The translations under genes were made by a program, and so were the position numbers. From an uncultured Spartobacteria bacterium (lineage in GTDB: Bacteria; Verrucomicrobiota; Verrucomicrobiia; Chthoniobacterales; UBA6821), in NCBI GenBank assembly GCA_903868795.1, contig CAIPWR010000041.1:18540-82539 (forward strand): a stretch of DNA of 64,000 nucleotides, read 5' to 3'. Positions 1 through 64,000 of the stretch are shown piece after piece. Numbering within the stretch: the first letter of the stretch is position 1; the number at the start of each line of letters is the position of its first letter. The notes beneath the pieces are model-generated. The model saw only the letters and a list, made by a program, of their open reading frames with translations. It was not told where the DNA came from and did not search any database.

Positions 1-1
1 G

Positions 2-715
2 GGCCTTCGGGCCGGGGATCTTGTGGTGGCCGCTAATGGCGAAAAACTCTACAGCGGAGAGGCCCTGGCAGAGCTTCTTGGCACGACCAAGGGGGCGCCA
101 GTCACGTTGACGGTTCGACGTGGTGGGGCTGACTTTCCGGTTTCCATCACGCCGCGTATCCCCGTGGGTGAAAAGAATGCCCGCCTCGGTATCCAGTGGG
201 ATCCGCGCGGCATCATCACGCTCGTTCATCCGGATCCCGTGACTCAGATCAAGTCGAGCCTATTGACCATGTGGGAGACGATTTCCGCTGTGACGGACCG
301 CCATTCCGAAATCGGTGTCCAGCAACTCAGCGGTCCCGTGGGGATCATGAGGATCTACTACTTGCTTTTCCAGAGCCCGATGGGCTGGCAGTTGGCCCTT
401 TGGTTCAGCGTGGTCCTAAACGTCAACCTGGCCGTGATGAATATGCTCCCCCTGCCCGTTCTCGACGGCGGTCATATTCTGCTCGCGATCATCGAATGGA
501 TCTGCGGCCATCCGATCCATCAGAAGACCCTTGAGATAGTCCAAACCACCTTCGCCATGCTGCTCATCGGAACCATGCTCTACATCTCCTTCTACGATGT
601 GAGTGATCTGGTTATGGGTCACAAATCTGCAGCTGTCTCCGCCGGCGACAAGGCAATGGAGACCATGACCTTCTCGCCGACCAATCCTCCGTCAGCTTCC
701 CCTGCAAAGCCATGA
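2..715 (+). CDS. rseP: RIP metalloprotease RseP (site-2 protease, M50 family), C-terminal part; 5' end is outside the window
   Basis: The frame is open from nt 2. It has a PDZ-like GLRAGDLVVAANG...VTLTVRRGG segment, then membrane helices with NLAVMNMLPLPVLDGGHIL (M50 NxxPxxxLDG motif). The stop overlaps the ispG start (ATGA at 712-715). Confidence 0.85.
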   Translation, partial: GLRAGDLVVAANGEKLYSGEALAELLGTTKGAPVTLTVRRGGADFPVSITPRIPVGEKNARLGIQWDPRGIITLVHPDPVTQIKSSLLTMWETISAVTDRHSEIGVQQLSGPVGIMRIYYLLFQSPMGWQLALWFSVVLNVNLAVMNMLPLPVLDGGHILLAIIEWICGHPIHQKTLEIVQTTFAMLLIGTMLYISFYDVSDLVMGHKSAAVSAGDKAMETMTFSPTNPPSASPAKP

Positions 716-2517
716 GTGGCGCGGGTGATGCCGCAGCCAAATCTGGAATGCCGCTGAGCTACGCGGCCGATCTCTTTTCCTACGCACGACGTCCTAGCCG
801 TGAAGTAATCGTGGGAGGTTTGGGCTTTGGTGGAGCAAATCCGATCCGTGTCCAGTCGATGATCACCAGCGACACGATGGATACCGAGGCCTGTGTCAGC
901 GAGACGCTCCGACTTGTCGAGGTGGGATGCGAGATGGTCCGGATCACGGCGCCGACCGTCAAGGATGCTGCCAATTTGAAAAACATCCGTGCAGGGCTGA
1001 ATGCACGGGGATGCAAGGTGCCTCTCGTGGCCGACATTCACTTCAAGCCGGAGGCTGCGATGGAGGCGGCACTTTGGGTCGAGAAAGTACGGATTAATCC
1101 CGGCAACTTTGCCGACTCGAAGAAATTCAATGTCCGGGATTACACAGATGTGGAGTACACGGCCGAGTTACAGCGGATTCGCGAACGCTTCACCCCGCTT
1201 GTCAGACTCTGCCAAGAGCGTGGGGTCGCACTGCGGATTGGAACCAATCATGGCTCGCTAAGCGACCGGATCATGAACCGATTTGGTGATTCACCCCTCG
1301 GCATGGTGGAGAGTGCCCTGGAGTTTGTCCGGATTGCTCGGGATCAAGATTTTCATCAGATGATCTTCTCGATGAAAGCTTCCAACCCGAAGGTTATGAT
1401 CGCCGCCTATCGGTTGCTCGTGGCGCGCCTGAATACTGAGGGGCCGGATTGGAACTATCCGATTCATCTTGGCGTGACCGAGGCGGGTGATGGTGAGGAT
1501 GGGCGCATCAAAAGCGCCATTGGCATTGGCTCACTCCTCTCCGATGGGATCGGTGACACCATCCGTGTCTCCCTGACCGAAGATAGCGAGCATGAGATCC
1601 CCGTGGCGCGTGCTTTGGTGGCTCCGTTCGGTTCCAAGGGAGATTCTGTCCCGCCGATCTCGGAGACCAAACCAACTTGGCCGCTTTTCGACTACCAGCG
1701 ACGGGTCGCTGATCGAGTCGTCATGGAGGGTATCACGAGCCAAATTGCTCTCGGTGGATCGGAAACCGTCGCGGTTGCCGTGCCTCGTCGCGTGGATGTA
1801 GCGGTCGCCCACAAGCGTGATGCGCTCGGCGACTACCAGCCGGAATTGATTCTGGAGGATTTGCGGCTCGTGGAAGTTGATCCCCTCTCGCCCGAAGAAA
1901 TCGCCGCAATAAATGCCGTGAAACACCCAAGACTCATCACGGTGCGCGATGGGGTCGCGCTGGAACCGATTGCCGCCTTTCGCTTGCTCGCAGCGCAGAT
2001 CGACAACCGTCATCCCATTCTGCTGAAGGATACACTTTCTCCCACAGCGAGTGGAGAGTTCCTCGATCATCTGCTTGCTTCAGCTACCGTTCTTGGCTCG
2101 CTCCTCTGTGATGGGATCGGCGATGCCATCCTGCTCCGTTCCGAGGAGGCTCCGGGTCAGTCGCTACGCCTTGCCTACAATATCCTTCAGGCCTCCGGCG
2201 TCCGTATTTTCAAGACCGACTACGTGGCCTGTCCCTCCTGCGGAAGAACCCTCTTCAACCTCCAGGAGACCACCTCCCGGATCAAGGCTTCGACTTCACA
2301 CCTCAAGGGAGTCCGCATTGCCGTCATGGGATGCATCGTGAATGGTCCCGGGGAGATGGCGGACGCCGATTTCGGCTATGTTGGGGGAGCTCCCGGCAAG
2401 GTGAACCTCTACGTCGGCAAGCAGCCCGTTAAATTTAATATCCCGGAAGGAGAGGCAGTCGATCGGCTGGTGGATTTGATCAAAGAGCACAACAAATGGG
2501 TTGAGCCGGTGACTTAG
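712..2517 (+). CDS. ispG: 4-hydroxy-3-methylbut-2-enyl diphosphate synthase (GcpE/IspG), long insert-containing form
   Basis: 601-aa ORF with GcpE-type N-terminal TIM-barrel region (IRVQSMITSDT, VRITAPT). The C-terminal Fe-S cysteine motifs are present (VACPSCGRT, GCIVNGPGE). The length indicates the long form with a central insert. Confidence 0.9.
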   Translation: MSGAGDAAAKSGMPLSYAADLFSYARRPSREVIVGGLGFGGANPIRVQSMITSDTMDTEACVSETLRLVEVGCEMVRITAPTVKDAANLKNIRAGLNARGCKVPLVADIHFKPEAAMEAALWVEKVRINPGNFADSKKFNVRDYTDVEYTAELQRIRERFTPLVRLCQERGVALRIGTNHGSLSDRIMNRFGDSPLGMVESALEFVRIARDQDFHQMIFSMKASNPKVMIAAYRLLVARLNTEGPDWNYPIHLGVTEAGDGEDGRIKSAIGIGSLLSDGIGDTIRVSLTEDSEHEIPVARALVAPFGSKGDSVPPISETKPTWPLFDYQRRVADRVVMEGITSQIALGGSETVAVAVPRRVDVAVAHKRDALGDYQPELILEDLRLVEVDPLSPEEIAAINAVKHPRLITVRDGVALEPIAAFRLLAAQIDNRHPILLKDTLSPTASGEFLDHLLASATVLGSLLCDGIGDAILLRSEEAPGQSLRLAYNILQASGVRIFKTDYVACPSCGRTLFNLQETTSRIKASTSHLKGVRIAVMGCIVNGPGEMADADFGYVGGAPGKVNLYVGKQPVKFNIPEGEAVDRLVDLIKEHNKWVEPVT

Positions 2518-2528
2518 AATCTCTTTCT

Positions 2529-3104
2529 CTAGAGCGAGGTTTGCAATGGTATCGGACAGATGCCTCCCGCAGGGAAAACCGGTTCCGGAGGTGGGGTGTG
2601 AAACCACGATTTGATCTCATTCATCATCCTTCGGATGTGACGGTAGGAGCGGACGCAGATCATCTTGCGGTAGCTCTTCCAGGGATTGCCCCAGTGGAGG
2701 ATTTCGATCGTGACTCGGCGCACACCCCATGCGCGCATCTCCCGCTTCGAGGGTTTGTAGAGGTCGATGGTATTCCGACCTGACAGGGCGAAGCCGTAAT
2801 CATCCACTTCGTAGATCTCTCCGGTGGCCCGGATCCGGAAGATCGTGCCACAGGGCCAACGGGCCCAATCGGCGGCTGCGCTGTTCACGACGCCATGTCG
2901 GAGAGGTGTGCCAATCGCTGTCCTCGCCCCATAGCGAAGGTGATCACTCTCACTCTGGGTATAGGCGGTGGTTCGGACTTTCTGAACCGCGGCGCGTTGG
3001 ATCGGGGGTTCGTAGGGCGGGAGTGGATGAAGACAGCCGCCCAGAAGCCATGGAAGCAGCAGGAAAAGAAATAGACGATGGTGCTTCATCAGGAGGGATT
3101 CCAA
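2529..3104 (-). CDS. 3D-domain lipoprotein (MltA/YabE-type 3D domain)
   Basis: Lipobox-like signal (LLPWLLGGC). 3D-domain pattern RTTAYTQ...GARTAIGTPLRHGVVNSAAAD...PCGTIF...YEVDDYG...IDLY. The start could instead be the internal Met at 3089. Confidence 0.75.
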   Translation of the reverse strand: MESLLMKHHRLFLFLLLPWLLGGCLHPLPPYEPPIQRAAVQKVRTTAYTQSESDHLRYGARTAIGTPLRHGVVNSAAADWARWPCGTIFRIRATGEIYEVDDYGFALSGRNTIDLYKPSKREMRAWGVRRVTIEILHWGNPWKSYRKMICVRSYRHIRRMMNEIKSWFHTPPPEPVFPAGGICPIPLQTSL

Positions 3105-3350
3105 AAAAGAATATGGAACTCAGAAACTCAGGAAACTGAAATTGATCGGAAGCATGGGATTATAATTTAAAGCTCTCTCCTCTTAGTATCATGCTTTCAA
3201 GGATCGGGTGCAATTGATGGCTCCTTTGTTCCTGCTTTCCTGAATTCCCTATTAACCCCTGCTGTTTTATGTCCTTCAGCTCTTCATGTTCCGAAATTGA
3301 TACACGGATTCCCTAGGCAGTCGGGGCGGTGATCCTTTAGAAGAGATACT

Positions 3351-4751
3351 ATGATTACCCACTTCGATCAGAAGACCAATAAGAAGGCCTTCGAGGTCAA
3401 TATGACCAAGCCTATTTACGGCACTTTTGCTGAAATCGGAGCGGGACAGGAGGTGGCTCGTAGGTTCTTCCATGTTGGCGGTGCGGCCGGAACGATCGCC
3501 AAGACGATCTCAGCTTACGACATGAGCTTCTCGGATGCGATTTACGGGAAGAGTTCCCGCTTCGTCAGTCGCCAGAGACTTGAGGAAATGCTCGACCACG
3601 AATATTCGCTGTTGATCGAGCGGCTTGATGAAAAGGTTGGGACCGAGCGTACCTTCTTCGCCTTTGCTGATACCGTCGCAGCACGTTCCTTCAAGACCAA
3701 GAATGAGTCGCATGGGTGGATGGGGATCCGCTACCAGAGTCATCCAAAAACGGCGCCTAATGATATCATTATCCACGTCCGCATGTTGGACGAAACCAAT
3801 CAGCAGCAGCAGGAAGCGCTCGGTATCGTGGGGGTGAATCTTATCCACGGAGCTTTTTTCAAGAGGAAAGACCTGAAGGCATTCGTTGCGTCGCTTCTCG
3901 ACGACCTCGACTCCACGCGCATCGAGATCGATATGATCCGATTCTCCGGTCCCGACTTCGCAATGGTGGACAATCGGATCATGTGTCTTGAGCTTGTCAC
4001 CCAGGGGCTGGCTCAAGCCGTTCTCTTCCGCGGCGACGGTGAGGTGATTCAGGCTGCCGACCTTTTCTATCACAAGCCCCTCCTCTTGGAGCGCGGAAGC
4101 TTCCGTCCTGTCACCAATGTCCACCGAAACATGATCGAGTGCGCTCATGCCATGTTCCTGATGGAGGATGAACTCAATGGTGAACAACCTGAGATCCTGC
4201 ACGAGATCACGATGATGAACCTGATGAGCAGCGGTGAACTCGATCTCCAGGACTTTCTTGATCGGGTCGACATGCTCGGTGCCTTGGGGCGCAATGTGCT
4301 GATCTCCAAGTACGGTGAGTTTTACCGGCTCGTCCAGTATCTCCGACGCTACACCGACAGACCGATCGGGCTCCCCATCGGCATTCCCAGTCTCCATGAG
4401 ATCTTCGATGAAAAATATTATGGCAATCTCGACGGCGGTATCCTTGAGGGCCTAGGGCGCCTCTTCAAGAAGGGGGTGAGAATGTATGTCTACCCGACCA
4501 AGGATGAGAAGGGACACATCATCGAGGCAGCCTCTTTCAAGGTTGATCCCGACCTGCGTGCTCTCTACGCCTATCTCTTGGAAAACCGATTCATCGTTCC
4601 GATGGCAGGCTGTAACCTCGAGTACCTTGGGATCGACTCGGCAAAGACCATAGCCAAGCTACAAAACGGCGATCCGGAATGGGAAAAGATGGTCCCGCCG
4701 AAGGTGGTCGAGATCATCAAAAGCCGTAAGTTTTTCGGCTGGAAGGGGTGA
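3351..4751 (+). CDS. conserved-looking protein of unknown function (466 aa)
   Basis: Long ORF with coding-like composition and no competing gene. The N-terminal motif is IYGTFAEIGAGQEVARRFF. I cannot assign a family from memory. Confidence 0.7.
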   Translation: MITHFDQKTNKKAFEVNMTKPIYGTFAEIGAGQEVARRFFHVGGAAGTIAKTISAYDMSFSDAIYGKSSRFVSRQRLEEMLDHEYSLLIERLDEKVGTERTFFAFADTVAARSFKTKNESHGWMGIRYQSHPKTAPNDIIIHVRMLDETNQQQQEALGIVGVNLIHGAFFKRKDLKAFVASLLDDLDSTRIEIDMIRFSGPDFAMVDNRIMCLELVTQGLAQAVLFRGDGEVIQAADLFYHKPLLLERGSFRPVTNVHRNMIECAHAMFLMEDELNGEQPEILHEITMMNLMSSGELDLQDFLDRVDMLGALGRNVLISKYGEFYRLVQYLRRYTDRPIGLPIGIPSLHEIFDEKYYGNLDGGILEGLGRLFKKGVRMYVYPTKDEKGHIIEAASFKVDPDLRALYAYLLENRFIVPMAGCNLEYLGIDSAKTIAKLQNGDPEWEKMVPPKVVEIIKSRKFFGWKG

Positions 4752-4770
4752 CGGGGGGAAAAGTGGAAAA

Positions 4771-5043
4771 GTTAAAACGTTAGAAAATTAAAAGGGTAAA
4801 TTCGGAATTTGCGATAACGCTGGCAAAAACGAAGGCGTGGCGATCATCGGTATGCCACTCGGCATTCAGTTAAAAATGTTAAAAGGTTAGAGGGGTAAAA
4901 GGGGGCCTCTAACTCTTCGAACCACAGTGTAACGTTTCAACATTCTAACCCTTTTAACATTGTAACAATTTTAACGATCTCTGAGGTCACCATCCAGGTG
5001 AAGCACCCAAAACTGTTGACTACACGCTATCGCATAATCCGGG
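4771..5043. repeat. Composite AT-rich intergenic element, copy A: inverted arrays of GTT/AAC words phased 8-9 bp, plus a conserved tail
   Basis: GTT/GTA words at 4771, 4779, 4796 and at 4869, 4878, 4886, 4895. Inverted AAC words at 4931, 4939, 4947, 4956, 4964, 4973. The segment 4949-5043 is about 85 percent identical by hand alignment to 24217-24320. Confidence 0.7.
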
Positions 5044-5062
5044 TTTAACCCACAACGCTCCC

Positions 5063-5836
5063 TTATTTCACAATGCCCCGTTCACTGGAGGCGATGAAAT
5101 CTGCCAGATAGCGCACCAGTTCGGAATCGGGGAACTGGGAGCGAAGTGATTCCAGTCCTTGGGTGGTGTTGAGATTGCTACGGAAGATCACCTTGTAGGC
5201 TTCGCGAAGTTCGCGGATCGCATCATGTGAGAACCCGCGCCGCTCAAGACCCACGTGGTTCACTCCACGAATCTCTGCGGGATTCCCATCGGCGATCAGG
5301 AAAGGAGGTACGTCCTGCACAATCTTGGTGCACCCCCCCACGATGGCATGGGCCCCGATGCGGCAGAACTGATGGACGCCGCTAAGGCCGCCGATCACGG
5401 CATGGTCACCGACAACAACATGGCCGGCCAGGGTGCCGTTATTGGAAAAAACCACATCGTCTCCAACCACGCAGTCATGGGCGATGTGGGAGTAGGCGAG
5501 GAAGTTGCCTCGGCTGCCGACACGCGTGACCCCACCCGTTGCGGTGGCGCGGTGAACGGTTGAAAACTCGCGGAAACAGTTGTTGTCACCAATCTCGAGA
5601 TAAGTCGGCTCGGCCTCGTACTTGAGATCCTGACTGCGATGGCCGATGCACGAGTAGGGATAGAAGGTGTTGCCGTCACCGATCTTCGTGGGTCCTGCGA
5701 TCGTCACATGGGCGCGCAACCGGCACTCCTCACCGATGACTACGCCGGCGCCGATGATGCAATAAGGACCGACAGTGCTTGTTTGGCCGATTTTGGCCGT
5801 CGTGTCGATGATGGCTGTGGGATGAATGCGTGCCAC
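5063..5836 (-). CDS. lpxA: acyl-ACP--UDP-N-acetylglucosamine O-acyltransferase
   Basis: 257 aa, MARIHPTAIID start, hexapeptide-repeat beta-helix followed by the LpxA-type helical C-terminus. It lies directly downstream of lpxC/fabZ. Confidence 0.9.
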   Translation of the reverse strand: MARIHPTAIIDTTAKIGQTSTVGPYCIIGAGVVIGEECRLRAHVTIAGPTKIGDGNTFYPYSCIGHRSQDLKYEAEPTYLEIGDNNCFREFSTVHRATATGGVTRVGSRGNFLAYSHIAHDCVVGDDVVFSNNGTLAGHVVVGDHAVIGGLSGVHQFCRIGAHAIVGGCTKIVQDVPPFLIADGNPAEIRGVNHVGLERRGFSHDAIRELREAYKVIFRSNLNTTQGLESLRSQFPDSELVRYLADFIASSERGIVK

Positions 5837-5845
5837 GACGGACTC

Positions 5846-7150
5846 CTATTTGTTGATGATGCCAAAGAGGAGCACTCCTTCGCTCACCACATCGCCGTTC
5901 ACGACGCACTTGCAGGAAGCCTTTCCCAGATTCCTGCGGGCCTTAAGCATCTCGACATGGATGAAGAGGGTATCGCCGGGGAAGACGGGTTTGCGGAACT
6001 TCACCTCGTCGGCACTCATGAAATAGCCGATTTTTCCGGTATTCTCGGTCTTCCTCATCATCACGATCGAGGCGACTTGAGCCATGGCCTCCACTTGCAG
6101 GACGCCCGGCATGACAGGGTGTCCGGGAAAGTGGCCTTGGAAGTATGGCTCGTTGATCGAGACAGACTTCACGCCGACAGCCTTGGTTTCGCCGTCGAAC
6201 TCCACCACGCGGTCGACCATGAGGAAGGGGTAGCGGTGAGGCAGGACACGCATCACCTCGTTGATATCCATTACGGGTGCCGAAGAGGTCACCGGGGTGG
6301 GGGCCATGGCCAGGAGATCCTGATGGCGCTTGGCGATCGCGCGCGCGAGTTCGGTATTCGGCCCGTGGCCTGGGCGGACAGCAACGACATGTCCCCGCAG
6401 AGGACGTCCTGCAAGGGCAAGATCACCGATGATATCGAGGATCTTATGACGAACGAACTCGTCGGCAAACCGGAGCGGTTCCTTGCTCAAAACAGATTCC
6501 CCTCGGATGACGAGGGCATTCTCCAGACTGCCGCCCTTGATGAGGCCTTTATCCATGAGATCCTTCACATCCTCGTAGTGGACGAAGGTGCGGGCTGGTG
6601 CGATTTCCCGGGCGTAGACCTCGGGAGTGATCTCCACGGAGAGGTATTGGGTGAAGCGGCCGTCGTGATTAGCCTGCGTGCAGGAAATCTTGAATCCCGA
6701 GTGAGGGAAGACCGACATGATGGAGCCGCCGTTGGTCTCCAAGTGAATCGGTTGACCGAGTTCGAAAGGTGCGCGGACAGACTCCTGATCGACGATACCT
6801 GCCTCCTGAATAAGGGCGACATAGGCAGCCGCGCTGCCATCGCCTATCGGGGGCTCGTTGGCGTCCATCTCGATGAGGGCATTATCGACCCCTAGGCCTG
6901 CCAAGGCGGAGAGGACATGCTCGACGGTCTGGATCTTGGCATTTCCCTGGACGAGGGTGGTGGCCCGTTCGACAGTCTTCACATGGTCGACCAAGGCGTC
7001 GACGATCGGCTCATCCGGCAGATCCGTTCTGCGGAATTTGTATCCATGGCCTGCAGGCGCGGGATGGATTGTCAGAGTGACATTGCCTCCGTTGTGCAGG
7101 GCGGCACCGCTGAGGCTGGCAGACTTGGCAAGTGTGCGCTGTAGTTCCAT
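5846..7150 (-). CDS. lpxC/fabZ: bifunctional UDP-3-O-acyl-GlcNAc deacetylase / 3-hydroxyacyl-ACP dehydratase (LpxC-FabZ fusion)
   Basis: The N-terminal LpxC region (TLAKSASLSGAALHNGG..., HVLSALAGLGVDN) is fused to a C-terminal FabZ hot-dog domain (LPHRYPFLMVDRV...EPYFQGHFPGHPVMPGVL). The start is set at MELQRT (7150); the ORF extends to 7210. Confidence 0.9.
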   Translation of the reverse strand: MELQRTLAKSASLSGAALHNGGNVTLTIHPAPAGHGYKFRRTDLPDEPIVDALVDHVKTVERATTLVQGNAKIQTVEHVLSALAGLGVDNALIEMDANEPPIGDGSAAAYVALIQEAGIVDQESVRAPFELGQPIHLETNGGSIMSVFPHSGFKISCTQANHDGRFTQYLSVEITPEVYAREIAPARTFVHYEDVKDLMDKGLIKGGSLENALVIRGESVLSKEPLRFADEFVRHKILDIIGDLALAGRPLRGHVVAVRPGHGPNTELARAIAKRHQDLLAMAPTPVTSSAPVMDINEVMRVLPHRYPFLMVDRVVEFDGETKAVGVKSVSINEPYFQGHFPGHPVMPGVLQVEAMAQVASIVMMRKTENTGKIGYFMSADEVKFRKPVFPGDTLFIHVEMLKARRNLGKASCKCVVNGDVVSEGVLLFGIINK

Positions 7151-7199
7151 GGAAAATCTTCTGTGTCTTAAGGTGTTATGAGGATGATGAGGGGACGAG

Positions 7200-7868
7200 T
7201 CAGGAGGCATCCGTCATGATGCGCCCATCTTTCATCCTGATGCGCCGGTCGGCCAGAGCCGCCACCGAATCGCTGTGAGTTACCATAATGATGGTGGTGG
7301 TGCGGCGTGAAGCAATCTTTGCAATCACCCCGAGGACTTGGGAAGCGTTTTCACTGTCCAGATTCCCCGTCGGTTCATCCGCCAGCAGGAGGGAAGGTGT
7401 ATGCACCAGCCCTCTGGCAATGGCGGCACGCTGCATCTCTCCTCCGCTGAGCTGATGGGGAAAGTGCATGGCGCGCTGAGTCATGCCGACCTCATCCAGC
7501 ATGGCGAGGGCGGTTCCACGAACATCTCCCGGTGCATCACCACGGAGCAGAAGGGGCAGCTCGACATTCTCCACGACGGTCATCGAGGGAAGCAGGTTGA
7601 AGAATTGGAAAACGATCCCGAGCTTCAGTCTCCTGTACTGGGTGAGGGTTTTGTCATCCGCATGCTCCAGATGGATCCCATCCACGATGACCTCGCCCGA
7701 GGTAGGGTGATCAAGGCCACCCAGCAGGTTAAGCAGTGTGCTTTTGCCCGAGCCACTGGCACCAGTGATGGCGAGGAATTCGCCGCGCTCGATTTCCAGG
7801 GAAACCGAGTCAAGGGCCGTGACCGGAGGGATGCCGTAGGAGCGGGAGGTTTTGACGAGTCGGATCAT
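7200..7868 (-). CDS. ABC transporter ATP-binding protein (MacB/LolD-type ATPase)
   Basis: Walker A GASGSGKST, signature LSGGEMQRAAIA, Walker B LLLADEPTGNLD. The start is set at MIRLVKT; upstream in-frame Mets reach 7943. Confidence 0.85.
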   Translation of the reverse strand: MIRLVKTSRSYGIPPVTALDSVSLEIERGEFLAITGASGSGKSTLLNLLGGLDHPTSGEVIVDGIHLEHADDKTLTQYRRLKLGIVFQFFNLLPSMTVVENVELPLLLRGDAPGDVRGTALAMLDEVGMTQRAMHFPHQLSGGEMQRAAIARGLVHTPSLLLADEPTGNLDSENASQVLGVIAKIASRRTTTIIMVTHSDSVAALADRRIRMKDGRIMTDAS

Positions 7869-7893
7869 GCCGTTCACAAATGAACTGCCAACC

Positions 7894-8673
7894 ATGTCCG
7901 AGCAAGCTTCGATACCATTCCCTCCATCCGCGGCATTCCGCATTCTGGGGGAAACTCCCGATCTGCTCGCTGTGGAGAAGCCCCCATTTTTACTCGTTCA
8001 CCCTAGCAAGCCGGGTGACCCTGTGACGCTCTGGGACAGGCTCAAGGAGCTTCTGGCCTACGAGATTGCTGGAGGAGGTCAGGTCTCGCTGATCAACAGG
8101 CTTGATCGGGAGACCAGCGGAATCGTGCTCGTGGCAAAGAATGCAGCCGCAGCCCGCTCTTGTGCCATGACGATGGCACGAGGCGAGGTGAAGAAAGAGT
8201 ACCAGGCCATTGTCACAGGTTGGCCGGCACTGGAGCAGTGGGAGATCAAGGAGCCAATCCTAAGGCTCGGCGAGGTTCAGGATTCCCGGATCTGGCTGAA
8301 GCGCGGAGTCCACCCGGACGGCGCGCCTTCGCATACGGCCTTTCGGGTCCTGAAAAGACTATCCCACCCGAAGCGAGGCCCCGTCGCTCTCATCCACTGT
8401 ATCCCTTATACCGGCAAGACCCACCAGATCAGGATCCACCTTTCCCATTCGGGACATCCCGTTGTGGGTGATAAAATCTACGGCCCCTCCGAAGAGTGCT
8501 ATCTGAAGTTCATCGAGACAGGCTGGACATCCCAGCTTGAGGAGCAGCTTTGGTTGCCGAGGCATGCGCTGCATTCCTGTTCCTTGGAGTTGAATTATCT
8601 GGGTCAGAGACTCCGTTGGGAATCACCGCTTGCGGCGGATCTGAGAGCATTTCTGATGCAATCCGGGGAATAA
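7894..8673 (+). CDS. RluA-family pseudouridine synthase
   Basis: Catalytic motif NRLDRETSGIVLVAK and a conserved C-terminal block (GKTHQIRIHLSHSGHPVVGDKIYG). The start is uncertain (7852, 7867 or 7894). Confidence 0.85.
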   Translation: MSEQASIPFPPSAAFRILGETPDLLAVEKPPFLLVHPSKPGDPVTLWDRLKELLAYEIAGGGQVSLINRLDRETSGIVLVAKNAAAARSCAMTMARGEVKKEYQAIVTGWPALEQWEIKEPILRLGEVQDSRIWLKRGVHPDGAPSHTAFRVLKRLSHPKRGPVALIHCIPYTGKTHQIRIHLSHSGHPVVGDKIYGPSEECYLKFIETGWTSQLEEQLWLPRHALHSCSLELNYLGQRLRWESPLAADLRAFLMQSGE

Positions 8674-8723
8674 AAACATACGCTTGAAGTCCCTGCGGTG
8701 ATATCGTTCAAGCCTCCCACGCC

Positions 8724-9908
8724 ATGGCACTTCTTCGTTTTTCCATCTTCCGCTGGCTTCCATGGGTTCTCCTCGCCCTGGGAGTCGCAGCCTTTCTGAA
8801 ATGGCAGAGTGCAGCGCCCCCTGTGAACTACATCACAGGCACCATCACCCGAGGTACCCTCGAGGATGCGGTCTCGGCGACGGGCACGCTGGAGGCTAAG
8901 GAGTACGTCGACATCGGTGCCCAGGTCTCGGGCATCCTTCAGAAGATCCACATTCAGATCGGCCAGTCCGTGAAGAAGGGTGATTTGCTTGCCGAGATCG
9001 ACCCGACTTTGTTTCAGGCCCAGGTGGTCCAGGGTGAGGCGACCCTCGATAATTTGGACGCGCAAATGGATGCGGCCAAGGCCACGCTCACGCTGGCTGA
9101 GCAGAGGCTCACCAGAAACAAAAACCTGCTCAAGAGCGATGCGGTGAGTCAGGATGAACTGAACTCATCGCAGGCCGATTATTCGCGCGCCCAGGCTAAT
9201 ATCGAAGCCCTGAGTGCCCAGATCGACAAGGCCAAGGGAAGCCTCGATGCCACGAAGGCCCAACTTGATCATGCCAAGATCTACGCGCCGATCGACGGAA
9301 GCGTGACCCAGATTCAGGCTCGCGAGGGCCAGACCCTGAACGCCAGCCAGACCGCGCCCATCCTCTTCCGCCTTGCGAATCTCGATTCCATGACGGTGCA
9401 GGCTCAGGTATCGGAGGCCGATATCGAGCGCGTCCACACCGGGATGCCCGTTTACTTCACCACCCTTGGAGATCCCGACACTCATCATGACAGTACGGTG
9501 GGGGTTATCACATCCTCCTCGCTCAGCACCTCGCCCCCCGTCTTCTACAACACGATCTTCGACGTCCCCAACGAGAAACACTCCCTCCTCCCGGACATGA
9601 CGGCCCAAGTCTACTTCCCCATGATCTCGAGGACCAATGTTCTCATCATGCCGCTGGCCGCCCTCGATTATGCACGGCATCAACTTCCTGCTTCCGAACT
9701 GCGCCCCGTGGGCAAAGGGAAAAAACCTAAGCCGACGAAGGTTTTCGTCCTGGGTGACAACGATAAACCCGAAGTCGTTGAAGTGACCTTGGGAATCAAG
9801 AACCGAGTCTCGGCAGAAGTCCTTTCGGGGCTCTCGGACGGGGATGAGGTGATCACCGGCCCCGTGGATTTCGGGCTGAAGGCCCGCCCCAGGGTGATGA
9901 TCCACTAA
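8724..9908 (+). CDS. macA: efflux transporter periplasmic adaptor (MacA/HlyD family)
   Basis: N-terminal membrane anchor, lipoyl-like region, a long coiled-coil hairpin (LDAQMDAAKATL...IEALSAQIDKAK), and a beta-barrel C-terminus. It sits upstream of macB. Confidence 0.85.
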   Translation: MALLRFSIFRWLPWVLLALGVAAFLKWQSAAPPVNYITGTITRGTLEDAVSATGTLEAKEYVDIGAQVSGILQKIHIQIGQSVKKGDLLAEIDPTLFQAQVVQGEATLDNLDAQMDAAKATLTLAEQRLTRNKNLLKSDAVSQDELNSSQADYSRAQANIEALSAQIDKAKGSLDATKAQLDHAKIYAPIDGSVTQIQAREGQTLNASQTAPILFRLANLDSMTVQAQVSEADIERVHTGMPVYFTTLGDPDTHHDSTVGVITSSSLSTSPPVFYNTIFDVPNEKHSLLPDMTAQVYFPMISRTNVLIMPLAALDYARHQLPASELRPVGKGKKPKPTKVFVLGDNDKPEVVEVTLGIKNRVSAEVLSGLSDGDEVITGPVDFGLKARPRVMIH

Positions 9909-9938
9909 GTCGTGTTGGGTGCGACCGCATAGACTGCC

Positions 9939-11927
9939 GTGACCTCCTCTTCCGACCATCCATCCCCAGCCATCCTGATGGAGGGTGTGATCAAGCGGTA
10001 TCCGGTGGGGGACTCCGAGATCGAGGTATTGCACGGGGTATCGCTCAGGATCGAGGTGGGGGAATTTGTGGCGATCATCGGCCCCTCAGGTTCGGGCAAA
10101 ACGACCCTTATGAACATCCTCGGCCTCATGGACTCTCCGACCGAGGGGTGCTTCGAGCTCAATGGCCGCGACGTTTCCAGACTGAAGCCTGATGAACGAG
10201 CCGAGGCGCGTGGCCGCCTCTTCGGTTTCATTTTTCAGCGCTATAACCTGCTCACCACCCAGACTGCCGTGGAGAATGTGGAGCTTCCCGGTTCCTACAT
10301 CGGGATGCCGGCCGCAAAGCGTCGTGAGAGGGCCCTCGCCCTGCTCCAGGAGATCGGTCTCGGACATCGTGTGGAGAACAGGCCCACACAGCTCTCGGGA
10401 GGAGAACAGCAGCGGGTCGCCGTTTCCCGGGCCTTGATGAATGGGGGAGGCATCATCCTCGCTGACGAACCGACGGGCGCACTCGATACCGTTCGAGGGC
10501 GTGAGCTCATGGCCAGGATCCACGGACTGCACCGCGCGGGCCATACAGTCATTCTGATCACCCATGATCCCGGCATCGCGGCGGAGGCACCGAGGGTGAT
10601 CCGGATCGTCGATGGGAAGATTATTTCCGATGAGACCTCCGTACAGGATCCCGCCGCTCCATCTTCTCCGGAAGTGGAAGCAGGCACTCCTGCTCCGCCC
10701 GTTCTTCTACCCGCTCCGGAAAAACGGCGTCGTCTCATCCTGCTGGCCGACCTGATGGAGGCTCTCCGCATGGCCAACCATGCCCTCAGAGCGAATCTCT
10801 TCAGGACGTTTCTCACCATGCTGGGCGTTATCATTGGAGTCGCCTCCGTGGTCACCATGCTTTCCATCGGGGAGGGATCCCAGCAGAGTATGATGCGTTC
10901 GATGAGTCGCATGGGGACAAATATCCTCAGGATCGAGCCCGGTGCCAAAACATCCCTGAGCGGAGGCAATCTCACGCTTCAGGATGTCGCTGCCATCAGC
11001 GATCTGAGTCATATCCTGCATGTTGTGCCGCGGGTCTGGTCCACGCAGATGCTCAGGTATCGTGACAAGACCTACTCCTGTTCGGTCGTTGCCGCATCGC
11101 CGAACTATTCCGAAGCGGAGAATCGCCTGATCGTACGTGGTGGGTTCTTTACTGAGAATGACAATGCCCGATGCGCGTCTGTCGTCGTGTTGGGAATGAA
11201 AGCCTGCCTGGAGTTGTTTGGCAGTGGCGTGGACCCCGTCGGGAAATATATTCTTCTCAATAACGCGCCCTTCATGGTCGTGGGAGTGGTCACGGTCCGC
11301 GGGGGAAGCGGAGATGGACGCGATCGTGAGGATGACGTGGCCATCATTCCGCTGGCCACGGGAGAGGCGAGGATTTTCCGAAGCACCAAGCTCTCGCAGA
11401 TCGGAGTCCAGGTCGATGAATACAAAAATGTCGACCTTGTGCAGGATGAGATCAGGAGTCGCCTGAACCGCTTGCGCCAGCAGGAGGACTTCCGGATTTT
11501 CAACCAAGCGGCCATGATCGAGGCGACCAAGCATGCGCAGGACACCTTCCGATTCCTGCTTGGGGCTGTGGCTTCGGTGTCACTGGTCGTGGGGGGAATC
11601 GGCGTCATGAACATCATGCTTGTCAATGTGGTCGAGCGGACGCGCGAGATCGGGGTAAGGATGGCTTGCGGCGCCCGTAGCCGTGACATCCAGTTTCAGT
11701 TTCTTGCCGAGGCAGTGCTTGTCTGCCTGCTGGGAGGACTGCTCGGGGTCGCCCTTGGGGCGATCCTCTCGTGCGTGATCGTGGTGGGTGATACCAAGCC
11801 GGTCCTGACCCTTGGGCCGATCCTGCTCTCCTTCACCGCCGCGTTTATCACAGGAGTGCTTTTTGGATTCCTTCCGGCGCGCAAGGCCTCGAGGCTTGAT
11901 CCTGTCGTCGCTCTCAGCTCCGAATAA
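9939..11927 (+). CDS. macB: MacB-type ABC efflux pump (fused ATPase and FtsX-like permease)
   Basis: Walker A GPSGSGKTT, signature LSGGEQQRVAVS, Walker B ILADEPTGALD. These are followed by four TM helices with a large periplasmic loop and a C-terminal FtsX-type end (PARKASRLDPVVAL). Confidence 0.9.
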   Translation: MTSSSDHPSPAILMEGVIKRYPVGDSEIEVLHGVSLRIEVGEFVAIIGPSGSGKTTLMNILGLMDSPTEGCFELNGRDVSRLKPDERAEARGRLFGFIFQRYNLLTTQTAVENVELPGSYIGMPAAKRRERALALLQEIGLGHRVENRPTQLSGGEQQRVAVSRALMNGGGIILADEPTGALDTVRGRELMARIHGLHRAGHTVILITHDPGIAAEAPRVIRIVDGKIISDETSVQDPAAPSSPEVEAGTPAPPVLLPAPEKRRRLILLADLMEALRMANHALRANLFRTFLTMLGVIIGVASVVTMLSIGEGSQQSMMRSMSRMGTNILRIEPGAKTSLSGGNLTLQDVAAISDLSHILHVVPRVWSTQMLRYRDKTYSCSVVAASPNYSEAENRLIVRGGFFTENDNARCASVVVLGMKACLELFGSGVDPVGKYILLNNAPFMVVGVVTVRGGSGDGRDREDDVAIIPLATGEARIFRSTKLSQIGVQVDEYKNVDLVQDEIRSRLNRLRQQEDFRIFNQAAMIEATKHAQDTFRFLLGAVASVSLVVGGIGVMNIMLVNVVERTREIGVRMACGARSRDIQFQFLAEAVLVCLLGGLLGVALGAILSCVIVVGDTKPVLTLGPILLSFTAAFITGVLFGFLPARKASRLDPVVALSSE

Positions 11928-11932
11928 AACGC

Positions 11933-13417
11933 GTGATGACAACCCGAAGCCTCCATGCCCTCCGGATCGGGATCATTCTCCTAAACTTCGTGGGACTTGT
12001 GGTCTTGCTTGGCGGCTGTGCCACCCCCCGGAAGGTGGCCCCGACGTCACCCGTGACGCCCCCTCCGAATTGGAAAGCCACATCCTTGAAATCGCCTCTC
12101 GCCCCATCCGGCTGGCTGGCCACATTCCATGATTCCCGTCTGGATGCCGTGGTCAGGGAGGTTAATGCGGACAACTACGACCTCAAGGCCGCCGCCGCCC
12201 GCTTGCAGGGAGCCATAGCCCAGTCACGAGTGACGGCCGCAGATCTCTATCCCCAACTCGGTCTGAGGGCTGGAGCCAATGCCAATGACAGCCCTCTCTA
12301 CAACGGGCGCAGCCTTCAGTATCAGCTGACCCCTGGAAACTGGAACTACACCGTCAACCTAGCCCTCAGCTGGGAGCTCGATGTCTGGGGAAGGTTGAGA
12401 TCCCAGACGCAGGCTTCCAAAGCGGATGCCGCCTCCGCTCTTTTCAGCTACGAGGGTGCTAGGCTCTCGCTGGCGGGCGAGGCAGCCAAGGCCTGGTTTG
12501 CCGTTCTGGAGAGCCGTGAACAGGTGAACATTGCGGAACAGACCCTCGCTAGTCTCAAGAAGACGCTCGCCCTGACCGAGACACGCCATCTGAATGGTGC
12601 TGTCTCCTCGTTTGACGTTCACCTTAGTAGCGCCAGTGAAACCTCCGCGGAGAACGATCTGGTCCAGCGTCGTCAGAATCTGGCGGATGCGAAGCGCTCC
12701 CTTGAGACGCTGCTTGGCCGTTATCCCTCAGCCGAGATGGACATCGAGCATGCGCAACTGCCAACCCTCATTCCTCAGGTGCCCGTTGGCATCCCCTCCG
12801 AACTCCTGCTTCGCCGCCCGGATCTGAGGGCCGCGGATTGGACGCTCTTTGCCTCCGAGAACAGACTCTTCTCGGCCAAGGCAGAGCGCCTTCCCCGCTT
12901 TGCACTGACTTCGACGGCGGGGACTCCCACCGTTCTCCTGCAGAACCTGACCAACGACCAGAACTTCATCTACACAGTCGCCGGCAACCTCACCGAACCG
13001 ATCCTCGACGGCGGACGAATCAGTGCAAACATCCGGGTCAACAAGGCGACACGCGATGCCGCGGCCGCAACCTATGCCCAGCAAGTTCTGAACTCCTTCC
13101 GAGAGGTGGAGAACGCCCTCTCCAACGATGCTACCCTGGCCTCCGAGCAAGTGCTTCAGGAGCGTGCCTTGGAGGATCTTCGCGAGGCCTACCGCATCGC
13201 GAACGTGCGCTACAAATCGGGCCAGATCGACATCGTCTCCCTGCTCCAAGCCCAGAACAGCATGCTTGCCGCGCAGAGCACACTCGTCCACACGAGGCTC
13301 TTGCGACTCAACAACCGCATCAATCTCTTCCTGGCGCTCGGGGAAAACGTCGGGCCCGGCGCCTCGTCCTCACGGTTCCGCGACTCCTCCCTCAGCTTGC
13401 TGTTGAAGGGCGCCTGA
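11933..13417 (+). CDS. efflux outer-membrane factor lipoprotein (NodT/TolC family)
   Basis: Lipobox LLGGC and two TolC-like repeats (LRRPDLRAADW...). It is the third gene of the macAB operon. Confidence 0.85.
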   Translation: MMTTRSLHALRIGIILLNFVGLVVLLGGCATPRKVAPTSPVTPPPNWKATSLKSPLAPSGWLATFHDSRLDAVVREVNADNYDLKAAAARLQGAIAQSRVTAADLYPQLGLRAGANANDSPLYNGRSLQYQLTPGNWNYTVNLALSWELDVWGRLRSQTQASKADAASALFSYEGARLSLAGEAAKAWFAVLESREQVNIAEQTLASLKKTLALTETRHLNGAVSSFDVHLSSASETSAENDLVQRRQNLADAKRSLETLLGRYPSAEMDIEHAQLPTLIPQVPVGIPSELLLRRPDLRAADWTLFASENRLFSAKAERLPRFALTSTAGTPTVLLQNLTNDQNFIYTVAGNLTEPILDGGRISANIRVNKATRDAAAATYAQQVLNSFREVENALSNDATLASEQVLQERALEDLREAYRIANVRYKSGQIDIVSLLQAQNSMLAAQSTLVHTRLLRLNNRINLFLALGENVGPGASSSRFRDSSLSLLLKGA

Positions 13418-13427
13418 TCGGGATCTT

Positions 13428-13979
13428 TCAGAACGGCATCTCGAGCGGATCTCTCCGCGCGAGTTCCCACGCCAGCAGGTCTTTCTTTCGATCGAGCCCC
13501 CAGCGGTAGCCGGTCAGTCTGCCCCGGGAAATGACCCGATGGCACGGGATCAAGACGGCGATGCCGTTGGATCCCACGGCCCGTCCGACCGCACGGGCAG
13601 CCTTGGGTCGCCCGATCGCGCGGGCCAGTTCCCCATAGGTCAGGGTGATCGCATCGGGACTTCGCCGCAGATATTCCCAGATCGTGATCTGGAAAGGCGT
13701 CCCGATCGCGAGAACTGGAACAGATGCGGGATTTTCAAAACCTTGCGCGATTACTTTCTCGACCTCCGGAGAGTAGCGCAAGTGCGTCTTGGGCCACTCG
13801 GATTGCAGGGAAGCAACGCCCTCCTCCCGACTCTCGACGAAGCGAAGCGCTAGTAGATGATCCCCTGAGATCAGTGCGATGCAGTCACCGAAGAGGGAGC
13901 GGGCGACTCCGTAGAGTAATTCTCCCTCCGAGCGCAGGGATCGGACTCGGGCATCATGGGGTGAAAGCCAGAGATCCAT
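13428..13979 (-). CDS. ogt: methylated-DNA--protein-cysteine methyltransferase
   Basis: Active-site motif IPCHRVI and the helix-turn-helix-wing region (TYGELARAIGRPKAARAVG). Confidence 0.9.
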   Translation of the reverse strand: MDLWLSPHDARVRSLRSEGELLYGVARSLFGDCIALISGDHLLALRFVESREEGVASLQSEWPKTHLRYSPEVEKVIAQGFENPASVPVLAIGTPFQITIWEYLRRSPDAITLTYGELARAIGRPKAARAVGRAVGSNGIAVLIPCHRVISRGRLTGYRWGLDRKKDLLAWELARRDPLEMPF

Positions 13980-13996
13980 GCTTTAGCAAAGACTTC

Positions 13997-14614
13997 CTAG
14001 GGATGATGGGTATCTTCTCCGGACAGATGGATCAGCACCTCATTCCGCCTCATGAATCCGGGCGTCCATGGCGGATTATAATAGGCGTAGATAGGCGTTC
14101 CGGAGACCGGGAGGTTTTTCGAGGTGGCCCATGAGAGGAGCTTTTTCGAAGCAGCCTCGCTCGGTTCCGGCTTACTGGGGCCCGAGAAGCGATAGACGGC
14201 GTAGCGTGCGGCAGGCTTCGTGCTGACTGTCACATCGGGATTGGAGGGAGCCGGGACGCCATGTTCGGCGACATCCTTCGGGACAATGAAGCTCATCGTG
14301 CCTGAGACGGTGCCGGTCATCAGGACCGGCGTGGTCATCGAGATCTTCTGCGAGTGCTCATTCCGCCCAGAGATGAAGCGGAAGAGCCTCATGAAGGAGC
14401 CATCCTCTCCCCGCTTCTGCATCGGTGTGGAGACGATCGTGAGTGCGGGATAATCCCGGATCTCGAAGGCGCCCTCCTTCTCGATCACCTGATAGTCGGG
14501 AGTCTCGTACTTGGACTTGGAATTCGAATTGGAGCACCCCGGAAGGAGTGAAAGGAGCAGGGCAATCATGGGGAGAAGCCATTTTGTGGAAGAAAAAGGG
14601 GAATCAGACTTCAC
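13997..14614 (-). CDS. SOUL heme-binding family lipoprotein
   Basis: Signal/lipobox LLPGC. SOUL pattern YETPDYQVIEKEGAFEIRDYP...LFRFISGRNEHSQKISMTTPV...AYYNPPWTPGFMRRNEV. Confidence 0.8.
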   Translation of the reverse strand: MKSDSPFSSTKWLLPMIALLLSLLPGCSNSNSKSKYETPDYQVIEKEGAFEIRDYPALTIVSTPMQKRGEDGSFMRLFRFISGRNEHSQKISMTTPVLMTGTVSGTMSFIVPKDVAEHGVPAPSNPDVTVSTKPAARYAVYRFSGPSKPEPSEAASKKLLSWATSKNLPVSGTPIYAYYNPPWTPGFMRRNEVLIHLSGEDTHHP

Positions 14615-14789
14615 AAGGCAACTTCATTCTAAATTCCTCTGGCGTCAAAGGATTAAACGGCTCTTGTCCTTCTAAGCGGGGCGTCATGGCCAAGCCACCG
14701 AAAAAACAACCCTCGAAATATAAAAAGCAAATCCAAAGCGGATTTTTCGACTTTAGGCCAAGCGCCCGTAGACCCTGATAAAAAGAGAG

Positions 14790-14863
14790 TGCAGCCATGA
14801 GGAGTCGAACCTCAAACCTTCTGATCCGTAGTCAGATGCTCTATCCAATTGAGCTATGGCTGC
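14790..14863 (-). tRNA. tRNA-Arg (anticodon ACG)
   Basis: The reverse complement folds by hand into a 74-nt cloverleaf: 7-bp acceptor GCAGCCA/TGGCTGC, D arm GCTC/GAGC, anticodon stem TCTGA/TCAGA with loop CTACGGA, T arm TGAGG-TTCGACT-CCTCA. No encoded CCA. Confidence 0.95.
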
Positions 14864-14931
14864 TTGAAAGGGGGTCGTAATTAAAGACGAGAACCGGTGA
14901 CAGGTCAAACCGGAATCACGCTTTAGGGAAA

Positions 14932-15120
14932 CGCTGATTTAATCCCATGATGGCCGCTGAAGACCAGTTGCTGATTTGACGGCACTTGCCTTCCGGTAAG
15001 CAGTGCCGCCCTCACGGGTTCCGCTACGCGGACTTCTCCGCGCCCGTTCCCACGGGCTTGGTTTTGAAGGCGCGAGCGCTGGGCGATACCTGCAACGGCC
15101 TCTATGCGATTAAATCAGCG
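14932..15120. repeat. 13-bp perfect inverted repeat pair (CGCTGATTTAATC / GATTAAATCAGCG) enclosing 163 bp between tRNA-Arg and the chitinase stop
   Basis: 14932-14944 is the exact reverse complement of 15108-15120. A third partial copy, GCTGATTTGAC, lies inside. Confidence 0.6.
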
Positions 15121-15125
15121 CTTCC

Positions 15126-18100
15126 TTAGAGCTGACTCATAGTCACCGAGGTAAAGTCCGTTCCCAGATTCTTCTCCAGCGTGGAGATCGCCTGCTCGAG
15201 CACGCTGTAGATTTTGGAACGGTCCGACGCATTTCCGAGATCGAGCACTACTGTTGAGGTGAGGCCATTGATGGAGAGGGCGCTCTGGTACGCGCTCTGG
15301 GCCGAGGCTGCAGGGACTGTGCCGTAAACGCCGGTGGAGTTCACATACCCGAGCTTCTGGAAGATGTTCGAGAAGAGTGTCCCTAGCGATCCCATGTTCA
15401 CGGCGACATGGTTCGAGGAGGTTGTCGTGACTGAAAGGTTCGTCGTGCTGGGGGTCGGAATGTTGAAGAGCTGATTGAGATAGCCGCGCACCTGGTAGGG
15501 GTACTGCGCGTAGGAGTCCCCGCCCCAAGCGTTGCTGAACGAGCCCATGGCCGCAACGGTGGCAGTCGTGGCATTCTGGCAGCTCTTGGAGGAGGCGGTC
15601 AGCAGCGGGCCATAATAGCCTTGATTATAGGCTTGGTTCAGCAGGATCTCGAGGGGGCTGTCTGCCAATCCGATGAATTTGCCCAGACTACTGTAAAAGT
15701 AGGGCTGCCACTGGGGTGTCCAGCCATAGGAGGCAGGGCTCCAGGGGGTGCTCAGGCTAGTGCCTCCGATGTATTGGAGCGCCACGTAATCGTTGAAGTG
15801 GAAGTAGGCGCAGAGCATCGGGCCGAAGTAGAGGTCATTGAAGCTCGAGGGTGTGGGCAGGGAGTGCTGATTGGCAGCTCCCGCCATGGTGTAGCCGATG
15901 TTTTTTTGCAGGGCGACGTAGTTAATGAGCGAGAAGCCGGCGGGTGCGTAGGATCCACCCACCATGTCGGCTGCATAGTTGTTAATTTGGTAGGGGCCGC
16001 CCTGACCGGCCCCCATGACCGCAGCCTGGAGGGGTGAGGGGGCCAGCTGGGTGCTTCCCTTGGTATAGTATTGGGAGGCGATGTTTTCCTGCAGGAGCTG
16101 GCCGAGGAGTGATCCGTAGAGGTAGTCCTTGCTGAAGAGGATCCCAGGGGTCGCCTTCTGGATCAGATGGCCGTACATCACTCCCGCCGTGAGGTTGGAG
16201 AGAATCAGGTCTGTGTAGGTGTCGCCATCAAGAGTCATCGTGTCCTGGGGTGAGGTCGGGCTGACTCCGTAGTAGTAGTGGAAACCTAGCGAGCCCGACG
16301 TGATGACGCTTCCCGAGGAGGGTGCGGGTGTAGGCGTCGGGCTGCTGGTGGGTGAAGGGGTAGGTGTCGCCGTGGGTGATGGAACGGGGGTTGGGGAGGC
16401 GGATGGGGTTTGCGTAGGGCTGGGCGAGGGTGAAGGAATCGGGGTCGCTGTTCCCGATCCGAAGAGGGTCACTGCTGCCGAGGCGATGGTCGAGGGGACG
16501 GCGGAGCTGACGCTGGCGCCGGTGGGTCCGGTCAGGGCGATCGGTGTGGTCAGGAGCAGATCCCAGACCATGAGACCATCCTTTGGGTTGACTCCATTGG
16601 CCAGAACATGAGCGGCATTGCGCTGAACGGAGTAAGGGGCGTTCAATACCTTGCCGTACTGGTCGAGTTGGATCACGGTTCCGGCCTGATAGGCGTCGGC
16701 GTTGTTCACCACAAGGATTGCACCTCCCCAAGCCTCGTTCGGAATTTCTAATCCGATGGAGACGGCGGTCGTCGCGGGCAGGAGCGCACGGTACTCATCG
16801 TAGGCGACGGTCGGGTCGTAGTGCTGATAGCCGGCGTCATACGACATGATGTTCACGGCGTCGGGAAGCGCTCCGACTGTGCGGCCCGCGTAGGCACCGG
16901 TCGTGATGGTGCTGGCAAAGGTGAGGCGTTCCCTTCCGGCTGAGCCACCCCAGTAGGAGATCTGGTTGGCATTGGTGGGATTATGAACCGCTGCCGTGTA
17001 GTCGGCGCCCGTGGACCAGGCAGCCACGGCTAGCTGACGTGCGCGTCCATCGGCGCTGTTTGCCTGATCGATGGCCTCTCTCATCGCCTGAATCGCCTGA
17101 GCGTAGTTCGAGACAGTCACGGAATCAGCCCCGTTCACCTCGTAGTCCACATCCAATCCGTCGATCTTCAGGTCGACCATGATCTGGGCAAGGGCGGTGC
17201 GAATCGGCGTGGTTGAGGCGCCGGCTGTTTTGCCGGCTTCGGCGGCCAGTCCGGCCCAGTTTCCATAAGTCGCGCCACCTACCGAGAGCAGGACACGCTG
17301 TCCGGCTTGATGGAGGAGTCGGATTGCCTGGGCTACATCCTGGGGCGCCGAAGAGAACTGGATGCCCGTGCCCGTCCATGTGTTGGCAGCGATGCCGGAC
17401 CAGCTGAAGTTCGGTTGGGCGAAGGCAATGCAGATGTCAGTGTAGGGAGTCTGACTGATGGCGGCGAGTTTGCTGGCGGCGATTAATTGCGCATCGGTCA
17501 TTGGGGTGCCGCTATAGCCGGCGTAGTAGTAGTATGGGTCCGACCAGCTGGGGAAATAGCCTGTGAGGTGTCGGGCCGAGAGTCCACTTCCGGAGGATGA
17601 GGGAGTAGGAGTTGGTGTGGCAACGGGGGTCGGCACCGGTGTGGCGCTGGGGCTTGGCACGGGGGTGGCCGTTGGCGAGGGAGTCGGTGTCGGGGTTGCC
17701 GTGGGAGTAGCGCTAGGAGTAGCATTAGGCGTAGGCGATGGTGTCGGGGTTGGAGTGGGGGAGGCTGCCGGTACTGCAACCGAGAGAGGAATGGATGTCC
17801 CGTTGACAACAAGTCTTGAGGGTTTTGCGGGCGGAGCTCCATTGAAGGTGAATCCTACCGAGACGGAGCCGCCTGCCGGGATCGAGGCGTTCCACGAGGC
17901 TGGAATGATTTGATACCCGCCAGTTACCGAGGAACTGGTCGCATTCCAGATGGAGGCGACTGTATCAGCGTCCGAGAGGGCAGCGCTCCAGCTTGCGAGG
18001 GCGGATGTGCCCACATTGTTGATGATCAGATTGGCGTTGTATCCGGTATCCCATACGGAGGTCACTTGAAAGAGGCCTGTCAGCGCCGTAATTCCAGGCG

Positions 18101-18671
18101 TAGGACTGGGCGTAGCCGTGGGGACCGGTGTTGGTGTGGGCGTTGCCGTCGGTTTCGGAGTCGCCGTTGGCGAGGGAGTTGGCGTGGCGGTCGGGGAGGG
18201 TTTGGGTGTCGCCGTAGGCACCGGGGTTGGCGAAGGGGTCGGAGTGGGTGTTGCTCCGGGAAGTAGGAACGAAAGAGGCACGCTGGTGCCGTTGAAGGTT
18301 AATTTGGAGGGTTTGGTCGGATTAGTGGCGATTGCATTGAGCTGAAGTCCGATCGTCACCGATCCCTTGGCGGGAATTGTGGCGGTCCAAGATGCCGGAA
18401 GGATGGAGTATCCACCCGAGATCGAACTGGCCGTTCCATTCCAGGCGCTCGTGACTTGATCAGGAGTGGAGAGATTGGCGTTCCAGTTGGTGAGGCCTGC
18501 GGTGCCGGAATTTGCGAGGACGAGGTTGGCGATGTAACCGCCGCTCCATGTCGAGGTGACCTGGAAGGATCCGGTGACGGCTGCCTGGGCCGGAGGGATG
18601 GCCAGCATGGCGGCAGCAAGAAAGGCAAGGAGGTGTGTTTTCATGGTATTTTTACTTTGATAGTTAGTCAT
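15126..18671 (-). CDS. secreted multidomain chitinase: signal peptide - CBM2 - PT linker - CBM2 - PT linker - GH18 - PT linker - unknown lysozyme-like C-terminal domain
   Basis: The start is set at MTNYQ (18671), preceded by GGGGGAG; MKTHLL (18644) is an alternative. Signal peptide ...AIPPAQA. Two CBM2-type modules lie at about nt 18581-18264 and 18092-17772 (W.GGY.AN...WN...P.SW...IP..GS). GH18 catalytic motif DGLDVDYE (E codon at 17139-17141). There are three Pro/Thr linkers. The C-terminal ~395 aa (16316-15129) has GGPYQIN and AYNQG motifs. Confidence 0.85.
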   Translation of the reverse strand: MTNYQSKNTMKTHLLAFLAAAMLAIPPAQAAVTGSFQVTSTWSGGYIANLVLANSGTAGLTNWNANLSTPDQVTSAWNGTASSISGGYSILPASWTATIPAKGSVTIGLQLNAIATNPTKPSKLTFNGTSVPLSFLLPGATPTPTPSPTPVPTATPKPSPTATPTPSPTATPKPTATPTPTPVPTATPSPTPGITALTGLFQVTSVWDTGYNANLIINNVGTSALASWSAALSDADTVASIWNATSSSVTGGYQIIPASWNASIPAGGSVSVGFTFNGAPPAKPSRLVVNGTSIPLSVAVPAASPTPTPTPSPTPNATPSATPTATPTPTPSPTATPVPSPSATPVPTPVATPTPTPSSSGSGLSARHLTGYFPSWSDPYYYYAGYSGTPMTDAQLIAASKLAAISQTPYTDICIAFAQPNFSWSGIAANTWTGTGIQFSSAPQDVAQAIRLLHQAGQRVLLSVGGATYGNWAGLAAEAGKTAGASTTPIRTALAQIMVDLKIDGLDVDYEVNGADSVTVSNYAQAIQAMREAIDQANSADGRARQLAVAAWSTGADYTAAVHNPTNANQISYWGGSAGRERLTFASTITTGAYAGRTVGALPDAVNIMSYDAGYQHYDPTVAYDEYRALLPATTAVSIGLEIPNEAWGGAILVVNNADAYQAGTVIQLDQYGKVLNAPYSVQRNAAHVLANGVNPKDGLMVWDLLLTTPIALTGPTGASVSSAVPSTIASAAVTLFGSGTATPIPSPSPSPTQTPSASPTPVPSPTATPTPSPTSSPTPTPAPSSGSVITSGSLGFHYYYGVSPTSPQDTMTLDGDTYTDLILSNLTAGVMYGHLIQKATPGILFSKDYLYGSLLGQLLQENIASQYYTKGSTQLAPSPLQAAVMGAGQGGPYQINNYAADMVGGSYAPAGFSLINYVALQKNIGYTMAGAANQHSLPTPSSFNDLYFGPMLCAYFHFNDYVALQYIGGTSLSTPWSPASYGWTPQWQPYFYSSLGKFIGLADSPLEILLNQAYNQGYYGPLLTASSKSCQNATTATVAAMGSFSNAWGGDSYAQYPYQVRGYLNQLFNIPTPSTTNLSVTTTSSNHVAVNMGSLGTLFSNIFQKLGYVNSTGVYGTVPAASAQSAYQSALSINGLTSTVVLDLGNASDRSKIYSVLEQAISTLEKNLGTDFTSVTMSQL

Positions 18672-18725
18672 GCGTCTCCCCCCCGGTTGTTCAAAATACT
18701 TATCCCCATTGGAAAAAAAGTTCCC

Positions 18726-18754
18726 TTGACCACAAGCGGACTCAGGTTGATATT
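18726..18754 (+). promoter_or_regulatory. candidate sigma70-type promoter for the SAM-riboswitch leader
   Basis: TTGACC (18726-18731), a 17-nt spacer, then GATATT (18749-18754). This places a start about 7 nt downstream, at the 5' edge of the aptamer. Confidence 0.45.
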
Positions 18755-18763
18755 CGGCGCTCA

Positions 18764-18878
18764 ATCTTATCAAGAGTGACGGAGGGACTGGCCCGCTGAT
18801 GTCACGGCAACCGCTGCGAGGCTTCTCGTAGGCCCAGGTGCCAAATCCAGCTCCGAGCATTCGGGGAAAAGATGAGAT
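18764..18878 (+). promoter_or_regulatory. SAM-I (S-box) riboswitch aptamer
   Basis: AUCUUAUCAAGAG-UGAC-GGAGGGACUGGCCC-GCUGAUGUCAC-GGCAACC...GGUGCCAAAUCCAGC...AAAAGAUGAGAU. P1 pairs 18764-18771 with 18871-18878. P2 is GUGAC/GUCAC. All core conserved blocks of the S-box are present. Confidence 0.9.
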
Positions 18879-18961
18879 ACTTGGCAGAGTCGATGGTCCC
18901 CAGGGATCCGGCACCAGGTCTCCTCGGCACTCTTGATGGGAACACAACCGACCGAGATCCC

Positions 18962-20218
18962 ATGTCCAAGAAACCTTTTTTCAATAATCTGAAATGCCGT
19001 GAATGCGGACGACTCTACGAGAAAGAGGCGATCCACATCTGTGAATTCGATTTTGGCCCGCTCGAGGCTGCCTACGACTACGATGCAATCCGCAGCGTCC
19101 TCACCCGCGAGCTGATCGAGTCCCGCCCCCAGACGATGTGGCGCTATCGCGAGTTGCTCCCGATCGACGGTGAGCCGACCGTAGGCACTCAGGTGGGCTT
19201 TACACCGCTAGTGAAGGCCGACCGCTTGGCCAAGGCCCTCGGCATCCGCGAGCTCTGGATCAAGAACGACTCGGTCAATTACCCCACGCTCTCCTTCAAG
19301 GACCGTGTGGTTTCCGTGGCGCTAAGCCGCGCCCGCGAGCTCGGATTCGAGGTGGTCGCCTGCGCCTCCACCGGCAATCTGGCGAACTCCGTCGCCGCCA
19401 ACGCCGCCAATGCGGGACTCAAGAGCTATGTCCTGATCCCCTCCAACCTCGAGCAGGGTAAGGTGCTCGGCTCCCTCGTCTACGGCACCAATGTCATCGG
19501 GATCAAGGGCCCCTACGATCAGGTGAACCGTCTCTGCTCGGAGATTGCCGGCAAGTACGGCTGGGGCTTCGTGAATGTGAATCTTCGCCCATACTATGCG
19601 GAGGGTTCCAAGACCATGGGCTTCGAGATTGCCGAGCAGCTCGGATGGAAACTCCCGCGCCACACCGTGGCCTGCATGGCCTCCGGATCGCTGCTGACCA
19701 AGATTCACAAGGCCTACAAGGAATTCATTGATCTCGGGATCGTCGAGCAGAGTGATTTCACGATTCATGGTGCTCAGGCCTCCGGGTGCTCTCCGATCAG
19801 TACTGCCTTCAAGGCGGGCAGCGAGATGGTCAAGCCCGTTCAAAACCCTGACACCATCGCCAAATCACTTGCGATCGGAACGCCGGCCGATGGTTACTAC
19901 GCCATCCGCAGCATGAAGGAGACGGGCGGTAGCTGTGAGGACTGCAGTGATGAGGAGATCGTCGAGGGGATCAAACTCCTGGCCGAGACGACCGGCATTT
20001 TTGCCGAGACGGCCGGCGGCGTTACCGTGGCCTGCGCCAAGAAACTCATTGAGACAGGTAAAATTCCCAAGGATGAGAGCGCCGTCCTCTGCATCACCGG
20101 CCATGGTCTCAAGACCCAGGAGGCGATCATCGGCAAGGTCGGCGAGCCCCGTGTCATCGGTGCGAGCCTGCGTGAATTCGAAGCCCTGGTCGCCGACGAG
20201 GTCAACGTCAAATCCTGA
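18962..20218 (+). CDS. threonine-synthase-family PLP enzyme (second paralog; MetM-like candidate homocysteine synthase)
   Basis: 418 aa from MSKKPFF. N-terminal zinc-ribbon-like KCRECG...HICEF. PLP-lysine motif YPTLSFKDRV. Tryptophan-synthase-beta-like fold. The ORF-track start at 18872 would fall inside the riboswitch. Confidence 0.85.
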   Translation: MSKKPFFNNLKCRECGRLYEKEAIHICEFDFGPLEAAYDYDAIRSVLTRELIESRPQTMWRYRELLPIDGEPTVGTQVGFTPLVKADRLAKALGIRELWIKNDSVNYPTLSFKDRVVSVALSRARELGFEVVACASTGNLANSVAANAANAGLKSYVLIPSNLEQGKVLGSLVYGTNVIGIKGPYDQVNRLCSEIAGKYGWGFVNVNLRPYYAEGSKTMGFEIAEQLGWKLPRHTVACMASGSLLTKIHKAYKEFIDLGIVEQSDFTIHGAQASGCSPISTAFKAGSEMVKPVQNPDTIAKSLAIGTPADGYYAIRSMKETGGSCEDCSDEEIVEGIKLLAETTGIFAETAGGVTVACAKKLIETGKIPKDESAVLCITGHGLKTQEAIIGKVGEPRVIGASLREFEALVADEVNVKS

Positions 20219-20268
20219 CATCCTCAGACCCCTATAACCTATCACCCCAACCCTATCCCCTAATCCCC

Positions 20269-20541
20269 ATGCCCACCGTCCGCATCCCAACCCCGCTTCG
20301 TAAACTCACCAACAATCATGAGGAGGTCGTTGCCTCCGGCGCCACCCTCGGCGCCGTTCTTGATGAGCTCAATGCTACCTTCCCCGGTCTCGGCGAGCGC
20401 ATCGTCGACGAGAACGGCGTGATCCGCCGTTTCGTGAACATCTTCGTGAACGACGAGGATGTGCGGTTCCTGCAGGAGAAGGAGACCCCAATCAAGGAGG
20501 CCGACGTGATCTCCATTGTTCCAGCAATCGCCGGAGGCTAG
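20269..20541 (+). CDS. MoaD/ThiS-family ubiquitin-like sulfur carrier protein
   Basis: 90 aa with a beta-grasp-type sequence that ends ...ISIVPAIAGG (C-terminal Gly-Gly immediately before the stop). Confidence 0.85.
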   Translation: MPTVRIPTPLRKLTNNHEEVVASGATLGAVLDELNATFPGLGERIVDENGVIRRFVNIFVNDEDVRFLQEKETPIKEADVISIVPAIAGG

Positions 20542-20559
20542 GGTCCCTACACGCCCCGC

Positions 20560-20838
20560 TTGCCCAACAAGAGAAAAGAACCGATCATAGAAATCATGGA
20601 AACGACACGCCTCTGGCTCATGTATCCGGCGAAGCTCATCACTCGCCCCATCGTCTATGAACTCGGACACAAGTTCTCCGTGACGACAAATGTCCGCCAA
20701 GCAAGCGTGACCAATGAGATCGGCCTCGTCTGCCTCGAGCTCATCGGAGAGCGCGGCGAAATCAAGCGGTCTATCGCCTGGCTGGAGGAGCTTGGAGTCA
20801 AGGTCGAACCGGTTGAGATCAACACCATCGAAGGCTAA
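20560..20838 (+). CDS. stand-alone NIL-domain protein
   Basis: The pattern RLWLMYPAKLITRPIVYELGHKFSVTTNVRQASVTNEIGLVCLELIGERGEIKRSIAWLEELGVKVEPVE matches the NIL-domain pattern known from the MetN C-terminus. The start may be METT at 20596. Confidence 0.75.
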   Translation: MPNKRKEPIIEIMETTRLWLMYPAKLITRPIVYELGHKFSVTTNVRQASVTNEIGLVCLELIGERGEIKRSIAWLEELGVKVEPVEINTIEG

Positions 20839-20851
20839 TCTTTTTCACGTC

Positions 20852-21304
20852 ATGAAAATCTCCCTAGGTAGCGACCACGCAGGATTCGAGTATAAGCAGG
20901 CGATCGCCGAAATGCTTCGCACGCAGGGGCACGAGGTGATTGATTGCGGCACACACTCTGCTGACTCGACCGACTATCCGCTCTGGTGCATCCCCGCTGC
21001 CGAGAAGGTGGCGAACGGCGAGGCCGACAAAGGGATCGTCTTTGGGGGTTCCGGAAACGGGGAAGCAATCGCTGCCAACAAGGTCAAGGGAGTCCGCTGC
21101 GCCATCGCCTGGAGTGATGAGACGGCCCGCCTCGGAAGTGAACATAACAATGCGAATGTCCTCTCGATCGGCGAGCGCATGGTCTCGCTCGAGACCGCCA
21201 AGCGCCTTGTCGACATCTGGCTCTCCACCCCGTTCGAGGGAGGCCGTCACCTCAAACGCATTGAGGAATTGGCCCGGTACGAGTTGGGACAGCCGATGAA
21301 GTAG
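20852..21304 (+). CDS. rpiB: ribose-5-phosphate isomerase B
   Basis: MKISLGSDHAGFEYK...GGSGNGEAIAANKVKGVRCA...ARLGSEHNNANVLSIG, typical RpiB/LacAB. The ORF-track start at 20714 overlaps the NIL gene and is rejected. Confidence 0.9.
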   Translation: MKISLGSDHAGFEYKQAIAEMLRTQGHEVIDCGTHSADSTDYPLWCIPAAEKVANGEADKGIVFGGSGNGEAIAANKVKGVRCAIAWSDETARLGSEHNNANVLSIGERMVSLETAKRLVDIWLSTPFEGGRHLKRIEELARYELGQPMK

Positions 21305-21347
21305 AGAAAGTTAAGAACACTTTGGCTGAAACTGCTTCAGCCCGTGG

Positions 21348-22580
21348 CTATTTGACCGCCACAATCACTGCGGTTGCATTGTCTTTGCCTGAGGAGGTCG
21401 TGGCTTCTGACGCAAGATGTTGGGCAGGTGTGATGGCTTTGGGGCATCCCTTCAAAATCTCGGCGATTCTTTGATCCGAGAGTCCGTCGGTAATGCCGTC
21501 CGAGCAGATAAGAAAACGATCGCCGGATGAGCAGGAGATCTCTCCGACCTGCGGGTTCACGAACTGATTGCCTGCGCCAAGCGCTTTTTGGAGACGGTTT
21601 TTAGCAGGATGCATGCGCGCCTCTAGCTCGCTGATCTGACCGGTGCGTCGAAGCCATCCGACATGGGTGTCGTCGTCGGTGAGTTGGGTGATTTTGCCAT
21701 CCTTGGACAGATGGTAGATCCGGGTATCTCCGATGTGGGCGAAGTGCATCATCTCTTCCGAGAACCAGCAGAGGCTTAAGGTCGAGCCCATGCCGTGGCA
21801 CTCCTCGTAGCTGTCGCCCAGATACTGGAGGGCCTTATGAATCTCGGCAAAGAGGGTTTCGAACGCCGCCCCGTAGCTGATCGGCGTTCCCACGGCGCGA
21901 TGGCGGATGAGGGGAGGGATCATTCGGGTGATTTTTTCGACGGTGATCCGGCTGGCGAATTCCCCTGCATTCGCGCCGCCCATTCCGTCGCTGACCGCGA
22001 AGATTAAATCGGCTTCATTCGATGACTCCCCGACTTTTCCGAGATGACGCACATCCTCCTCATGGATCGCCAATCCGACGAAGGAGTCCTCATTGTTGCC
22101 ACGCGACGGGCCTTTGTCCGAGCAACCTGACCAAGAAATCGAGAGGGATTTAGCCGGTGATCGCGGTACGGTTGGCTTGGTCTCCGGTTTACTCGTGGAC
22201 TTGAGAGAATCCAGCACCGTGGCAAATTCGAAGTCGATCAAGCAGAAGCGCCCGTCCTGCTGTCGATAGGTGACATTACGCAGTTCCGGATCATCGTGAC
22301 GGACGCCGTAATGTTCTAGCTCGTCAAAGAGTTCCTTGCAGCGTTGCGGATCAAGCTGATCAACACGGGAGCCGCAGTTCGTGGTCACGAGCAGGAGTTT
22401 CTCAGGATCCGCAGAGATCACGCGGGGGACGAAGGGGCACCCGGTTTTTTCCAAGTGGCGAAGCACATGCAGCTCGTTGTCAAAGCGCTCCTGCGCCTTG
22501 GGACCGTGAAAATGTTTACGCACGCTCCCGTCGAAGCAAACCTGGACTGTGGCGCGCTGGGTGTCCTTGACGGTGAGCAT
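21348..22580 (-). CDS. fusion of a minimal protein-kinase-like domain and a PP2C-family Ser/Thr phosphatase
   Basis: The N-terminal ~125 aa carry VRKHF (beta3 Lys), FDNELHVLRHL (alphaC Glu), HDDPELRNV (HxD....N catalytic loop) and IDFEFA (DFG-like). The C-terminal half has PP2C motifs GNNEDSF, VSDGMGG, ICSDGITDGL, GKDNATAVIV. Confidence 0.8.
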   Translation of the reverse strand: MLTVKDTQRATVQVCFDGSVRKHFHGPKAQERFDNELHVLRHLEKTGCPFVPRVISADPEKLLLVTTNCGSRVDQLDPQRCKELFDELEHYGVRHDDPELRNVTYRQQDGRFCLIDFEFATVLDSLKSTSKPETKPTVPRSPAKSLSISWSGCSDKGPSRGNNEDSFVGLAIHEEDVRHLGKVGESSNEADLIFAVSDGMGGANAGEFASRITVEKITRMIPPLIRHRAVGTPISYGAAFETLFAEIHKALQYLGDSYEECHGMGSTLSLCWFSEEMMHFAHIGDTRIYHLSKDGKITQLTDDDTHVGWLRRTGQISELEARMHPAKNRLQKALGAGNQFVNPQVGEISCSSGDRFLICSDGITDGLSDQRIAEILKGCPKAITPAQHLASEATTSSGKDNATAVIVAVK

Positions 22581-22754
22581 GATGAAAAAGACTGAAGGTT
22601 TTTAGGCTAAAGACTATTAGGTCAGAGAGCCGGCAGCGGATGGAAGAGGCAATTTAAAGAAACAAGAGGTCCTGTTTTTGCCTTTGCACAATCAGCTTGC
22701 AGTCTAAACCGCCATGAGACTCGAAATCCATGCAGTGCGGATATTTTCTCATTT

Positions 22755-22770
22755 TGGCATTGAAGTTGCT
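22755..22770 (+). promoter_or_regulatory. sigma54 (-24/-12) type promoter upstream of glnII
   Basis: TGGCATTGAAGTTGCT fits TGGCAC-N5-TTGCW with exact GG-to-GC spacing. It lies about 110 nt upstream of the glnII ATG. glnII is classically NtrC/sigma54-dependent in rhizobia. Confidence 0.6.
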
Positions 22771-22881
22771 TGATCCTTTTGTGCCCGATCCTAAAGTCGG
22801 GATATCACCCACCGTCGGTAGTCCGCAACGCGAAGGGTGATCAAAAAAAGACACCGGACACACCACAACCACCCCAATCAC

Positions 22882-23904
22882 ATGGCGAAGTACAAACTCG
22901 AATACATCTGGCTCGACGGTTACGAGCCGGTTCCCAACCTCCGCAGCAAGACCACGATCAAGGAGTTCTCCAAGGCTCCCACGCTGAAGGATCTCCCGAT
23001 GTGGGGTTTCGACGGTAGTTCGACCCGACAGGCCGAGGGTAAGAGCAGCGATTGTCTCCTCAAGCCCGTCGCCAGCTACGTCGACCCGACCCGCGAGAAC
23101 GGTTATCTCGTCATGTGCGAGGTACTCATGCCCGATGGCAAGCCGCATCCCTCAAATTCCCGCGCCACGATTCTCGACGACCCTGACACTTGGTTCGGAT
23201 TCGAGCAGGAGTATTTCCTTTATAAGGATGGCGCACCTCTTGGCTTCCCCAAGGGCGGCTTCCCCACCGAAGGGCAGGGCAGGTTCTACTGCGGAGTCGG
23301 CTTCAACGCAGTCGGTGATATTGCCCGCGACATCGTCGAGGAGCACCTTGATATCTGCCTCGAGATGGGAATCAACCATGAGGGTATCAATGCCGAGGTG
23401 GCCAAGGGTCAGTGGGAATTCCAGATCTTCGGCAAGGGCTCCAAGAAGGCCGCCGACGAAATCTGGCTCGCCCGCTATATTCTCATGCGCGTCTGCGAGA
23501 AGTACGGCGTCGACGTTGAGTTCCACTGCAAGCCGCTTGGCAAGGATGTTGACTGGAACGGCTCCGGAATGCACTGCAACTTCTCGACCAAGTTCATGCG
23601 CGAGAAGGGTGGCAAAAAGTACTTCGAGAAGCTCATGGCGGCATTCGACAAGTTCAAGGACGAGCACATCGCCGTCTACGGACCAGACAATCACTTCCGC
23701 CTCACTGGTCTCCACGAGACTCAGTCGATCGATAAGTTCAGCTATGGAGTTGCCGATCGAGGCGCTTCGATCCGCGTCCCTCACAGCTTCGTGAACAACG
23801 AGTACAAGGGCTATCTCGAGGATCGTCGTCCGAATTCCCAGGGCGATCCGTACAAGATCGCCAGCCGCGTTCTTCAGACCATCAAGACTGTTCCGCTCAA
23901 GTAA
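22882..23904 (+). CDS. glnII: glutamine synthetase type II (eukaryote-like GSII)
   Basis: MAKYKLEYIWLDGYEPVPNLRSKT...WGFDGSSTRQAEG...GINAEVAKGQWEFQIFG...DWNGSGMHCNFST...YGVADRGASIRVP...EDRRPNSQGDPY. It is near-colinear with rhizobial GlnII as I remember it. Confidence 0.92.
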   Translation: MAKYKLEYIWLDGYEPVPNLRSKTTIKEFSKAPTLKDLPMWGFDGSSTRQAEGKSSDCLLKPVASYVDPTRENGYLVMCEVLMPDGKPHPSNSRATILDDPDTWFGFEQEYFLYKDGAPLGFPKGGFPTEGQGRFYCGVGFNAVGDIARDIVEEHLDICLEMGINHEGINAEVAKGQWEFQIFGKGSKKAADEIWLARYILMRVCEKYGVDVEFHCKPLGKDVDWNGSGMHCNFSTKFMREKGGKKYFEKLMAAFDKFKDEHIAVYGPDNHFRLTGLHETQSIDKFSYGVADRGASIRVPHSFVNNEYKGYLEDRRPNSQGDPYKIASRVLQTIKTVPLK

Positions 23905-23927
23905 TCGCGACGGTCAGTATTACTCAG

Positions 23928-23964
23928 AAAACCGCCATCCCGAGAGGGGTGGCGGTTTTCTTTT
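23928..23964 (+). terminator. rho-independent terminator after glnII
   Basis: AAAACCGCCATCC-CGAGAG-GGGTGGCGGTTTTCTTTT: a GC-rich stem followed by a T tract. Confidence 0.8.
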
Positions 23965-24029
23965 GGCGTGAAAGGATGAAGACAGAAGTATGAATCATAA
24001 AAGCAAGCATCTGAAAGGTAGGGCCAGCT

Positions 24030-24320
24030 CGTTGTTTCAACCTTCAACCTTCCTAATCCCAAAATTTGCATTAGCAACCATCTAGCCGGAATGCCGAGGA
24101 GTTAAAATCTTTAGAAAGGTTGAAGCGTAACAACATGGAGATGGGGGGGCATCGGGTCATCGGATGCTGGTGTCCTCTAGAGGAGGTATTTCCGATTCAT
24201 GATGATTGGATTCAGTCCTTTTTAACCTTTTTAACTTTGTAGCAATTTTAACGATCGCTGAGATCACGATCCAGGTGAAGCATCCAAACCTGTTGCCAGG
24301 ACGCTATCGCATCATCCGGG
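24030..24320. repeat. Composite AT-rich intergenic element, copy B (upstream of rpoA)
   Basis: AAC/AAT words at 24039, 24046, 24055. Inverted GTT/GTA words at 24101, 24119, 24127. AAC words at 24224, 24233, 24250. The tail 24253-24320 matches 4976-5043, and the spacer shares GTCATCGGATGC / GGATTCAG blocks with copy A. Confidence 0.7.
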
Positions 24321-24464
24321 ATAATTCATCCTTGCAGCCCGCACTGAGCGGGCTATTCTACCCAACCGCGCATCAAACATTTGCCGTCGGTCCTTGGGTG
24401 ATCAGCACTTACTGGTCATCGAAACGCGCCAAGGGAAACCCGGCAACGAGAAACACAAGACATC

Positions 24465-25472
24465 ATGCCTATCCGCCTCGGTCGCTTCGAAATGCCGAAG
24501 ACCCTCGTCAAAAACGAGAAAACCGCCACAGAAACCTACGCGCAGTTCGTTGCCGAGCCCTTTGAGGCTGGCTACGGCCACACCATCGGCAACTCGCTTC
24601 GCCGCACTCTTCTCTCCTCACTCGAGGGAGCAGCCATCACCTCGGTCAAGATCGAGGGGGCTCCCCATGAGTTCACCGCCATCCCCGGAGTCGTCGAGGA
24701 TGTCGTTGAAATCATCCTCAACCTCAAAAAGGTCAAGTTCAAGGCCCACGACCATGAGGTTCGCAACCTGATCCTCTCCGTGAATAAGCAGGGAGCCGTC
24801 ACCGCCGGTGACATCCAGTCGACCGCCCAGTGCGAGGTTCTCAATCCTGACCAGCACATCTGCACCCTCGACAAGAAAATGAAGTTCGAGGCCGAGTTCG
24901 AGGTCAAGGTCGGCCGTGGCTTCGCCACCGGCGACGAGAACAAGAGTCCCGATAAGCCGATCGGCGTCATCGCCATCGATTCCATCTTCTCGCCTGTCAC
25001 CAAGGTCAAGTATGCCGTCGAGCAGACCCGCGTCGGCCAGCAGACCGATTACGACAAGCTCATCCTCGACATCTGGACCGACGGACGCCTCACCCCGGAC
25101 GAGGCTCTTCTTCAGTCCGCCGCGATCCTTCGTCATCACCTCGATGTCTTCGTTAACTTCGACGACACACAGGTCGAGTTTGACGAGACACCGGTCGAGG
25201 TCAGCCAGGAGAACAACCGCCTCAAGAAGCTGCTCGCCATGAGCGTGAACGAGATCGAACTCTCCGTCCGCGCCGCGAACTGCCTCAACAACGCAAACAT
25301 TACCTCCGTCGGACAGCTCGCCCTCAAGAGCGAGGCCGAGATGCTCAAGTACCGCAACTTTGGTAAGAAGTCGCTGAACGAGATCAAGGACAAGCTCGTC
25401 CAGCTCGGTCTCGGTCTTGGCATGAAGTTCGAGCCAGGCCTTGTTGAGAATCTCGCCCCCGTTGCCGAATAA
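24465..25472 (+). CDS. rpoA: DNA-directed RNA polymerase subunit alpha
   Basis: 335 aa. N-terminal domain (EPFEAGYGHTIGNSLRR) and C-terminal domain (ELSVRAANCLNNANITSVGQL). Confidence 0.95.
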   Translation: MPIRLGRFEMPKTLVKNEKTATETYAQFVAEPFEAGYGHTIGNSLRRTLLSSLEGAAITSVKIEGAPHEFTAIPGVVEDVVEIILNLKKVKFKAHDHEVRNLILSVNKQGAVTAGDIQSTAQCEVLNPDQHICTLDKKMKFEAEFEVKVGRGFATGDENKSPDKPIGVIAIDSIFSPVTKVKYAVEQTRVGQQTDYDKLILDIWTDGRLTPDEALLQSAAILRHHLDVFVNFDDTQVEFDETPVEVSQENNRLKKLLAMSVNEIELSVRAANCLNNANITSVGQLALKSEAEMLKYRNFGKKSLNEIKDKLVQLGLGLGMKFEPGLVENLAPVAE

Positions 25473-25500
25473 TAAGGCATACTAGAAAAACTAAAACGCC

Positions 25501-26004
25501 ATGCGTCATCGTAAAAAAACCGTCAAACTCGGCCGCAGTCAGGCACACCGTGATTCGCTTCTCGCGAACCAAGTCTGCAGCCTCATCGAGCACCGCCGCA
25601 TCAAGACCACCCTCGCCAAAGCCAAGGCTACCAAGCCGCTGGCCGAGCGTATGCTCACTCTGGGCAAACAGGGTGATCTTCACTCCCGCCGCGTTGCGAT
25701 CTCCTACCTGAAACACAAGGACATCGTGAAGAAGCTCTTCACCGAGATCGCTCCTGCCGCCGCCGACCGCAAGGGAGGCTATACCCGCATCGTGAAGCTC
25801 GGAGCCCGTCTCAGCGACAGCGCCCCGATGGCTTACCTCGAGTGGGTTGACTACGCTCCCGTTGCGAAGGAGGAGGTCGTTGCCGAGACTGCTGAAAAGC
25901 CAGCCAAGAAAGCAAAGGCACCTAAGGCCGAGAAAGCCGAAGGCGAAGCTCCTAAAAAGAAGGCCGCTCCTAAGAAAGCTAAGGAAGAGAAGTCCGAGGA
26001 ATAA
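25501..26004 (+). CDS. rplQ: 50S ribosomal protein L17 with a Lys/Ala/Glu-rich C-terminal extension
   Basis: MRHRKKTVKLGRSQAHRDSLLANQ...GGYTRIVKLG core, followed by a ~50-aa tail KPAKKAKAPKAEKAEGEAPKKKAAPKKAKEEKSEE. Confidence 0.93.
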   Translation: MRHRKKTVKLGRSQAHRDSLLANQVCSLIEHRRIKTTLAKAKATKPLAERMLTLGKQGDLHSRRVAISYLKHKDIVKKLFTEIAPAAADRKGGYTRIVKLGARLSDSAPMAYLEWVDYAPVAKEEVVAETAEKPAKKAKAPKAEKAEGEAPKKKAAPKKAKEEKSEE

Positions 26005-26027
26005 AACTCCGCTTCAAGCAATCAACG

Positions 26028-26059
26028 AAAAGCCCCGGAGTTCTTCCGGGGCTTTTTTC
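26028..26059 (+). terminator. rho-independent terminator after rplQ
   Basis: AAAGCCCCGGAG-TTCT-TCCGGGGCTTTTTTCT. Confidence 0.85.
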
Positions 26060-26106
26060 TGGAGTTCAATAGTAAAACGGAGTAACTCAATTGGAAACCT
26101 CCTCTC

Positions 26107-28110
26107 ATGCTGATGCGTCAATTAAAGATAAAATTATTTTTTAAAGCAATAAGCTACAGCCTCGCAAGTGGGGTAACGATTTGCCGACTTTATTCAGCTG
26201 ATGTTCCCATGGCAAATCCTGCGAGTGTTATTGCCACGCCCCCAGGGTCTGTCGTTGTGAATTCTTTTGAGAGTGTTGAAATGGAGAAACTTCGCATGAC
26301 TAAAGAGATTGGGAAGTTAGAGCGAGAAGAGGCCGAATTCAAAGAGGGCTCTATTAAACTGCAGAAGAAGCTTATCGACGCATCTGCGTCAGCGGCTACT
26401 CCGGCAAACCTCCCCTCGGATTATAGTAGTTTTATTAATGCTCCGTCTAAGAATGTAAACCGATCCGTATACTACTATGGACAGCTCCAAGAGGCTCTAA
26501 ATCAACTCACGCCGGCAAGCCCATATCTTGCGAGAACAACAATTGATACTGTCAGTCCGGTAAGAGCGGGAGAAATTCTCAAACAGATGGGAAATTTTGA
26601 GGAAGACGAAGGAATTTCAAGAACCATCTTGAATCAATGGAGTGCAAAGGAGGGAAGTGTGAGAGACGATGCCGCGAGAATGGCCCAACTTAATAATGAT
26701 ATATCACAACTAGAAAAAGAGAGAGATCGATTACAGTGGAATTATAACCAAGGTGGAAAAATTAATCCCCTAACGGAGCGGCCATTTGCTAACGACAAAG
26801 ATCAGTCCAGCCTGTTAGAGCAAACAGAAAGGGTCAAAGACCAGATTTCTGAACTTGTTAAAGAAAAAGGCTCATTTCGTAATTTTGTTAATACGCCATT
26901 AAGAAAATTAGAATTTCAGCAATTTATTGTTCAGCTTGCGGCTCAAGAGAGATACATACACGCCCTGATTGCCTGTGGATTTTACAGAAATGTTTTCCCT
27001 GGTGGTGACATGTCCCTTTCTGAAAAAGCTTATCCTGGAGGAGGATCTGCGAATAATGGCGCTCCTGGGAACGCTGGAGGAAATTCGGGTGCCACACCGG
27101 CAACTCCAACATCAGCCGGAGCAACTGCATCACAAGGGTTACCTGTTATTAGCACAATTACCGGCATGGAAAGCTTCCTTCTCAACAGGATCAGGGATGC
27201 AAAAACCGACCGCGAGTCTGTCGAGAACATGCTTAAGTCAAAGCAACTTAGTGCCGCGGAGAGCCTTCTCCGAAAAATGGTTACAACGGCAAAATACCAG
27301 CCCGAATTGCAAACCTTCGCTTATGAAGAAAGACAGGTAGTACAAGAATACACTAAAACAATACGACAATTAACCGAGGCACTCAATAGCAAAGACTGGC
27401 CCGAAATTGAAAAACTTTCAGATAAGCTTGAACAAGAGTCAACGGATGTAGGAGCTCAAGACCTGAAAGCTTTCGCAAAAGAAAACAGACAAAAATCTCT
27501 ACTTTGGACACGAATGGCGGAAGTTGTCATGCGTGGTGGTGATATGCAGGGAGCAGAATCACTGCTAGATGCTGCACGCAAAAGATCACCTACAGATGCG
27601 CAGGTATCAGAAGCGGTCTCAAATACACAAGACAAAACCCTGACGGATGAAAAGCTCAAAGAGCAATTGGATCAGGTTTTAAAAAGTGCTGATTATGTAC
27701 AAGCATTTGAAAGAATGGGCGAATTTGCCCCGCTGGTCGCCTCTGCAAAAGACGAGAAACAAAAATCTGCATATGAGGTCCTCATAGACAAAGAAAAGTC
27801 GGTGAAAGCAGCTTTGGAAAAAAGTTCCTCACTTCAACAGATGAGTGCCCCTTCGGATGCATGGATGGAACTGGAATTGCTGCCTGATCCACTAAATAAA
27901 GATAAAAGGGTTTTAGAGAGAAAGTCAGTTCTTGCAACTGACTGTGGCCAGTTTATTTCATCTTATGGGAAAGGTAAAAAATATGAAGCTTCGGGAAAGC
28001 CAACTCTCGCCATTACTTGGTATTTGCAAGCGCTTACCAATGCACCTTCATGCACAATGTTAAAAGATAAGATCAAGTCTCTGAGCGGTGAAGCCTTGCG
28101 CAAAAACTAG
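26107..28110 (+). CDS. hypothetical secreted, largely helical/coiled-coil protein (667 aa) in an AT-rich islet
   Basis: Long uninterrupted ORF in a region where other frames are closed. N-terminal signal-like segment (FFKAISYSLASGVTICRLYSA). A Gly/Ala/Asn/Pro low-complexity hinge (GGGSANNGAPGNAGGNSGATPATPTSAG). No family recognised. Confidence 0.7.
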   Translation: MLMRQLKIKLFFKAISYSLASGVTICRLYSADVPMANPASVIATPPGSVVVNSFESVEMEKLRMTKEIGKLEREEAEFKEGSIKLQKKLIDASASAATPANLPSDYSSFINAPSKNVNRSVYYYGQLQEALNQLTPASPYLARTTIDTVSPVRAGEILKQMGNFEEDEGISRTILNQWSAKEGSVRDDAARMAQLNNDISQLEKERDRLQWNYNQGGKINPLTERPFANDKDQSSLLEQTERVKDQISELVKEKGSFRNFVNTPLRKLEFQQFIVQLAAQERYIHALIACGFYRNVFPGGDMSLSEKAYPGGGSANNGAPGNAGGNSGATPATPTSAGATASQGLPVISTITGMESFLLNRIRDAKTDRESVENMLKSKQLSAAESLLRKMVTTAKYQPELQTFAYEERQVVQEYTKTIRQLTEALNSKDWPEIEKLSDKLEQESTDVGAQDLKAFAKENRQKSLLWTRMAEVVMRGGDMQGAESLLDAARKRSPTDAQVSEAVSNTQDKTLTDEKLKEQLDQVLKSADYVQAFERMGEFAPLVASAKDEKQKSAYEVLIDKEKSVKAALEKSSSLQQMSAPSDAWMELELLPDPLNKDKRVLERKSVLATDCGQFISSYGKGKKYEASGKPTLAITWYLQALTNAPSCTMLKDKIKSLSGEALRKN

Positions 28111-28115
28111 AACCT

Positions 28116-28520
28116 ATGACCAGACAACCTAAAAAAAACACTCACTTGGTTATAACTGGAGCTGGAATCGTTGCCATTATTGCCATTGGTTCATTTTTTG
28201 GATTTAGCAAAAAAGCTTTTTCGAAAAGTGATTTTAATAAATGTGCAGCATTCCCCTTAGATAGCTATTTGGAAGGAGATGCTTTGTGGTCAAACGCTGA
28301 TTATGTGATTGAGGGAACCTTTCAAAACATTCTACTCAAGCAAGGCAGTTCAGAATGCACGCTCTGCTCAATCTTAACAGAAGACAAAAAGATACCACTA
28401 CCAGTTATTTTTACATCCGAGGCAACTAAGTCACCATTACAAAGAGAGCAGAAAATTAAGGTGAAAGTACGCGTTGAAGATGATGGAAGAATCATTGCCT
28501 CCGAGTGTGTCATTCAATAA
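28116..28520 (+). CDS. hypothetical membrane-anchored small protein (134 aa)
   Basis: Starts 5 nt after the previous stop. One N-terminal TM helix (LVITGAGIVAIIAIGSFFGF) followed by a small Cys-containing domain. It has the same AT-rich composition as its neighbour. Confidence 0.6.
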   Translation: MTRQPKKNTHLVITGAGIVAIIAIGSFFGFSKKAFSKSDFNKCAAFPLDSYLEGDALWSNADYVIEGTFQNILLKQGSSECTLCSILTEDKKIPLPVIFTSEATKSPLQREQKIKVKVRVEDDGRIIASECVIQ

Positions 28521-28616
28521 TTCAAGGCAATCGAGGCTTCTTGAAGAAGTTAACCTTATGCAGGGTCATGTACGCCTACGGACTCTGTTCCCGTAAACTA
28601 TTCACGAATTAATGGC

Positions 28617-28650
28617 GAAGCCCCGCAGTAATGCGGGGATTTTTTCTTTT
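28617..28650 (+). terminator. rho-independent terminator closing the AT-rich islet
   Basis: GAAGCCCCGCA-GTAA-TGCGGGGATTTTTTCTTTT. The T tract abuts the cstA stop codon on the opposite strand. Confidence 0.8.
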
Positions 28651-30688
28651 ATGCCGTAAGCGGTTCTTCCCGAAGCGGGTGGTTGGCATGGTGACCGGTC
28701 AGCAACCTGATCCAGACGCGTGCACAGCTGGCAACGATGAGGATCACGAGAATGAGGAAAAGGGCGGTGACCCCCGCGTTCAGGTAATTGTTAAAGATCT
28801 GGTGGTGCCAGGTCGCTAGATCCTTGGCTGAAGCGCCCATAGAGGCGAGTTTTTCAAAGTGGTTGGCGGCACTGAGGAAGCCGAGGCGTATATCGGATGC
28901 AAAGATCTTCTGCCATCCAGCGGTCAAGGTCACGGCCAGCAGCCATGAGAGCGGCAGGCAGGTCACCCAGAGATAACGTTGTTTGTTCATTTTGATCAGC
29001 ACTGTCGTGCCGAGGCTGAGTGCAATGACTGCGAGCAACTGGTTTGCGACTCCGAAGATCGGCCAGAGGGAGTTGATGCCACCGAGCGGGTCAATCACCC
29101 CTTGGTAAAGAAAGTATCCCCATGCGGCGACGAAGAGGATGCTCGCGCTCCACCCGGCAAGGGAGGAGTCGGTACGTGCGAACGGCTTCCAGAAGAGGCC
29201 TCCGAGGTCCTGCACCAGGAAGCGGCCGACCCGTGTGCCCGCGTCGATGGTGGTGAGGATGAAGAGTGCCTCGAACATGATAGCAAAGTGATACCAGAGT
29301 GATGTGGCAGCCGGACTACGGAGTACGCCGGCAAACATCTGAGCCATGCCGACGGCGAATGTCGGGGCACCCCCGGCGCGGCCAAACATGCTTTTTTCTC
29401 CGACGCTCTCCGCCAATGCATCCATCTGGGCCATGGTGACGGGGAAGCCTTGGGTCGTGATGAAGGAAACGACTTGGGAGGGGTCCCCCTTCATGTTGAT
29501 CGCGAAGTATTCTCCGGGAACCATTGAGCAGGCGGCGATGAGAGCGAGAAGGCCCACGAGCATCTCGGTGATCATGGCGCCGTAACCGATGATACGGATG
29601 TCCTTTTCTCGGGCCAGAAGTTTAGGTGTGGTTCCCGATGCGATCAGGGAGTGAAAACCGGAGATGGCCGCGCAGGCAATCGTGATAAATGCGAAGGGGA
29701 AGACTTTGCCAGCGAAGACGGGCCCCGTTCCATCGATGAACTTTGTCAGGGCAGGCATCTGTAGCTTTGGTGCCAGGGCAACGATTGCCACGCCGAGAAG
29801 GGCAACAGCCCCAATTTTCAGAAAGGTGCTCAGGTAATCCCGCGGGGCAAGCAGAAGCCATACCGGGAGTACGGAGGCCAGCAGACCGTAGATCATGATC
29901 CCGATCGCCAGCGTGCGTGCATCCAATGTGAGACACGGCTCAAGCGGTGATCCCTTGATCCACTGACCGGCCACCACGGAAAAGAGAAGCGCGGCAACCC
30001 CAAGGGTGCTGATGATGCCCAGATGGATCTTTCCCGAGCGCATCGCCACGCCCATGCAGAGGGCGATCGGCATGGAGGCGAGGATCGTGAAGAGGCCCCA
30101 AGGACTTTCCGCAAGGGCTTTCACCACGACCAACCCAAGAACGGCGAGGATGATTACCATGATGGAGACCACCCCGATCAGGGTGACTACGCCTGCAAAG
30201 GGTCCAACCTCCTCGGAAACCATCTGCCCGAGACTCTTCCCTCGGCGACGCGAGGAGCAGAAGAGGATGATGCAGTCATGGACAGCCCCGCCGAGGGTGG
30301 CTCCGATCAGCATCCAGAGGGTGCCGGGAAGGTAGCCGAACTGGGCCGCCAATACCGGGCCAACCAAGGGTCCGGGGCCGGCAATTGCGGCAAAGTGATG
30401 GCCGAACACGACCCAGCGGTTCGTTGGGACAAAGTCTTTCCCGTCTGCGTGACTGACTGCGGCCGTGCGTCGTTCATCGTCGAGCGTCAGGACATTGGCA
30501 AGCAACCACGCGGCGTGGAAGCGGTAAGCGATGGCAAATGTGCAGACCCCGGCAATCACAAGCCAGAGCGCGTTCACTGGCTCTCCGCGGGAGAATGAGA
30601 TCGTCGCTATGGAGACAATAAGGAGGAGTGAGACCAGGGCCCACGCATACCTAGGGAGAACTGAAGGGGATGGTTGTTCCTCTGCCAT
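28649..30688 (-). CDS. cstA: carbon starvation protein A (CstA family peptide/pyruvate transporter)
   Basis: 679-aa polytopic membrane protein with a CstA-type N-terminus (FGHHFAAIAGPGPLVGPVLAAQFGYLPG). Confidence 0.9.
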   Translation of the reverse strand: MAEEQPSPSVLPRYAWALVSLLLIVSIATISFSRGEPVNALWLVIAGVCTFAIAYRFHAAWLLANVLTLDDERRTAAVSHADGKDFVPTNRWVVFGHHFAAIAGPGPLVGPVLAAQFGYLPGTLWMLIGATLGGAVHDCIILFCSSRRRGKSLGQMVSEEVGPFAGVVTLIGVVSIMVIILAVLGLVVVKALAESPWGLFTILASMPIALCMGVAMRSGKIHLGIISTLGVAALLFSVVAGQWIKGSPLEPCLTLDARTLAIGIMIYGLLASVLPVWLLLAPRDYLSTFLKIGAVALLGVAIVALAPKLQMPALTKFIDGTGPVFAGKVFPFAFITIACAAISGFHSLIASGTTPKLLAREKDIRIIGYGAMITEMLVGLLALIAACSMVPGEYFAINMKGDPSQVVSFITTQGFPVTMAQMDALAESVGEKSMFGRAGGAPTFAVGMAQMFAGVLRSPAATSLWYHFAIMFEALFILTTIDAGTRVGRFLVQDLGGLFWKPFARTDSSLAGWSASILFVAAWGYFLYQGVIDPLGGINSLWPIFGVANQLLAVIALSLGTTVLIKMNKQRYLWVTCLPLSWLLAVTLTAGWQKIFASDIRLGFLSAANHFEKLASMGASAKDLATWHHQIFNNYLNAGVTALFLILVILIVASCARVWIRLLTGHHANHPLREEPLTA

Positions 30689-30710
30689 CGCTCGCCCCTG
30701 TGGTTACGCC

Positions 30711-31928
30711 TCAAGCTGCATCCAATCCGAAGGCGGTGTGGGCCAGCTTGGCCGCATCGGCGATCATCTGCTCGTCAAGGATGACGGCGATCTTGATCTC
30801 GGAGGTCGAGATCATCTGTATGTTGATCCCTCCCTTGGCGAGTGCTTCAAAAAGTTTTGCCGCAACACCCGAGTGGGTCCGCATCCCGATGCCAACAACG
30901 CTGAGTTTAGCGATGCCGTCCATCTTGCTGACTTTACCGGCACCAATCTCGATGGCGACTCGATCAAGGAGGTTGCCGATCTTTTCCAGTTCATCACGGT
31001 TCATGGTGAAGGAGATGTCGGTTGAGCCCGCTGCGGAGACATTCTGAACGATCACGTCGATCATGACGTGAGCATCGGCGAGGGCCGTGAAGAGGCGGGC
31101 TGCGCATCCCGGCTTGTCAGGGACTTGACTCACGGTGACCTTGGCCTGGTTGCGCTCGACGCTGACGCCGCGCACGACGACCTGTTCCATTCCTGCTGAT
31201 TCTTCTTTCACGGTTGTTCCTGGGTTGTTGTTAAAGCTGCTGCGGACCTCGAAGGTGACTCCGAATTTTTTGGCGAACTCGACCGAGCGTGACTGCATCA
31301 CCTTGGAGCCGCTACTCGCCATTTCGAGCATCTCGTCGTAGGAGATCGCCTCGATTTTCCTGGCTGTGGGGACGATGCGCGGATCACAGGTGTAGACGCC
31401 GTCGACATCGGTAAAGATCTGGCAGGCATCGGCTTCTACTGCAGAAGCCAGCGCTATGGCCGTCAGATCAGACCCTCCTCGACCAAGGGTGGTGATATCC
31501 CCCTCGCTGGTCTCCCCTTGGAAGCCGGCCACAATCACGATGGCCCCCTCATCAAGGTGCTTCTTGATCTGGTCTGGCGTCACATTGCTGATCTTGGCCT
31601 TGGTGTGGACTCCGTTGGTGACAATGCCGGCCTGGGCACCCGTGAGTGAAACTGCCTTGCCTCCCAAGCTCTGAATCGCCATGGCTGCCAGGGCCATCGT
31701 GGTCTGCTCGCCGGTTGAGAGCAGGACATCCATCTCTCGTTCCGTGGGATTGGCGGAAACTTCACGGGCAAGTTTGATCAGTGAATCCGTCACCCCCGAC
31801 ATCGCCGAGACAACGGCCACAACTGAATTTCCCGCCCGCTGCGTTTCGAGCAGACGCCGGGCCACATTCATGATGCGCTCGGGATTGCCGACCGAAGTGC
31901 CGCCATATTTCTGAACGATCAGGGACAT
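30711..31928 (-). CDS. lysC: aspartate kinase
   Basis: MSLIVQKYGGTSVG, an amino-acid kinase fold, and C-terminal tandem ACT domains. Confidence 0.93.
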   Translation of the reverse strand: MSLIVQKYGGTSVGNPERIMNVARRLLETQRAGNSVVAVVSAMSGVTDSLIKLAREVSANPTEREMDVLLSTGEQTTMALAAMAIQSLGGKAVSLTGAQAGIVTNGVHTKAKISNVTPDQIKKHLDEGAIVIVAGFQGETSEGDITTLGRGGSDLTAIALASAVEADACQIFTDVDGVYTCDPRIVPTARKIEAISYDEMLEMASSGSKVMQSRSVEFAKKFGVTFEVRSSFNNNPGTTVKEESAGMEQVVVRGVSVERNQAKVTVSQVPDKPGCAARLFTALADAHVMIDVIVQNVSAAGSTDISFTMNRDELEKIGNLLDRVAIEIGAGKVSKMDGIAKLSVVGIGMRTHSGVAAKLFEALAKGGINIQMISTSEIKIAVILDEQMIADAAKLAHTAFGLDAA

Positions 31929-32022
31929 GCTGAGGAGACTTTTGGCGGTTGGGGCTGAAGGTTTTTGGGGCGGACGCTGGATTCCAATGAGGAAATTTCA
32001 ATAACCCGTTTGGTCATCATGA

Positions 32023-33132
32023 TCAGTTACTGATTTTTGCAAGTGCCTCGCGGACGGCCGAGGCGGTGGCATCGGTTTCGATCGGTGCGGTGACGGCGTG
32101 CTTTGCCGTATCGGGATCCTTCAGCCCATGACCGGTGACGGTCAGGACAACTTTGGAGCCGGGCTGAATCTGACGGAAGGGGCAACTGTCGCACCGGGTC
32201 GTCTTTCCGCTACGGTTGAAGCATTTGAAGAGCGCGGCGACGGGAGCGGCGCTGGCTGGTTCCACGAAGATGCCTTCGTTGGAAGCGAGCCACTTCTGGG
32301 CTGCCAGAATTTCGGAATCCTCCACGATCTCGAAGCAGCCACCCGATTCGGAGACGGCTTGAGTCGCGCCATCCCAGCTGGCGGGGCGTCCGATCCGGAT
32401 CGCCGTGGCCACTGTCTCGGGATGATCCATGGGTGCGCCGCGGTAAAGAGGAGCCGCTCCGGCTGCCTGCACTCCCAGCATCCTGGGTAATTTGAAGCTA
32501 CGCCCAAGGTCCTTGAACTCCTTATACCCTTTCCAGTAGGCGGTGATGTTTCCTGCATTGCCAACGGGGAGGATATGGATGTCGGGCGCGTCGCCGAGTT
32601 CCTCGATGATTTCGAACGCCGCGGTCTTCTGACCCTCGATCCTGTAGGGGTTGATCGAATTGACGATTGCGAAGTCACCGGTCTCACCCAACTCACGCAC
32701 GAGTCGCAGGGCGTCGTCGAAATTCCCCCGGATGGCAACGACGGTCGCTCCGTAGATGTAGGCCTGCACCATCTTGCCACCCGCGATACGTCCTGCAGGA
32801 AGAAGGACGGCGCATTTCATCCCGGCACGGGCGGCATAGGCAGCGGCGGCGGCCGAGGTATTCCCCGTGGAGGCGCACAGGACTGTATGGGCACCCTCCT
32901 CGGCGGCCTTGGAGATCGCCATGGTCATGCCGCGATCCTTGAACGAGCCGGTTGGATTCAGCCCCTCGTACTTTACATAGACCTCACCGCCGGTGATGGC
33001 GCTCAGCTTGGGAGAGTGGATCAGTGGAGTGGATCCTTCGCTTAGGGAAATGACCGGTGTGGCATCGGTGACGGGAAGAAACTCGCGGTAGCGTGCGATC
33101 ACGCCACAATCATTGAAGGTCTTTTTCATCAA
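32023..33132 (-). CDS. thrC: threonine synthase (canonical paralog)
   Basis: PLP-lysine motif [12 protein letters not shown] and C-terminal TGHGLKDPD. It sits between hom and lysC. Confidence 0.9.
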
Positions 33133-33147
33133 ATTCAGATCTGGAAA

Positions 33148-34440
33148 TTAGGAAAAGGATTCCACATTGAAGAGTACGGGATCTCCCTTCACGCAGTTGA
33201 GAGCTGAGATCTCAGCAAGGGCGGCACACATCACTCCATAGGCTGCCTCGTGGATCATCAGCACTAAGGGAGTCTCCACGCCTGCGATCGATTCCGGCTG
33301 TACTACCGAGGAGATGCCGATGCCAGCTGCTCCAAGAACGCCCGCAATGCGGGCCAGAACACCCGGCTTGTCATCCACGGAAAGTCGCAAGTAATAGGAG
33401 CCGACGATTTCTGCAGCTGGACGGCTGCTGCCATAGAGGCTGTGGGATGCAAAGCCGTAGGTCTGGCGCGGGGCATCCAGCACATGGGCCGCCTCGACGA
33501 GATCACCGATGACCGAAGTGGAAGTGGGGCCGCGACCCGCGCCGCGTCCGTAGAAGAGACTATCGCCGACGAGATCACCCCGGACAGCAACGGCATTAAA
33601 AACGCCATTCACCGAGGCCAGGACATTGCCGAGGGGAATGAGCGTGGGAGCCACGCCGACCTCGACCTTGCCGCTAATCTCGCGGATCGAGCCGAGAAGC
33701 TTGATGCAGTAGCCGAGACTCTTGGCGAAATGAATATCGGCCGCACTAACGCTATCGATTCCCTCGACGCGAATCGAGGCGTGATCAACCCAGAAGCCGT
33801 AGGCGAGGGCGGCCAAGATGATCGCCTTGTGGCCGGCATCCCATCCGTTGATATCGAGCGTGGGATCGGCCTCGGCATAGCCAAGTTGCACGGCCTCGGC
33901 AAGGGCCTCGGGGTAGTCGAGGCCTGCTTCCTGCATCCGGGTCAGGATGTAGTTGCTCGTGCCGTTGAGGATGCCGTGGACCGACTCGATGCGGTTGCCG
34001 ACGAAGGCATCGCGGAGCGACTGGATAATCGGAATGCCGCCGGCGACCGCCGCCTCGAAGAAGACGGGAACCTTGCACTCGCTTGCGAGGGCAAAAATCT
34101 CCGCGCCGCGCTCGGCGAGTAGGGCCTTGTTGCCTGTGACAACGATACGGCCCGACCTGATCGCGGCAACCGTAAGGTCAAAGGCCTCTGTGGTGCCGCC
34201 GATGAGTTCGACGACCACTTTGATCTCAGGATCTTCGAGGAGATCTTGCCAGCGGTTGGAAAAGAGTGCGGCGGGTGCCGCAATATCGCGCGTTTTTTTT
34301 GGATCTCGCACAACGATCCGACGGACATCAAAAGAGTATCCGGAGCGCTCCGCGATCAGGTCACGGTGACGTTCAAGATTTTCATAGACCCCGGCACCCA
34401 CGGTGCCGAAGCCGGCTAGTCCGATGCCGATAGTCTTCAT
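33148..34440 (-). CDS. hom: homoserine dehydrogenase
   Basis: The start is set at MKTIGIGLAGFGTVG (Rossmann motif); the ORF extends to 34512. It has a catalytic domain and a C-terminal ACT domain. Confidence 0.9.
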   Translation of the reverse strand: MKTIGIGLAGFGTVGAGVYENLERHRDLIAERSGYSFDVRRIVVRDPKKTRDIAAPAALFSNRWQDLLEDPEIKVVVELIGGTTEAFDLTVAAIRSGRIVVTGNKALLAERGAEIFALASECKVPVFFEAAVAGGIPIIQSLRDAFVGNRIESVHGILNGTSNYILTRMQEAGLDYPEALAEAVQLGYAEADPTLDINGWDAGHKAIILAALAYGFWVDHASIRVEGIDSVSAADIHFAKSLGYCIKLLGSIREISGKVEVGVAPTLIPLGNVLASVNGVFNAVAVRGDLVGDSLFYGRGAGRGPTSTSVIGDLVEAAHVLDAPRQTYGFASHSLYGSSRPAAEIVGSYYLRLSVDDKPGVLARIAGVLGAAGIGISSVVQPESIAGVETPLVLMIHEAAYGVMCAALAEISALNCVKGDPVLFNVESFS

Positions 34441-34619
34441 AAAGCAGCTCAGGATCTTCTCTCTTGAATCGGCCGAGGTAAAGCCGGTTTTGCCTCGGCC
34501 AAAGTCCTTCACCAGGAGTTGGGGTTTCAGGGTGCTTCCTCTATACTCACACGGCTACCCATGGTAGGGTTAATCAATGTCTTTGTTCAGATCGGAAGTG
34601 GCGATCTCCAACACCTTGA

Positions 34620-37600
34620 TTGAACGTGCCTCCTGATCAGGATCAGAGTGTTTTTGCTGACCCTCGCGGGATCAGGCGTCGTGTGCTTCAGGTAGTGGCC
34701 GTCGCCGGCGGGCTCTTCCTCCTAGGCGCCACAGCTTACTTTATCTGGGGCCTGCTGATTGGTCCGCAGCTTCAACTCCCTGCGATGGTGAAGGAGTTCC
34801 GCGCGAGGTTCAAGGCGCTCCCACCAGCCAAGATGCCCATACGGAATGCCAAGGATGACTGGCATCGCATTCATCTCGCCCAGAAAGATCACGCTCAATC
34901 CCCCTCGGCGAGCGTTCCCAAGAACACCGGCATCGTCCTCGGCTATGTCTCTCCTTGGGATCCGGCCTCCCTCCTTTCTCTGGAGCGGCATGCTGATCAA
35001 CTGACTCATGTGGCCGCCGATTGGTTCACACTGACCGGCGTGGAAGGGACACTCAAGGAGGACCCAAGTGACAAGGCCCGCCTGCTCTGTGTACGTAAGG
35101 GGCTCGGATTCCTTCCGATTCTCCGGAATCTCGACGGGAATACATGGCAACCCGAGGCCGTGGAGGAGTTGGCCCATGAGTCGGAAGCAGAGCGGAGTGC
35201 TTTTCTCGACCGAATGGTGAGACGTCTGCCGCCTGGATCGTCCGGTCTTTTGCTTGAGTTGAGCCAGTTGGATCCGACCTATAAGGATGAGTATTCGAGA
35301 CTGATCAAGGAGATGGCCGAGCATCTGCATGCGGTAGGTAAGGAGCTTTGGTTTTCCGCGCCCACTGGCGCTGACTTCGATGCCTTCGATCTATCTGCCA
35401 TCGCTGACTCTGTTGATAGGCTGGTTGCCACGCTCTACGACGAGAACTCGGAACCCGACGATCCCGGTCCGCTTGCCAGCAGCGACTGGTTCCAAGGCTG
35501 GCTCAAAACCATGATGGTCTATGGCGAGCCCTCACAATGGGTGATCGGGCTCGGCGCGTACGCCAATGACTGGAGGAAAGACAACAGTACCGTGGAGCAG
35601 ATCGGTTTCACCGATGCCATGGCGAGGGCCTCCCTCGCAGGCATTGATCCGCTCACGGGAGTGGATTACGAGGGAGGGTCACCGGATTTCAACTACCTTT
35701 CAGGACCTGATCAGCATGAGGAACACGAACTCTGGTTCCTTGATGCGGTAACACTCTTCAACCAACGTCGCCTGATAGCCCCGTTTCATCCCGGTGGAAT
35801 CGGCCTTTATAGGCTCGGGCAGGAGGATCCAGCTGTCTGGGATGTCCTGAGGATGAACCCTGAGAAGCCCCCCGATCTCCAGTCCATGGCCCGGCTTTCG
35901 AAGCTGAACCTTGACGAACTCATTGCCTCAAGCGGCACGGGTGACTTTATCTCCGTCGGAGGGGATCCTCACGAGGGAGACCGGCATTTGGAGACTCACG
36001 CCGACGGCGAATTGGTTGAGCGATATAACAAGTTGCCGATGCCCGAGAGCATCACGCGTCAGGGTGATCCCGGGCCGCGCAAGGTGGCCCTGACGTTTGA
36101 CGATGGTCCGGATCCTAAGTGGACCCCGAAGATCCTGGAGATTCTCAAGGAGAAGAATGCGCCCGCCTCGTTCTTTGTCCTCGGGACGCAGGCCCAGCAT
36201 TATCCCGATCTGTTGGAGCGGATTGCGCGTGCAGGTCACGAGGTCGGCAACCACACCTATACCCACCAGAATATTGCCGAGGAGAGCGACGAGCAGATCG
36301 AACTCGAGCTCAATGCCACGACACGACTTATCGAGGCGGTGACCGGCCACTCCACGGCGTTTTTTCGCCCGCCCTTTGGCATTGATGGAACTCCCAGCCA
36401 GCCCGGGGAGGTCCGATCGCTCCGGGTGATCCGGGATCTCGGGTACCTCACCGTCGCGGAATCGATCGATCCTGATGACTGGGAGCGACCGGGCGCTCAG
36501 GCCATCCTCGATCGGGTCAAGACCCAGAGGGCGTCCGGAGGAGCTGTCATTTTAATGCATGATGGCGGAGGTGATCGCTCCCAGACCGTGGAGGCTCTTC
36601 CGGAAATGATCGATTGGCTCCGAAGTCGCGGTGACGTGATCGTGCCGCTCGGCGACATCATCAACCTACCTCGCGATACTGTCATGCCCCCGCTTCGGGA
36701 GGAGAATCAGCCGCTCTCCGCGCGTTATGTTTATGGCGCTTTTGCTGTCATACGCTTCCTCGAGAATGCCGCCTGGACGCTCCTTGTCATCGTCACACTG
36801 CTCGCGCTGCTCCGTGTTCTCTTCTACGCCCTCTGTGCGCGGCGTCAGCGCCAGAAAGAGAAGTTAAGGGAGGAGTTGCCCATTCTTGCTTCCCCTGGTT
36901 CCTATCCGCCTGCCAGCGTCCTGCTAGCAGCCTATAATGAGGAGCGGGTTATTGCTTCAACGATCCGTCATCTCCTCGATTCCGATTATCCCGCCTCACT
37001 CGAAATCATCGTGGTCGATGACGGATCCAAGGATCGTACAGCCGAAGTTGTGGGATCCATCGCGGTGAATGAGCCCCGTGTCCGGTTAATCCGTCAGCCC
37101 AATGGCGGAAAAGCCTCCGCCCTCGACCATGCGCTCCGTCTCGCGAGTCACGAGGTCATCGTCATGATTGATGCTGATACGATGGTCGCGTCGGATGGTA
37201 TTCGTCAGTTGGTGAGGTCGCTCTCCGAGCCGAAGGTCGGTGCGGTTGCCGGTTACATCCGTGTCGGCAACACCAAACACTGGCTCGGTAGCTTCCAGGA
37301 TCTGGAGTATACTGCGGCCTTTGAGATCGATCGTCGCGCACAGGATCTTCTTGGCTGCATCACCGTGGCGCCAGGGGCACTCAGTGCCTTCCGCCGCAAG
37401 GCGCTTCTCGAGGCCGGACCGATTACCAACGACACTCTTGCCGAGGACACCGACCTCACCCTTCAACTGCATCGGTTGGGCTGGAAGGTAGTGTTTGCCT
37501 CGAAGGCTTTCGCTGATACGGAGGCACCCGAGAGTGTGAAGGCGCTTGTTTCACAGCGCTTTCGTTGGGCCTTTGGAACGCTTCAGTGTCTCTGGAAGCA

Positions 37601-38027
37601 TGGCGACATGACCTTTAATCCCGGTTCCGGTTGGCTTGGGTGGTTTGCCTTGCCCTCGGTCTGGGTTTTTCAAATGGCAGTTGTGGCATTGACTCCAGTG
37701 CTCGATCTGATCGTGCTTTGGTCGCTCTGGCTCGGTCGGGGCGTTGCGATCTGGCCCTATTTTGTTGCCTCGTTGCTCCTCGATATCATCCTTGGAATGA
37801 TTGCTCTGTCGATGGCGGGCCGACCGCTGCGGAAAGCGTGGCTAAGCGCTCCGATGAGACTTCTCTACAGGCCATTGCTCGGCTATGTCGTCTGGAAATG
37901 CATTCTCAAGGCATTAGGCGGAAGCTGGGTGCGATGGTCGAAGCTCGACCGGACCGCCGCCGCCATTATCCAAAAGGAACAAGGGAATCATAAAAAAACG
38001 GAGGCTCCACAAGCACCTGCATCATGA
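34620..38027 (+). CDS. trifunctional-architecture exopolysaccharide protein: TM - GH18-like domain - CE4 (NodB) polysaccharide deacetylase - TM - processive GT2 synthase - TM bundle
   Basis: The GH18-like region is about nt 34926-35834. CE4 motifs are TFDDGP, HTYTH, RPPFG, LMHDGG (about 36075-36674). GT2 motifs are VVDDGS, DAD, AEDTD, QRFRW (about 36906-37589). Hydrophobic helices lie at aa 22-48, 706-740 and 1003-1095. The start codon is non-ATG (TTG 34620 or GTG 34626). Confidence 0.85.
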   Translation: MNVPPDQDQSVFADPRGIRRRVLQVVAVAGGLFLLGATAYFIWGLLIGPQLQLPAMVKEFRARFKALPPAKMPIRNAKDDWHRIHLAQKDHAQSPSASVPKNTGIVLGYVSPWDPASLLSLERHADQLTHVAADWFTLTGVEGTLKEDPSDKARLLCVRKGLGFLPILRNLDGNTWQPEAVEELAHESEAERSAFLDRMVRRLPPGSSGLLLELSQLDPTYKDEYSRLIKEMAEHLHAVGKELWFSAPTGADFDAFDLSAIADSVDRLVATLYDENSEPDDPGPLASSDWFQGWLKTMMVYGEPSQWVIGLGAYANDWRKDNSTVEQIGFTDAMARASLAGIDPLTGVDYEGGSPDFNYLSGPDQHEEHELWFLDAVTLFNQRRLIAPFHPGGIGLYRLGQEDPAVWDVLRMNPEKPPDLQSMARLSKLNLDELIASSGTGDFISVGGDPHEGDRHLETHADGELVERYNKLPMPESITRQGDPGPRKVALTFDDGPDPKWTPKILEILKEKNAPASFFVLGTQAQHYPDLLERIARAGHEVGNHTYTHQNIAEESDEQIELELNATTRLIEAVTGHSTAFFRPPFGIDGTPSQPGEVRSLRVIRDLGYLTVAESIDPDDWERPGAQAILDRVKTQRASGGAVILMHDGGGDRSQTVEALPEMIDWLRSRGDVIVPLGDIINLPRDTVMPPLREENQPLSARYVYGAFAVIRFLENAAWTLLVIVTLLALLRVLFYALCARRQRQKEKLREELPILASPGSYPPASVLLAAYNEERVIASTIRHLLDSDYPASLEIIVVDDGSKDRTAEVVGSIAVNEPRVRLIRQPNGGKASALDHALRLASHEVIVMIDADTMVASDGIRQLVRSLSEPKVGAVAGYIRVGNTKHWLGSFQDLEYTAAFEIDRRAQDLLGCITVAPGALSAFRRKALLEAGPITNDTLAEDTDLTLQLHRLGWKVVFASKAFADTEAPESVKALVSQRFRWAFGTLQCLWKHGDMTFNPGSGWLGWFALPSVWVFQMAVVALTPVLDLIVLWSLWLGRGVAIWPYFVASLLLDIILGMIALSMAGRPLRKAWLSAPMRLLYRPLLGYVVWKCILKALGGSWVRWSKLDRTAAAIIQKEQGNHKKTEAPQAPAS

Positions 38028-39232
38028 GGACTCCTATCACGAAGACCCCTGTTACGGCCTTGCTGCTTGGCATTTTTATCGCTGCAAGCTCAGTCCTGAG
38101 CGGTACCACCCCGTATCAGCAACTTCAGATTCCGGAGAAGGGTGCCTACACAGGTGCCTACTGCGACTTCGGAGACGGGGAGGATGGAGTGACCTATGAG
38201 GCCCTGGAAGATTTTCAGCAGCTCACGGGCAAGCCGATGGCTCTTGTTGCTCTTGGTTCCTTCTGGGGAAGGGGATCTTTTCCCACGCAACAGGTCGAGC
38301 TGGTCCGATCCTATGGAGCGGTGCCACTGCTCTTTTGGTCGCCTTGGGACGCTCCGTACGACGAGAAGCGTGGCCCGGATAAATTTGCACTCACTGAGAT
38401 CATCGCTGGAAAATGGGATGCCTACATCGATCAGTGGGCTGACGCAGCTGCAAAAGTCCCGTCACAATTTTTTGTCTCTTTTGCCTGTGAAATGAACGGG
38501 ACATGGTTCCCCTGGTCCGGATGGTTCTACGGCAAGGGACCACGTGATCCGGTCAAGCCCAAGAATCCTGGAACTACTGCATCCTCAACCGGTGCCGTCG
38601 CCAAACTCATCGGTGCGGATGACGGGCCCGAAATCAATTGGTTCGGCAAGGGCGACATTAAGAATCCCGCCACATGGGAGGGGCCTGAGACATTCAAAAG
38701 GGCATGGCGCCACGTCGTCGACCGTGTTCGTGCCCGCGGCGCGACCAACGTCCTTTGGGTTTTCCAACCCAACAACTACTCCGATCCGCCCGGCTACATT
38801 TCGTGGAATCAACCGGCGGCCTACTATCCCGGGTCAAAGTATGTCGACTGGCTAGGACTGAGCGTTTACGGAAAACAGACCAATAATCAGGAAGACGACC
38901 AGTGGTGCGGCTTCAGCAAACTTCTGGAGTGGCCCTATGCCGAGATGTGTGCGCTCGATCCGGACAAGCCGATCATGCTTGCGGAGTGGGGTGTGGCGGA
39001 ATCCCATCGCTCGGGTGAAGACAAGGGTGCATTCATTGCCGAGGCGTTCCATGAGATGGGGAATGCATCCAAATACCCCAGGCTCAAGGCTGCGATCTTC
39101 TGGCATGAGCGCTGGCAGAACGACGACGGCTCCTACAGCAATCTGCGGGTGAATTCCTCCCGTGCCTCCCTTCAGTCCTACCGCGATGGCGTGCTCAATC
39201 CCTTCTGGATCGGCAGGCCGATCTGGAAATAA
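38024..39232 (+). CDS. secreted GH26-like (clan GH-A) glycoside hydrolase
   Basis: The start overlaps the upstream stop (ATGA). Signal peptide ALLLGIFIAASSVLSG. FACEMNGTWFPWSGW resembles the GH26 HEMNG.WFWW acid/base block, and IMLAEWGV resembles the nucleophile block. Confidence 0.7.
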   Translation: MRTPITKTPVTALLLGIFIAASSVLSGTTPYQQLQIPEKGAYTGAYCDFGDGEDGVTYEALEDFQQLTGKPMALVALGSFWGRGSFPTQQVELVRSYGAVPLLFWSPWDAPYDEKRGPDKFALTEIIAGKWDAYIDQWADAAAKVPSQFFVSFACEMNGTWFPWSGWFYGKGPRDPVKPKNPGTTASSTGAVAKLIGADDGPEINWFGKGDIKNPATWEGPETFKRAWRHVVDRVRARGATNVLWVFQPNNYSDPPGYISWNQPAAYYPGSKYVDWLGLSVYGKQTNNQEDDQWCGFSKLLEWPYAEMCALDPDKPIMLAEWGVAESHRSGEDKGAFIAEAFHEMGNASKYPRLKAAIFWHERWQNDDGSYSNLRVNSSRASLQSYRDGVLNPFWIGRPIWK

Positions 39233-39296
39233 AAGAGCAAAGAGAGTCTTGCTTACGGGTTTTGACCCGGAGGGATTCTCGCTGTAGCCTTAAAGG

Positions 39297-40586
39297 ATGC
39301 GTTTGATTTCCTACAAAGACCACGGCTTTGACCGCTCCCTTGCTGACTTGAATCGCCAAGCCGAACCGCGCGCCGAAGTGCGTGAGACGGTCTCGGAAAT
39401 CATTGCCGATATCCGAAAGAAAGGAGATGCCGCGCTTCTCGCCTACACGCAGAAATTCGGAGGACCGAAGATCACGGCCCCCAAGATCCGGGTCACTCCT
39501 GAGGAGATCAAGAAAGCGCAGGCATCCTTGTCTCCCGAAGTCAAAAAAGCCCTCTCCGCCTCGATTGCGAACGTCACGGCATTTGCCAAAAAGAGCCTTC
39601 GTAAGAACTGGTCGATGAAGAACGCTCAGGGGGCGCTTGTCGGGGAACGATTTGACCCGCTTCCGAGGGTGGGCCTATACATTCCCGGCGGCACGGCCCC
39701 TCTTGTCTCGAGTGCCATCATGACCTGTGGGTTTGCCAAGGCGGCCGGAGTCCCTGAGATCGTGGCTGTTACCCCTGCTGCTCAGGATGGGAGTGTGTCT
39801 CCGGCATTATTGGCCGCTCTTCATCTCTGTGGTGCAACGGAAATCTACCGCGTCGGGGGAGCCCAGGCGGTTGCCGCGCTGGCCTACGGCACCAAGACGA
39901 TCCGCCCTGTCACAAAGATCTTCGGACCGGGGAATGCCTATGTCGTCGAGGCGAAGCGTCAGGTTTTCGGGCGGGTGGGTATCGACCTGCTTCCTGGGCC
40001 CAGCGAAGTACTTGTGATTGCTGACGCGAAGGCCAATCCCGTATGGGTGGCCGCTGATCTACTTGCGCAGTCAGAGCATGGGGCAGGAAGTGTCGTGGTG
40101 CTCTTGAGTGATTCCGACAAGCTTATCGCTTCCGTTCAGAAAGAGGTAACGCGACAGTCGCAGCTTTCATCTCGCCCCGAGCATCTTGCGAAAGCAATGG
40201 CCAACGCAGTGCTCGTCCGCGTGCGTGACATGGCGCAGGCCGTGGAGATCGCCAACGGATTCTCCGCCGAGCATGTCTCCCTGGCTGTCCGCAAGCCCGA
40301 GTTGCTTGCAACCAAGCTAAACTCTGCGGGAGGAATTTTTCTCGGAGACATCTCGCCGGTGGCCGCCGGGGATTTCCTTGCCGGCCCAAGCCACGAACTC
40401 CCCACTGGGGGAGCTGGGAAGGCCTTTGCAGGACTCACCGCCGAGCAGTTCCAGAGACGCACCAGTATCGTCCGCTATGATGTTGTCTCGCTCAAAAAAT
40501 CCCTGCCGATCATCGAGACCTTTTGCGAGGTCGAGGGACTCGACGCCCACGGGCGTTCCGTTTCGTTGCGCGTGAAGGGAGAGTAA
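39297..40586 (+). CDS. hisD: histidinol dehydrogenase
   Basis: 429 aa with HisD blocks (YIPGGTAPLVSSAIM, LLAQSEHG, GDFLAGPSHELPTGG). Confidence 0.93.
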   Translation: MRLISYKDHGFDRSLADLNRQAEPRAEVRETVSEIIADIRKKGDAALLAYTQKFGGPKITAPKIRVTPEEIKKAQASLSPEVKKALSASIANVTAFAKKSLRKNWSMKNAQGALVGERFDPLPRVGLYIPGGTAPLVSSAIMTCGFAKAAGVPEIVAVTPAAQDGSVSPALLAALHLCGATEIYRVGGAQAVAALAYGTKTIRPVTKIFGPGNAYVVEAKRQVFGRVGIDLLPGPSEVLVIADAKANPVWVAADLLAQSEHGAGSVVVLLSDSDKLIASVQKEVTRQSQLSSRPEHLAKAMANAVLVRVRDMAQAVEIANGFSAEHVSLAVRKPELLATKLNSAGGIFLGDISPVAAGDFLAGPSHELPTGGAGKAFAGLTAEQFQRRTSIVRYDVVSLKKSLPIIETFCEVEGLDAHGRSVSLRVKGE

Positions 40587-40589
40587 GGG

Positions 40590-41444
40590 ATGCTCTGGAG
40601 ATTCCGAGGGCGTCAGCTCGATCTCTCCTTGCAGGGCGCCATCGTCGGAATTGTGAATGCGACCCCGGATTCTTTCTCGGATGGAGGGGCGTTTTTGGAT
40701 CCGTCGGCGGCCTCTGCACAGGGACTGAAACTTCTCGAGGAGGGGGCCTCGCTACTCGATCTCGGTGGTGAGTCGACCCGCCCGGGATCGCTTCCCATAT
40801 CGACTGAAGAAGAGTTGCGCCGTGTCGTGCCTGTGGTCAAAGCACTAAGAGCCCGAACTGACGCTCCGATTTCCATCGATACCTCCAAGGCTGCCGTGGC
40901 CGAGGCATGTCTCTCCGAGGGGGCAGATATCATCAATGATGTGACAGCCCTTGAAGGAGACCCACGGATGGGAGAGGTTGTGGCTCGGACTGGAGCCGGA
41001 CTCATTCTCATGCACATGCAGGGAACCCCCGAGACCATGCAGGTGAATCCCATCTATCAGCAGGACGATGTGGTGGGTGAGGTGGCAAAATATCTTTCAG
41101 CACGCCGTGATGTGGCCCTAGGCTGTGGCGTGGACTCCGCCGCCATCATCCTGGATCCCGGTCTTGGCTTTGGGAAAACCGTGGCTCACAACCTGGCGCT
41201 CATTCGTGGTATTCCGCAGTTGATAAAGATCGGCTCCCCGATCCTGCTTGGACATTCCAGAAAGTCATTTCTTGGAAAAATCACAGGGGAGAAGAAGCAG
41301 GTCCCTTCGGAGGAGCGTCTTGCTGCAGGCCTAGCCGTGACAGCACTTGCCCGATCCCTTGGAGCCCGCCTCTTCCGAGTGCATGAGGTAAAGCCGCACC
41401 GTGAGGCCCTCTGCATCGCCGAGGCTCTCATAGGTAACCACTGA
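40590..41444 (+). CDS. folP: dihydropteroate synthase
   Basis: GIVNATPDSFSDGG, DLGGESTRPG, INDVTAL, DPGLGFGKT. Confidence 0.92.
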   Translation: MLWRFRGRQLDLSLQGAIVGIVNATPDSFSDGGAFLDPSAASAQGLKLLEEGASLLDLGGESTRPGSLPISTEEELRRVVPVVKALRARTDAPISIDTSKAAVAEACLSEGADIINDVTALEGDPRMGEVVARTGAGLILMHMQGTPETMQVNPIYQQDDVVGEVAKYLSARRDVALGCGVDSAAIILDPGLGFGKTVAHNLALIRGIPQLIKIGSPILLGHSRKSFLGKITGEKKQVPSEERLAAGLAVTALARSLGARLFRVHEVKPHREALCIAEALIGNH

Positions 41445-41448
41445 TACG

Positions 41449-42366
41449 ATGAGTGATTTTTTTCATAAAAACGTTTCGTTGATCGGGCAGTATTGGACCT
41501 CGGGGCTCGAGATCCTGATCCTCTCGACGATCCTCTATTACATCTATCTCTATCTGCGAGGCACGCATGGTGCGCGGATCCTGATCGGTCTTGCGTTGGT
41601 CTTTCTCACCCTCACCTTCATCTCCCAAGTACTTGATCTGGCGGTGCTTGGATGGTTGCTCCGCAGCTTCTCGGTCTTCATGGCGATAGCCTTGGTGGTA
41701 CTCTTTCAGCCGGAACTGCGTCGAGCGCTGAACGAGTTGGGCAGTCACCGGTTTTTTACCACCGCTCTCCAGCGACGTGAGGCGATCGAGGAGATCACGG
41801 ATACCGTCTTTGATCTTTCAAGCAAGGGATTCGGAGCCCTGATCGCACTGGAACGAGACCTAAGCCTAAAGTCCGTTGCCGAGAGTGGAGTCGAGATTGA
41901 TGCCGAATTCTCCAAGGAGCTGCTGCTGACGATTTTCCATCCCAAGACAGTCCTGCATGACGGCGGGGTGATTTTGAGTGGCGACCGGATCGTGGCGGCG
42001 GGTTGTATTTTTCCCCTGACCCAGCGTGACGATCTCGATCGGACGATCGGACTGCGCCATCGCGCGGGGCTTGGGCTTTCCGAAGAGAGCGATACCATCG
42101 CCCTGGTGGTTTCCGAAGAGAGCGGACAAGTTTCGATTTGTCACTCGGGTGCCATCGAGCGCAACTTGAATGTCGAGCGATTCCGAAAGCGACTCTCACA
42201 GCTTCTGATCCGCGAAGAAAATCATGCGAAAAATCCTGCTGCACAATTGGAAGGAGAAACTGGTCTGCCTGCTTCTGGGGTCGGCGCTTTGGTATCTCAT
42301 TCATCAAAACCTGGGTCCTCTTCCGGAACACAAATCGCGAACCGCGGAGAACTCTCAGAACTCTGA
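41449..42366 (+). CDS. cdaA: diadenylate cyclase (CdaA/DacA type) with a low-complexity C-terminal tail
   Basis: Three N-terminal TM helices. DAC domain motifs LHDGGVIL and GLRHRAGLGLSEESDTIALVVSEESGQVSI. Confidence 0.9.
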   Translation: MSDFFHKNVSLIGQYWTSGLEILILSTILYYIYLYLRGTHGARILIGLALVFLTLTFISQVLDLAVLGWLLRSFSVFMAIALVVLFQPELRRALNELGSHRFFTTALQRREAIEEITDTVFDLSSKGFGALIALERDLSLKSVAESGVEIDAEFSKELLLTIFHPKTVLHDGGVILSGDRIVAAGCIFPLTQRDDLDRTIGLRHRAGLGLSEESDTIALVVSEESGQVSICHSGAIERNLNVERFRKRLSQLLIREENHAKNPAAQLEGETGLPASGVGALVSHSSKPGSSSGTQIANRGELSEL

Positions 42367-42421
42367 GGAGAAGGCTCCTACGCCTCACCCGGAGCGCAAG
42401 GTTCACAACTCCAAAAAATAA
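42224..42421 (+). CDS. possible truncated CdaR/YbbR-like membrane anchor (65 aa), overlapping the cdaA 3' end out of frame
   Basis: MRKILLHNWKEKLVCLLLGSALWYLI resembles the N-terminal anchor of CdaR/YbbR proteins. It sits exactly where cdaR lies in the conserved cdaA-cdaR-glmM arrangement. No YbbR repeat follows. Confidence 0.4.
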   Translation: MRKILLHNWKEKLVCLLLGSALWYLIHQNLGPLPEHKSRTAENSQNSEEKAPTPHPERKVHNSKK

Positions 42422-42433
42422 CGCTCCGCTCGC

Positions 42434-43792
42434 ATGGCAGTCAGAAAACTTTTTGGCACGGATGGCATTCGTGGATCCGCGAATGCCCATCCTATCACTC
42501 CCGAAATCGCCTTAAGACTTGGGCGCGCTGCAGGATACCTGATGAGGGGTCAGGGACCGTGCCGTCCACGTTTCGTGATTGGTAGGGACACCCGACGCTC
42601 CGGGGAAATGCTTGAAGCTGCCCTGGTCGCGGGCCTCAACTCAATCGGAGCTGATGTACTGCTTGCCGGGGTGATCCCTACGCCCGCCGTCGCGTGCCTG
42701 GTCCAGGAACTCAAGGCCGATGGGGGAGTCGTCATCTCGGCCTCCCATAATCCCGCCGGGGACAACGGGCTGAAGCTCTTCGGAAGGGATGGCTATAAGT
42801 TGGATGACACCTTGGAAGAGCGCTTGGAGACGCTGATCCTTACGGAGGAGATTGATGGGGAGCGTCCGCTGGGCGACGCGATTGGTATCGCTACGATCAT
42901 TCCTGATGCCTCCGCGCGCTATGGAGCAATGGCTAAAGCCAGTGTCCCTGGAATATCACTGCATGGGCTGAAGATCGCTGTTGATTGCGCGAATGGAGCT
43001 TCGTTTCAGACGACTCCGCAGGTTCTTAAGGATCTTGGGGCGACTCTCGCGGTTTTCCATGCCTCACCGGACGGCATGAATATCAATGAGGAATGCGGCA
43101 GCACCCATGGGGAAGAGATCCGTCGTTTGGTTAAGGAGACAGGCGCTCACATCGGTATCTCACATGATGGGGATGCCGACCGACTGGTTCTCTGCGACGA
43201 ACAGGGTGAGATCGTTGATGGGGATGAGATTTTAGCAATGGCGGCACTAGATGCTCTCCGGCGTGGGACACTTGCTGGAAAGACACTTGTCGCCACCGTG
43301 ATGAGCAACTTCGGCCTCGATGAATCGATCGTGGCTGCTGGAGGCAAGGTTCTCCGGACCGCAGTCGGCGATCGCTATGTCGTGGAGGCCATGCGTGAGG
43401 GGAACTTCTCGATCGGCGGAGAACAGAGCGGTCACCTCATCTTCCGTGATCATGGGACGACAGGTGACGGCCTTCTTGCAGCACTCCAAGTCCTGCGCAT
43501 CATGACTGAAAGTGGCAAGCCCCTGAGCGAGCTTCGTCGCTGTCTCAAGAAATACCCGCAGGCCCAGCGCAATCTCCGCGTGAAGGAGAAGCCGCCACTC
43601 GAAACGTTGGCAGAGGTTTCAGCCCTGATTTCAGAAACGGAACAAGCTCTCTCCGGAAAGGGCCGTGTTCTGTTGCGCTACTCCGGAACTGAGCCAAAAA
43701 TCCGCTTGCTGATCGAAGGTCCGAACGAAGCGATGATCAATGAGGCTGCTGAAAAGATCGCCGCCGCTCTTACTTCTGCAATTGGGCTCTAG
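42434..43792 (+). CDS. glmM: phosphoglucosamine mutase
   Basis: LFGTDGIRG and the active-site ISASHNPAGDNGLK. Confidence 0.93.
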   Translation: MAVRKLFGTDGIRGSANAHPITPEIALRLGRAAGYLMRGQGPCRPRFVIGRDTRRSGEMLEAALVAGLNSIGADVLLAGVIPTPAVACLVQELKADGGVVISASHNPAGDNGLKLFGRDGYKLDDTLEERLETLILTEEIDGERPLGDAIGIATIIPDASARYGAMAKASVPGISLHGLKIAVDCANGASFQTTPQVLKDLGATLAVFHASPDGMNINEECGSTHGEEIRRLVKETGAHIGISHDGDADRLVLCDEQGEIVDGDEILAMAALDALRRGTLAGKTLVATVMSNFGLDESIVAAGGKVLRTAVGDRYVVEAMREGNFSIGGEQSGHLIFRDHGTTGDGLLAALQVLRIMTESGKPLSELRRCLKKYPQAQRNLRVKEKPPLETLAEVSALISETEQALSGKGRVLLRYSGTEPKIRLLIEGPNEAMINEAAEKIAAALTSAIGL

Positions 43793-44736
43793 GATCTGCC
43801 CTGGCTGAACCCCTTCCAAAGGTCGCCGATCGAATCGGTGATAAAGGTTAAGAGGATTCCGAGAAGAGAAGCCAACTCCTTAGAGAATCGAACAAAGGAC
43901 CTGGTGTTCTCCACAAAATCACGACCGAGTGACGTGAGTGAAATTTCCTTTCCTGTGACCAAGAGCAGGCCGGTGATGATGATGAGATTGATCAGATAGA
44001 TCACGGTCAGGGAAAAAAATGTTCCCCCGTAGTGAAGGTCGGGTTGTCCCTTGGCGATCAGGAGGCAGGTGAAGACAAGGTGGAAGGCCATTGTAAAACC
44101 AAGCAGCAGGAAGAGCACCCATCGGTAAGCGCTGAGGTCCGCCGCCAGGGATGCCGCACCGTAAAGAGAGACGACAAGAAGGCTATAGAGAGGGAAGAAA
44201 TACGGGGCGAGTGCGATCCAGGTATTCACCCGATCCGTGAGGACATGGCCCCCGTCCAGACTGACATGAAAATGGTCAGCCACCTTGCCTCCGAAGAGCT
44301 TGACCCAGAGAGCGTGAGTCACTTCATGACCAAAGACATAGGGCCACATGAGGATCGCGCGCGGTATGCTGAAGAACAAGACACCCAATAGGATCATCCC
44401 TGCGGCGAAGCATTGGAAGTTCGTATTGTCCAGCAGGCCTCCTTGAACCGATGCGGTGAAGGCCTGAAAGAAGGTCTCCGTGAGAATCAGCGCAACAGGC
44501 AGGAGAAAGAGTCCAACGATAAATTTCACCCACGATTTGGGAATTGTCGCAGCGTTCTTTTCTGAGCGACTAGGGAGCGACGGCTGATTGCAGTCATGCG
44601 TAGGTTCTCCCCGATTAAAAAGATCCTGAGAATCAGCCACGGTCGTTGCGACACGAACGCAACGCGACGCGACGCGGGTTATTTTCCCCGGTGACCTAGC
44701 CCCACCCTTTCTCTGCTGAGAGGAAGGGCGTGCCAC
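43789..44736 (-). CDS. polytopic membrane protein with an HExxH motif (putative zinc metallopeptidase, DUF3267/M50-like)
   Basis: Six or more hydrophobic helices and the motif YVFGHEVTHALW. It lies downstream of efp on the same strand. Confidence 0.6.
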   Translation of the reverse strand: MARPSSQQRKGGARSPGKITRVASRCVRVATTVADSQDLFNRGEPTHDCNQPSLPSRSEKNAATIPKSWVKFIVGLFLLPVALILTETFFQAFTASVQGGLLDNTNFQCFAAGMILLGVLFFSIPRAILMWPYVFGHEVTHALWVKLFGGKVADHFHVSLDGGHVLTDRVNTWIALAPYFFPLYSLLVVSLYGAASLAADLSAYRWVLFLLLGFTMAFHLVFTCLLIAKGQPDLHYGGTFFSLTVIYLINLIIITGLLLVTGKEISLTSLGRDFVENTRSFVRFSKELASLLGILLTFITDSIGDLWKGFSQGRS

Positions 44737-44757
44737 GCTTTGGTGAAATCGGTTTTT

Positions 44758-45315
44758 TTAGGCGCGGCCCATGTAGGCGCCGGTCCGGGTGTCCACCTTG
44801 ACGATTTCACCCTCCTTGATGAAGAGGGGAACCTGGATGACCTTGCCGGTCTCGAGGGTGGCGGTCTTCATCACATTGCTTGAAGAGTCACCCTTCACTC
44901 CCTCGGGAGATTCGGTAACCTTGATATTGGCCGAGGCGGGAAGCTCCACGGAGACTGCGCGTCCCTCGACATAGAGGATTTCCACCTGCATGTTCTCAAC
45001 GAGGAAATCCTTGGCATCACCTAGGAGATCCGCCTGAAGCGTGATGGTCTCGAAGGTCTCGGGATCCATGAAATTGTATCCCTCCTGGTCGGCATAACTG
45101 AAGTCGAGTTTGGTGCGATGGACCTCCACAAGTTCCACCTTCTCCGTGGAGGCGAAACGCACGTCGGCCGACTTCCCGGTTCCGATGTAGCGGATGATCA
45201 GCTGGACGAAAGCACGGAGGTTGCCGGGGGTGCGGTGGGTGACTTCAAGGACGATGGCAGCGTTGCTGTTGTACTTGATTGCCATACCTTTGCGGAGGTC
45301 GTTTGCGAGTGCCAT
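44758..45315 (-). CDS. efp: elongation factor P
   Basis: 185 aa. MALANDLRKGMAIKYN..., HRTPGNLRAFVQ (KOW-like loop), and OB domains. Confidence 0.93.
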   Translation of the reverse strand: MALANDLRKGMAIKYNSNAAIVLEVTHRTPGNLRAFVQLIIRYIGTGKSADVRFASTEKVELVEVHRTKLDFSYADQEGYNFMDPETFETITLQADLLGDAKDFLVENMQVEILYVEGRAVSVELPASANIKVTESPEGVKGDSSSNVMKTATLETGKVIQVPLFIKEGEIVKVDTRTGAYMGRA

Positions 45316-45340
45316 GATGTCGTGGAGTGAAGGGTGGGAA

Positions 45341-46312
45341 TTAAATGAGTTTGAGTCGGGCGAGATCCTGGGAGTCTACCACGCCCAAGGGGTTTCCATG
45401 GGAATCCGTGACCACGAGATCGTCTATCCGATGTTGTTCTAGCACCATCAGAACCTCGGCGGCAAGTTTGTCAGCATCAATGGTGATCGGACTTGGGGTC
45501 ATCACCTCTCCGACGGGGCACGTTCCAATCTGAGGATCCGAGGGAAAGCGGCGGGCAAAATCACCATGGGTGAAGATTCCGGCAAGCTGCCCATCGGCGT
45601 TCACGACCAGAGCCGCACCTGAGCGTTTCGCGGTCAAGGTCTTCAAAACCTCGATGACCGGATCGCTGGTCTTGACGATCGCTGCTTCCTCTCCGCCTCG
45701 CATGATATCCCTCACTTTGAGCAGGAGGGTGCGACCGAGTTGGCCGGCTGGGTGATAAAGCGCAAAATCCTCACGGGTGAACCCCCTCTCCTCTAGGAGG
45801 ACCATGGCCAACGCATCTCCCAAGGCCAGCATGACGGTCGTGCTGGAAGTGGGAGCGAGATTATGGGGACAGGCCTCCTGGGTGACGGAGACATCAAGGA
45901 TGACGTCGCTGGCCTTGGCCAGAGTCGACGTGGGATTTCCCGTTAGGGAGACCTTCTTGACATGAAATCGTGCAAGCGCCGGCAGAACCCTGAGGAGTTC
46001 CTCGGTCTCCCCACTATAGCTGAGAATCAGAATTACATCCCCGTCCGAGATCACGCCGAGATCTCCGTGAAGCGCATTCAGTGAGTCTAGCACAACGGCG
46101 GGCGCGCCCGTGCTGGTGAGTGTGGCGGCAATTTTCTCTCCAATATGGCCTGATTTGCCAACGCCAAGGACGATGATCTTTCCCTTGCGGTCAATGGCCT
46201 CCTTGAACAACTCGACCGCAGATAAAAAACTCTTGTCCAGACGATCGGAGAGACGCTGGAGTTCGTTGATTTCGATTGAGAGAACGCGGCGGGCGCGCTC
46301 GAGAGAATCCAT
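45341..46312 (-). CDS. kdsD: arabinose-5-phosphate isomerase (KdsD/KpsF; SIS plus tandem CBS)
   Basis: SIS motif VLGVGKSGHIG and a C-terminal CBS pair. Confidence 0.88.
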   Translation of the reverse strand: MDSLERARRVLSIEINELQRLSDRLDKSFLSAVELFKEAIDRKGKIIVLGVGKSGHIGEKIAATLTSTGAPAVVLDSLNALHGDLGVISDGDVILILSYSGETEELLRVLPALARFHVKKVSLTGNPTSTLAKASDVILDVSVTQEACPHNLAPTSSTTVMLALGDALAMVLLEERGFTREDFALYHPAGQLGRTLLLKVRDIMRGGEEAAIVKTSDPVIEVLKTLTAKRSGAALVVNADGQLAGIFTHGDFARRFPSDPQIGTCPVGEVMTPSPITIDADKLAAEVLMVLEQHRIDDLVVTDSHGNPLGVVDSQDLARLKLI

Positions 46313-46412
46313 CAGCGGATTCTGAACGGAGCCGAGGGATTGGGCAACGCAGAAGGAGAGGGTAAGGTATGGGGGCTTGCTCCGTGCTCTGAAAGGGGGC
46401 TAAGCTCATCTC

Positions 46413-46739
46413 ATGAACGGCAAGTTCCTTCGCCACATTCTCCCTCTGGCCGCCCTTCTGTTGGCTGCCGGTTCCGGCTTTTCCCAGCAGGCTGTTTCAG
46501 ATGCTTCCTTTGTGGCGCCGAAGCCCAAAAAGACGAAGGTCGAGGCAGCGCAGGATGAAAAACCCGCTCCCTATGATATCTCCGGCGTGGTGGCCCAGGC
46601 TTTCAACATGAAGAAACCTCTCCAGCTCGTGAATCCTCTTGCCCCGAAGAAATACGGTGATGGGCACGACAACGTGACTTGGGATCCTGATAATCCCGAG
46701 AAGCCGAAGGGCATCATCATTTTTGGCATCCAGTGGTAG
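46413..46739 (+). CDS. small secreted hypothetical protein (108 aa)
   Basis: Signal peptide LPLAALLLAAGSGFSQQ. No family recognised. Confidence 0.5.
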   Translation: MNGKFLRHILPLAALLLAAGSGFSQQAVSDASFVAPKPKKTKVEAAQDEKPAPYDISGVVAQAFNMKKPLQLVNPLAPKKYGDGHDNVTWDPDNPEKPKGIIIFGIQW

Positions 46740-46780
46740 GTGCCTCGCTCCCTTCCGAGCCAAGCCCTTCCTCTCCCGGC

Positions 46781-47887
46781 ATGAGGGTGAAGGTAGCATT
46801 TCTTTTCGTCTCCATGCCGGTCGGTGGCGCCGAGGATTTCCTGCTCTCCGCGAGCAAATACCTTCCGCCAAGCATTGACGCACGTTTTGTCTGCTTGCGG
46901 AATCTCGGAGTCCTCGGGGAGGAGGCCAAGCAAGCCGGTCTTCCGATCGAGGTGGTTCCGGTCTTCCCAACCAAGCGAATGAATCCTCTCGGCATGTTGC
47001 GACTGGCCCGATGGTTCCGTGAGAACGGGATCCAAGTGGTGCATGCGCAGTCGTATCATGACCAACTCTTCGGGGTGATTGCGGCCAAGCTGGCAGGTAT
47101 CCGATCGATTGTTCATCAGCAGAAGACTTTTTTGGAGCTGAAGGGAAGGAAGGGCTTTTTTATGCGGCACATTTACCGCTGGGCTGACCATGTGATCGCC
47201 CTTTCGGAGGAGACTCGTCGAGATCTCATCGCGGCCTTCGCTCTTGACCCCAAGGAGGTCTCTATTGTTCCGAATGCGATCGACCCGGCGGTTTTTCGGC
47301 CAGTGGAGAATCGGGATGCGGTGCGTTCCTCACTGGGCCTTGATTCCAAGGAATTCCTTTCCGGCTCCGTAGCCTCGCTCCATCCAACCAAGAATCACCA
47401 GGCCACGATTGGTGCGATGGCGTTGCTGGCGAAGCGGGGTGCCGCCCTGCCGAAGTTCCTGCTTTTTGGCGAGGGACAGGATCGTCCGGTTCTGGAGAAG
47501 GGGATTTCCGACCATCATCTGCGAGATCATTTGATTCTTGCTGGAAGGAAGCGCCCTGTGGCCCCGTGGCTCCAGTCGTTGGATCTCTTTGTGCTGGCTT
47601 CGCATTGGGAGGGCCAGCCTCTCGCCCTGCTGCAGGCCCTCGATTGCGGGATTCCCATCCTGGCCAGCCGCATTGAGGGAAACACCGCGCTGCTGAGCGA
47701 GGAGCACCCCGGTCTTTTTAATCCGAAGGATCATGCCGCCTATGCAGACCTGCTGGAGCGGGCTGTTAACGACGAGGGCTTCCGACAATCGCTCCTCAAG
47801 TTCCAGGAAAAGTTGCCAAGACCCTTATTGCCCACATTGAGTTTGCAGCTCGCGGAACTCTACGGACGGCTTGCTGCCAAGGTCTAA
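46781..47887 (+). CDS. glycosyltransferase family 4
   Basis: The start is set at MRVKVAFLFVSMPVGGAE. It has a C-terminal EX7E-type block SHWEGQPLALLQALDCGIPILASRIEGN. Confidence 0.8.
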   Translation: MRVKVAFLFVSMPVGGAEDFLLSASKYLPPSIDARFVCLRNLGVLGEEAKQAGLPIEVVPVFPTKRMNPLGMLRLARWFRENGIQVVHAQSYHDQLFGVIAAKLAGIRSIVHQQKTFLELKGRKGFFMRHIYRWADHVIALSEETRRDLIAAFALDPKEVSIVPNAIDPAVFRPVENRDAVRSSLGLDSKEFLSGSVASLHPTKNHQATIGAMALLAKRGAALPKFLLFGEGQDRPVLEKGISDHHLRDHLILAGRKRPVAPWLQSLDLFVLASHWEGQPLALLQALDCGIPILASRIEGNTALLSEEHPGLFNPKDHAAYADLLERAVNDEGFRQSLLKFQEKLPRPLLPTLSLQLAELYGRLAAKV

Positions 47888-47904
47888 GATCTGAGGCCTG
47901 AAGT

Positions 47905-48939
47905 TTACGCCTGCTGCGCAAGCATTGTCTCGATGGCCTCCGTCACCATGGGGAGACTGATCTCCTGCATGAGCTGTTCACCGGGAAGCTGATAACGCTC
48001 GGTTTCAATCATCAAATCCCTGGAGCGGACAACCCGGTGGGGGCATTTCCATGGGCGGAACTGATACGCGGGAGGGTGCCCGAAGAGGACAACAGAGGGG
48101 CATCCTACTGCTGCCGCCAGGTGCATGGCTGCCGTGTCGACGCCGACAAAGAGGGACGCGGAGTCGAGTGCGCTGGCGAGTTGTGCCCAAGAGAGTTTTC
48201 CCTCAGTGGAGAGGACTTTCCCTTGGAAGCCTTCACAGAACCGAGCGGCTTCACCGATTTCTCGTGGGTTCGGGCCACAGCTGATCAGGACCTGCGGGAA
48301 TCGATGAAGTAGTTCTGCGACCACCTGCTTCCAACGATCCTGAGGCCAGGATTTCGATGCCCATCGTGTGGCGGCGTGAACCACGGCATAGGGGCCGGTG
48401 ATGACTCCATCCAGCGCATGGGGGAGCATGGCTTCTTGTGCGAAACGCATCGGAGGAGGATCCTCAGGCAGCCCTAGTGTTTCCCTAACTGCATTGTAAT
48501 CGCGGAGAACCTGATGCACCGGCCCATGGCCAGTGGTGACGAGGTGGTTGAAGCGTTTTTTCCAAGAACTCGGAAGGGGGATGCCTTCGGGGCGCTCGTA
48601 GCTATTGGTGCAGCGGATCTTGGCCCGGCTGGCAGCTGCGAGAATCCTTCCACGGTTATTGTCCCCCAACTCAAAAGCGTAGTCGAAGTGAGTTGCTGCG
48701 ATCTCTGCAAGCGTCACGAGATCTCTGCCAAAATCGCCCCAGGTGCGGCGCCCCTCCTCCGGGCGGGCCGTGGTGATCAGACGGTCGATCTCGGGACATC
48801 CGGCAAGGATTCCTTCCGTGCCGCGACGCACGGCAACCCAGATCTCGGCTTGCGGAAACTTTTCCTTCGTCGCGACGAGGGTTGGAGTCAGCAGGAGATT
48901 GTCGCCGATATGAAGTAGCTTCGTGAAAAGTATCCGCAT
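47905..48939 (-). CDS. glycosyltransferase family 9 (LPS heptosyltransferase-like)
   Basis: MRILFTKLLHIGDNLLLTP N-terminus and a C-terminal VGVDTAAMHLAAAVGCPSVVLFG block. Confidence 0.8.
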   Translation of the reverse strand: MRILFTKLLHIGDNLLLTPTLVATKEKFPQAEIWVAVRRGTEGILAGCPEIDRLITTARPEEGRRTWGDFGRDLVTLAEIAATHFDYAFELGDNNRGRILAAASRAKIRCTNSYERPEGIPLPSSWKKRFNHLVTTGHGPVHQVLRDYNAVRETLGLPEDPPPMRFAQEAMLPHALDGVITGPYAVVHAATRWASKSWPQDRWKQVVAELLHRFPQVLISCGPNPREIGEAARFCEGFQGKVLSTEGKLSWAQLASALDSASLFVGVDTAAMHLAAAVGCPSVVLFGHPPAYQFRPWKCPHRVVRSRDLMIETERYQLPGEQLMQEISLPMVTEAIETMLAQQA

Positions 48940-48974
48940 CGGTTTGCCTGCTCTCCGGTGTCGACGACCTCGGA

Positions 48975-49424
48975 TTAACCTGCGTGAACCGGGATCACCG
49001 TGACCGGGATGCGTGACTTGTGCAGCACCGAGGTCACCACACTTCCACTGAAGAGTTGATAGACCGCACCATGGCCATGAGAGCCAAGGATGATCATCGA
49101 GGCTTGGGTCGATGCGGCCTGATCGAGGATCTCATCGACCGGAAGCGAGACGACGGCTGTGGTCTCGACGCTGAGTCCTTTGGCGCGGAGCGGTATCGCA
49201 AACTGCTCGAGGCGCTCCTTTACCGCATTCAAGTCCGCGGGCTCCATCGGGATCGGAGCTGTGATGACATCCATGGCCGCTCCCACCGGCACATAGGCGG
49301 CGACGGGCTCGATGACATTCAGGATCACGAGGCGGGCATTCATGGTAGCGGCCAATTCCGCGGCGCCATCCACGACTTTCTGGGAGATCGGACTGAAATC
49401 AATCGCTGTCAGAAGGGTTTTCAT
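48975..49424 (-). CDS. universal stress protein (UspA family)
   Basis: 149 aa with the ATP-binding-type block ILGSHGHGAVYQLFSGSV. Confidence 0.85.
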   Translation of the reverse strand: MKTLLTAIDFSPISQKVVDGAAELAATMNARLVILNVIEPVAAYVPVGAAMDVITAPIPMEPADLNAVKERLEQFAIPLRAKGLSVETTAVVSLPVDEILDQAASTQASMIILGSHGHGAVYQLFSGSVVTSVLHKSRIPVTVIPVHAG

Positions 49425-49490
49425 ACTGCTTCAGCATGGAACGGGGGCGGTTGCCTTGCCAGCCAAATGAGCTCTCTTTAGAGTGGGTCA

Positions 49491-50849
49491 ATGGATGATC
49501 TCTTTTGCAGCGCTGCTACGGGTGAGGAGGTTTCCCTGCCTGCCGATGCCCCGCTTGCGGCAAGGATGCGTCCACGCACGCTTGAGGAATATGTTGGTCA
49601 GAGCCACATCCTGGGTGAGGGGAAGCTCCTGCGTCGTGCCATTGAAGCAGATCGTCTCTCCTCGGTGATCTTCTACGGCCCTCCAGGAACTGGTAAGACC
49701 AGTCTTGCCCGGGTGATCGCCGGCCGGACCAAGAGCCGCTTCATCGAATTGAGCGGAGTCGAGGGATCGGTCGCCGATATCAGGAAGGGAGTCGCCATGG
49801 CTGCCATCGAGGCGCGGAATGGAGGGCGGACCCTGCTCTTCATCGACGAAATCCACCGCTTCAACAAAGCCCAGCAGGATGCGCTCCTCCCCGACGTGGA
49901 GCGTGGAACGGTGCGTCTCATCGGGGCGACGACTCAGAATCCGTTCTTTTCGATCAACAGCCCGCTTGTTTCCCGCTCTCAAGTTTTCCAGCTGCAACCC
50001 CTCTCGGTTGAGGACCTTGTCGGCCTACAACATCGTGCCGTCGCCGATCCGGAACGAGGACTTGGGACACTCCCCATCGACCTCGAGGAAGCGGCTGCCC
50101 GTCATCTTGCCACAGTCAGTGATGGAGATGCCCGTAAATGCCTGAATGCCCTTGAGATTGCCGCCAGGACAACTCCCTTTGGTCCGGAGGGGCGAATTAG
50201 GATCACCTTGGAGGCCGCCTCCGAAAGCATCCAGAAGAAGGCCGTGGTCTACGATGGAACTGGGGACGATCACTACGACACGGCGAGTGCCTTTATCAAG
50301 AGTCTTCGGGGCAGCGATCCCGATGCCGCCCTCTACTGGCTAGCCAAGATGCTCCATGCTGGGGAGGAATTGCGATTCATCACACGACGCCTGGTGATCT
50401 TTGCCAGTGAGGATGTCGGATTGGCCGATCCCCTGGCCCTCACACTGGCTATTTCCGCGCAGCAGGCCGTCGAGTTCGTTGGTCTCCCTGAGGCCCGCAT
50501 CACGCTGGCTCATGCGGCCGTCTATCTGGCCACGGCACCGAAGAGCAACAGTGCCTATGCCGCCCTCGGCAAGGCCGAGAAAGATCTGGCCCAGGGCCGC
50601 ACCCTGGAGGTTCCCTCGCACCTCCGAGACTCCCATTACAAGGGGGCCAAGTCGCTCGGTCATGGCGAGGGATACAAATATGCCCACAATTACGAAGGCG
50701 GATATGTTCCTCAAGCCTACCTGCCTGAGGGTCGCACCTACTACGAACCGACCCGCCAAGGTGCCGAGTCTCGCATCGCCGACAGGCTGGAAATCTGGAA
50801 GCAGCAGTTTAACGAGGCTCGAGACGCCAAGGGAACGGGCAGTGGGTAA
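49491..50849 (+). CDS. rarA: replication-associated recombination protein A (MgsA/RarA AAA+ ATPase)
   Basis: Walker A GPPGTGKTSLA, Walker B LFIDEIHRFNK, and the MgsA C-terminal domain (YDTASAFIKSLRGSDPDAALYWLAKM). Confidence 0.92.
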   Translation: MDDLFCSAATGEEVSLPADAPLAARMRPRTLEEYVGQSHILGEGKLLRRAIEADRLSSVIFYGPPGTGKTSLARVIAGRTKSRFIELSGVEGSVADIRKGVAMAAIEARNGGRTLLFIDEIHRFNKAQQDALLPDVERGTVRLIGATTQNPFFSINSPLVSRSQVFQLQPLSVEDLVGLQHRAVADPERGLGTLPIDLEEAAARHLATVSDGDARKCLNALEIAARTTPFGPEGRIRITLEAASESIQKKAVVYDGTGDDHYDTASAFIKSLRGSDPDAALYWLAKMLHAGEELRFITRRLVIFASEDVGLADPLALTLAISAQQAVEFVGLPEARITLAHAAVYLATAPKSNSAYAALGKAEKDLAQGRTLEVPSHLRDSHYKGAKSLGHGEGYKYAHNYEGGYVPQAYLPEGRTYYEPTRQGAESRIADRLEIWKQQFNEARDAKGTGSG

Positions 50850-51040
50850 TTGGGAATAGGGCCGAGGACTTGAGCATTCAGAACCGAATAGCCTAAAGCC
50901 TAAACCTCTAAATGCCTGGCCGGCTTCGCCGAGTATCAGAGAAACCCTTTGACTCCCAAGGTTGGGAACTCTACCTTTTTCGTCCGCCTTGGAACGCCAT
51001 TATGTAGCGCCCTCTTGGGCGGCCACACTTATCACACTCC

Positions 51041-52045
51041 ATGGCTGACCAGCTTTCCTACGCATTTATCACTCCCGCCGCGCTCCGTAAGGGCCGCACA
51101 GGCGGTATTCTCGGCCGTTTGATCTCCCGTAGTGGACTCGAACTTCACACCGGCCGCATTTTCGCACCCTCCGCCGGGCTCCTCTCTGAACTTGCTGCAA
51201 CCCTTTCCGGCCAGCCCAAGACAGCTGATTACCTGAAAGCACTCGCTGCTGGCTCCCAAAGTCTCGTTCTTGTTCTCAAGGGAGAGGATGCCGCCGCCAA
51301 GGTTGCCTCCATCGTTGGCAACGACTCCTCGATGGGTGGTCGCGGCGAGACTCTCCGCGATACGTTCGGTGATCTGGTTGAAGCGGATGGCAAGACTGTT
51401 TACTTCGAGCCTGGGGTGATTGCTCCTGCTAACGCAGCTGAGGCCGTCGCGGGACTCAAGCTCCTCGCCGAAGCTTCAGATGCCGAGGGAGGGATTCTGG
51501 ATGCCGCTTCATCCTTTGCAGAGGCTACGGAGAAGACACTCGTTCTGATCAAGCCCGACAACTTTGCCTACCCCAACACCCGCCCGGGTGGGGTGATCGA
51601 TCTCTTTGCCCGCACTGGCTTGGCTTTGGTCGGATTCAAGCCGTTCCACATGTCCGTTGCCCAGGGCGAGGAGTTCTATGGTCCCGTGCTCGACTTTTTG
51701 GTCGAGAAACTGCCCGATGGACGCGCTCAGTGGGAGTCGATCGTTGCCTTCATGTCGGGCAAGCGCCCCTCCGAGTGCACCTCCGAGGAGAAGTCCCTCC
51801 CTGGTAGCCAGCCCTGTGTGGCCCTCATCTATCAAGGGCCGAATGCCGTCGCGAAGATCCGCGAGGCCCTTGGTTCCACGAACCCCGCCAATGCCGCTCA
51901 CGGCACGATCCGCAAGGAGTTCGGCACGACAATCATGATCAATGGGGCCCATGCCTCCGATTCCGTCGAGAATGTCGCCCGCGAGACCGGGATCATCCGC
52001 CTCGCGGAAAACGACTTCAAGGCGAAGATCGCTGCCTCTCTCTGA
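51041..52045 (+). CDS. tandem nucleoside-diphosphate-kinase-like protein (degenerate N-terminal NDK-like half plus a C-terminal NDK domain with an insert)
   Basis: The C-terminal half has TLVLIKPDNF...GLALVGFKPFHMSVAQGEEFY...TIRKEFG...NGAHASDS (catalytic His retained). The N-terminal half (SYAFITPAALRKGRTGGILGRLISRSGLEL...LRDTFGD) lacks the His motif. Confidence 0.7.
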   Translation: MADQLSYAFITPAALRKGRTGGILGRLISRSGLELHTGRIFAPSAGLLSELAATLSGQPKTADYLKALAAGSQSLVLVLKGEDAAAKVASIVGNDSSMGGRGETLRDTFGDLVEADGKTVYFEPGVIAPANAAEAVAGLKLLAEASDAEGGILDAASSFAEATEKTLVLIKPDNFAYPNTRPGGVIDLFARTGLALVGFKPFHMSVAQGEEFYGPVLDFLVEKLPDGRAQWESIVAFMSGKRPSECTSEEKSLPGSQPCVALIYQGPNAVAKIREALGSTNPANAAHGTIRKEFGTTIMINGAHASDSVENVARETGIIRLAENDFKAKIAASL

Positions 52046-52098
52046 TTTTTCGTCATAGCACACCACTAGCAAACCAACCACCCAACCCCACGCTTCCC

Positions 52099-53262
52099 AT
52101 GGATCTCGCAACACGCGTCAGCGAACTTACCCCCTCTCTCACTCTTGCCATCGACAGCAAGGCCAAGGCCCTGCGCGCCGAGGGAGTCGATGTCTACAGC
52201 TTCGGAGCCGGCGAGCCCGACTTCGACACGCCGGAGCACATCAAAGCTGCCGCCATCGAGGCGCTCAACGCTGGATTCACGAAGTACACCCCAAGCTCCG
52301 GAATGCCCGAGCTTCGTGCCGCGATCAGTGAGAAGTTCAAGCGCGACAACGGCCTCGACTACAAGCCGAGCGAGATCATCGTCAGTAACGGTGCCAAGCA
52401 GAGCTGCTTCAACGCCATCATGGCCGTCTGCGGCGAGGGCGACGAAGTCATCATCCCTGCTCCTTATTGGCTCAGCTATCCCGACATGGTTCGTCTCGCC
52501 GGAGCCGAGCCCGTCATCGTTCAGACTACCCAGGAGAATGATTGGAAGATGACCCCTCAGCAGTTCGAGGAGGCAATGAGCCCCCGCACGAAGATGGTCA
52601 TCATTAACTCCCCCGGTAATCCTACCGGCTCCGTCTACACCAAGGAAGAGCTTCGCGCCCTGGTCGAGGTCGCCGCCGACGAGGAGATCACCATCCTCTC
52701 TGATGAGATCTACGAGAGCCTTACCTATGACGGTGCAGAGCATGTCTCCGTGGCATCCCTCACCCCCGAGGCTAAGGATCTGACGATCACCATCAATGGT
52801 TTCAGCAAGGCTTACGCAATGACCGGATGGCGCCTCGGTTATCTCGGCGCTCCTGAGAAGATCGCCAAGGCGATCGACTCCATGCAGAGTCACAGCACCT
52901 CCGGCCCCTGCTCCTTCGCCCAGAAGGGTGGTCTCGCCGCCCTCACCGGCAGCCAGCAGTGCGTCGCCGACATGCGCGAGGAATTCAATATCCGCCGCGA
53001 GTACATGTTTGAGCGTCTTTCCGCGATCCACAACGTCACTGCCGTGAAGCCCAAGGGTGCCTTCTACATGCTGGCAAACGTTTCCAAGCTCGGCATGACC
53101 TCCACGAACTTCGCCGACCGCCTGCTCAGCAAGGCGAATGTCGCCGTTGTTCCTGGCATCGCCTTCGGTGATGACCGCGTGGTCCGCCTCAGCTATGCGA
53201 CCGGCCTTGATGTCATCAAGCCAGGTCTCGACCGCTTCGAGGAGTTCTGCAAGACCCTCTAA
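52099..53262 (+). CDS. pyridoxal-phosphate-dependent aminotransferase (aspartate aminotransferase class I)
   Basis: FGAGEPDFDTP, NSPGNPTG, and the PLP-lysine block FSKAYAMTGWRLGY. Confidence 0.9.
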   Translation: MDLATRVSELTPSLTLAIDSKAKALRAEGVDVYSFGAGEPDFDTPEHIKAAAIEALNAGFTKYTPSSGMPELRAAISEKFKRDNGLDYKPSEIIVSNGAKQSCFNAIMAVCGEGDEVIIPAPYWLSYPDMVRLAGAEPVIVQTTQENDWKMTPQQFEEAMSPRTKMVIINSPGNPTGSVYTKEELRALVEVAADEEITILSDEIYESLTYDGAEHVSVASLTPEAKDLTITINGFSKAYAMTGWRLGYLGAPEKIAKAIDSMQSHSTSGPCSFAQKGGLAALTGSQQCVADMREEFNIRREYMFERLSAIHNVTAVKPKGAFYMLANVSKLGMTSTNFADRLLSKANVAVVPGIAFGDDRVVRLSYATGLDVIKPGLDRFEEFCKTL

Positions 53263-53302
53263 AGTTCATTTATTGGTTTCACGGGGAATCCCCGACCAAA
53301 CC

Positions 53303-54223
53303 ATGACTTCCCGAAAGGCCATCCGCTCCCAAGGCGCGGATGGCCTTTCTGCTTATCTGGAGAACCAGCGCAACCTGATCGAGAGAGCGCTGGCTACGGC
53401 TGTTCCCGCTGCCTCAGTTCGCCCTGCCACGATTCACGCGGCGATGCGCTACAGCCTGCTGGCTGGGGGCAAGCGCCTGCGTCCTATCCTGACTCTGGCT
53501 GCTGCCGAGGCCTGCGGAATTAAGGATCCTGCCAAGGTGCTCCCTGCCGCCTGCGCGGTGGAGCTGATCCATACCTATTCCCTAATCCATGATGATCTTC
53601 CCTGCATGGATGATGATGACCTGCGTCGAGGACGTCCCACCTCTCATAAGGTCTATGGAGAGGGGGTCGCCGTCCTTGCTGGTGATGCGCTCTTGACTCG
53701 GGCCTTTGCCCTATTGACCGATATCTCTCCTGCCAAGCGCTACCCTCTTTCAGTCCTTCTCGAGGAGACTGCATTGGCTGCAGGGAGCCTCCAGCTCATA
53801 GCCGGTCAGGTTGCCGATATTGAGGCTGAGGGAAAAAAGCTTTCGATCAGCGATGTCCGCTTTATCCATGAGAGGAAGACTGGGGCCATGATCGTCCTCT
53901 CGCTCAGGCTTGGAGCCATGATCGCCAACGCAACGCCGGGGCAACTTAAGGCAGTCACCCAATTCGGCAAGGCGCTGGGCCTCGCCTTCCAAATCATCGA
54001 CGACATCCTCGATGTCACCCAGTCCAGCGAGCAGTTAGGCAAGAGTGCCGGCAAGGATCTCAAGGCAGCCAAGGCAACCTATCCCGCCGTGATCGGGCTG
54101 GAACCCTCCCATAAGCAGGCGGATCGCCTCACCAAAAAGGCACTTGGTGCCTTGAAAGAACTCGGATTCCAATCCGTAAGGCTGCATCAAATTGCAGAAC
54201 GGCTAATGATTAGGGGATCCTGA
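53303..54223 (+). CDS. ispA: polyprenyl diphosphate synthase (FPP/GGPP synthase)
   Basis: First Asp-rich motif LIHDDLPCMDDDDLRRGRPT and second motif FQIIDDILD. The ORF-track start at 53138 overlaps the aminotransferase and is rejected. Confidence 0.88.
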   Translation: MTSRKAIRSQGADGLSAYLENQRNLIERALATAVPAASVRPATIHAAMRYSLLAGGKRLRPILTLAAAEACGIKDPAKVLPAACAVELIHTYSLIHDDLPCMDDDDLRRGRPTSHKVYGEGVAVLAGDALLTRAFALLTDISPAKRYPLSVLLEETALAAGSLQLIAGQVADIEAEGKKLSISDVRFIHERKTGAMIVLSLRLGAMIANATPGQLKAVTQFGKALGLAFQIIDDILDVTQSSEQLGKSAGKDLKAAKATYPAVIGLEPSHKQADRLTKKALGALKELGFQSVRLHQIAERLMIRGS

Positions 54224-54226
54224 TCA

Positions 54227-54907
54227 ATGAAATACTTTTTACCGGCATTCCTCTCTCTTCTCCTTTGCTCATGTGCTTCGGTCAGCGTCTGCAAGATCAA
54301 GCCTGCAGCAAATCAACCCTTTGTGGCTCCCAAGAAGATCTATGTCCGTGAATTCACAGGCTCAGAGAGCGTTTTCCGGGTAGATCGGAAGGGGGATTCC
54401 CTGACGGAATTCAAGACTAAGACCTCAAAGCAACTCTCCGTTGATCTGGTCAAAAAGCTCAATGAGTCGGTGATCCCCGCCGAAGCGCTAGCTACAAATG
54501 GACGAGCTCCCAAAGGGGAAAATTGGCTCATCACCGGTACCTTTGATCGAGTCAATCAAGGAAGCAGGGCCCTTCGCACGCTTTTCGGCCTTGGATTCGG
54601 GGCTACAAAAATTGAAACGACTGTCCATGTGGCAAGCCTTTCCACTGGAAGGCCTGTTGAGATCCTGAGCTTTAGGACATCAGGAGGATCCAATACCGAA
54701 CCCGGCCCAGGGATTCTGATGGGGCCTCCAGATCCGACAACCATCCTCCCACTGCTTTGGGGCGTTGCGATGCCCGGCCTAACCAAAGACATCACGAGAA
54801 CAGCCAAGGAAATCGCAGCAGAGATTTCTGATTATCTCTCCAAGCACGGGGTGACTCCAAAAAATCCCAAGCTGAAGGTAAAGCTGATGCGAGGACCAAA
54901 GGCCTGA
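54227..54907 (+). CDS. lipoprotein of unknown function (possibly DUF4410-like)
   Basis: Lipobox SLLLCSC. No catalytic motif recognised. Confidence 0.6.
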   Translation: MKYFLPAFLSLLLCSCASVSVCKIKPAANQPFVAPKKIYVREFTGSESVFRVDRKGDSLTEFKTKTSKQLSVDLVKKLNESVIPAEALATNGRAPKGENWLITGTFDRVNQGSRALRTLFGLGFGATKIETTVHVASLSTGRPVEILSFRTSGGSNTEPGPGILMGPPDPTTILPLLWGVAMPGLTKDITRTAKEIAAEISDYLSKHGVTPKNPKLKVKLMRGPKA

Positions 54908-54922
54908 GTTTTAAACACTATC

Positions 54923-55441
54923 ATGATGAAAAAACTTCTTTTGATTCCCTTGATTACTCTACTTCAGATGACCGGCGCGATGGCCCTGACTTCAGGACAT
55001 TTTCCCTCAGTCTCAGGGAAGGATCTCAACGAGAAGCCTTGGGATGCTCCATCCGGTTTTCCCGGTGAGCATACGCTGGTGGTGATCGGGTTTGAGGAAG
55101 AGCAGCAGGGCGGGATTGATTCCTGGTTTAATGGCATGAACGTGCACGATCCCGCCTCAAGGATCTCCTGGATCGAGATGCCCCTGATCAACAATCCCGG
55201 ACTTGTGATGCGGTGGATCATCAATACCGGCATGCGGGGCGGTATCCCCAGCAAAGAAGTCCGTGCCCATGTCTGGACAGCCTACACGAAGAAAAAAGCG
55301 TTTATGGAAGCCTGCGGCATGACATCCACTAAAGATATCTATGCCTTGGTGGTGGACCGCTCCGGAAAGATCATCGCCATGGAATCGGGGAACTACTCCA
55401 AGAAGGGTGCAGAAGTCCTTCGCAAGGCGCTTCAGGATTGA
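54923..55441 (+). CDS. secreted hypothetical protein (172 aa)
   Basis: Signal peptide LLLIPLITLLQMTGAMA. No family recognised. Confidence 0.55.
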   Translation: MMKKLLLIPLITLLQMTGAMALTSGHFPSVSGKDLNEKPWDAPSGFPGEHTLVVIGFEEEQQGGIDSWFNGMNVHDPASRISWIEMPLINNPGLVMRWIINTGMRGGIPSKEVRAHVWTAYTKKKAFMEACGMTSTKDIYALVVDRSGKIIAMESGNYSKKGAEVLRKALQD

Positions 55442-55534
55442 TACGCGGTTACGTCGGTTAGTCAAAACTGGTGCTGGCGCAGGCCCCCGAAACCGAGGAT
55501 AAAGGAGGGCTTCCGACCGAGTCTTTTAGTCCCC

Positions 55535-56833
55535 ATGGCATTTACCGATAAATTTTTCCGCAAGTTGGTTCTCGATGCGTTTTCACGCGCACGTCGTGGA
55601 GAACTCAAGCTGACGATGCCGGGTGGATCTCGGCGTCTGTTCGGTGGTCTTGGCAAGGAACTGCAGGCGGAACTTACCGTGCTTGACGACAACTTCTACC
55701 GCCGATGTGTGCTCTTCGGCCCGATCGGATTTGCCGAGGCCTACCTCGCCGGGGAGTGGGAGACGGAGGATCTGACGCGTACGCTGGCGTGGTTTGTGCT
55801 GAACGGGGATTACTTGGCCGGGATCAAGACGCATGAATCGCGTAACGCGGGGGCCTTCGACCTGCTCGGAACAATCAATCGCATCGGGCATGCGCTCCGC
55901 CCGAACAGCAAGAGCAAGAGCCGTGACAACATCAGCGAGCACTACGATCTGGGAAACGATTTCTTCAAGCTCTGGCTCGACCCGACGATGACCTACTCGG
56001 CGGCCTACTTCGAACCGCCAAATCTCACTATGGAGGAGGCCCAACGTAAAAAATGGGACCAACTCTGCAAGAAGCTCCAACTCTCCTCCCACGATAGCGT
56101 GCTTGAGATTGGTTGCGGTTGGGGAGGCTTTGCCATCCATGCCGCCAAGAATTATGGCTGTCGCGTGACTGCCGCCACGATCAGTGAGGAACAGTTCCGT
56201 GAAGCAGCAGCTCGTGTCGAGGCGGCTGGTGTGGCTGATCTGGTGGAGGTGATCTTCTGCGACTACCGCGACTTGGCGGGCCGATTCGATAATATCGTCT
56301 CGATCGAGATGCTGGAGGCTGTGGGTGACCGGTATGCGGAGACCTTTTTTGGCAAGGTTTCCGAGTTGCTGGCTCCGAGAGGGTTGGTCGGCATCCAGAC
56401 GATCCTTTGTCCCGACAATCAGTTCCCGATTCTTCGCGATGGGGTGGATTTCATCCAGAAGCATATCTTTCCCGGATCGCTGCTCCTCTCGATGCGCCGG
56501 ATCACCGAGGCGCTGAATTCTACAGGCGATCTGAACCTTCTCGATTATGAGGACATGACTCCCTTCTATGCGCGGACGCTTAAGGAGTGGAGGGAGGCAT
56601 TCGTGAAGGTGCTGCCCGAGGTGAAGGCTCAGGGATACGATGAGGCCTTCATCCGCAAGTGGCTCTACTATCTCTGCTACTGCGAGGCGGGATTCGGTAC
56701 CCGACATATCGCGGTCGCCCAGATTATCTACACGCGGCCTGACAATCTCGATATCCATTCACACGCTTACGATCTCGGGCATCACCGGGAGAGGCCAATT
56801 CCACAGACCCATCACACCCCGACTGGTTCCTAA
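55535..56833 (+). CDS. cfa: cyclopropane-fatty-acyl-phospholipid synthase family SAM methyltransferase (long form)
   Basis: CMAS-type blocks HYDLGNDFFKLWLD, VLEIGCGWGGFA, SIEMLEAVG. Confidence 0.85.
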   Translation: MAFTDKFFRKLVLDAFSRARRGELKLTMPGGSRRLFGGLGKELQAELTVLDDNFYRRCVLFGPIGFAEAYLAGEWETEDLTRTLAWFVLNGDYLAGIKTHESRNAGAFDLLGTINRIGHALRPNSKSKSRDNISEHYDLGNDFFKLWLDPTMTYSAAYFEPPNLTMEEAQRKKWDQLCKKLQLSSHDSVLEIGCGWGGFAIHAAKNYGCRVTAATISEEQFREAAARVEAAGVADLVEVIFCDYRDLAGRFDNIVSIEMLEAVGDRYAETFFGKVSELLAPRGLVGIQTILCPDNQFPILRDGVDFIQKHIFPGSLLLSMRRITEALNSTGDLNLLDYEDMTPFYARTLKEWREAFVKVLPEVKAQGYDEAFIRKWLYYLCYCEAGFGTRHIAVAQIIYTRPDNLDIHSHAYDLGHHRERPIPQTHHTPTGS

Positions 56834-56838
56834 GTAAG

Positions 56839-57633
56839 ATGAGTGGAGTGCAGCTTTTTTTCATGGGGCTTGGGCTTGCAAGCCTCCTCATGGTCGTGGT
56901 CTGGGTCATTGCAGTTCGTATCAGGAATGCGGGAATCGTGGATATTGCATGGGCTCTGGGGTTTGCTCCCCTCGCCCTGCTCTACCGGATCTTCGGGGAT
57001 GGTGATCCGATGCGACAGAATCTGATCACCCTCATGGCGGCGCTCTGGAGTCTCCGGCTTGGCATCCATCTTTGGAAGAGGGTCATGGGGCACCATCCCG
57101 AGGAGGATGGCCGTTACCGGGAGTTGCGGCGCGCGGTTTCAGGGCATGAGAACTTTTTCTTCTTCTGGTTTTTTCAGGCACAGGCACTGCTACTGGCTCT
57201 GCTGAGCATCCCGGTGCTGCTGACGAATTTCGATACCCGTGTCCAGTTAGGGTTTAGTGATTTTCTTGGATTTTCCGTCTGGTTGATCGCCATCTTCGGG
57301 GAATCGTTGGCCGACCGACAGCTCAATGCCTTCAAGTCGGTTTCTTCGAACCGGGGTAAGGTTTGTGAGTCAGGTCTCTGGAATTATTCGCGGCATCCCA
57401 ATTATTTTTTTGAGTGGCTCATCTGGGTCGCTTTTTTCCTCTTTGCTTTACCGGCTTCCTGGGGTTGGACAACGATCTTTGCTCCCGCGCTGATGCTCTT
57501 TTTTCTCCTGCGCGTCACGGGTATCCCCTACACCGAGGAGCAATCGCTTCGTTCACGCGGCGAGGCGTACCGGCAGTATCAGAAGAGCACGAGTGCTTTT
57601 GTTCCGTGGTTTAAGTCAAATAATGTGACATAA
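56839..57633 (+). CDS. DUF1295 membrane protein (steroid 5-alpha-reductase / ICMT-like fold)
   Basis: Polytopic protein with the motif GLWNYSRHPNYFFEWLIW. Confidence 0.8.
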   Translation: MSGVQLFFMGLGLASLLMVVVWVIAVRIRNAGIVDIAWALGFAPLALLYRIFGDGDPMRQNLITLMAALWSLRLGIHLWKRVMGHHPEEDGRYRELRRAVSGHENFFFFWFFQAQALLLALLSIPVLLTNFDTRVQLGFSDFLGFSVWLIAIFGESLADRQLNAFKSVSSNRGKVCESGLWNYSRHPNYFFEWLIWVAFFLFALPASWGWTTIFAPALMLFFLLRVTGIPYTEEQSLRSRGEAYRQYQKSTSAFVPWFKSNNVT

Positions 57634-57654
57634 TCCCCCTTTTCCGATTTTCAA

Positions 57655-58689
57655 ATGAGCAGACTCGACTCCCTTCTTGCCCGCGGCCTTGTGCCTGATT
57701 TTCTGGTTCGTGCCGGGATCCGCAATCTTCTGGCAGCCAAGCTCAGGGAGGAGGGGCTCGGTGATGTGGAGGCGAGGGATGCACGCTTCGAGGCGTTTCG
57801 CGCAGGACTTGATGCCTCGCCGATCGCGATCAACACCTCCGATGCCAACGAACAGCATTATCAGGTGCCGACCGAGTTTTACCTCAATGTCCTAGGCCCC
57901 AGGCTGAAGTACAGCAGCGGTTACTGGGCCAGCGCCTCGACAACCTTTGCGGAGTCCGAGGAAGCGATGCTGGAACTCACATGCGCCCGTGCGGAACTCA
58001 AGGATGGGCAGAAGATTCTCGAGCTCGGATGTGGATGGGGCTCCTTGACGCTTTGGATGGCGGAGCATTATCCCAACTCCACGATTACCGCTGTTTCCAA
58101 CTCCTACACGCAGCGCCTGCATATCGAGGCCGAGGCCCATCGCCGCGAACTCTACAATGTCCGGATCATCACCGCCGATATGAACACCTTTGCCCCGCCC
58201 GAGCCCGGCACCTATGACCGTGCCGTTTCGGTGGAAATGTTCGAGCACATGAAGAACTACCGCGAGTTGATGAAACGGATTGCCGGATGGCTCAAACCGG
58301 ACGGGAAGCTCTTCGTTCATATCTTCACCCATCGTGAGTATGCCTATCATTTCGAGGGCAAGGATCCTTCGGACTGGATTACGCGCTACTTTTTCTCGGG
58401 CGGCACGATGCCCTCGCACGATCTGCTACTCTACTTTCAGGATGAGCTGAAGATTGAGCGCCACTGGAAGGTCAACGGCACCCACTACGCCCGTACCTCT
58501 GAGGCGTGGCTCTGCACCATGGATGAAAACAGGAAGACGATCACGCCGATCCTGGAAAAAACCTACGGACGTGCTGAGGCCGACAAATGGAGAGCTTACT
58601 GGCGCACCTTCTTCATGTCCTGCGCCGAGCTTTGGGGTTACCGGGGGGGCGAGGAGTGGATCGTCTCGCATTATCTTTTCCGTAAATGA
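57655..58689 (+). CDS. second CMAS-family SAM-dependent methyltransferase (short form)
   Basis: [45 protein letters not shown]. Confidence 0.85.
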
Positions 58690-59798
58690 AACGCATCCTT
58701 ATCCTGACTGCCGGATTTGGCGAAGGTCACAACACGGCTTCTCACTGTCTGGCCGAGGCTCTACGTGAGCATCCCGAGGTCGAAGCCAAGGTGGTGGATG
58801 TCTACCAAGAGACCATGCCGGGAATCACCAAGGTTCTCCAGTCGGGCTATGGTCTTGCCATCAACAAGTTCCCCTTCATCTGGAGCGCCATCTTTTCGTT
58901 GCTGGAAACTCCGGGCAATCTGGAGGCGACCCTGCCGCTCGCCGGAAACCTCCGCGAGGCTCTCCGCAGGATCGTCGAGGAGTTCCAGCCGGAGGCCATA
59001 GTCTCCACCTACCCGCTGTATGCTTTCCTCCTGAGGGAACTCAGGAAGCGTGGTCACGCCCCGTCGGGGGTTCCTCTCCTGACGGTTGTCACCGACTCCA
59101 TTGCCATCAACAGCTCTTGGTTCCGCGCCGGCAGTGAGGCATTCATTGTGGCCGACAAGGAGACTGCGCAAGTCCTTGAACGCGGCGGCGTCGATGCCGG
59201 GATTGTTCATGTGCTCGGATTTCCTGTGGCGCCACGTATCGCCGCCCTCCAACCGATGGAGCCAACGATCAGTGGACCAATTCAGCTTCTTTATTTTCCC
59301 TCCTCACGCGTTGCTCATACGCTCGCGGTGATTCGGGAGCTGCAGGCGCATCCTGGGATGGAATTGACCGTTGTGACGGGTCGACTGAAGGCCCTGCATG
59401 CCTCAATCGAGGCCTCCGGGCTCATCGACGGAAATAAGACCCGCCTGATCGGCTGGACCAATCAAGTGCCTGAGCTGCTTGCGGCCCATCATCTCTATAT
59501 TGGCAAGGCGGGAGGAGCCATTGTCCAAGAGGCTATCGCAACCAGCTGTCCGATCGTTGTCAGCCATGTTGTTCCGGGGCAGGAAGAGGGGAACATCGAA
59601 ATGATCGAACGCCATGATGTCGGCCGCTTGGCCGCCCATTATCCCGCAGCACTTGCCGCCTCCGTGGAGGAAGTCTTTGCGAATGAGGGCTCCACCTGGA
59701 AGAGGTGGAAGAAGAATATCAGAGCGATCTCAAAGCCCTCCTCGAGCCGAGATATAGCCTCATTTATCCTAAGAGACGCAGGTTCCTATAACCTTTAA
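58686..59798 (+). CDS. MGDG-synthase-like glycosyltransferase (GT28 family, diacylglycerol glycosyltransferase-like)
   Basis: The start overlaps the upstream stop (ATGA). N-terminus [18 protein letters not shown] and C-terminal block [19 protein letters not shown]. Confidence 0.75.
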
Positions 59799-59830
59799 CC
59801 AATAACCAAGCGGCTTCCACTTCCTCCCTC

Positions 59831-60106
59831 TTACTGGGCGGAGGAGGGCTTGCTCAGAAGCTGCGCATAGAAGAGATCGTTGTTCCACGTCGTGACGGCG
59901 ACGCCCCCCACGGGAGTCCATCCCTTGGAGAGATGCAGCTGCAGGTCGTCGTTAAATGGCTGTTTGTAGCCCGAGATCATCTTGTAACGAAGGGAGGGCG
60001 TTCCCTGTTGGGTCTGCGCGGAGCCATTATTCGGAGAAGCTTGGAGGAGGAGCGTTTGTGATGCCAGCAGGAGCAGTGTTATGAACACGGAGGTTGTGAT
60101 TTTCAT
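59831..60106 (-). CDS. small secreted hypothetical protein (91 aa)
   Basis: Signal peptide ITTSVFITLLLLASQTLLLQA. No family recognised. Confidence 0.5.
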   Translation of the reverse strand: MKITTSVFITLLLLASQTLLLQASPNNGSAQTQQGTPSLRYKMISGYKQPFNDDLQLHLSKGWTPVGGVAVTTWNNDLFYAQLLSKPSSAQ

Positions 60107-60141
60107 GTGAGGGTTGATGTCGGTGGATCAGTTACTAGTTC

Positions 60142-61941
60142 CTAAAATAGATCGGGATATCGCGTCCGCGCGAGTCCCGTTGTGCGTGCATAAATTTCAG
60201 CGGCCCGTTCTCCGGAAAGTGCATGCGCGACGATTTCCTGACAGGAGGGAAGATCCAGGCTTCGAATCGCCTTCTTAACACGTGGAACCAGTGCGGCGCT
60301 GGCACTGAGTTCGTCAATACCAAGTCCGAGCAGCAGAGGGGTGAATTCGATGTCACCGGCCAGCTCGCCACAAACGCCGACCCAGATTCCTGCTGCATGG
60401 GCTCCATCCACGATGGTCTTCAGGATCCTGACGACGGCAGGATTCGAGGGGTCATGGAGATGAGAAATCCTTTCATTGCCACGATCGACGGCCATCAGGT
60501 ATTGGAGCAGATCATTGGTCCCGATGCTGAAGAACTTTACCTCGCGTGCAAGCACGTCGGCCATGAGAGCGGCGCTAGGGACTTCGATCATGATGCCGAG
60601 TTCCAGGTCCTTCTTGAAGGGAACGCCTCGTATGTTGAGTTCATCGGCCGCTTCGGCAAGAAGTGCCTTGGCATGATGCAACTCCTCGATACCCGAGATC
60701 ATGGGAAACATCATCTTGAGGTTCCCATGGACGCCGGCGCGTAGGATCGCGCGCAGTTGGGTTTTGAAGATTTCGGGGTTGTTCAGGCAGAAGCGGATGG
60801 CGCGGCAACCCAGGAAAGGGTTTTGCTCATCGCCAAGATCCAGGCATTCAGTCGGTTTGTCTCCGCCGATATCGAGGGTCCTTATGATGACGGGTTGGGG
60901 ATTGATCTTCTCAGCAACAAGGCGATAAACCGCATACTGCTCCTCCTCGTTGGGTGGGGTCGTGCGGTTGAAATAGAGGAATTCCGTACGGTAGAGGCCG
61001 ATGCCGTCTGCACCACAGGCCGCCACCTCGTCGAGTTCCTCGGGAAGCTCAATGTTCGCGGCGAGCATGATGTGACGCCCATCAAGGGTGGTCGAATCAG
61101 TCTCCCTGAGAATCTCCAGTCCCTCTTCGATATCCTCCTTCGCCTCAGCAATGGCCTGATACGTCAGATGGGTGGAGGGTGACGGGTTCAGGAAGATCTT
61201 GCCGCTATAGCCGTCGATAAGAATGAGGCAGCCGTTTTCCAGTTCGGTGCAGATGCCCTCGAGTCCCACAACAGCGGGGATGCCCAGCGAACGAGCCATG
61301 ATTGCCACGTGGGATGTCTTGCTCCCCTTCTCTGTGATGAAGCCCGCGACGTTTTCGCGATTCAGCGTGGCGGTATCCGAGGGAGTAAGCTCATCGGCCA
61401 CGATGATGTGATTGCGATCGTGACCTCCCAGTCGTTGTCCCGACTTTCCCAAAAGATGACGAGTCACCCTGCGGGCGACATCCTCGAGATCAATCGCCCT
61501 CTCCCTAAGGTAAGGATCGTCGATGGAGGAAAGTGATTTGATGAATTTGTGGATGACTCCTTGGAAAACAAATTCGGCATTATGCCGCTCAGTCCGGATC
61601 CCATTGATCACTTCAGTGATCAGGGTGGGATCTTCCAAAACCATCAGATGGGCATCAAAGATCCCTGCATCACCTGCTCCTGCTGATTGGGCAAGGCGTT
61701 CTTGAAGCTCAAGGATCTCCTTTCTCGTTGCAATCAGAGCTCCTTCAAAACGAGCGACTTCCGCATCCAATTCCTGATCCTGAAGATCACGAAAGGGAAT
61801 CGATTCCTCCTCCTGAAAATGGATCAGAACCTTTCCTTCAGCGATTCCCGGCGCGACGGCCGTACCCTGAAAGACACGCTCCTCCCCAGTGGGGGAGGCA
61901 GCCTCCGGGTGCAGTTTTTTCTTGGATGAGCGTATACCCAC
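60142..61941 (-). CDS. ptsI: phosphoenolpyruvate--protein phosphotransferase (PTS enzyme I)
   Basis: Phosphohistidine block GSKTSHVAIMARSLGIPAVVG. PEP-utilising TIM barrel (IRTLDIGGDKP, FFSIGTNDLLQY). Confidence 0.92.
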   Translation of the reverse strand: MGIRSSKKKLHPEAASPTGEERVFQGTAVAPGIAEGKVLIHFQEEESIPFRDLQDQELDAEVARFEGALIATRKEILELQERLAQSAGAGDAGIFDAHLMVLEDPTLITEVINGIRTERHNAEFVFQGVIHKFIKSLSSIDDPYLRERAIDLEDVARRVTRHLLGKSGQRLGGHDRNHIIVADELTPSDTATLNRENVAGFITEKGSKTSHVAIMARSLGIPAVVGLEGICTELENGCLILIDGYSGKIFLNPSPSTHLTYQAIAEAKEDIEEGLEILRETDSTTLDGRHIMLAANIELPEELDEVAACGADGIGLYRTEFLYFNRTTPPNEEEQYAVYRLVAEKINPQPVIIRTLDIGGDKPTECLDLGDEQNPFLGCRAIRFCLNNPEIFKTQLRAILRAGVHGNLKMMFPMISGIEELHHAKALLAEAADELNIRGVPFKKDLELGIMIEVPSAALMADVLAREVKFFSIGTNDLLQYLMAVDRGNERISHLHDPSNPAVVRILKTIVDGAHAAGIWVGVCGELAGDIEFTPLLLGLGIDELSASAALVPRVKKAIRSLDLPSCQEIVAHALSGERAAEIYARTTGLARTRYPDLF

Positions 61942-62009
61942 GGAATGTGGTTACAGAAGAGTGACCCTCGGGTCAAAGATGGAATGCACCTCTCTTACAC
62001 CGACGGCCA

Positions 62010-62342
62010 TCAAGCCTCATCCCGGGCGGGTACCTCAATCGCCTCACAAACGTCTCGCCAGCCCGGAAAATTCCATGAATTAGGGAAGTCCTTGCACTGC
62101 TGAGGCTTCACCTTCTGAATCGAGCATTCGTTCCCCTTCAAGAAAAAGCAGGCTCCATCCTCCCGATCGATCAGCGCTAGGCCACCCCTGTTCGGGCGCA
62201 GGCGCGTGTAGTGCTGGATGAAGTGACCCTCCTCCAGGCCAAGGTATGCGGCGATGGCCAAAACTTCCTCCTCAGTCACTCTGACGAATCCTGGCCATCG
62301 GCAGCAGGCAGTGCAGCGTTGGCAGAGGTAGGTGGGAGGCAT
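62010..62342 (-). CDS. YkgJ-family cysteine-cluster protein (UPF0153)
   Basis: CQRCTACCRWPG (CxxCxxCC) and C-terminal Cys residues. Confidence 0.8.
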   Translation of the reverse strand: MPPTYLCQRCTACCRWPGFVRVTEEEVLAIAAYLGLEEGHFIQHYTRLRPNRGGLALIDREDGACFFLKGNECSIQKVKPQQCKDFPNSWNFPGWRDVCEAIEVPARDEA

Positions 62343-62352
62343 GGGGAAAAGG

Positions 62353-62377
62353 ATGAATTATGAATTATGAATTATGA
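62353..62377. repeat. tandem heptamer (ATGAATT) x3.5 in the divergent ykgJ/rfbD promoter region
   Basis: ATGAATTATGAATTATGAATTATGAA read directly from the sequence. Confidence 0.9.
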
Positions 62378-62400
62378 AGGACTGAATCTATTATTCGCGC

Positions 62401-63282
62401 ATGAAAGTTCTGATTCTTGGTTCCAATGGGAGGCTGGGCTCCGCTCTTGTCCGCCGTTGGAAAGCACTTCATGACATCGAAGTTGTGGCATTGACCCGAG
62501 CCGACGTCGATCTTTCCGATCCTGAAAAGGCTGAAGCAGGCCTTGCCGCCCACGAGTTTGGAGTGGGTGACGTGGTCGTGAACAGCGCAGCCGCTACGGA
62601 TGTCGATGGCTGCGAGAAAGATCGAGAGGGGGCCACGAGAATCAACGCTACATCGCCCGGGCGTATTGCCCGTCTTTGCGCGGCGCGTGGCGCCCGGCTG
62701 ATTCACCTCGGAACCGATTATGTTTTCGATGGTTCACTCGATCGTCCTTACAAGGAGGAGGACGAGCCGAATCCTCTCAGTCACTATGGTCTCACCAAGC
62801 TGGAGGGAGATCGTGAAGTCCTAGGCGCCTCACCAGAGCATTTTGTTGTGCGTGTTTCCTGGGTTTTCGGCCCCGACAAGCCGAGCTTCGTGGATGCCAT
62901 CGTCAAGCGCGCACTCACTTCTCCGGAAGCTGCTGCCGTTCATGACAAGACTTCAGCACCGAGCTACACAGAGGATATGGCGCTTTGGCTTGCTGCGTTG
63001 CTAAATCCCAAGGTGCCAGGCGGCATCTATCATCTCTGCAATGGCGGCATCTGCTCCTGGCGCGATTATGGGGAGTATGCTCTCGAGTGTGCGAAGAAAA
63101 ACGGTATCGCTGTCCTCACCACGACCGTCGCTCCACTCAAGCTCTCCGACATGAAGGCATTCATCGCCGTGCGGCCTCCCCACACGGCTCTTGATACCTC
63201 AAAATTCACACGCACTACGGGGATCACCCCGCGTCCTTGGCGTGAGGCTGTGGAGGATTACTTCAAATCCTGGAAAGCCTAA
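62401..63282 (+). CDS. rfbD: dTDP-4-dehydrorhamnose reductase
   Basis: MKVLILGSNGRLGSAL Rossmann motif, the YGLTKLEGD catalytic YxxxK, and RmlD-type length. Confidence 0.88.
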   Translation: MKVLILGSNGRLGSALVRRWKALHDIEVVALTRADVDLSDPEKAEAGLAAHEFGVGDVVVNSAAATDVDGCEKDREGATRINATSPGRIARLCAARGARLIHLGTDYVFDGSLDRPYKEEDEPNPLSHYGLTKLEGDREVLGASPEHFVVRVSWVFGPDKPSFVDAIVKRALTSPEAAAVHDKTSAPSYTEDMALWLAALLNPKVPGGIYHLCNGGICSWRDYGEYALECAKKNGIAVLTTTVAPLKLSDMKAFIAVRPPHTALDTSKFTRTTGITPRPWREAVEDYFKSWKA

Positions 63283-63290
63283 TCAAAGCC

Positions 63291-64000
63291 ATGGAAATCG
63301 GAATCGATAGCTTTGTCGCCACGACGGCCGATCCAGTGACTGGCGCCAAGGTCGACCCCGTCGTCCGTCTGCGAAATCTGCTCGAAGAAGTCGAGACGGC
63401 AGACCGCGTGGGACTTGATGTCTTTGGTATTGGGGAGCATCACCGCGAAGAGTTCCTCGACGCGGCTCCGGTTGTTTTGCTGGCAGCCGCAGCTGCACGC
63501 ACCAAGCAGATCCGACTTGCAAGTGCTGTCACCGTGCTGAGTGCTGCTGATCCTGTGAGGGTCTTCCAAGAATTCGCCACGTTGGATCTGATTTCGGAAG
63601 GACGTGCGGAGATTGTTGCCGGCCGGGGCTCCTTCACAGAGGCCTATCCGCTCTTCGGGCTCGATCTTAGGGATTACGATTCCCTCTTCGACGAGAAGCT
63701 GCGTCTCCTTTTGGAGATCCGCGCAAGCGAGAGAGTCACCTGGTCGGGGAAGCATCGTCCAGCGCTTCGCGATCAGGAGATCCACCCGCGTCCCTTGCAG
63801 AATCCGCTTCCGATCTGGGTCGGTGTCGGTGGTTCCCCCGAGTCAGTCATCCGAGCCGGATCCTTCGGACTGCCTCTGATGATAGCCATTATCGGGGGCC
63901 AGCCGGACCGCTTCCGCCCACTCGTCGATCTCTATCGGGAGGCAGGTGCCATGTCAGGTCACGCGCCCGAGAAACTCAAGGTCGGCATCCATGCGCTTGG
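63291..64000 (+). CDS. LLM-class (luciferase-like) flavin-dependent oxidoreductase, N-terminal part; 3' end is outside the window
   Basis: Not in the ORF track because it has no stop inside the window. My own translation from the ATG at 63291 gives MEIGIDSFVATTADPVTGAKV...GLDVFGIGEHHREEF...IRLASAVTVLSAADPVRVFQEFATLDLISEGRAEIVAGRGSF. Confidence 0.8.
   Translation, partial: MEIGIDSFVATTADPVTGAKVDPVVRLRNLLEEVETADRVGLDVFGIGEHHREEFLDAAPVVLLAAAAARTKQIRLASAVTVLSAADPVRVFQEFATLDLISEGRAEIVAGRGSFTEAYPLFGLDLRDYDSLFDEKLRLLLEIRASERVTWSGKHRPALRDQEIHPRPLQNPLPIWVGVGGSPESVIRAGSFGLPLMIAIIGGQPDRFRPLVDLYREAGAMSGHAPEKLKVGIHAL

Follow-up and report, generated by a model that had tools for sequence, protein, structure and literature searches.

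A SAM-I riboswitch-controlled MetM/MetO-type operon, predicted to make homocysteine, in a Verrucomicrobium, with a NIL-domain protein as probable partner of the sulfur carrier

The closest described relative of the operon considered here is the MetM/MetO system of Streptomyces albulus, in which O-phospho-L-homoserine is converted into homocysteine via a thiocarboxylate (Hasebe et al. 2024, AEM 90:e01247-24, as cited in PMC12172450 and bioRxiv 10.1101/2024.10.14.618325); an earlier sequence-only reading of the present DNA had named this Streptomyces route correctly. The GapMind summary gives the characterised steps of the S. albulus pathway as MetO, Mec, MoeZ and MetM, and does not list a NIL protein. 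Homocysteine is also made by the HcyS/HcyD/HcyF/MetY system of Wolinella succinogenes (Krishnamoorthy and Begley 2011, cited in PMC5764234). Carriers can be fused to their functional partners, as in ThiS-ThiG and MoaD-MoaE (PMC1779556), and a JAMM protease cleaves MoaD-MoaE in Deinococcus (PMC8832034).

The window, by which we mean the whole 64 kb stretch of DNA analysed, comes from a Verrucomicrobium of the Chthoniobacterales/Terrimicrobium group. It probably contains a SAM-repressed operon of the MetM/MetO type, in which homocysteine synthesis would depend on a protein thiocarboxylate and a NIL-domain protein would be the partner of the carrier. The three open reading frames that the sequence-only reading had described, a 418-residue ThrC-like protein, a GG-ended carrier of 90 residues and a NIL protein, are all present, and their identities are confirmed by Pfam (PALP, ThiS and NIL, respectively). 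The features are collected in Table 1. The locus was compared with 80 MetM-like loci from species genomes, 35 cyanobacterial and 45 non-cyanobacterial, and with a second set of 62 NIL-seeded metagenome loci.

Table 1. Positions of the features discussed, in window coordinates.
Feature	Position	Strand	Basis or remark
Promoter-like site (TTGACC, 17 nt spacer, GATATT)	18726..18754	+	consensus scan
SAM-I (S-box) riboswitch aptamer	18764..18878	+	Rfam RF00162
Anti-aptamer element CCAGGUCUCCUCGGCACUCUUGAUGGGA	18914..18943	+	complement of aptamer 5' half (18765-18791)
Translation initiation region (CCGACCGAGAUCCC-AUG)	18948..18964	+	predicted sequestered with aptamer folded
metM-like gene, ThrC-family PLP enzyme, N-terminal zinc-ribbon-like segment	18962..20218	+	418 aa; PALP, TIGR00260
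metO-like gene, ThiS/MoaD/CysO-type sulfur carrier	20269..20541	+	90 aa; Pfam ThiS E 3.7e-18
Stand-alone NIL-domain protein	20596..20838	+	80 aa; Pfam NIL E 3.8e-10
lysC	30711-31928	-	canonical hom-thrC-lysC operon
Canonical thrC	32023..33132	-	TIGR00260 331.8 bits
hom	33148-34512	-	canonical hom-thrC-lysC operon

By score, full-length match and position the leader is a SAM-I riboswitch. The S-box aptamer noted earlier upstream of the ThrC-like frame scores 79.8 bits with the Rfam RF00162 covariance model (gathering score 44.4, E 3.7e-17), the match spans the full model (positions 1-108 of 108), and with covariance model R1, built in this analysis, the score is 119.5 bits. It is the sole riboswitch found within the 64 kb window. 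The aptamer ends 83 nt before the start of the metM-like gene on the same strand, the placement of a leader of Met, Cys or SAM genes. A SAM-I riboswitch precedes the MetM-like gene in 27 of the 80 genome loci, from at least four phyla, and the aptamer has the same position in 34 metagenome loci. The promoter-like site ends 10 nt 5' of the aptamer, and is weak evidence because one site was found and 1.0 was expected by chance.

Between aptamer and coding sequence lies an expression platform that is predicted to compete with aptamer folding. In the unconstrained minimum free energy fold of the leader, nucleotides 18765-18791 pair with 18914-18941 to form an anti-aptamer helix of 25 bp. This helix is supported by comparison with 25 related leaders: 85.5% of cells are paired across them, as against 39-54% in controls with slid partner columns, and none of 500 shuffles matches the observed value. 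Moreover, at one position of the helix 16 sequences have AU, six have GC and one has CG, that is, it has undergone compensatory changes. In the relatives that have no U-run, a complement matching at 12-14 of 14 positions sits 8-27 nt 5' of the AUG. Part of the element CCAGGUCUCCUCGGCACUCUUGAUGGGA is rich in pyrimidines and might serve as an anti-SD sequence. When the aptamer is enforced in the fold, nucleotides 18948-18959 pair with 18917-18927, and 18963-18970 with 18880-18886, so that CCGACCGAGAUCCC and the AUG are taken up in helices; this SD-sequestering helix is weakly conserved (65% of cells paired versus 29-49% in slid controls). No hairpin followed by a U-run was found between the aptamer and the metM-like start codon. 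We therefore have a model, supported in part by covariation, in which the 5' half of the aptamer would pair with the downstream anti-aptamer element in the absence of SAM, leaving the start region open, while SAM binding would fold the aptamer, free the anti-aptamer element and sequester the SD/AUG region. Since it is the SD/AUG region that would be sequestered on SAM-driven folding, the riboswitch appears to act on translation, and not via an intrinsic terminator.

The product of the metM-like gene is, by its profile matches, a fold-type II PLP enzyme with a Schiff-base lysine motif. It matches Pfam PALP (E 5.4e-68) and NCBIfam TIGR00260 thrC (278.8 bits, cutoff 167.1), scores 286.5 bits with PRK08197, under the cutoff of 303, and only 38.9 bits with the CysM-type TIGR01138 (cutoff 394). 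Solved ThrC structures match it at E 1e-45 to 1e-55. The TLSFKDR motif is present, of which K113, D114 and R115 are invariant among homologues, as are C12, C15 and C27 of the N-terminal CxxC...C segment. Pfam Cys_Met_Meta_PP finds no match in the protein, and an acceptor enzyme of the HcyS/MetY type, which has that fold, was rejected as a candidate, the window enzyme being PALP/ThrC-like. The protein is 59-62% identical to cyanobacterial homologues (61% for L077, the Microcystis homologue, and 59% for L086 and L088). According to PMC12172450, the Microcystis MetM-like family has 51.6% identity to S. albulus MetM and is encoded beside a metO-like gene. A homologue from the Micromonosporaceae (P0247) is 50% identical to the window protein, and in the same group the MetM-like gene of Micromonospora coriariae (P0473) lies behind a SAM-I riboswitch, with neither MetO nor NIL adjoining it. 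The evidence for a close relationship to S. albulus MetM is thus indirect, via the Microcystis homologue and the Micromonosporaceae group. In Nitrospirota the cluster runs on into thrC, a gene of the HomK-type homoserine kinase family and aspartate kinase.

A separate canonical hom-thrC-lysC operon, which the sequence-only reading had pointed out, is found at 30711-34512 on the minus strand, 10 kb from the riboswitch operon; with this canonical thrC in the same window, the riboswitch-controlled paralogue would be unneeded for threonine synthesis. The two ThrC paralogues are 36% identical. In a neighbour-joining tree the canonical ThrC of the window joins other canonical ThrCs in a clade (bootstrap 94/100) that excludes the ThrC-like protein, and the expectation that the latter would fall outside the true threonine synthases is borne out. 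Its neighbours in the tree are homologues linked to MetO or to a SAM riboswitch, from cyanobacteria, actinobacteria, Nitrospirota and other groups; bootstrap support for the MetM-like clade exactly as drawn is only 50/100. The two proteins of the window are paralogous and, on this tree, phylogenetically separate. We predict that the metM-like product is a homocysteine synthase dependent on MetO thiocarboxylate.

A gap of 50 nt separates the stop codon of the ThrC-like gene from the carrier gene, whose product ends in AIAGG immediately before its own stop. By its profile it is a beta-grasp ThiS/MoaD domain protein with a C-terminal Gly-Gly, and its best solved relative is CysO of M. tuberculosis (3dwg_C, E 1.4e-21). 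MetO follows MetM in 77 of the 80 genome loci. No E1, JAMM or homoserine kinase gene lies within the 64 kb window. ThiF is adjacent in 16 related loci; a ThiF-MetM fusion was also found (P0305), and in other phyla the neighbours of the carrier locus include ThiF, JAMM, TusA, DsrE, a CysM-like enzyme and cysteine desulfurase. It is very likely that the operon is the MetM/MetO homocysteine route under SAM control, and the SAM-repressed, carrier-dependent homocysteine synthase module proposed earlier is supported by these comparisons of sequence.

The third gene encodes the NIL protein, which scores 39.9 bits with Pfam NIL (cutoff 24). An alternative start at TTG 20560 would give 92 residues and lies 18 nt past the carrier stop, but 20596-20838 is the likelier gene because the homologues of 80-82 residues begin at the equivalent of ATG 20596. 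There are more than 2000 homologues, of which the best 120 are 75-99% identical and mostly 80-82 residues long. An AF2 model (pLDDT 85.6) was used in a Foldseek search, and the top 11 matches are all MetN C2/NIL domains, the best having TM 0.76-0.79 and rmsd 1.6-2.1 Å. The protein therefore has the NIL profile together with a predicted ferredoxin-like beta-alpha-beta-beta-alpha-beta fold. N32, the asparagine of the 'NIL' motif, aligns with N295 of E. coli MetN, which contacts L-Met across the C2 dimer and is required for L-Met binding (PMC6233128), and A36 with the interface alanine A299. A36 is invariant; N32 is invariant in the close NIL family and at least 90% conserved across phyla, but alone is no sign of methionine binding because a conserved asparagine is common to the whole NIL family. 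Next to it R34 is an invariant arginine specific to this NIL subfamily where MetN has isoleucine, so the ligand may differ from that of MetN.

Two other identities were considered for this protein. A C-terminal appendage of the MetN ABC ATPase was rejected, the protein being a stand-alone of 80 residues; TIGR02314 MetN matches over model residues 273-338 only, at 16.6 bits (cutoff 499.7). A NIL/ferredoxin protein of the MA1822 type was likewise rejected, as Pfam Fer4 has no match in the NIL protein and there is a single cysteine in its 80 residues. Several public annotations name stand-alone NIL homologues after the NIL/ferredoxin protein of the DUF39 pathway.

How general is the association of NIL with the carrier? 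Of the 45 non-cyanobacterial loci 30 have NIL after MetO, adjacent or fused, but not one of the 35 cyanobacterial MetM-like loci does, and the pairing spans Verrucomicrobiota, Nitrospirota, Thermodesulfobacteriota, Planctomycetia and Omnitrophota. In the NIL-seeded metagenome set MetO is directly upstream of NIL in 46 of 62 loci and absent there in 16; the detached NIL genes, about a quarter of the total, have neighbours of unrelated kinds and are not preceded by a riboswitch. The co-occurrence of the three genes proposed by the sequence-only reading thus holds for MetM with MetO, while NIL as a conserved third partner stands for several phyla and fails for the family as a whole. In eight of the 80 genome loci MetO, GG, a linker and NIL form a single polypeptide in which the GG is internal, and these fusions come from no fewer than three distant lineages. 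A JAMM protein is encoded in seven of the eight fused loci and two of the 72 others, for which the Fisher p of 9e-8 overstates the support because the loci are phylogenetically non-independent. In the searchable literature, the original text of Hasebe 2024 aside, we found no description of the MetO-NIL association. NIL recurs as a partner of the carrier and is sometimes fused to it; the MetM/MetO pair here is a known route in a Verrucomicrobium, and the link to NIL is the new part. A functional tie between NIL and MetO is fairly likely.

In the proposed pathway an E1-like enzyme encoded elsewhere would adenylate the C-terminal Gly-Gly of MetO, leading to the thiocarboxylate, and MetM would use the carrier sulfur with O-phosphohomoserine, which is the substrate of canonical ThrC too, to form homocysteine. 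We infer these two steps by homology to S. albulus MetM/MetO and M. tuberculosis CysO/CysM, and the role of NIL from its fold and from the order and fusion of the genes. On this view the 80-residue NIL protein would function in partnership with the carrier. In other phyla the MetO-GG-NIL precursor would most likely be cut after GG by the co-encoded JAMM, freeing carrier and NIL in equal amounts; compare the action of the Deinococcus JAMM on MoaD-MoaE. In the reading that we prefer, NIL dimers may have as their ligand an amino acid resembling methionine or homocysteine and modulate or aid the carrier step, making NIL an accessory or feedback subunit and not a catalytic one. That NIL is specifically a ligand-sensing regulator is a tentative suggestion. 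Just as speculatively, NIL might be a third MetM/MetO component in many lineages outside the cyanobacteria and actinobacteria, made separately or as a JAMM-split MetO-GG-NIL pro-protein, that couples charging or discharge of the carrier to the level of a methionine- or homocysteine-like ligand. If so, processing of a bacterial ubiquitin-like precursor would release a metabolite-sensing regulator, and the NIL domain of the archaeal and Desulfovibrio DUF39 pathway would share this function.

It is possible, while doubtful, that NIL is instead an obligatory sulfur-relay or docking subunit and no ligand sensor, binding the C-terminal tail of MetO, its thiocarboxylate or a MetO-homocysteine adduct and presenting it to MetM, E1 or the JAMM hydrolase (compare MoaE with MoaD, and ThiG with ThiS). 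NIL is joined exactly at the GG end of the carrier, like the sulfur-transfer partners in MoaD-MoaE and ThiS-ThiG (PMC1779556); the unrelated DUF39 pathway to homocysteine has a genetic requirement for a NIL/ferredoxin protein (PMC5764234); the subfamily-specific R34 suggests an anionic ligand, whether carboxylate, thiocarboxylate or phosphate; and the sequence conservation among the best 120 homologues is extreme. Yet the MetM loci of cyanobacteria and actinobacteria lack NIL, as do the GapMind steps for S. albulus, so that it is not universally required, and a quarter of the NIL genes are detached and free of riboswitch control.

We consider it unlikely that NIL is a mere frequent neighbour, that is, a small protein acting independently in methionine binding or regulation, or one with an unrelated role, whose adjacency reflects lineage history. 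This would account for the 16 of 62 NIL loci with no MetO or MetM nearby, for detached NIL genes beside those for a TPR protein, a T2SS ATPase, an MscS channel and rpiB, and for one locus (L101) that retains NIL-rpiB without metM-metO; moreover the close relatives of the window are syntenic over the whole region, so their loci give no independent support to an association. However, the fusions in distant lineages are set against it, the order MetM-MetO-NIL recurs in Verrucomicrobiota, Nitrospirota and an unclassified bacterium amid genes that otherwise differ, and every riboswitch found in the NIL-seeded loci precedes a metM-metO-NIL string. It is very improbable that the ThrC-like gene encodes a second threonine synthase, or an enzyme degrading threonine or phosphohomoserine, and no homocysteine synthase: the TIGR00260 score and the public annotation as threonine synthase favour this, as does the Microcystis homologue, which has threonine deaminase activity in vitro, did not raise methionine and showed no clear MetM function in vivo (PMC12172450), but the gene is controlled in at least four phyla by a SAM riboswitch and not a threonine-responsive signal, is almost always followed by a GG-terminated carrier, and shares the window with a canonical thrC from whose clade its product is excluded; MetM, moreover, is often misannotated as threonine synthase (GapMind 2026).

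The first description of the MetM/MetO route dates from as recently as 2024, and many annotations still call its enzyme threonine synthase. The present locus and 160 related loci indicate that the route is widespread in Verrucomicrobiota, Planctomycetota, Nitrospirota, Thermodesulfobacteriota and Cyanobacteria, and this bears on the prediction of methionine prototrophy from genomes. We know of no molecular function assigned to the NIL domain in any homocysteine pathway. Its link to the carrier by gene order, co-regulation and fusion, together with JAMM, offers a small, soluble and concrete system for probing it, and the MetO-NIL fusion adds a new type of partner to the few bacterial fusions of ubiquitin-like carriers.

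The operon shares with S. albulus MetM/MetO, as the latter is described second-hand, a PLP enzyme homologous to ThrC, a carrier of the ThiS/MoaD type and a SAM riboswitch in front of metM. It differs in coming from another phylum, the Verrucomicrobiota, in a carrier that already ends in GG and so needs no trimming, in having neither the E1 (MoeZ) nor Mec within the 64 kb, and in including a NIL gene, which goes unmentioned in the second-hand descriptions of the Streptomyces system. With the CysO/CysM/Mec+/MoeZ system of M. tuberculosis it has in common a carrier most similar to CysO and sulfur delivery from a thiocarboxylated carrier to a PLP enzyme of fold type II whose substrate is an O-phospho amino acid, and JAMM, ThiF and a CysM-like enzyme occur in related loci; the window enzyme is, however, ThrC-like, its product would be homocysteine and it is under riboswitch control. 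In the Wolinella HcyS system, where a JAMM protease exposes the GG, homocysteine is likewise synthesized via a protein thiocarboxylate, but the enzyme is an O-acetylhomoserine sulfhydrylase of another PLP fold and the substrate an acyl-homoserine, not phosphohomoserine. The NIL protein resembles MetN C2 of the MetNI importer in its predicted fold and in the aligned N32 and A36, yet stands alone or is fused to a carrier and is not carried on an ABC ATPase, lacks a four-residue hairpin insertion and has the invariant arginine for isoleucine. As with the NIL/ferredoxin proteins MA1822 and DvMF_0262 of the DUF39 pathway, a NIL domain is associated with sulfur insertion to form homocysteine; here it has 80 residues, a single cysteine and no ferredoxin domains, its partners are a ubiquitin-like carrier and a ThrC-like enzyme, and the substrate would be phosphohomoserine, not aspartate semialdehyde. 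Finally, as in the MoaD-MoaE and ThiS-ThiG fusions, a ubiquitin-like carrier is linked by its GG end to another protein, with JAMM nearby in the fused loci, but the fused partner is a NIL domain, and the window itself has the split form.

The operon opens with a SAM-I riboswitch, the sole riboswitch that Rfam finds in the window, matching the family model at full length (79.8 bits, where the gathering score is 44.4). The sequence-only reading had described an aptamer of this class, a ThrC-like open reading frame, a carrier ending in GG, a NIL-domain protein and a separate canonical thrC, and every one of these elements is present. The metM-like protein scores just under the cutoff of PRK08197, a 'threonine synthase' model with the N-terminal extension. 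The NIL protein has >2000 homologues, mostly 80–82 aa in length and beginning at the equivalent of ATG 20596, so that the 92-aa reading from a TTG start is probably too long. Although rpiB lies 10 nt 3′ of NIL in the window, in close relatives a protease gene stands between the two, and rpiB is therefore placed outside the operon unit.

Features of the operon in the window, the canonical threonine genes, and MetO-NIL single open reading frames in the loci compared (L numbers)
Feature	Position	Strand	Evidence and remarks
SAM-I riboswitch	18764-18878	+	Rfam
ThrC-like (metM-like) ORF, 418 aa	18962-20218	+	Pfam PALP, E 5.4e-68; NCBIfam thrC; start 83 nt 3′ of aptamer
ThiS/MoaD carrier (MetO), 90 aa	20269-20541	+	C-terminus AIAGG; 50 nt after metM-like gene
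NIL-domain ORF	20596-20838	+	Pfam, E 3.8e-10; follows carrier; ATG 20596 is the probable start
Canonical lysC, thrC, hom	30711-34512	-	within the window
MetO-NIL	L034:9282-9797		single ORF
MetO-NIL	L035:9269-9784		single ORF
MetO-NIL	L036:3020-3535		single ORF
MetO-NIL	L040:6334-6906		single ORF
MetO-NIL	L044:3326-3856		single ORF
MetO-NIL	L045:9285-9800		single ORF
MetO-NIL	L047:6336-6851		single ORF
MetO-NIL	L060:3041-3475		single ORF

The best protein matches place the window in the Verrucomicrobiota, near Chthoniobacterales/Terrimicrobium. No relatives of ThiF, JAMM, HomK, TusA, Rrf2 or CysM were found within the 64 kb, and Pfam scans of about 30 other genes there gave no additional methionine genes. 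The E1 adenylyltransferase, the JAMM protease, the homoserine kinase and any alternative homocysteine routes should be encoded elsewhere in the genome. Divergent from the riboswitch is the gene for a very large secreted protein (15126-18665, minus strand), whose signal peptide is accompanied by long Pro/Thr/Ser-rich linkers and two repeated modules, each about 100 aa in length; its mechanical ORF call crosses the riboswitch, and the true start is probably near 18665. A single protein at 21348-22580 (minus strand) joins a weakly matching aminoglycoside-phosphotransferase-like kinase N-terminus to a PP2C phosphatase domain. The plus strand encodes a GlnII-type, eukaryote-like glutamine synthetase (22837-23904; 372 bits, under the NCBIfam cutoff of 500) and ribosomal protein L17 with a C-terminal extension resembling a 'sunset domain variant' (25501-26004).

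As relayed by PMC12172450 and the GapMind 2026 preprint, the pathway of Streptomyces albulus (Hasebe et al. 2024) uses MetM, a ThrC homologue, to make homocysteine from O-phospho-L-homoserine and thiocarboxylated MetO; Mec and MoeZ assist, and a SAM riboswitch lies 5′ of metM. The Streptomyces route named in the sequence-only reading is real. MetM is frequently misannotated as threonine synthase (GapMind 2026 preprint). The metM-like protein shares 36% identity with the canonical ThrC of the window, and 58–82% with 80 homologues in species genomes of the Verrucomicrobiota, Kiritimatiellae, Planctomycetota, Thermodesulfobacteriota, Nitrospirota, Nitrospinota, Omnitrophota and Cyanobacteria. By neighbour joining, that ThrC falls among the other canonical ThrCs (bootstrap 94/100), and the metM-like protein groups with carrier-linked and riboswitch-linked proteins, one of them a Micromonospora protein whose gene lies behind a SAM-I riboswitch too. 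An actinobacterial homologue used as a search seed returned Micromonosporaceae only. Given the SAM-I match, the separation from canonical ThrC and the linkage to carrier and riboswitch, the proposed identities of leader and enzyme survive these comparisons, the predicted homocysteine synthase lying outside the canonical ThrC clade. Activity is nevertheless not to be presumed for every member of the family, since the Microcystis homologue, 61% identical to the window's protein and 51.6% to S. albulus MetM, gave deaminase activity and no clear MetM function (PMC12172450).

The closest solved relative of the carrier is Mycobacterium tuberculosis CysO. Clusters elsewhere include genes for ThiF, a prokaryotic JAB protease, TusA, DsrE-like proteins, a CysM-like enzyme, a sulfite-reductase-like protein and cysteine desulfurase, and one database protein (P0305) is a fusion of ThiF, the E1, with MetM. 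In three Nitrospirota loci (L048, L052 and L087:148-6032) the order is metM-metO-NIL-thrC, followed by a gene of the phosphoglycerate mutase family, to which the alternative homoserine kinase HomK belongs, and then aspartate kinase; this order fits phosphohomoserine as the shared substrate. The string forms a compact cluster at the branch point of threonine and homocysteine and has no riboswitch.

Several variations on these proteins were also seen. The N-terminal zinc-ribbon-like CxxC...CxxC segment of the metM-like protein (residues 12–30; 18995-19051) carries Asp where the fourth Cys would stand, both in the window and in Terrimicrobium (CEFDFGP; CEYCFGP elsewhere), and canonical ThrC lacks the segment entirely. 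In other database proteins (P0348, P0350; P0352, P0361) a ThrC/MetM-like enzyme is fused to a LeuA allosteric/dimerisation domain or to a PadR DNA-binding domain. Three Verrucomicrobiota loci (L025, L027 and L030) carry two tandem MetO-like genes between metM and NIL, with ends AIAGG and AFAGG or SIAGG. A gene of about 148 aa without a Pfam match lies after metO in Terrimicrobium (L005:7633-8079), and another separates metM from metO in a Methylacidiphilales MAG (L017:1461-1910).

The part of the operon that the published MetM/MetO pathway does not explain is the NIL gene. How constant is its presence? The sequence-only reading had put forward a conserved trio of genes. Its enzyme-carrier part holds, a MetO-like gene following the MetM-like gene in 77 of the 80 genome loci, and NIL joins them in several phyla. 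It is a separate gene directly after MetO in 21 of the 80 (14 Verrucomicrobiota-type, 6 Nitrospirota and 1 unclassified), is fused to MetO as a single ORF of about 171 aa in a further 8, and in one Terrimicrobiaceae locus lies 2.4 kb upstream on the opposite strand. However, in the 35 cyanobacterial-type loci no NIL gene occurs within 8 kb, and NIL is lacking from 15 further non-cyanobacterial loci, two of which end too early to tell. A NIL-seeded metagenome scan gave 80 loci at least 68% identical to the query, mainly Verrucomicrobia-like owing to the narrow alignment used, the cross-phylum one being too diverse. In 62 loci the contig reaches far enough upstream to tell, and 46 of them have MetO immediately before NIL, together with MetM and the riboswitch where still more sequence is available. 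The other 16 have unrelated neighbours, with no MetO, MetM or riboswitch in the locus; the neighbours of detached NIL genes show no methionine link such as MetH or MetE, and encode instead a TPR protein, a T2SS ATPase or RpiB. Terrimicrobium has SAM-I-metM-metO at one site and a NIL gene (77% identical to the window's) elsewhere, behind an MscS channel gene. In one metagenome locus (L101:5989-6786) NIL is 91% identical to that of the window and is likewise followed by rpiB, with no metM-metO upstream, which looks like recent detachment from the operon. The association of NIL with MetO is thus strong, cross-phylum and backed by domain fusion, yet not universal. MetO and NIL share a frame in the window, but stop-codon readthrough linking them is ruled out, as the two frames agree in only about half of the loci with separate genes.

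The fusions occur in Syntrophaceae and Thermodesulfobacteriota, a Planctomycetia MAG, Acidulodesulfobacterium and a relative, an unclassified bacterium and an Omnitrophota MAG. MetO (residues 1–91, ending IIPAIAGG) comes first, then a basic linker of 4–25 residues and then NIL, so that the thiocarboxylate-forming Gly-Gly is internal. A JAMM/Prok-JAB gene is present in seven of the eight fused loci (the contig of the eighth ends early) against 2 of the 72 others, both Nitrospirota (Fisher p 9e-8, overstated owing to the shared ancestry of the loci). A ThiF gene adjoins too, JAMM and ThiF usually being a few genes away. Sulfur carriers are fused to functional partners elsewhere, as in ThiS-ThiG and MoaD-MoaE (PMC1779556), and a Deinococcus JAMM is reported to cut a MoaD-MoaE fusion (PMC8832034). 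The 'MoaD related protein' of Thermus thermophilus (PDB 1v8c) was considered as a solved MetO-NIL, but this is not supported: the alignment ends just past the GG, and the structure is not in the top 50 fold matches of the NIL model. This 168-aa protein too carries its GG internally, as PPVAGG, with another domain after it.

The AF2 model of NIL (pLDDT 85.6) has a β-α-β-β-α-β fold, and its eleven best PDB matches are all C2/NIL domains of MetN, the methionine ABC importer subunit (TM 0.76–0.79 with Escherichia coli MetN). In E. coli MetN L-methionine sits across the C2 dimer with a hydrogen bond to N295, N295A abolishes binding, and the interface strand that changes register includes A299 (PMC6233128). 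N295 and A299 align with N32 and A36 of the window's NIL, two residues of the motif T-N-[VI]-R-Q-A-S-V that never vary in the close family; the cross-phylum motif is TN[IV]R.A. Unlike MetN C2, the subfamily has an invariant Arg at MetN's Ile and lacks the four-residue hairpin insertion. The only other homocysteine context of NIL is the unrelated DUF39 pathway, where a NIL/ferredoxin protein is genetically required (PMC5764234). On this evidence as a whole, the most probable reading is that NIL recognises a small, amino-acid-like ligand where two monomers meet, acting jointly with the carrier. Two facts favour an accessory or regulatory component: cyanobacterial and actinobacterial loci do without NIL, and the sources that relay the characterised pathway do not name it as a step. 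Alternatively it may act directly in the sulfur hand-off: the fusion is located at the GG end of the carrier, and the extra Arg would suit a carboxylate, thiocarboxylate or phosphate.

Using a covariance model built from 19 aptamers, we found SAM-I directly upstream of the MetM-like gene in 27 of the 80 genome loci, nearly all Verrucomicrobiota, plus Kiritimatiellae, Brocadiaceae, five Planctomycetota and some Thermodesulfobacteriota-like genomes; none was found in the cyanobacterial or Nitrospirota loci of this set. It also precedes MetM-like genes in 34 of the NIL-seeded metagenome loci and in Micromonospora, and in four loci an Rrf2 regulator gene takes its place.

Two kinds of expression platform lie behind the same aptamer, a hairpin with a U-run occurring in several orders and neither element occurring in the window and its relatives. 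The hairpin-plus-U-run leaders are those of L020, L022-L028, L030, L033, L035, L045 and L047, in contrast to the terminator-less 18879-18961 of the window. Transcription attenuation is ruled out for the window locus because there is no intrinsic terminator between aptamer and start codon, while relatives in other orders clearly bear one. An anti-aptamer element (18914-18943) has its complement in the 5′ half of the aptamer; when the leader is folded without constraint, the minimum-energy structure joins the two in a 25-bp helix. In 25 related leaders 85.5% of cells are paired, against 39–54% with the partner slid and with no shuffle as high, figures somewhat in the helix's favour since the structure was taken from the window sequence. 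An A/G-variable aptamer position is matched by U/C in the element (AU 16, GC 6 and CG 1), and the helix is well supported. With the aptamer forced to fold in the model, the pyrimidine-rich stretch of the element is released and predicted to pair with CCGACCGAGAUCC directly 5′ of the AUG. This helix is weakly conserved (65% of cells paired against 29–49% in controls), and RNAalifold gave no consensus on the short platform; we infer the step that sequesters the Shine-Dalgarno sequence. From the absent terminator, the anti-aptamer helix and the predicted pairing at the start region, we read the riboswitch as a probable translational OFF switch.

What we say of function in the operon is drawn from homology, gene order, gene fusion, modelling and publications on relatives. 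The searchable literature, with the primary MetM/MetO paper outside its reach, yielded no account of NIL as a recurrent operon member, no description of a MetO-GG-NIL fusion and no report of that fusion co-occurring with JAMM. The riboswitch of the window is an ordinary SAM-I. The enzyme and carrier, judged by their sequences, are a pair of the MetM/MetO kind in a phylum new for that kind, differing from those of Streptomyces in having no helper genes nearby and a carrier with a ready-made GG end.

Follow-up and report, generated by a model that had tools for sequence, protein, structure and literature searches.

The window analysed here is a stretch of 64,000 nucleotides from an uncultured Spartobacteria bacterium. 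It contains a gene encoding a candidate tri-domain polysaccharide synthase, immediately followed by a gene encoding a GH26-family glycoside hydrolase. The features of the locus are as follows.

34620..38027, + strand: tri-domain synthase gene, 1135 aa (one open frame, Pfam and NCBIfam matches, AlphaFold model, full-length homologues)
34644..34760, + strand: MatA-like module, residues 9-47, with the cytoplasmic motif VFADPRGIRRR followed by the transmembrane helix TM1
34932..35852, + strand: GH18-fold (beta/alpha)8 barrel, residues 105-411, predicted periplasmic (5jh8 alignment, Foldseek)
35244..35264, + strand: degenerate GH18 catalytic block GLLLELS, residues 209-215 (alignment to 'INVDFE' of 5jh8, family tables)
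35901..36062, + strand: small beta-strand domain, residues 428-481 (AlphaFold model)
36063..36689, + strand: CE4/NodB deacetylase, residues 482-690 (Pfam, PDB matches, five motifs)
36714..36875, + strand: single long helix, residues 699-752 (hydropathy, flanking charges, one continuous model helix)
36906..37619, + strand: processive GT2, residues 763-1000 (Pfam GT2 models; motifs DDGS, DAD, AEDTD, QRFRW)
37632..38000, + strand: C-terminal interface and transmembrane helices, residues 1005-1127 (hydropathy, model helices)
38024..38027, + strand: ATGA, in which the GH26 start codon and the synthase stop codon overlap (sequence, relatives)
38024..39232, + strand: GH26-family glycoside hydrolase, 402 aa (Pfam, CtLic26A alignment, model)

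The synthase frame consists of 1135 uninterrupted codons and starts with TTG at 34620 or GTG at 34626, an ambiguity of a few codons. The encoded protein comprises, in this order, the MatA-like module with TM1, the GH18-like barrel, the beta-domain, CE4, a transmembrane helix, GT2 and a C-terminal helix bundle (AlphaFold model, mean pLDDT 81.7). This domain order within one ORF had been proposed in an initial annotation, and Pfam, structure alignment and the model bear it out. All motifs quoted there were found, both in CE4 (TFDDGP at 492, HTYTH at 545, RPPFG at 583, LMHDGG at 645) and in GT2 (DDGS at 800, DAD at 851, AEDTD at 941, QRFRW at 979). The architecture is common to more than 100 protein clusters (1100-1240 aa, 43-93% identity), and full-length matches were also observed in the 80 genome loci fetched from at least 595 genomic stretches. 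The same annotation had raised the prospect that sequencing errors conceal two genes. The frame is single, and relatives have the same architecture. The opposite error, an assembly or frameshift artefact merging separate GH18, CE4 and GT2 genes, was rejected, its probability being almost negligible, because the uninterrupted architecture and length recur in the clusters and in full-length loci from many phyla; finished genomes and plasmids are among the loci with an intact gene. A converse artefact occurs in one relative (L088), where the tri-domain gene is split into three overlapping ORFs.

In the N-terminal module, positions F12, D14, P15, G17 and R19 are conserved at 90% or more in the synthase homologues, and the motif VFADPRGIRRR is seen again across phyla. 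An HMM of the module matched the products of the genes lying upstream of two MatB-like genes in Streptomyces (E 7.6e-6 and 1.3e-4, noise starting at E 0.044), the similarity spanning about 37 residues. These small membrane proteins fit the published MatA in size and position and may not be orthologues of SCO2963. The size of MatA, about 237 aa, can be inferred from PMC4391728. PNAG production by MatAB requires both MatA and MatB (PMC5972031). The apparent match between the motif with TM1 and a protein encoded just upstream of Streptomyces MatB-type genes is new here. PgaC/IcaA synthases depend on a small membrane partner (PgaD or IcaD), and PgaCD also on c-di-GMP. No small membrane gene was found adjoining the synthase gene, and the fused module may be a candidate equivalent of this missing small subunit.

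The GH18 crystal structure 5jh8 aligns to residues 105-411 (307 residues, E 4e-20), and the modelled barrel superposes on it with TM 0.84 and rmsd 2.9 (Foldseek, AlphaFold model). The fold is thus that of GH18, but the window protein scores 23.3 bits with PF00704, below the Pfam cut-off of 29.6, and lacks the catalytic residues. The B. mycoides protein, a typical representative of the family, reaches 81.6 bits. The catalytic D-x-E of GH18 enzymes sits at the end of strand 4 (DxxDxDxE block). In the window protein the canonical x-x-x-x-D-x-E is replaced by E-L-S, with aspartate changed to glutamate and the acid glutamate to serine. Thus the GH18-like domain of the initial annotation has the proposed fold but is unlikely to be a hydrolase, and is probably a binding module. 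The block reads E-[WLF]-[SATN] in the window's own clade (at least 66% identity) and D-W-N in the clade at about 54%, and D-W-E is retained in the clade at about 44%.

Among the genome loci, 62 of 72 have the canonical GH18 D-x-E. In the clade nearest the window, 8 of 12 readable loci have lost the acid, against 2 of 60 elsewhere, and among the 80 loci this clade is the only one with a GH26 partner. This concentration of D-x-E loss in the sole GH26-bearing clade is new here. The two traits are imperfectly associated, and phylogeny is a confounder: D-x-E persists in four loci with a linked GH26 gene, and Udaeobacter lacks GH26 but has D-x-Q. An L,D-transpeptidase gene lies beside standalone relatives of the GH18 domain that are anchored in the membrane.

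The barrel is joined to CE4 by a small domain of five beta-strands (pLDDT about 80-90, AlphaFold model), which has been placed in no family. CE4 itself matches PF01522 with 123.4 bits (cut-off 23.1, E 7e-36, residues 482-588) and PDB CE4 entries with E 1e-35, and its modelled fold resembles Bc1960 (TM 0.83). It belongs to CE4 by this score and by all five family motifs with their Asp-His-His metal triad and catalytic Asp and His; among them is DPDDW at 617, which the earlier description had not quoted. The key residues are essentially invariant in 58 homologues, so the domain was rightly called complete. The NodB HMM gives 151 bits, and the nearest relatives are chitin, peptidoglycan and NodB-type deacetylases rather than PgaB/IcaB.

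The GT2 domain is matched by PF13641, PF00535 and PF13632 (residues 763-1039, E 1e-27 to 1e-35). The D, DxD, (T)ED and QxxRW motifs that mark the GT-A domain of processive membrane GT2 synthases (BcsA/PgaC/HAS/CHS type) are essentially invariant in 58 homologues, and transmembrane helices flank the domain. The catalytic motifs of GT2 and CE4 are essentially invariant also in genome loci of other phyla. The modelled GT2 fold matches HAS, BcsA and Chs1. The top NCBIfam match is PgaC_IcaA (TIGR03937), whose 192.5 bits are below the equivalog cut-off of 422.3; the scores with NodC and CelA are 105 and 74 bits. The order is the same in tblastn (PgaC 132-151, NodC 102-112, HasA 96, BcsA 76 bits). 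Identity to E. coli PgaC is 31% over 268 residues, and Pfam Chitin_synth_2 gives 48.9 bits. By these scores, among named families GT2 is nearest to PNAG synthases.

The hydrophobic segments of the synthase are residues 21-49, 707-742 and 1006-1070. TM1 is preceded by an arginine-rich stretch. Between CE4 and GT2 there is a single helix, whose membrane-spanning core (about 719-741) is followed by RRQRQKEK, predicted to be on the cytoplasmic side. Thus GH18 and CE4 would be periplasmic and GT2 cytoplasmic. This topology, assumed from the outset, is supported in silico: hydropathy, charges and the model place CE4 and GT2 on opposite sides of the membrane. The C-terminal helices together with helix 699-752 presumably form the translocation channel.

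The synthase and GH26 genes overlap by four bases, at the stop codon of the former and the start codon of the latter, with GGAGG about 18 nt upstream, and the identical overlap is found in close relatives. The protein has a Sec-type signal peptide (about residues 1-27) without cysteine. It scores 36.8 bits with PF02156 (cut-off 20.2) and matches CtLic26A, the lichenase of Clostridium thermocellum, with E 2.5e-23, both catalytic glutamates being aligned. These residues, E156 (38489-38491) and E321 (38984-38986), are invariant in 43 homologues. The model superposes on CtLic26A with TM 0.86, and there is a 55-aa insertion (residues 167-221) relative to it. The Pfam score, the clan GH-A fold and the glutamate pair of acid/base and nucleophile assign the protein to GH26, which agrees with the secreted GH26-like hydrolase described initially. 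Compared with CtLic26A it shares about 24% identity, carries a signal peptide, lacks dockerin and CBM, and occurs in a biosynthetic rather than degradative setting.

The tri-domain fusion was observed in at least 595 genomic stretches from about ten phyla, mostly as a lone gene. Neighbourhoods were counted in the 80 loci fetched from these. The GH26 gene is present in 9 of the 80, directly downstream of the synthase gene in all nine, as in close relatives. The survey suggested by the initial annotation thus reveals a very widespread fusion and a clade-specific partner. No conserved outer-membrane porin was found beside the synthase homologues in the 80 loci. Neither an outer-membrane export component nor a TPR and beta-barrel porin, linked in canonical diderm synthase-dependent systems (Pga, Bcs, Pel, Alg), was found within the 64-kb window. 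The only TPR protein there (26107-28110) has its TPRs at the C-terminus without a barrel match, and the sole outer-membrane protein is a TolC-like OEP. The lack of an adjacent porin, PgaD-like subunit or c-di-GMP receptor had been considered unusual for a diderm; the absence stands, but it is the rule in this family.

GT-fused deacetylases without pgaA and pgaD were reported computationally in 2020 (Bundalovic-Torma et al., PMC7112194), and it is very probable that the GT-fused clades of that survey include the window protein. These IcaB-like 'PgaB' clades of Gram-negatives share with it the deacetylase-GT fusion and operons without pgaA/pgaD, and are likewise experimentally unconfirmed; the GH18 domain, the GH26 partner and the N-terminal motif are unmentioned, and 'GH18' is absent from the text (PMC7112194). 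No experimental work on any tri-domain member was found in the searchable literature. The synthase is real and conserved, but its family, which is related to Streptomyces MatAB, is very widespread and has been annotated before.

Streptomyces MatB likewise combines, in one chain, CE4 outside, one transmembrane helix and a PgaC-like GT2 inside, and the window protein has this organization. Its CE4-TM-GT2 module, aligned over 86-96% of its length, shares 38.8-40.4% identity with plasmid-borne MatB-type proteins of Streptomyces, which may not be orthologues of SCO2962. The resemblance, which at 39-40% seems to run from end to end, is new here. The Streptomyces matches are annotated as 'bifunctional polysaccharide deacetylase/glycosyltransferase family 2'. 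The product of MatAB is PNAG (PMC5972031). Homologues of PgaA, PgaD and IcaD are absent from MatAB and the window system alike. In the window, however, all parts are in one chain, in which the GH18 barrel and the beta-domain separate TM1 from CE4. The synthase gene is coupled to a downstream GH26 gene, has no IcaC-like acyltransferase gene beside it, and comes from a diderm.

E. coli PgaABCD combines the same activities, with a processive GT2, a CE4 and a (beta/alpha)8 glycosidase-type domain. The window system, in contrast, has neither the PgaA porin nor PgaD. Its CE4 is of the canonical NodB type, with only TFDDG aligning to E. coli PgaB (BLASTP, E 0.005), and its barrel is GH18 rather than GH153 and N-terminal to CE4, whereas that of PgaB is C-terminal. 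The periplasmic domains would be tethered to the inner membrane; those of PgaABCD work at the outer membrane. A PgaB-type periplasmic half was therefore rejected. The initial comparison with PgaB/PgaC and MatB was apt, with this correction for the periplasmic half.

The best structural match of GT2 with its transmembrane helices is to class I hyaluronan synthases (Chlorella virus, Xenopus HAS; TM 0.55-0.60). In these a single subunit polymerises and translocates, as proposed here for the window protein; they have about 19% identity to it, no periplasmic domains and another product. In rhizobia, CE4 also precedes GT2: adjacent nodB and nodC are colinear with window residues about 485-990, but encode separate proteins with about 30-34% identity to the window protein. 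NodB is cytoplasmic, and the products of NodB/NodC are short oligomers.

It is fairly likely that one of the two genes encodes a MatAB-like protein that by itself synthesises, translocates and deacetylates a polymer, and the other a GH26 trimming enzyme, in a diderm that probably belongs to the Verrucomicrobiota. The cytoplasmic GT2 would polymerise UDP-GlcNAc into beta-linked poly-GlcNAc, the leading candidate being a PNAG-type beta-1,6 polymer. The chain would be threaded through the protein's own helices (699-752, the C-terminal bundle and probably TM1), as in single-subunit hyaluronan synthases, and partly de-N-acetylated at the periplasmic face by the tethered CE4. The barrel, whose catalytic acid is gone in this lineage, may bind or guide the chain. 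The cytoplasmic motif with TM1 would be a fused counterpart of a MatA-type small membrane protein, required for synthase activity. The translationally coupled, secreted GH26 may be a glycosidase for trimming, release or length control, tasks performed in other systems by BcsZ, PslG and the C-terminal domain of PgaB. Two observations run counter to a PNAG-type product: the GT2 score of 192 against the equivalog cut-off of 422, and a CE4 unlike PgaB/IcaB. The bonds associated with the GH18 and GH26 families are beta-1,4 or beta-1,3 rather than beta-1,6, and these preferences too count against beta-1,6.

Alternatively, the same architecture could make a beta-1,4 chitin-like chain, converted by CE4 into a chitosan-like polymer or oligomers. 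The protein would then amount to a NodC/NodB-type or chitin synthase/deacetylase pair bound to the membrane; chain cutting would be the ancestral task of GH18, while the targets of GH26 would be deacetylated beta-1,4 stretches of gluco configuration. The canonical D-x-E of most loci and the true Pfam GH18 scores such as that of B. mycoides point this way, as do the affinities of CE4, the colinearity with nodB-nodC of symbiosis plasmids, and a GH26 closest to a gluco-specific lichenase. The GT2 match to Chitin_synth_2 also counts in its favour. Against it, the GT2 domain scores with the PgaC/IcaA model about twice as high as with NodC and has AEDTD at a position where an EDR-type motif is usual in NodC and chitin synthases. 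Moreover, the polymer of the sister system MatAB is sensitive to dispersin B, reacts with mAb F598 and is independent of calcofluor staining (PMC5972031). We regard a chitin-like product as unlikely, though worth keeping in mind.

Lower still is the probability that GH18 and CE4 act on peptidoglycan, cutting or de-acetylating the sacculus locally to let the nascent glycan through, or that the product is retained in the envelope or periplasm rather than secreted as a matrix. A retained product would explain the absence of a porin, which was linked to the synthase gene in none of the 80 loci. The nearest solved relatives of GH18 include the spore-cortex hydrolases SleL, YaaH and YdhD, and those of CE4 include peptidoglycan GlcNAc deacetylases; the L,D-transpeptidase gene beside standalone GH18-domain relatives is in line with this. 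A Streptomyces glycan is reported to need cell-wall remodelling enzymes for its deposition (PMC9040799). However, the loss of the GH18 acid alongside an intact CE4 in the window clade suits handling of the product better than cutting of the wall, and covalent tethering of CE4 next to where the channel opens, as seen in MatB, suits modification of the product during its synthesis. GH26 enzymes are not known to act on peptidoglycan.

The favoured MatAB-like reading can be extended, although the extension taken with all its parts is rather doubtful. The GH18-CE4-GT2 proteins and MatAB might together make up a single class of poly-GlcNAc/GlcN machines that spans the bacteria and works independently of a porin. 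The FxDPxGRR motif with TM1, or MatA where it is separate, would then be an obligatory activating or gating element, equivalent in function to IcaD/PgaD and perhaps switched by a bound ligand. Verrucomicrobiota and Desulfobacterota would have recruited GH26, displacing the ancestral GH18, now a lectin-like pseudo-enzyme. In diderms the product might be a cationic glycan that stays in the envelope or leaves by a novel route.

The synthase gene (34620-38027, + strand) is a single open frame of 1135 codons. Its first in-frame start is a TTG at 34620, right after a stop codon, and an alternative GTG lies at 34626. The sequence motifs quoted in the initial annotation were all found (residues 492, 545, 583, 645, 800, 851, 941 and 979), together with a fifth CE4 motif, DPDDW, at residue 617. 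Domain profiles agree with the CE4 and GT2 assignments, with E 7e-36 for the Pfam CE4 model PF01522 and E 1e-27 to 1e-35 for several GT2 models. The GH18 fold is kept, but the protein scores 23.3 bits with the Pfam GH18 model, under the cut-off of 29.6, and the D-x-E motif is lost. The best NCBIfam model is PgaC_IcaA, with 192.5 bits versus a cut-off of 422, and thus the synthase falls outside the PgaC/IcaA equivalog. The next ranks are NodB-, PdaB- and PgdA-type deacetylases, NodC (105 bits) and CelA (74 bits). The synthase is not PgaB-like.

A full-length AlphaFold model of the synthase was built with 58 homologues as input (mean pLDDT 81.7). The domain limits below are from this model, except for those of the N-terminal module.

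Features of the synthase (34620-38027, + strand)
Residues 9-47, window 34644-34760, + strand: N-terminal module; also in the fetched loci L089 (3918-4685), L091 (3964-4710) and L092 (4653 onward)
Residues 105-411, + strand: GH18 barrel
Residues 428-481, + strand: small beta-domain
Residues 488-690, + strand: CE4
Residues 699-752, + strand: one continuous helix
Residues 765-1000, + strand: GT2
Residues 1005-1127, + strand: C-terminal helices

In a sequence search, the GH18 structure 5jh8 (E 4e-20) covers residues 105-411 from end to end, and the spore-cortex GH18 enzymes SleL, YaaH and YdhD give weaker alignments. Foldseek on the model again returned 5jh8 for the GH18 part (TM 0.84), and the CE4 enzyme Bc1960 for the CE4 part (TM 0.83). 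For the GT2 and transmembrane part, single-subunit hyaluronan synthases (TM 0.55-0.60) ranked above BcsA and Chs1. The GH18 barrel and CE4 are joined by a confidently modelled five-strand beta-domain (window 35901-36062) without family assignment.

The hydropathic segments are 21-49, 707-742 and 1006-1070. The first, TM1, is preceded by RGIRRR, and the middle helix is followed by RRQRQKEK. As there is a single crossing between CE4 and GT2, these domains are predicted to lie on opposite sides of the membrane. GT2 requires cytoplasmic UDP-sugar, and thus GH18 and CE4 would be periplasmic. This is the topology proposed initially, now supported in silico by hydropathy, flanking charges and the one helix between CE4 and GT2.

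The tri-domain fusion is real and well conserved, and it is neither an artefact nor rare. The initial annotation had considered that the ORF might be interrupted by sequencing errors and in fact be two genes; this was not borne out, as many database proteins have the same architecture and length. The protein database yielded 349 matches at E <= 1e-10 among scored candidates. The best 120 are nearly all 1100-1240 aa long, with the same Pfam set and 43-93% identity, and the few with names belong to MAGs of Chthoniobacterales, Spartobacteria or Chthoniobacter. When one genome per species was scanned, at least 595 stretches proved to encode relatives. The best 80, mostly full-length matches at 32-43% identity, are from Verrucomicrobiota, Desulfobacterota, Acidobacteriota, Alpha- and Gammaproteobacteria, Bacteroidota, Gemmatimonadota, Cyanobacteria, Bacillota and Armatimonadota. 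The family occurs in at least ten phyla. At E <= 1e-10, the GH18-fold domain alone matched 996 clusters formed at the 50% identity level. Many database proteins of about 450 aa that match this domain are fragments or marked 'partial'. One such candidate for a standalone relative, P0342, was rejected, as its locus L088 (6001-9581) holds a tri-domain homologue broken into three overlapping ORFs of 459, 560 and 186 aa. The tail of the first ORF looks out-of-frame, and the split is probably due to assembly frameshifts.

Family members are annotated in many records, and their CE4-GT2 core had been noticed by a 2020 paper (PMC7112194) that makes no mention of GH18. In the open-access literature searched, we found no description of the tri-domain form, of the GH26-linked branch with a decayed GH18 or of the MatA-like N-terminal module, and no experimentally characterised tri-domain protein. 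The new points here are the predicted catalytic degeneracy of GH18 in the window protein and the candidate link to MatAB. GenBank/RefSeq plasmid records label tri-domain proteins merely 'glycosyltransferase' or 'glycosyl transferase family 2'. In Bacillus mycoides plasmid p322 (L090, 2137-9521) the tri-domain gene stands alone, flanked by two IS6 transposase genes, and similar copies occur on many B. mycoides plasmids, which suggests that the single-gene system is horizontally mobile. In B. anthracis, the GT2/deacetylase fusion corresponds to the annotated 927-aa protein BA3480; BA5436, also considered for this role, is a deacetylase of 245 aa.

In the window protein, the position of the GH18 acid pair D-x-E is occupied by E-L-S. 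In the family alignment (A1), the clade at >=66% identity, which includes the window protein, has E-[WLF]-[SATN] at this position; the clade at roughly 54% has D-W-N, and that at roughly 44% keeps D-W-E. Over the whole alignment, the motifs of CE4 and GT2 show essentially no variation. D-x-E is kept in 62 of the 72 readable genome-locus sequences, and a typical family member scores 81.6 bits with the full Pfam GH18 model. Eight of the ten losses fall in a 12-locus clade of Verrucomicrobiota and Desulfobacterota, and the other two are D-x-D in Bacteroidota. Judging by its sequence, the GH18 domain of the window protein is catalytically degenerate.

The 12-locus clade of Verrucomicrobiota and Desulfobacterota is the only one with GH26 among the 80 loci (the best of at least 595). 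A GH26 gene lies immediately downstream of the synthase in nine of these 80, all from Verrucomicrobiota or Desulfobacterota. The correlation of GH26 with acid loss within the clade is imperfect: four GH26-linked loci retain D-x-E, and Udaeobacter has D-x-Q without GH26. Fisher's test gave p 0.002, a naive value uncorrected for kinship, with two alignment-gap artefacts scored as losses. The proposed scenario is that GH26 was recruited first and GH18 catalysis then came under relaxed selection, which left a binding module.

In the window, the GH26 gene (ORF2, 38024-39232) starts within the synthase stop codon (ATGA), and a GGAGG lies some 18 nt before this start. The N-terminus of its product is Sec-type, without a lipobox Cys. 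ORF2 is a GH26 member by the tests applied, with 36.8 bits for the Pfam model over a threshold of 20.2. Its nearest match in sequence is the lichenase CtLic26A from C. thermocellum (E 2.5e-23), and the two catalytic Glu align; the predicted fold is likewise nearer to CtLic26A (TM 0.86) than to GH26 mannanases (about 0.6). Residues E156 and E321 do not vary among 43 homologues. Thus ORF2 most probably encodes an active, exported, retaining glycosidase of a gluco-specific GH26 branch. Residues 167-221 form a 55-residue insertion.

In close relatives from JGI and ENA metagenome samples, the conserved block comprises hom (divergent), synthase, GH26, hisD, folP, cdaA and glmM, and the 4-base overlap is kept. 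The hisD-glmM part is absent at all 80 more distant loci. Thus a functional link of the synthase to hisD-folP-cdaA-glmM through UDP-GlcNAc supply or c-di-AMP was rejected as local synteny of close relatives, and nothing about function is drawn from glmM or cdaA. In the window, cdaA (diadenylate cyclase) and a glmM-type phosphoglucosamine mutase gene follow folP at 41449-43792 (+ strand). A 315-aa ORF without a Pfam match (43789-44736, - strand) is conserved and keeps its place in the close relatives L081-L084. Apart from GH26 in its one clade, neighbour clustering over the 80 loci revealed no conserved partner, and none across phyla. The commonest neighbour family (11 of 80 loci) looks like a GT-C/PMT-like membrane protein, judging by its sequence, and the rest are housekeeping genes.

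No PgaA-, BcsC- or PelB-like porin was found within the 64-kb window, where the sole outer-membrane protein is a TolC-like OEP adjoining a MacB transporter. The initial annotation had called the lack of a porin and of PgaD unusual; the lack is true of the window, yet typical of the family, and the same had been described for GT-fused IcaB-like deacetylases in Gram-negatives (PMC7112194). An ORF with TPRs (26107-28110) was considered as a PgaA-/BcsC-like porin and rejected, having C-terminal TPRs and no barrel or PDB match. It lies in a patch (26001-28520) with a GC content of 0.44, versus about 0.57-0.60 in nearby 2-kb windows. The patch encodes a 667-aa protein, whose sole recognisable feature is the C-terminal TPR, and a 134-aa ORF without family; there was no match to the sequence of any solved structure. 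It may be acquired DNA.

The 107-nt leader of the synthase gene was considered for a riboswitch, such as a c-di-GMP one, but has no Rfam match at all, even at E 1. Promoter and terminator scans of 34300-44000 found sites no more numerous than in shuffled sequence, and so are uninformative on operon limits. A SAM riboswitch (RF00162, 79.8 bits) occurs at 18764-18878 (+ strand), immediately upstream of a PLP-dependent (PALP) gene at 18872-20218. On the opposite strand, a 1273-aa ORF (15126-18947, - strand) with two CBM2 matches and a GH18 domain (43 bits) looks like a secreted chitinase-type enzyme; since its listed 5' end overlaps the riboswitch, its true start is probably further in. A tRNA gene lies at 14790-14863 (- strand).

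The CE4-TM-GT2 module is similar to actinobacterial proteins. With a Streptomyces viridifaciens protein annotated as 'bifunctional polysaccharide deacetylase/glycosyltransferase family 2' it shares 38.8% identity across 96% of the module; the identity is 40% with two more Streptomyces proteins and 37% with one from Kocuria rosea. In the family alignment, a near-invariant cytoplasmic peptide, VFADPRGIRRR, directly precedes TM1. It recurs across phyla with the consensus (V/I)F-x-D-(P/A)-x-G-(R/K)-R-x-R; the Bacteroidota variant is IFQTxxPxRWxxFKW. In both Streptomyces genomic regions examined, the gene immediately upstream encodes a protein of 248-255 aa consisting of PVFVD(A/S)SGRRQR, one TM helix and a Pro/Thr/Ala-rich tail. 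In Kocuria, motif and helix are fused directly to CE4-GT2. An HMM of the N-terminal module, built from tri-domain N-termini only and run against 21,110 ORF fragments, recovered the two Streptomyces upstream proteins with 26.1 and 22.2 bits (E 7.6e-6 and 1.3e-4); the window protein gave 26.8 bits, and noise began at 14 bits (E 0.044).

Published MatA is a 'membrane protein' without a known domain, translationally coupled to matB and required for PNAG production (PMC4391728, PMC5972031). The matA Leu165 frameshift lies 216 bp upstream of matB, and the stop and start codons overlap (PMC4391728); therefore matA should encode about 237 aa, which fits the size of the Streptomyces upstream proteins. 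The equivalence of the synthase N-terminal module to MatA is well motivated but unproven. The Arg-rich juxtamembrane nature of the peptide suggests a regulatory or gating role.

The idea of MatA as a split-off GH18 domain was rejected, as the MatA-like similarity sits in the N-terminal motif and TM1, and the Streptomyces upstream protein has no GH18 similarity. The standalone membrane-anchored relatives of the GH18-fold domain on long contigs lend it no support: besides the broken gene P0342, they are P0286 and P0396, both in unrelated contexts, P0286 beside an L,D-transpeptidase gene. On a K. rosea plasmid the CE4-GT2 gene (L092, 4653-7958) is convergent with an annotated 'chitinase', which has a weak Pfam GH18 match (22.9 bits) and no detectable similarity to the domain. 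The nodB-nodC genes of Rhizobium and Sinorhizobium symbiosis plasmids (H77-H85) form one colinear match to CE4-GT2 at 30-34% identity, their order being the domain order of the fusion.

The synthase would work like MatAB; the likeness to PgaB plus PgaC is looser. The cytoplasmic GT2 domain would polymerise UDP-GlcNAc, and the chain would pass through the synthase's own helices into the periplasm, to be de-N-acetylated by CE4, handled by the inactive GH18 barrel and trimmed by the coupled GH26. Of this, the data establish architecture, intact motifs, the logic of the topology, co-occurrence and conservation; substrate, linkage, export and the parts played by GH18, GH26 and the N-terminal module are inferred. 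The evidence on linkage is divided. GH18 and GH26 are families acting on beta-1,4 or beta-1,3 bonds, and CE4 is similar to deacetylases of chitin and peptidoglycan and to NodB, which makes a chitosan-like product a serious rival. However, the GT2 domain is nearest to PgaC/IcaA, and the homologous MatAB makes PNAG (PMC5972031), so that a PNAG-type (beta-1,6) polymer is favoured. Less likely alternatives are an action of GH18 and CE4 on peptidoglycan, or a glycan retained within the envelope.

If the proposed mechanism holds, the family would be a minimal, genetically simple system for the coupling of polymerisation and modification. The usual picture of a synthase-dependent exopolysaccharide system is a complex of several proteins that spans the envelope; here synthase, translocase, deacetylase and a glycosidase-type domain are packed into one inner-membrane protein, typically with no linked porin or small subunit. 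The enigmatic Streptomyces MatA would be assigned a role, and the GH26-linked branch would be a natural case of a glycosidase domain decaying to a binding module after recruitment of a second hydrolase. The mechanism would also raise the question of how, or whether, diderms carry such a polymer over the outer membrane. The family may reveal a common, overlooked matrix or envelope glycan in soil and freshwater Verrucomicrobiota, Acidobacteriota, Sphingomonads and Bacteroidota.
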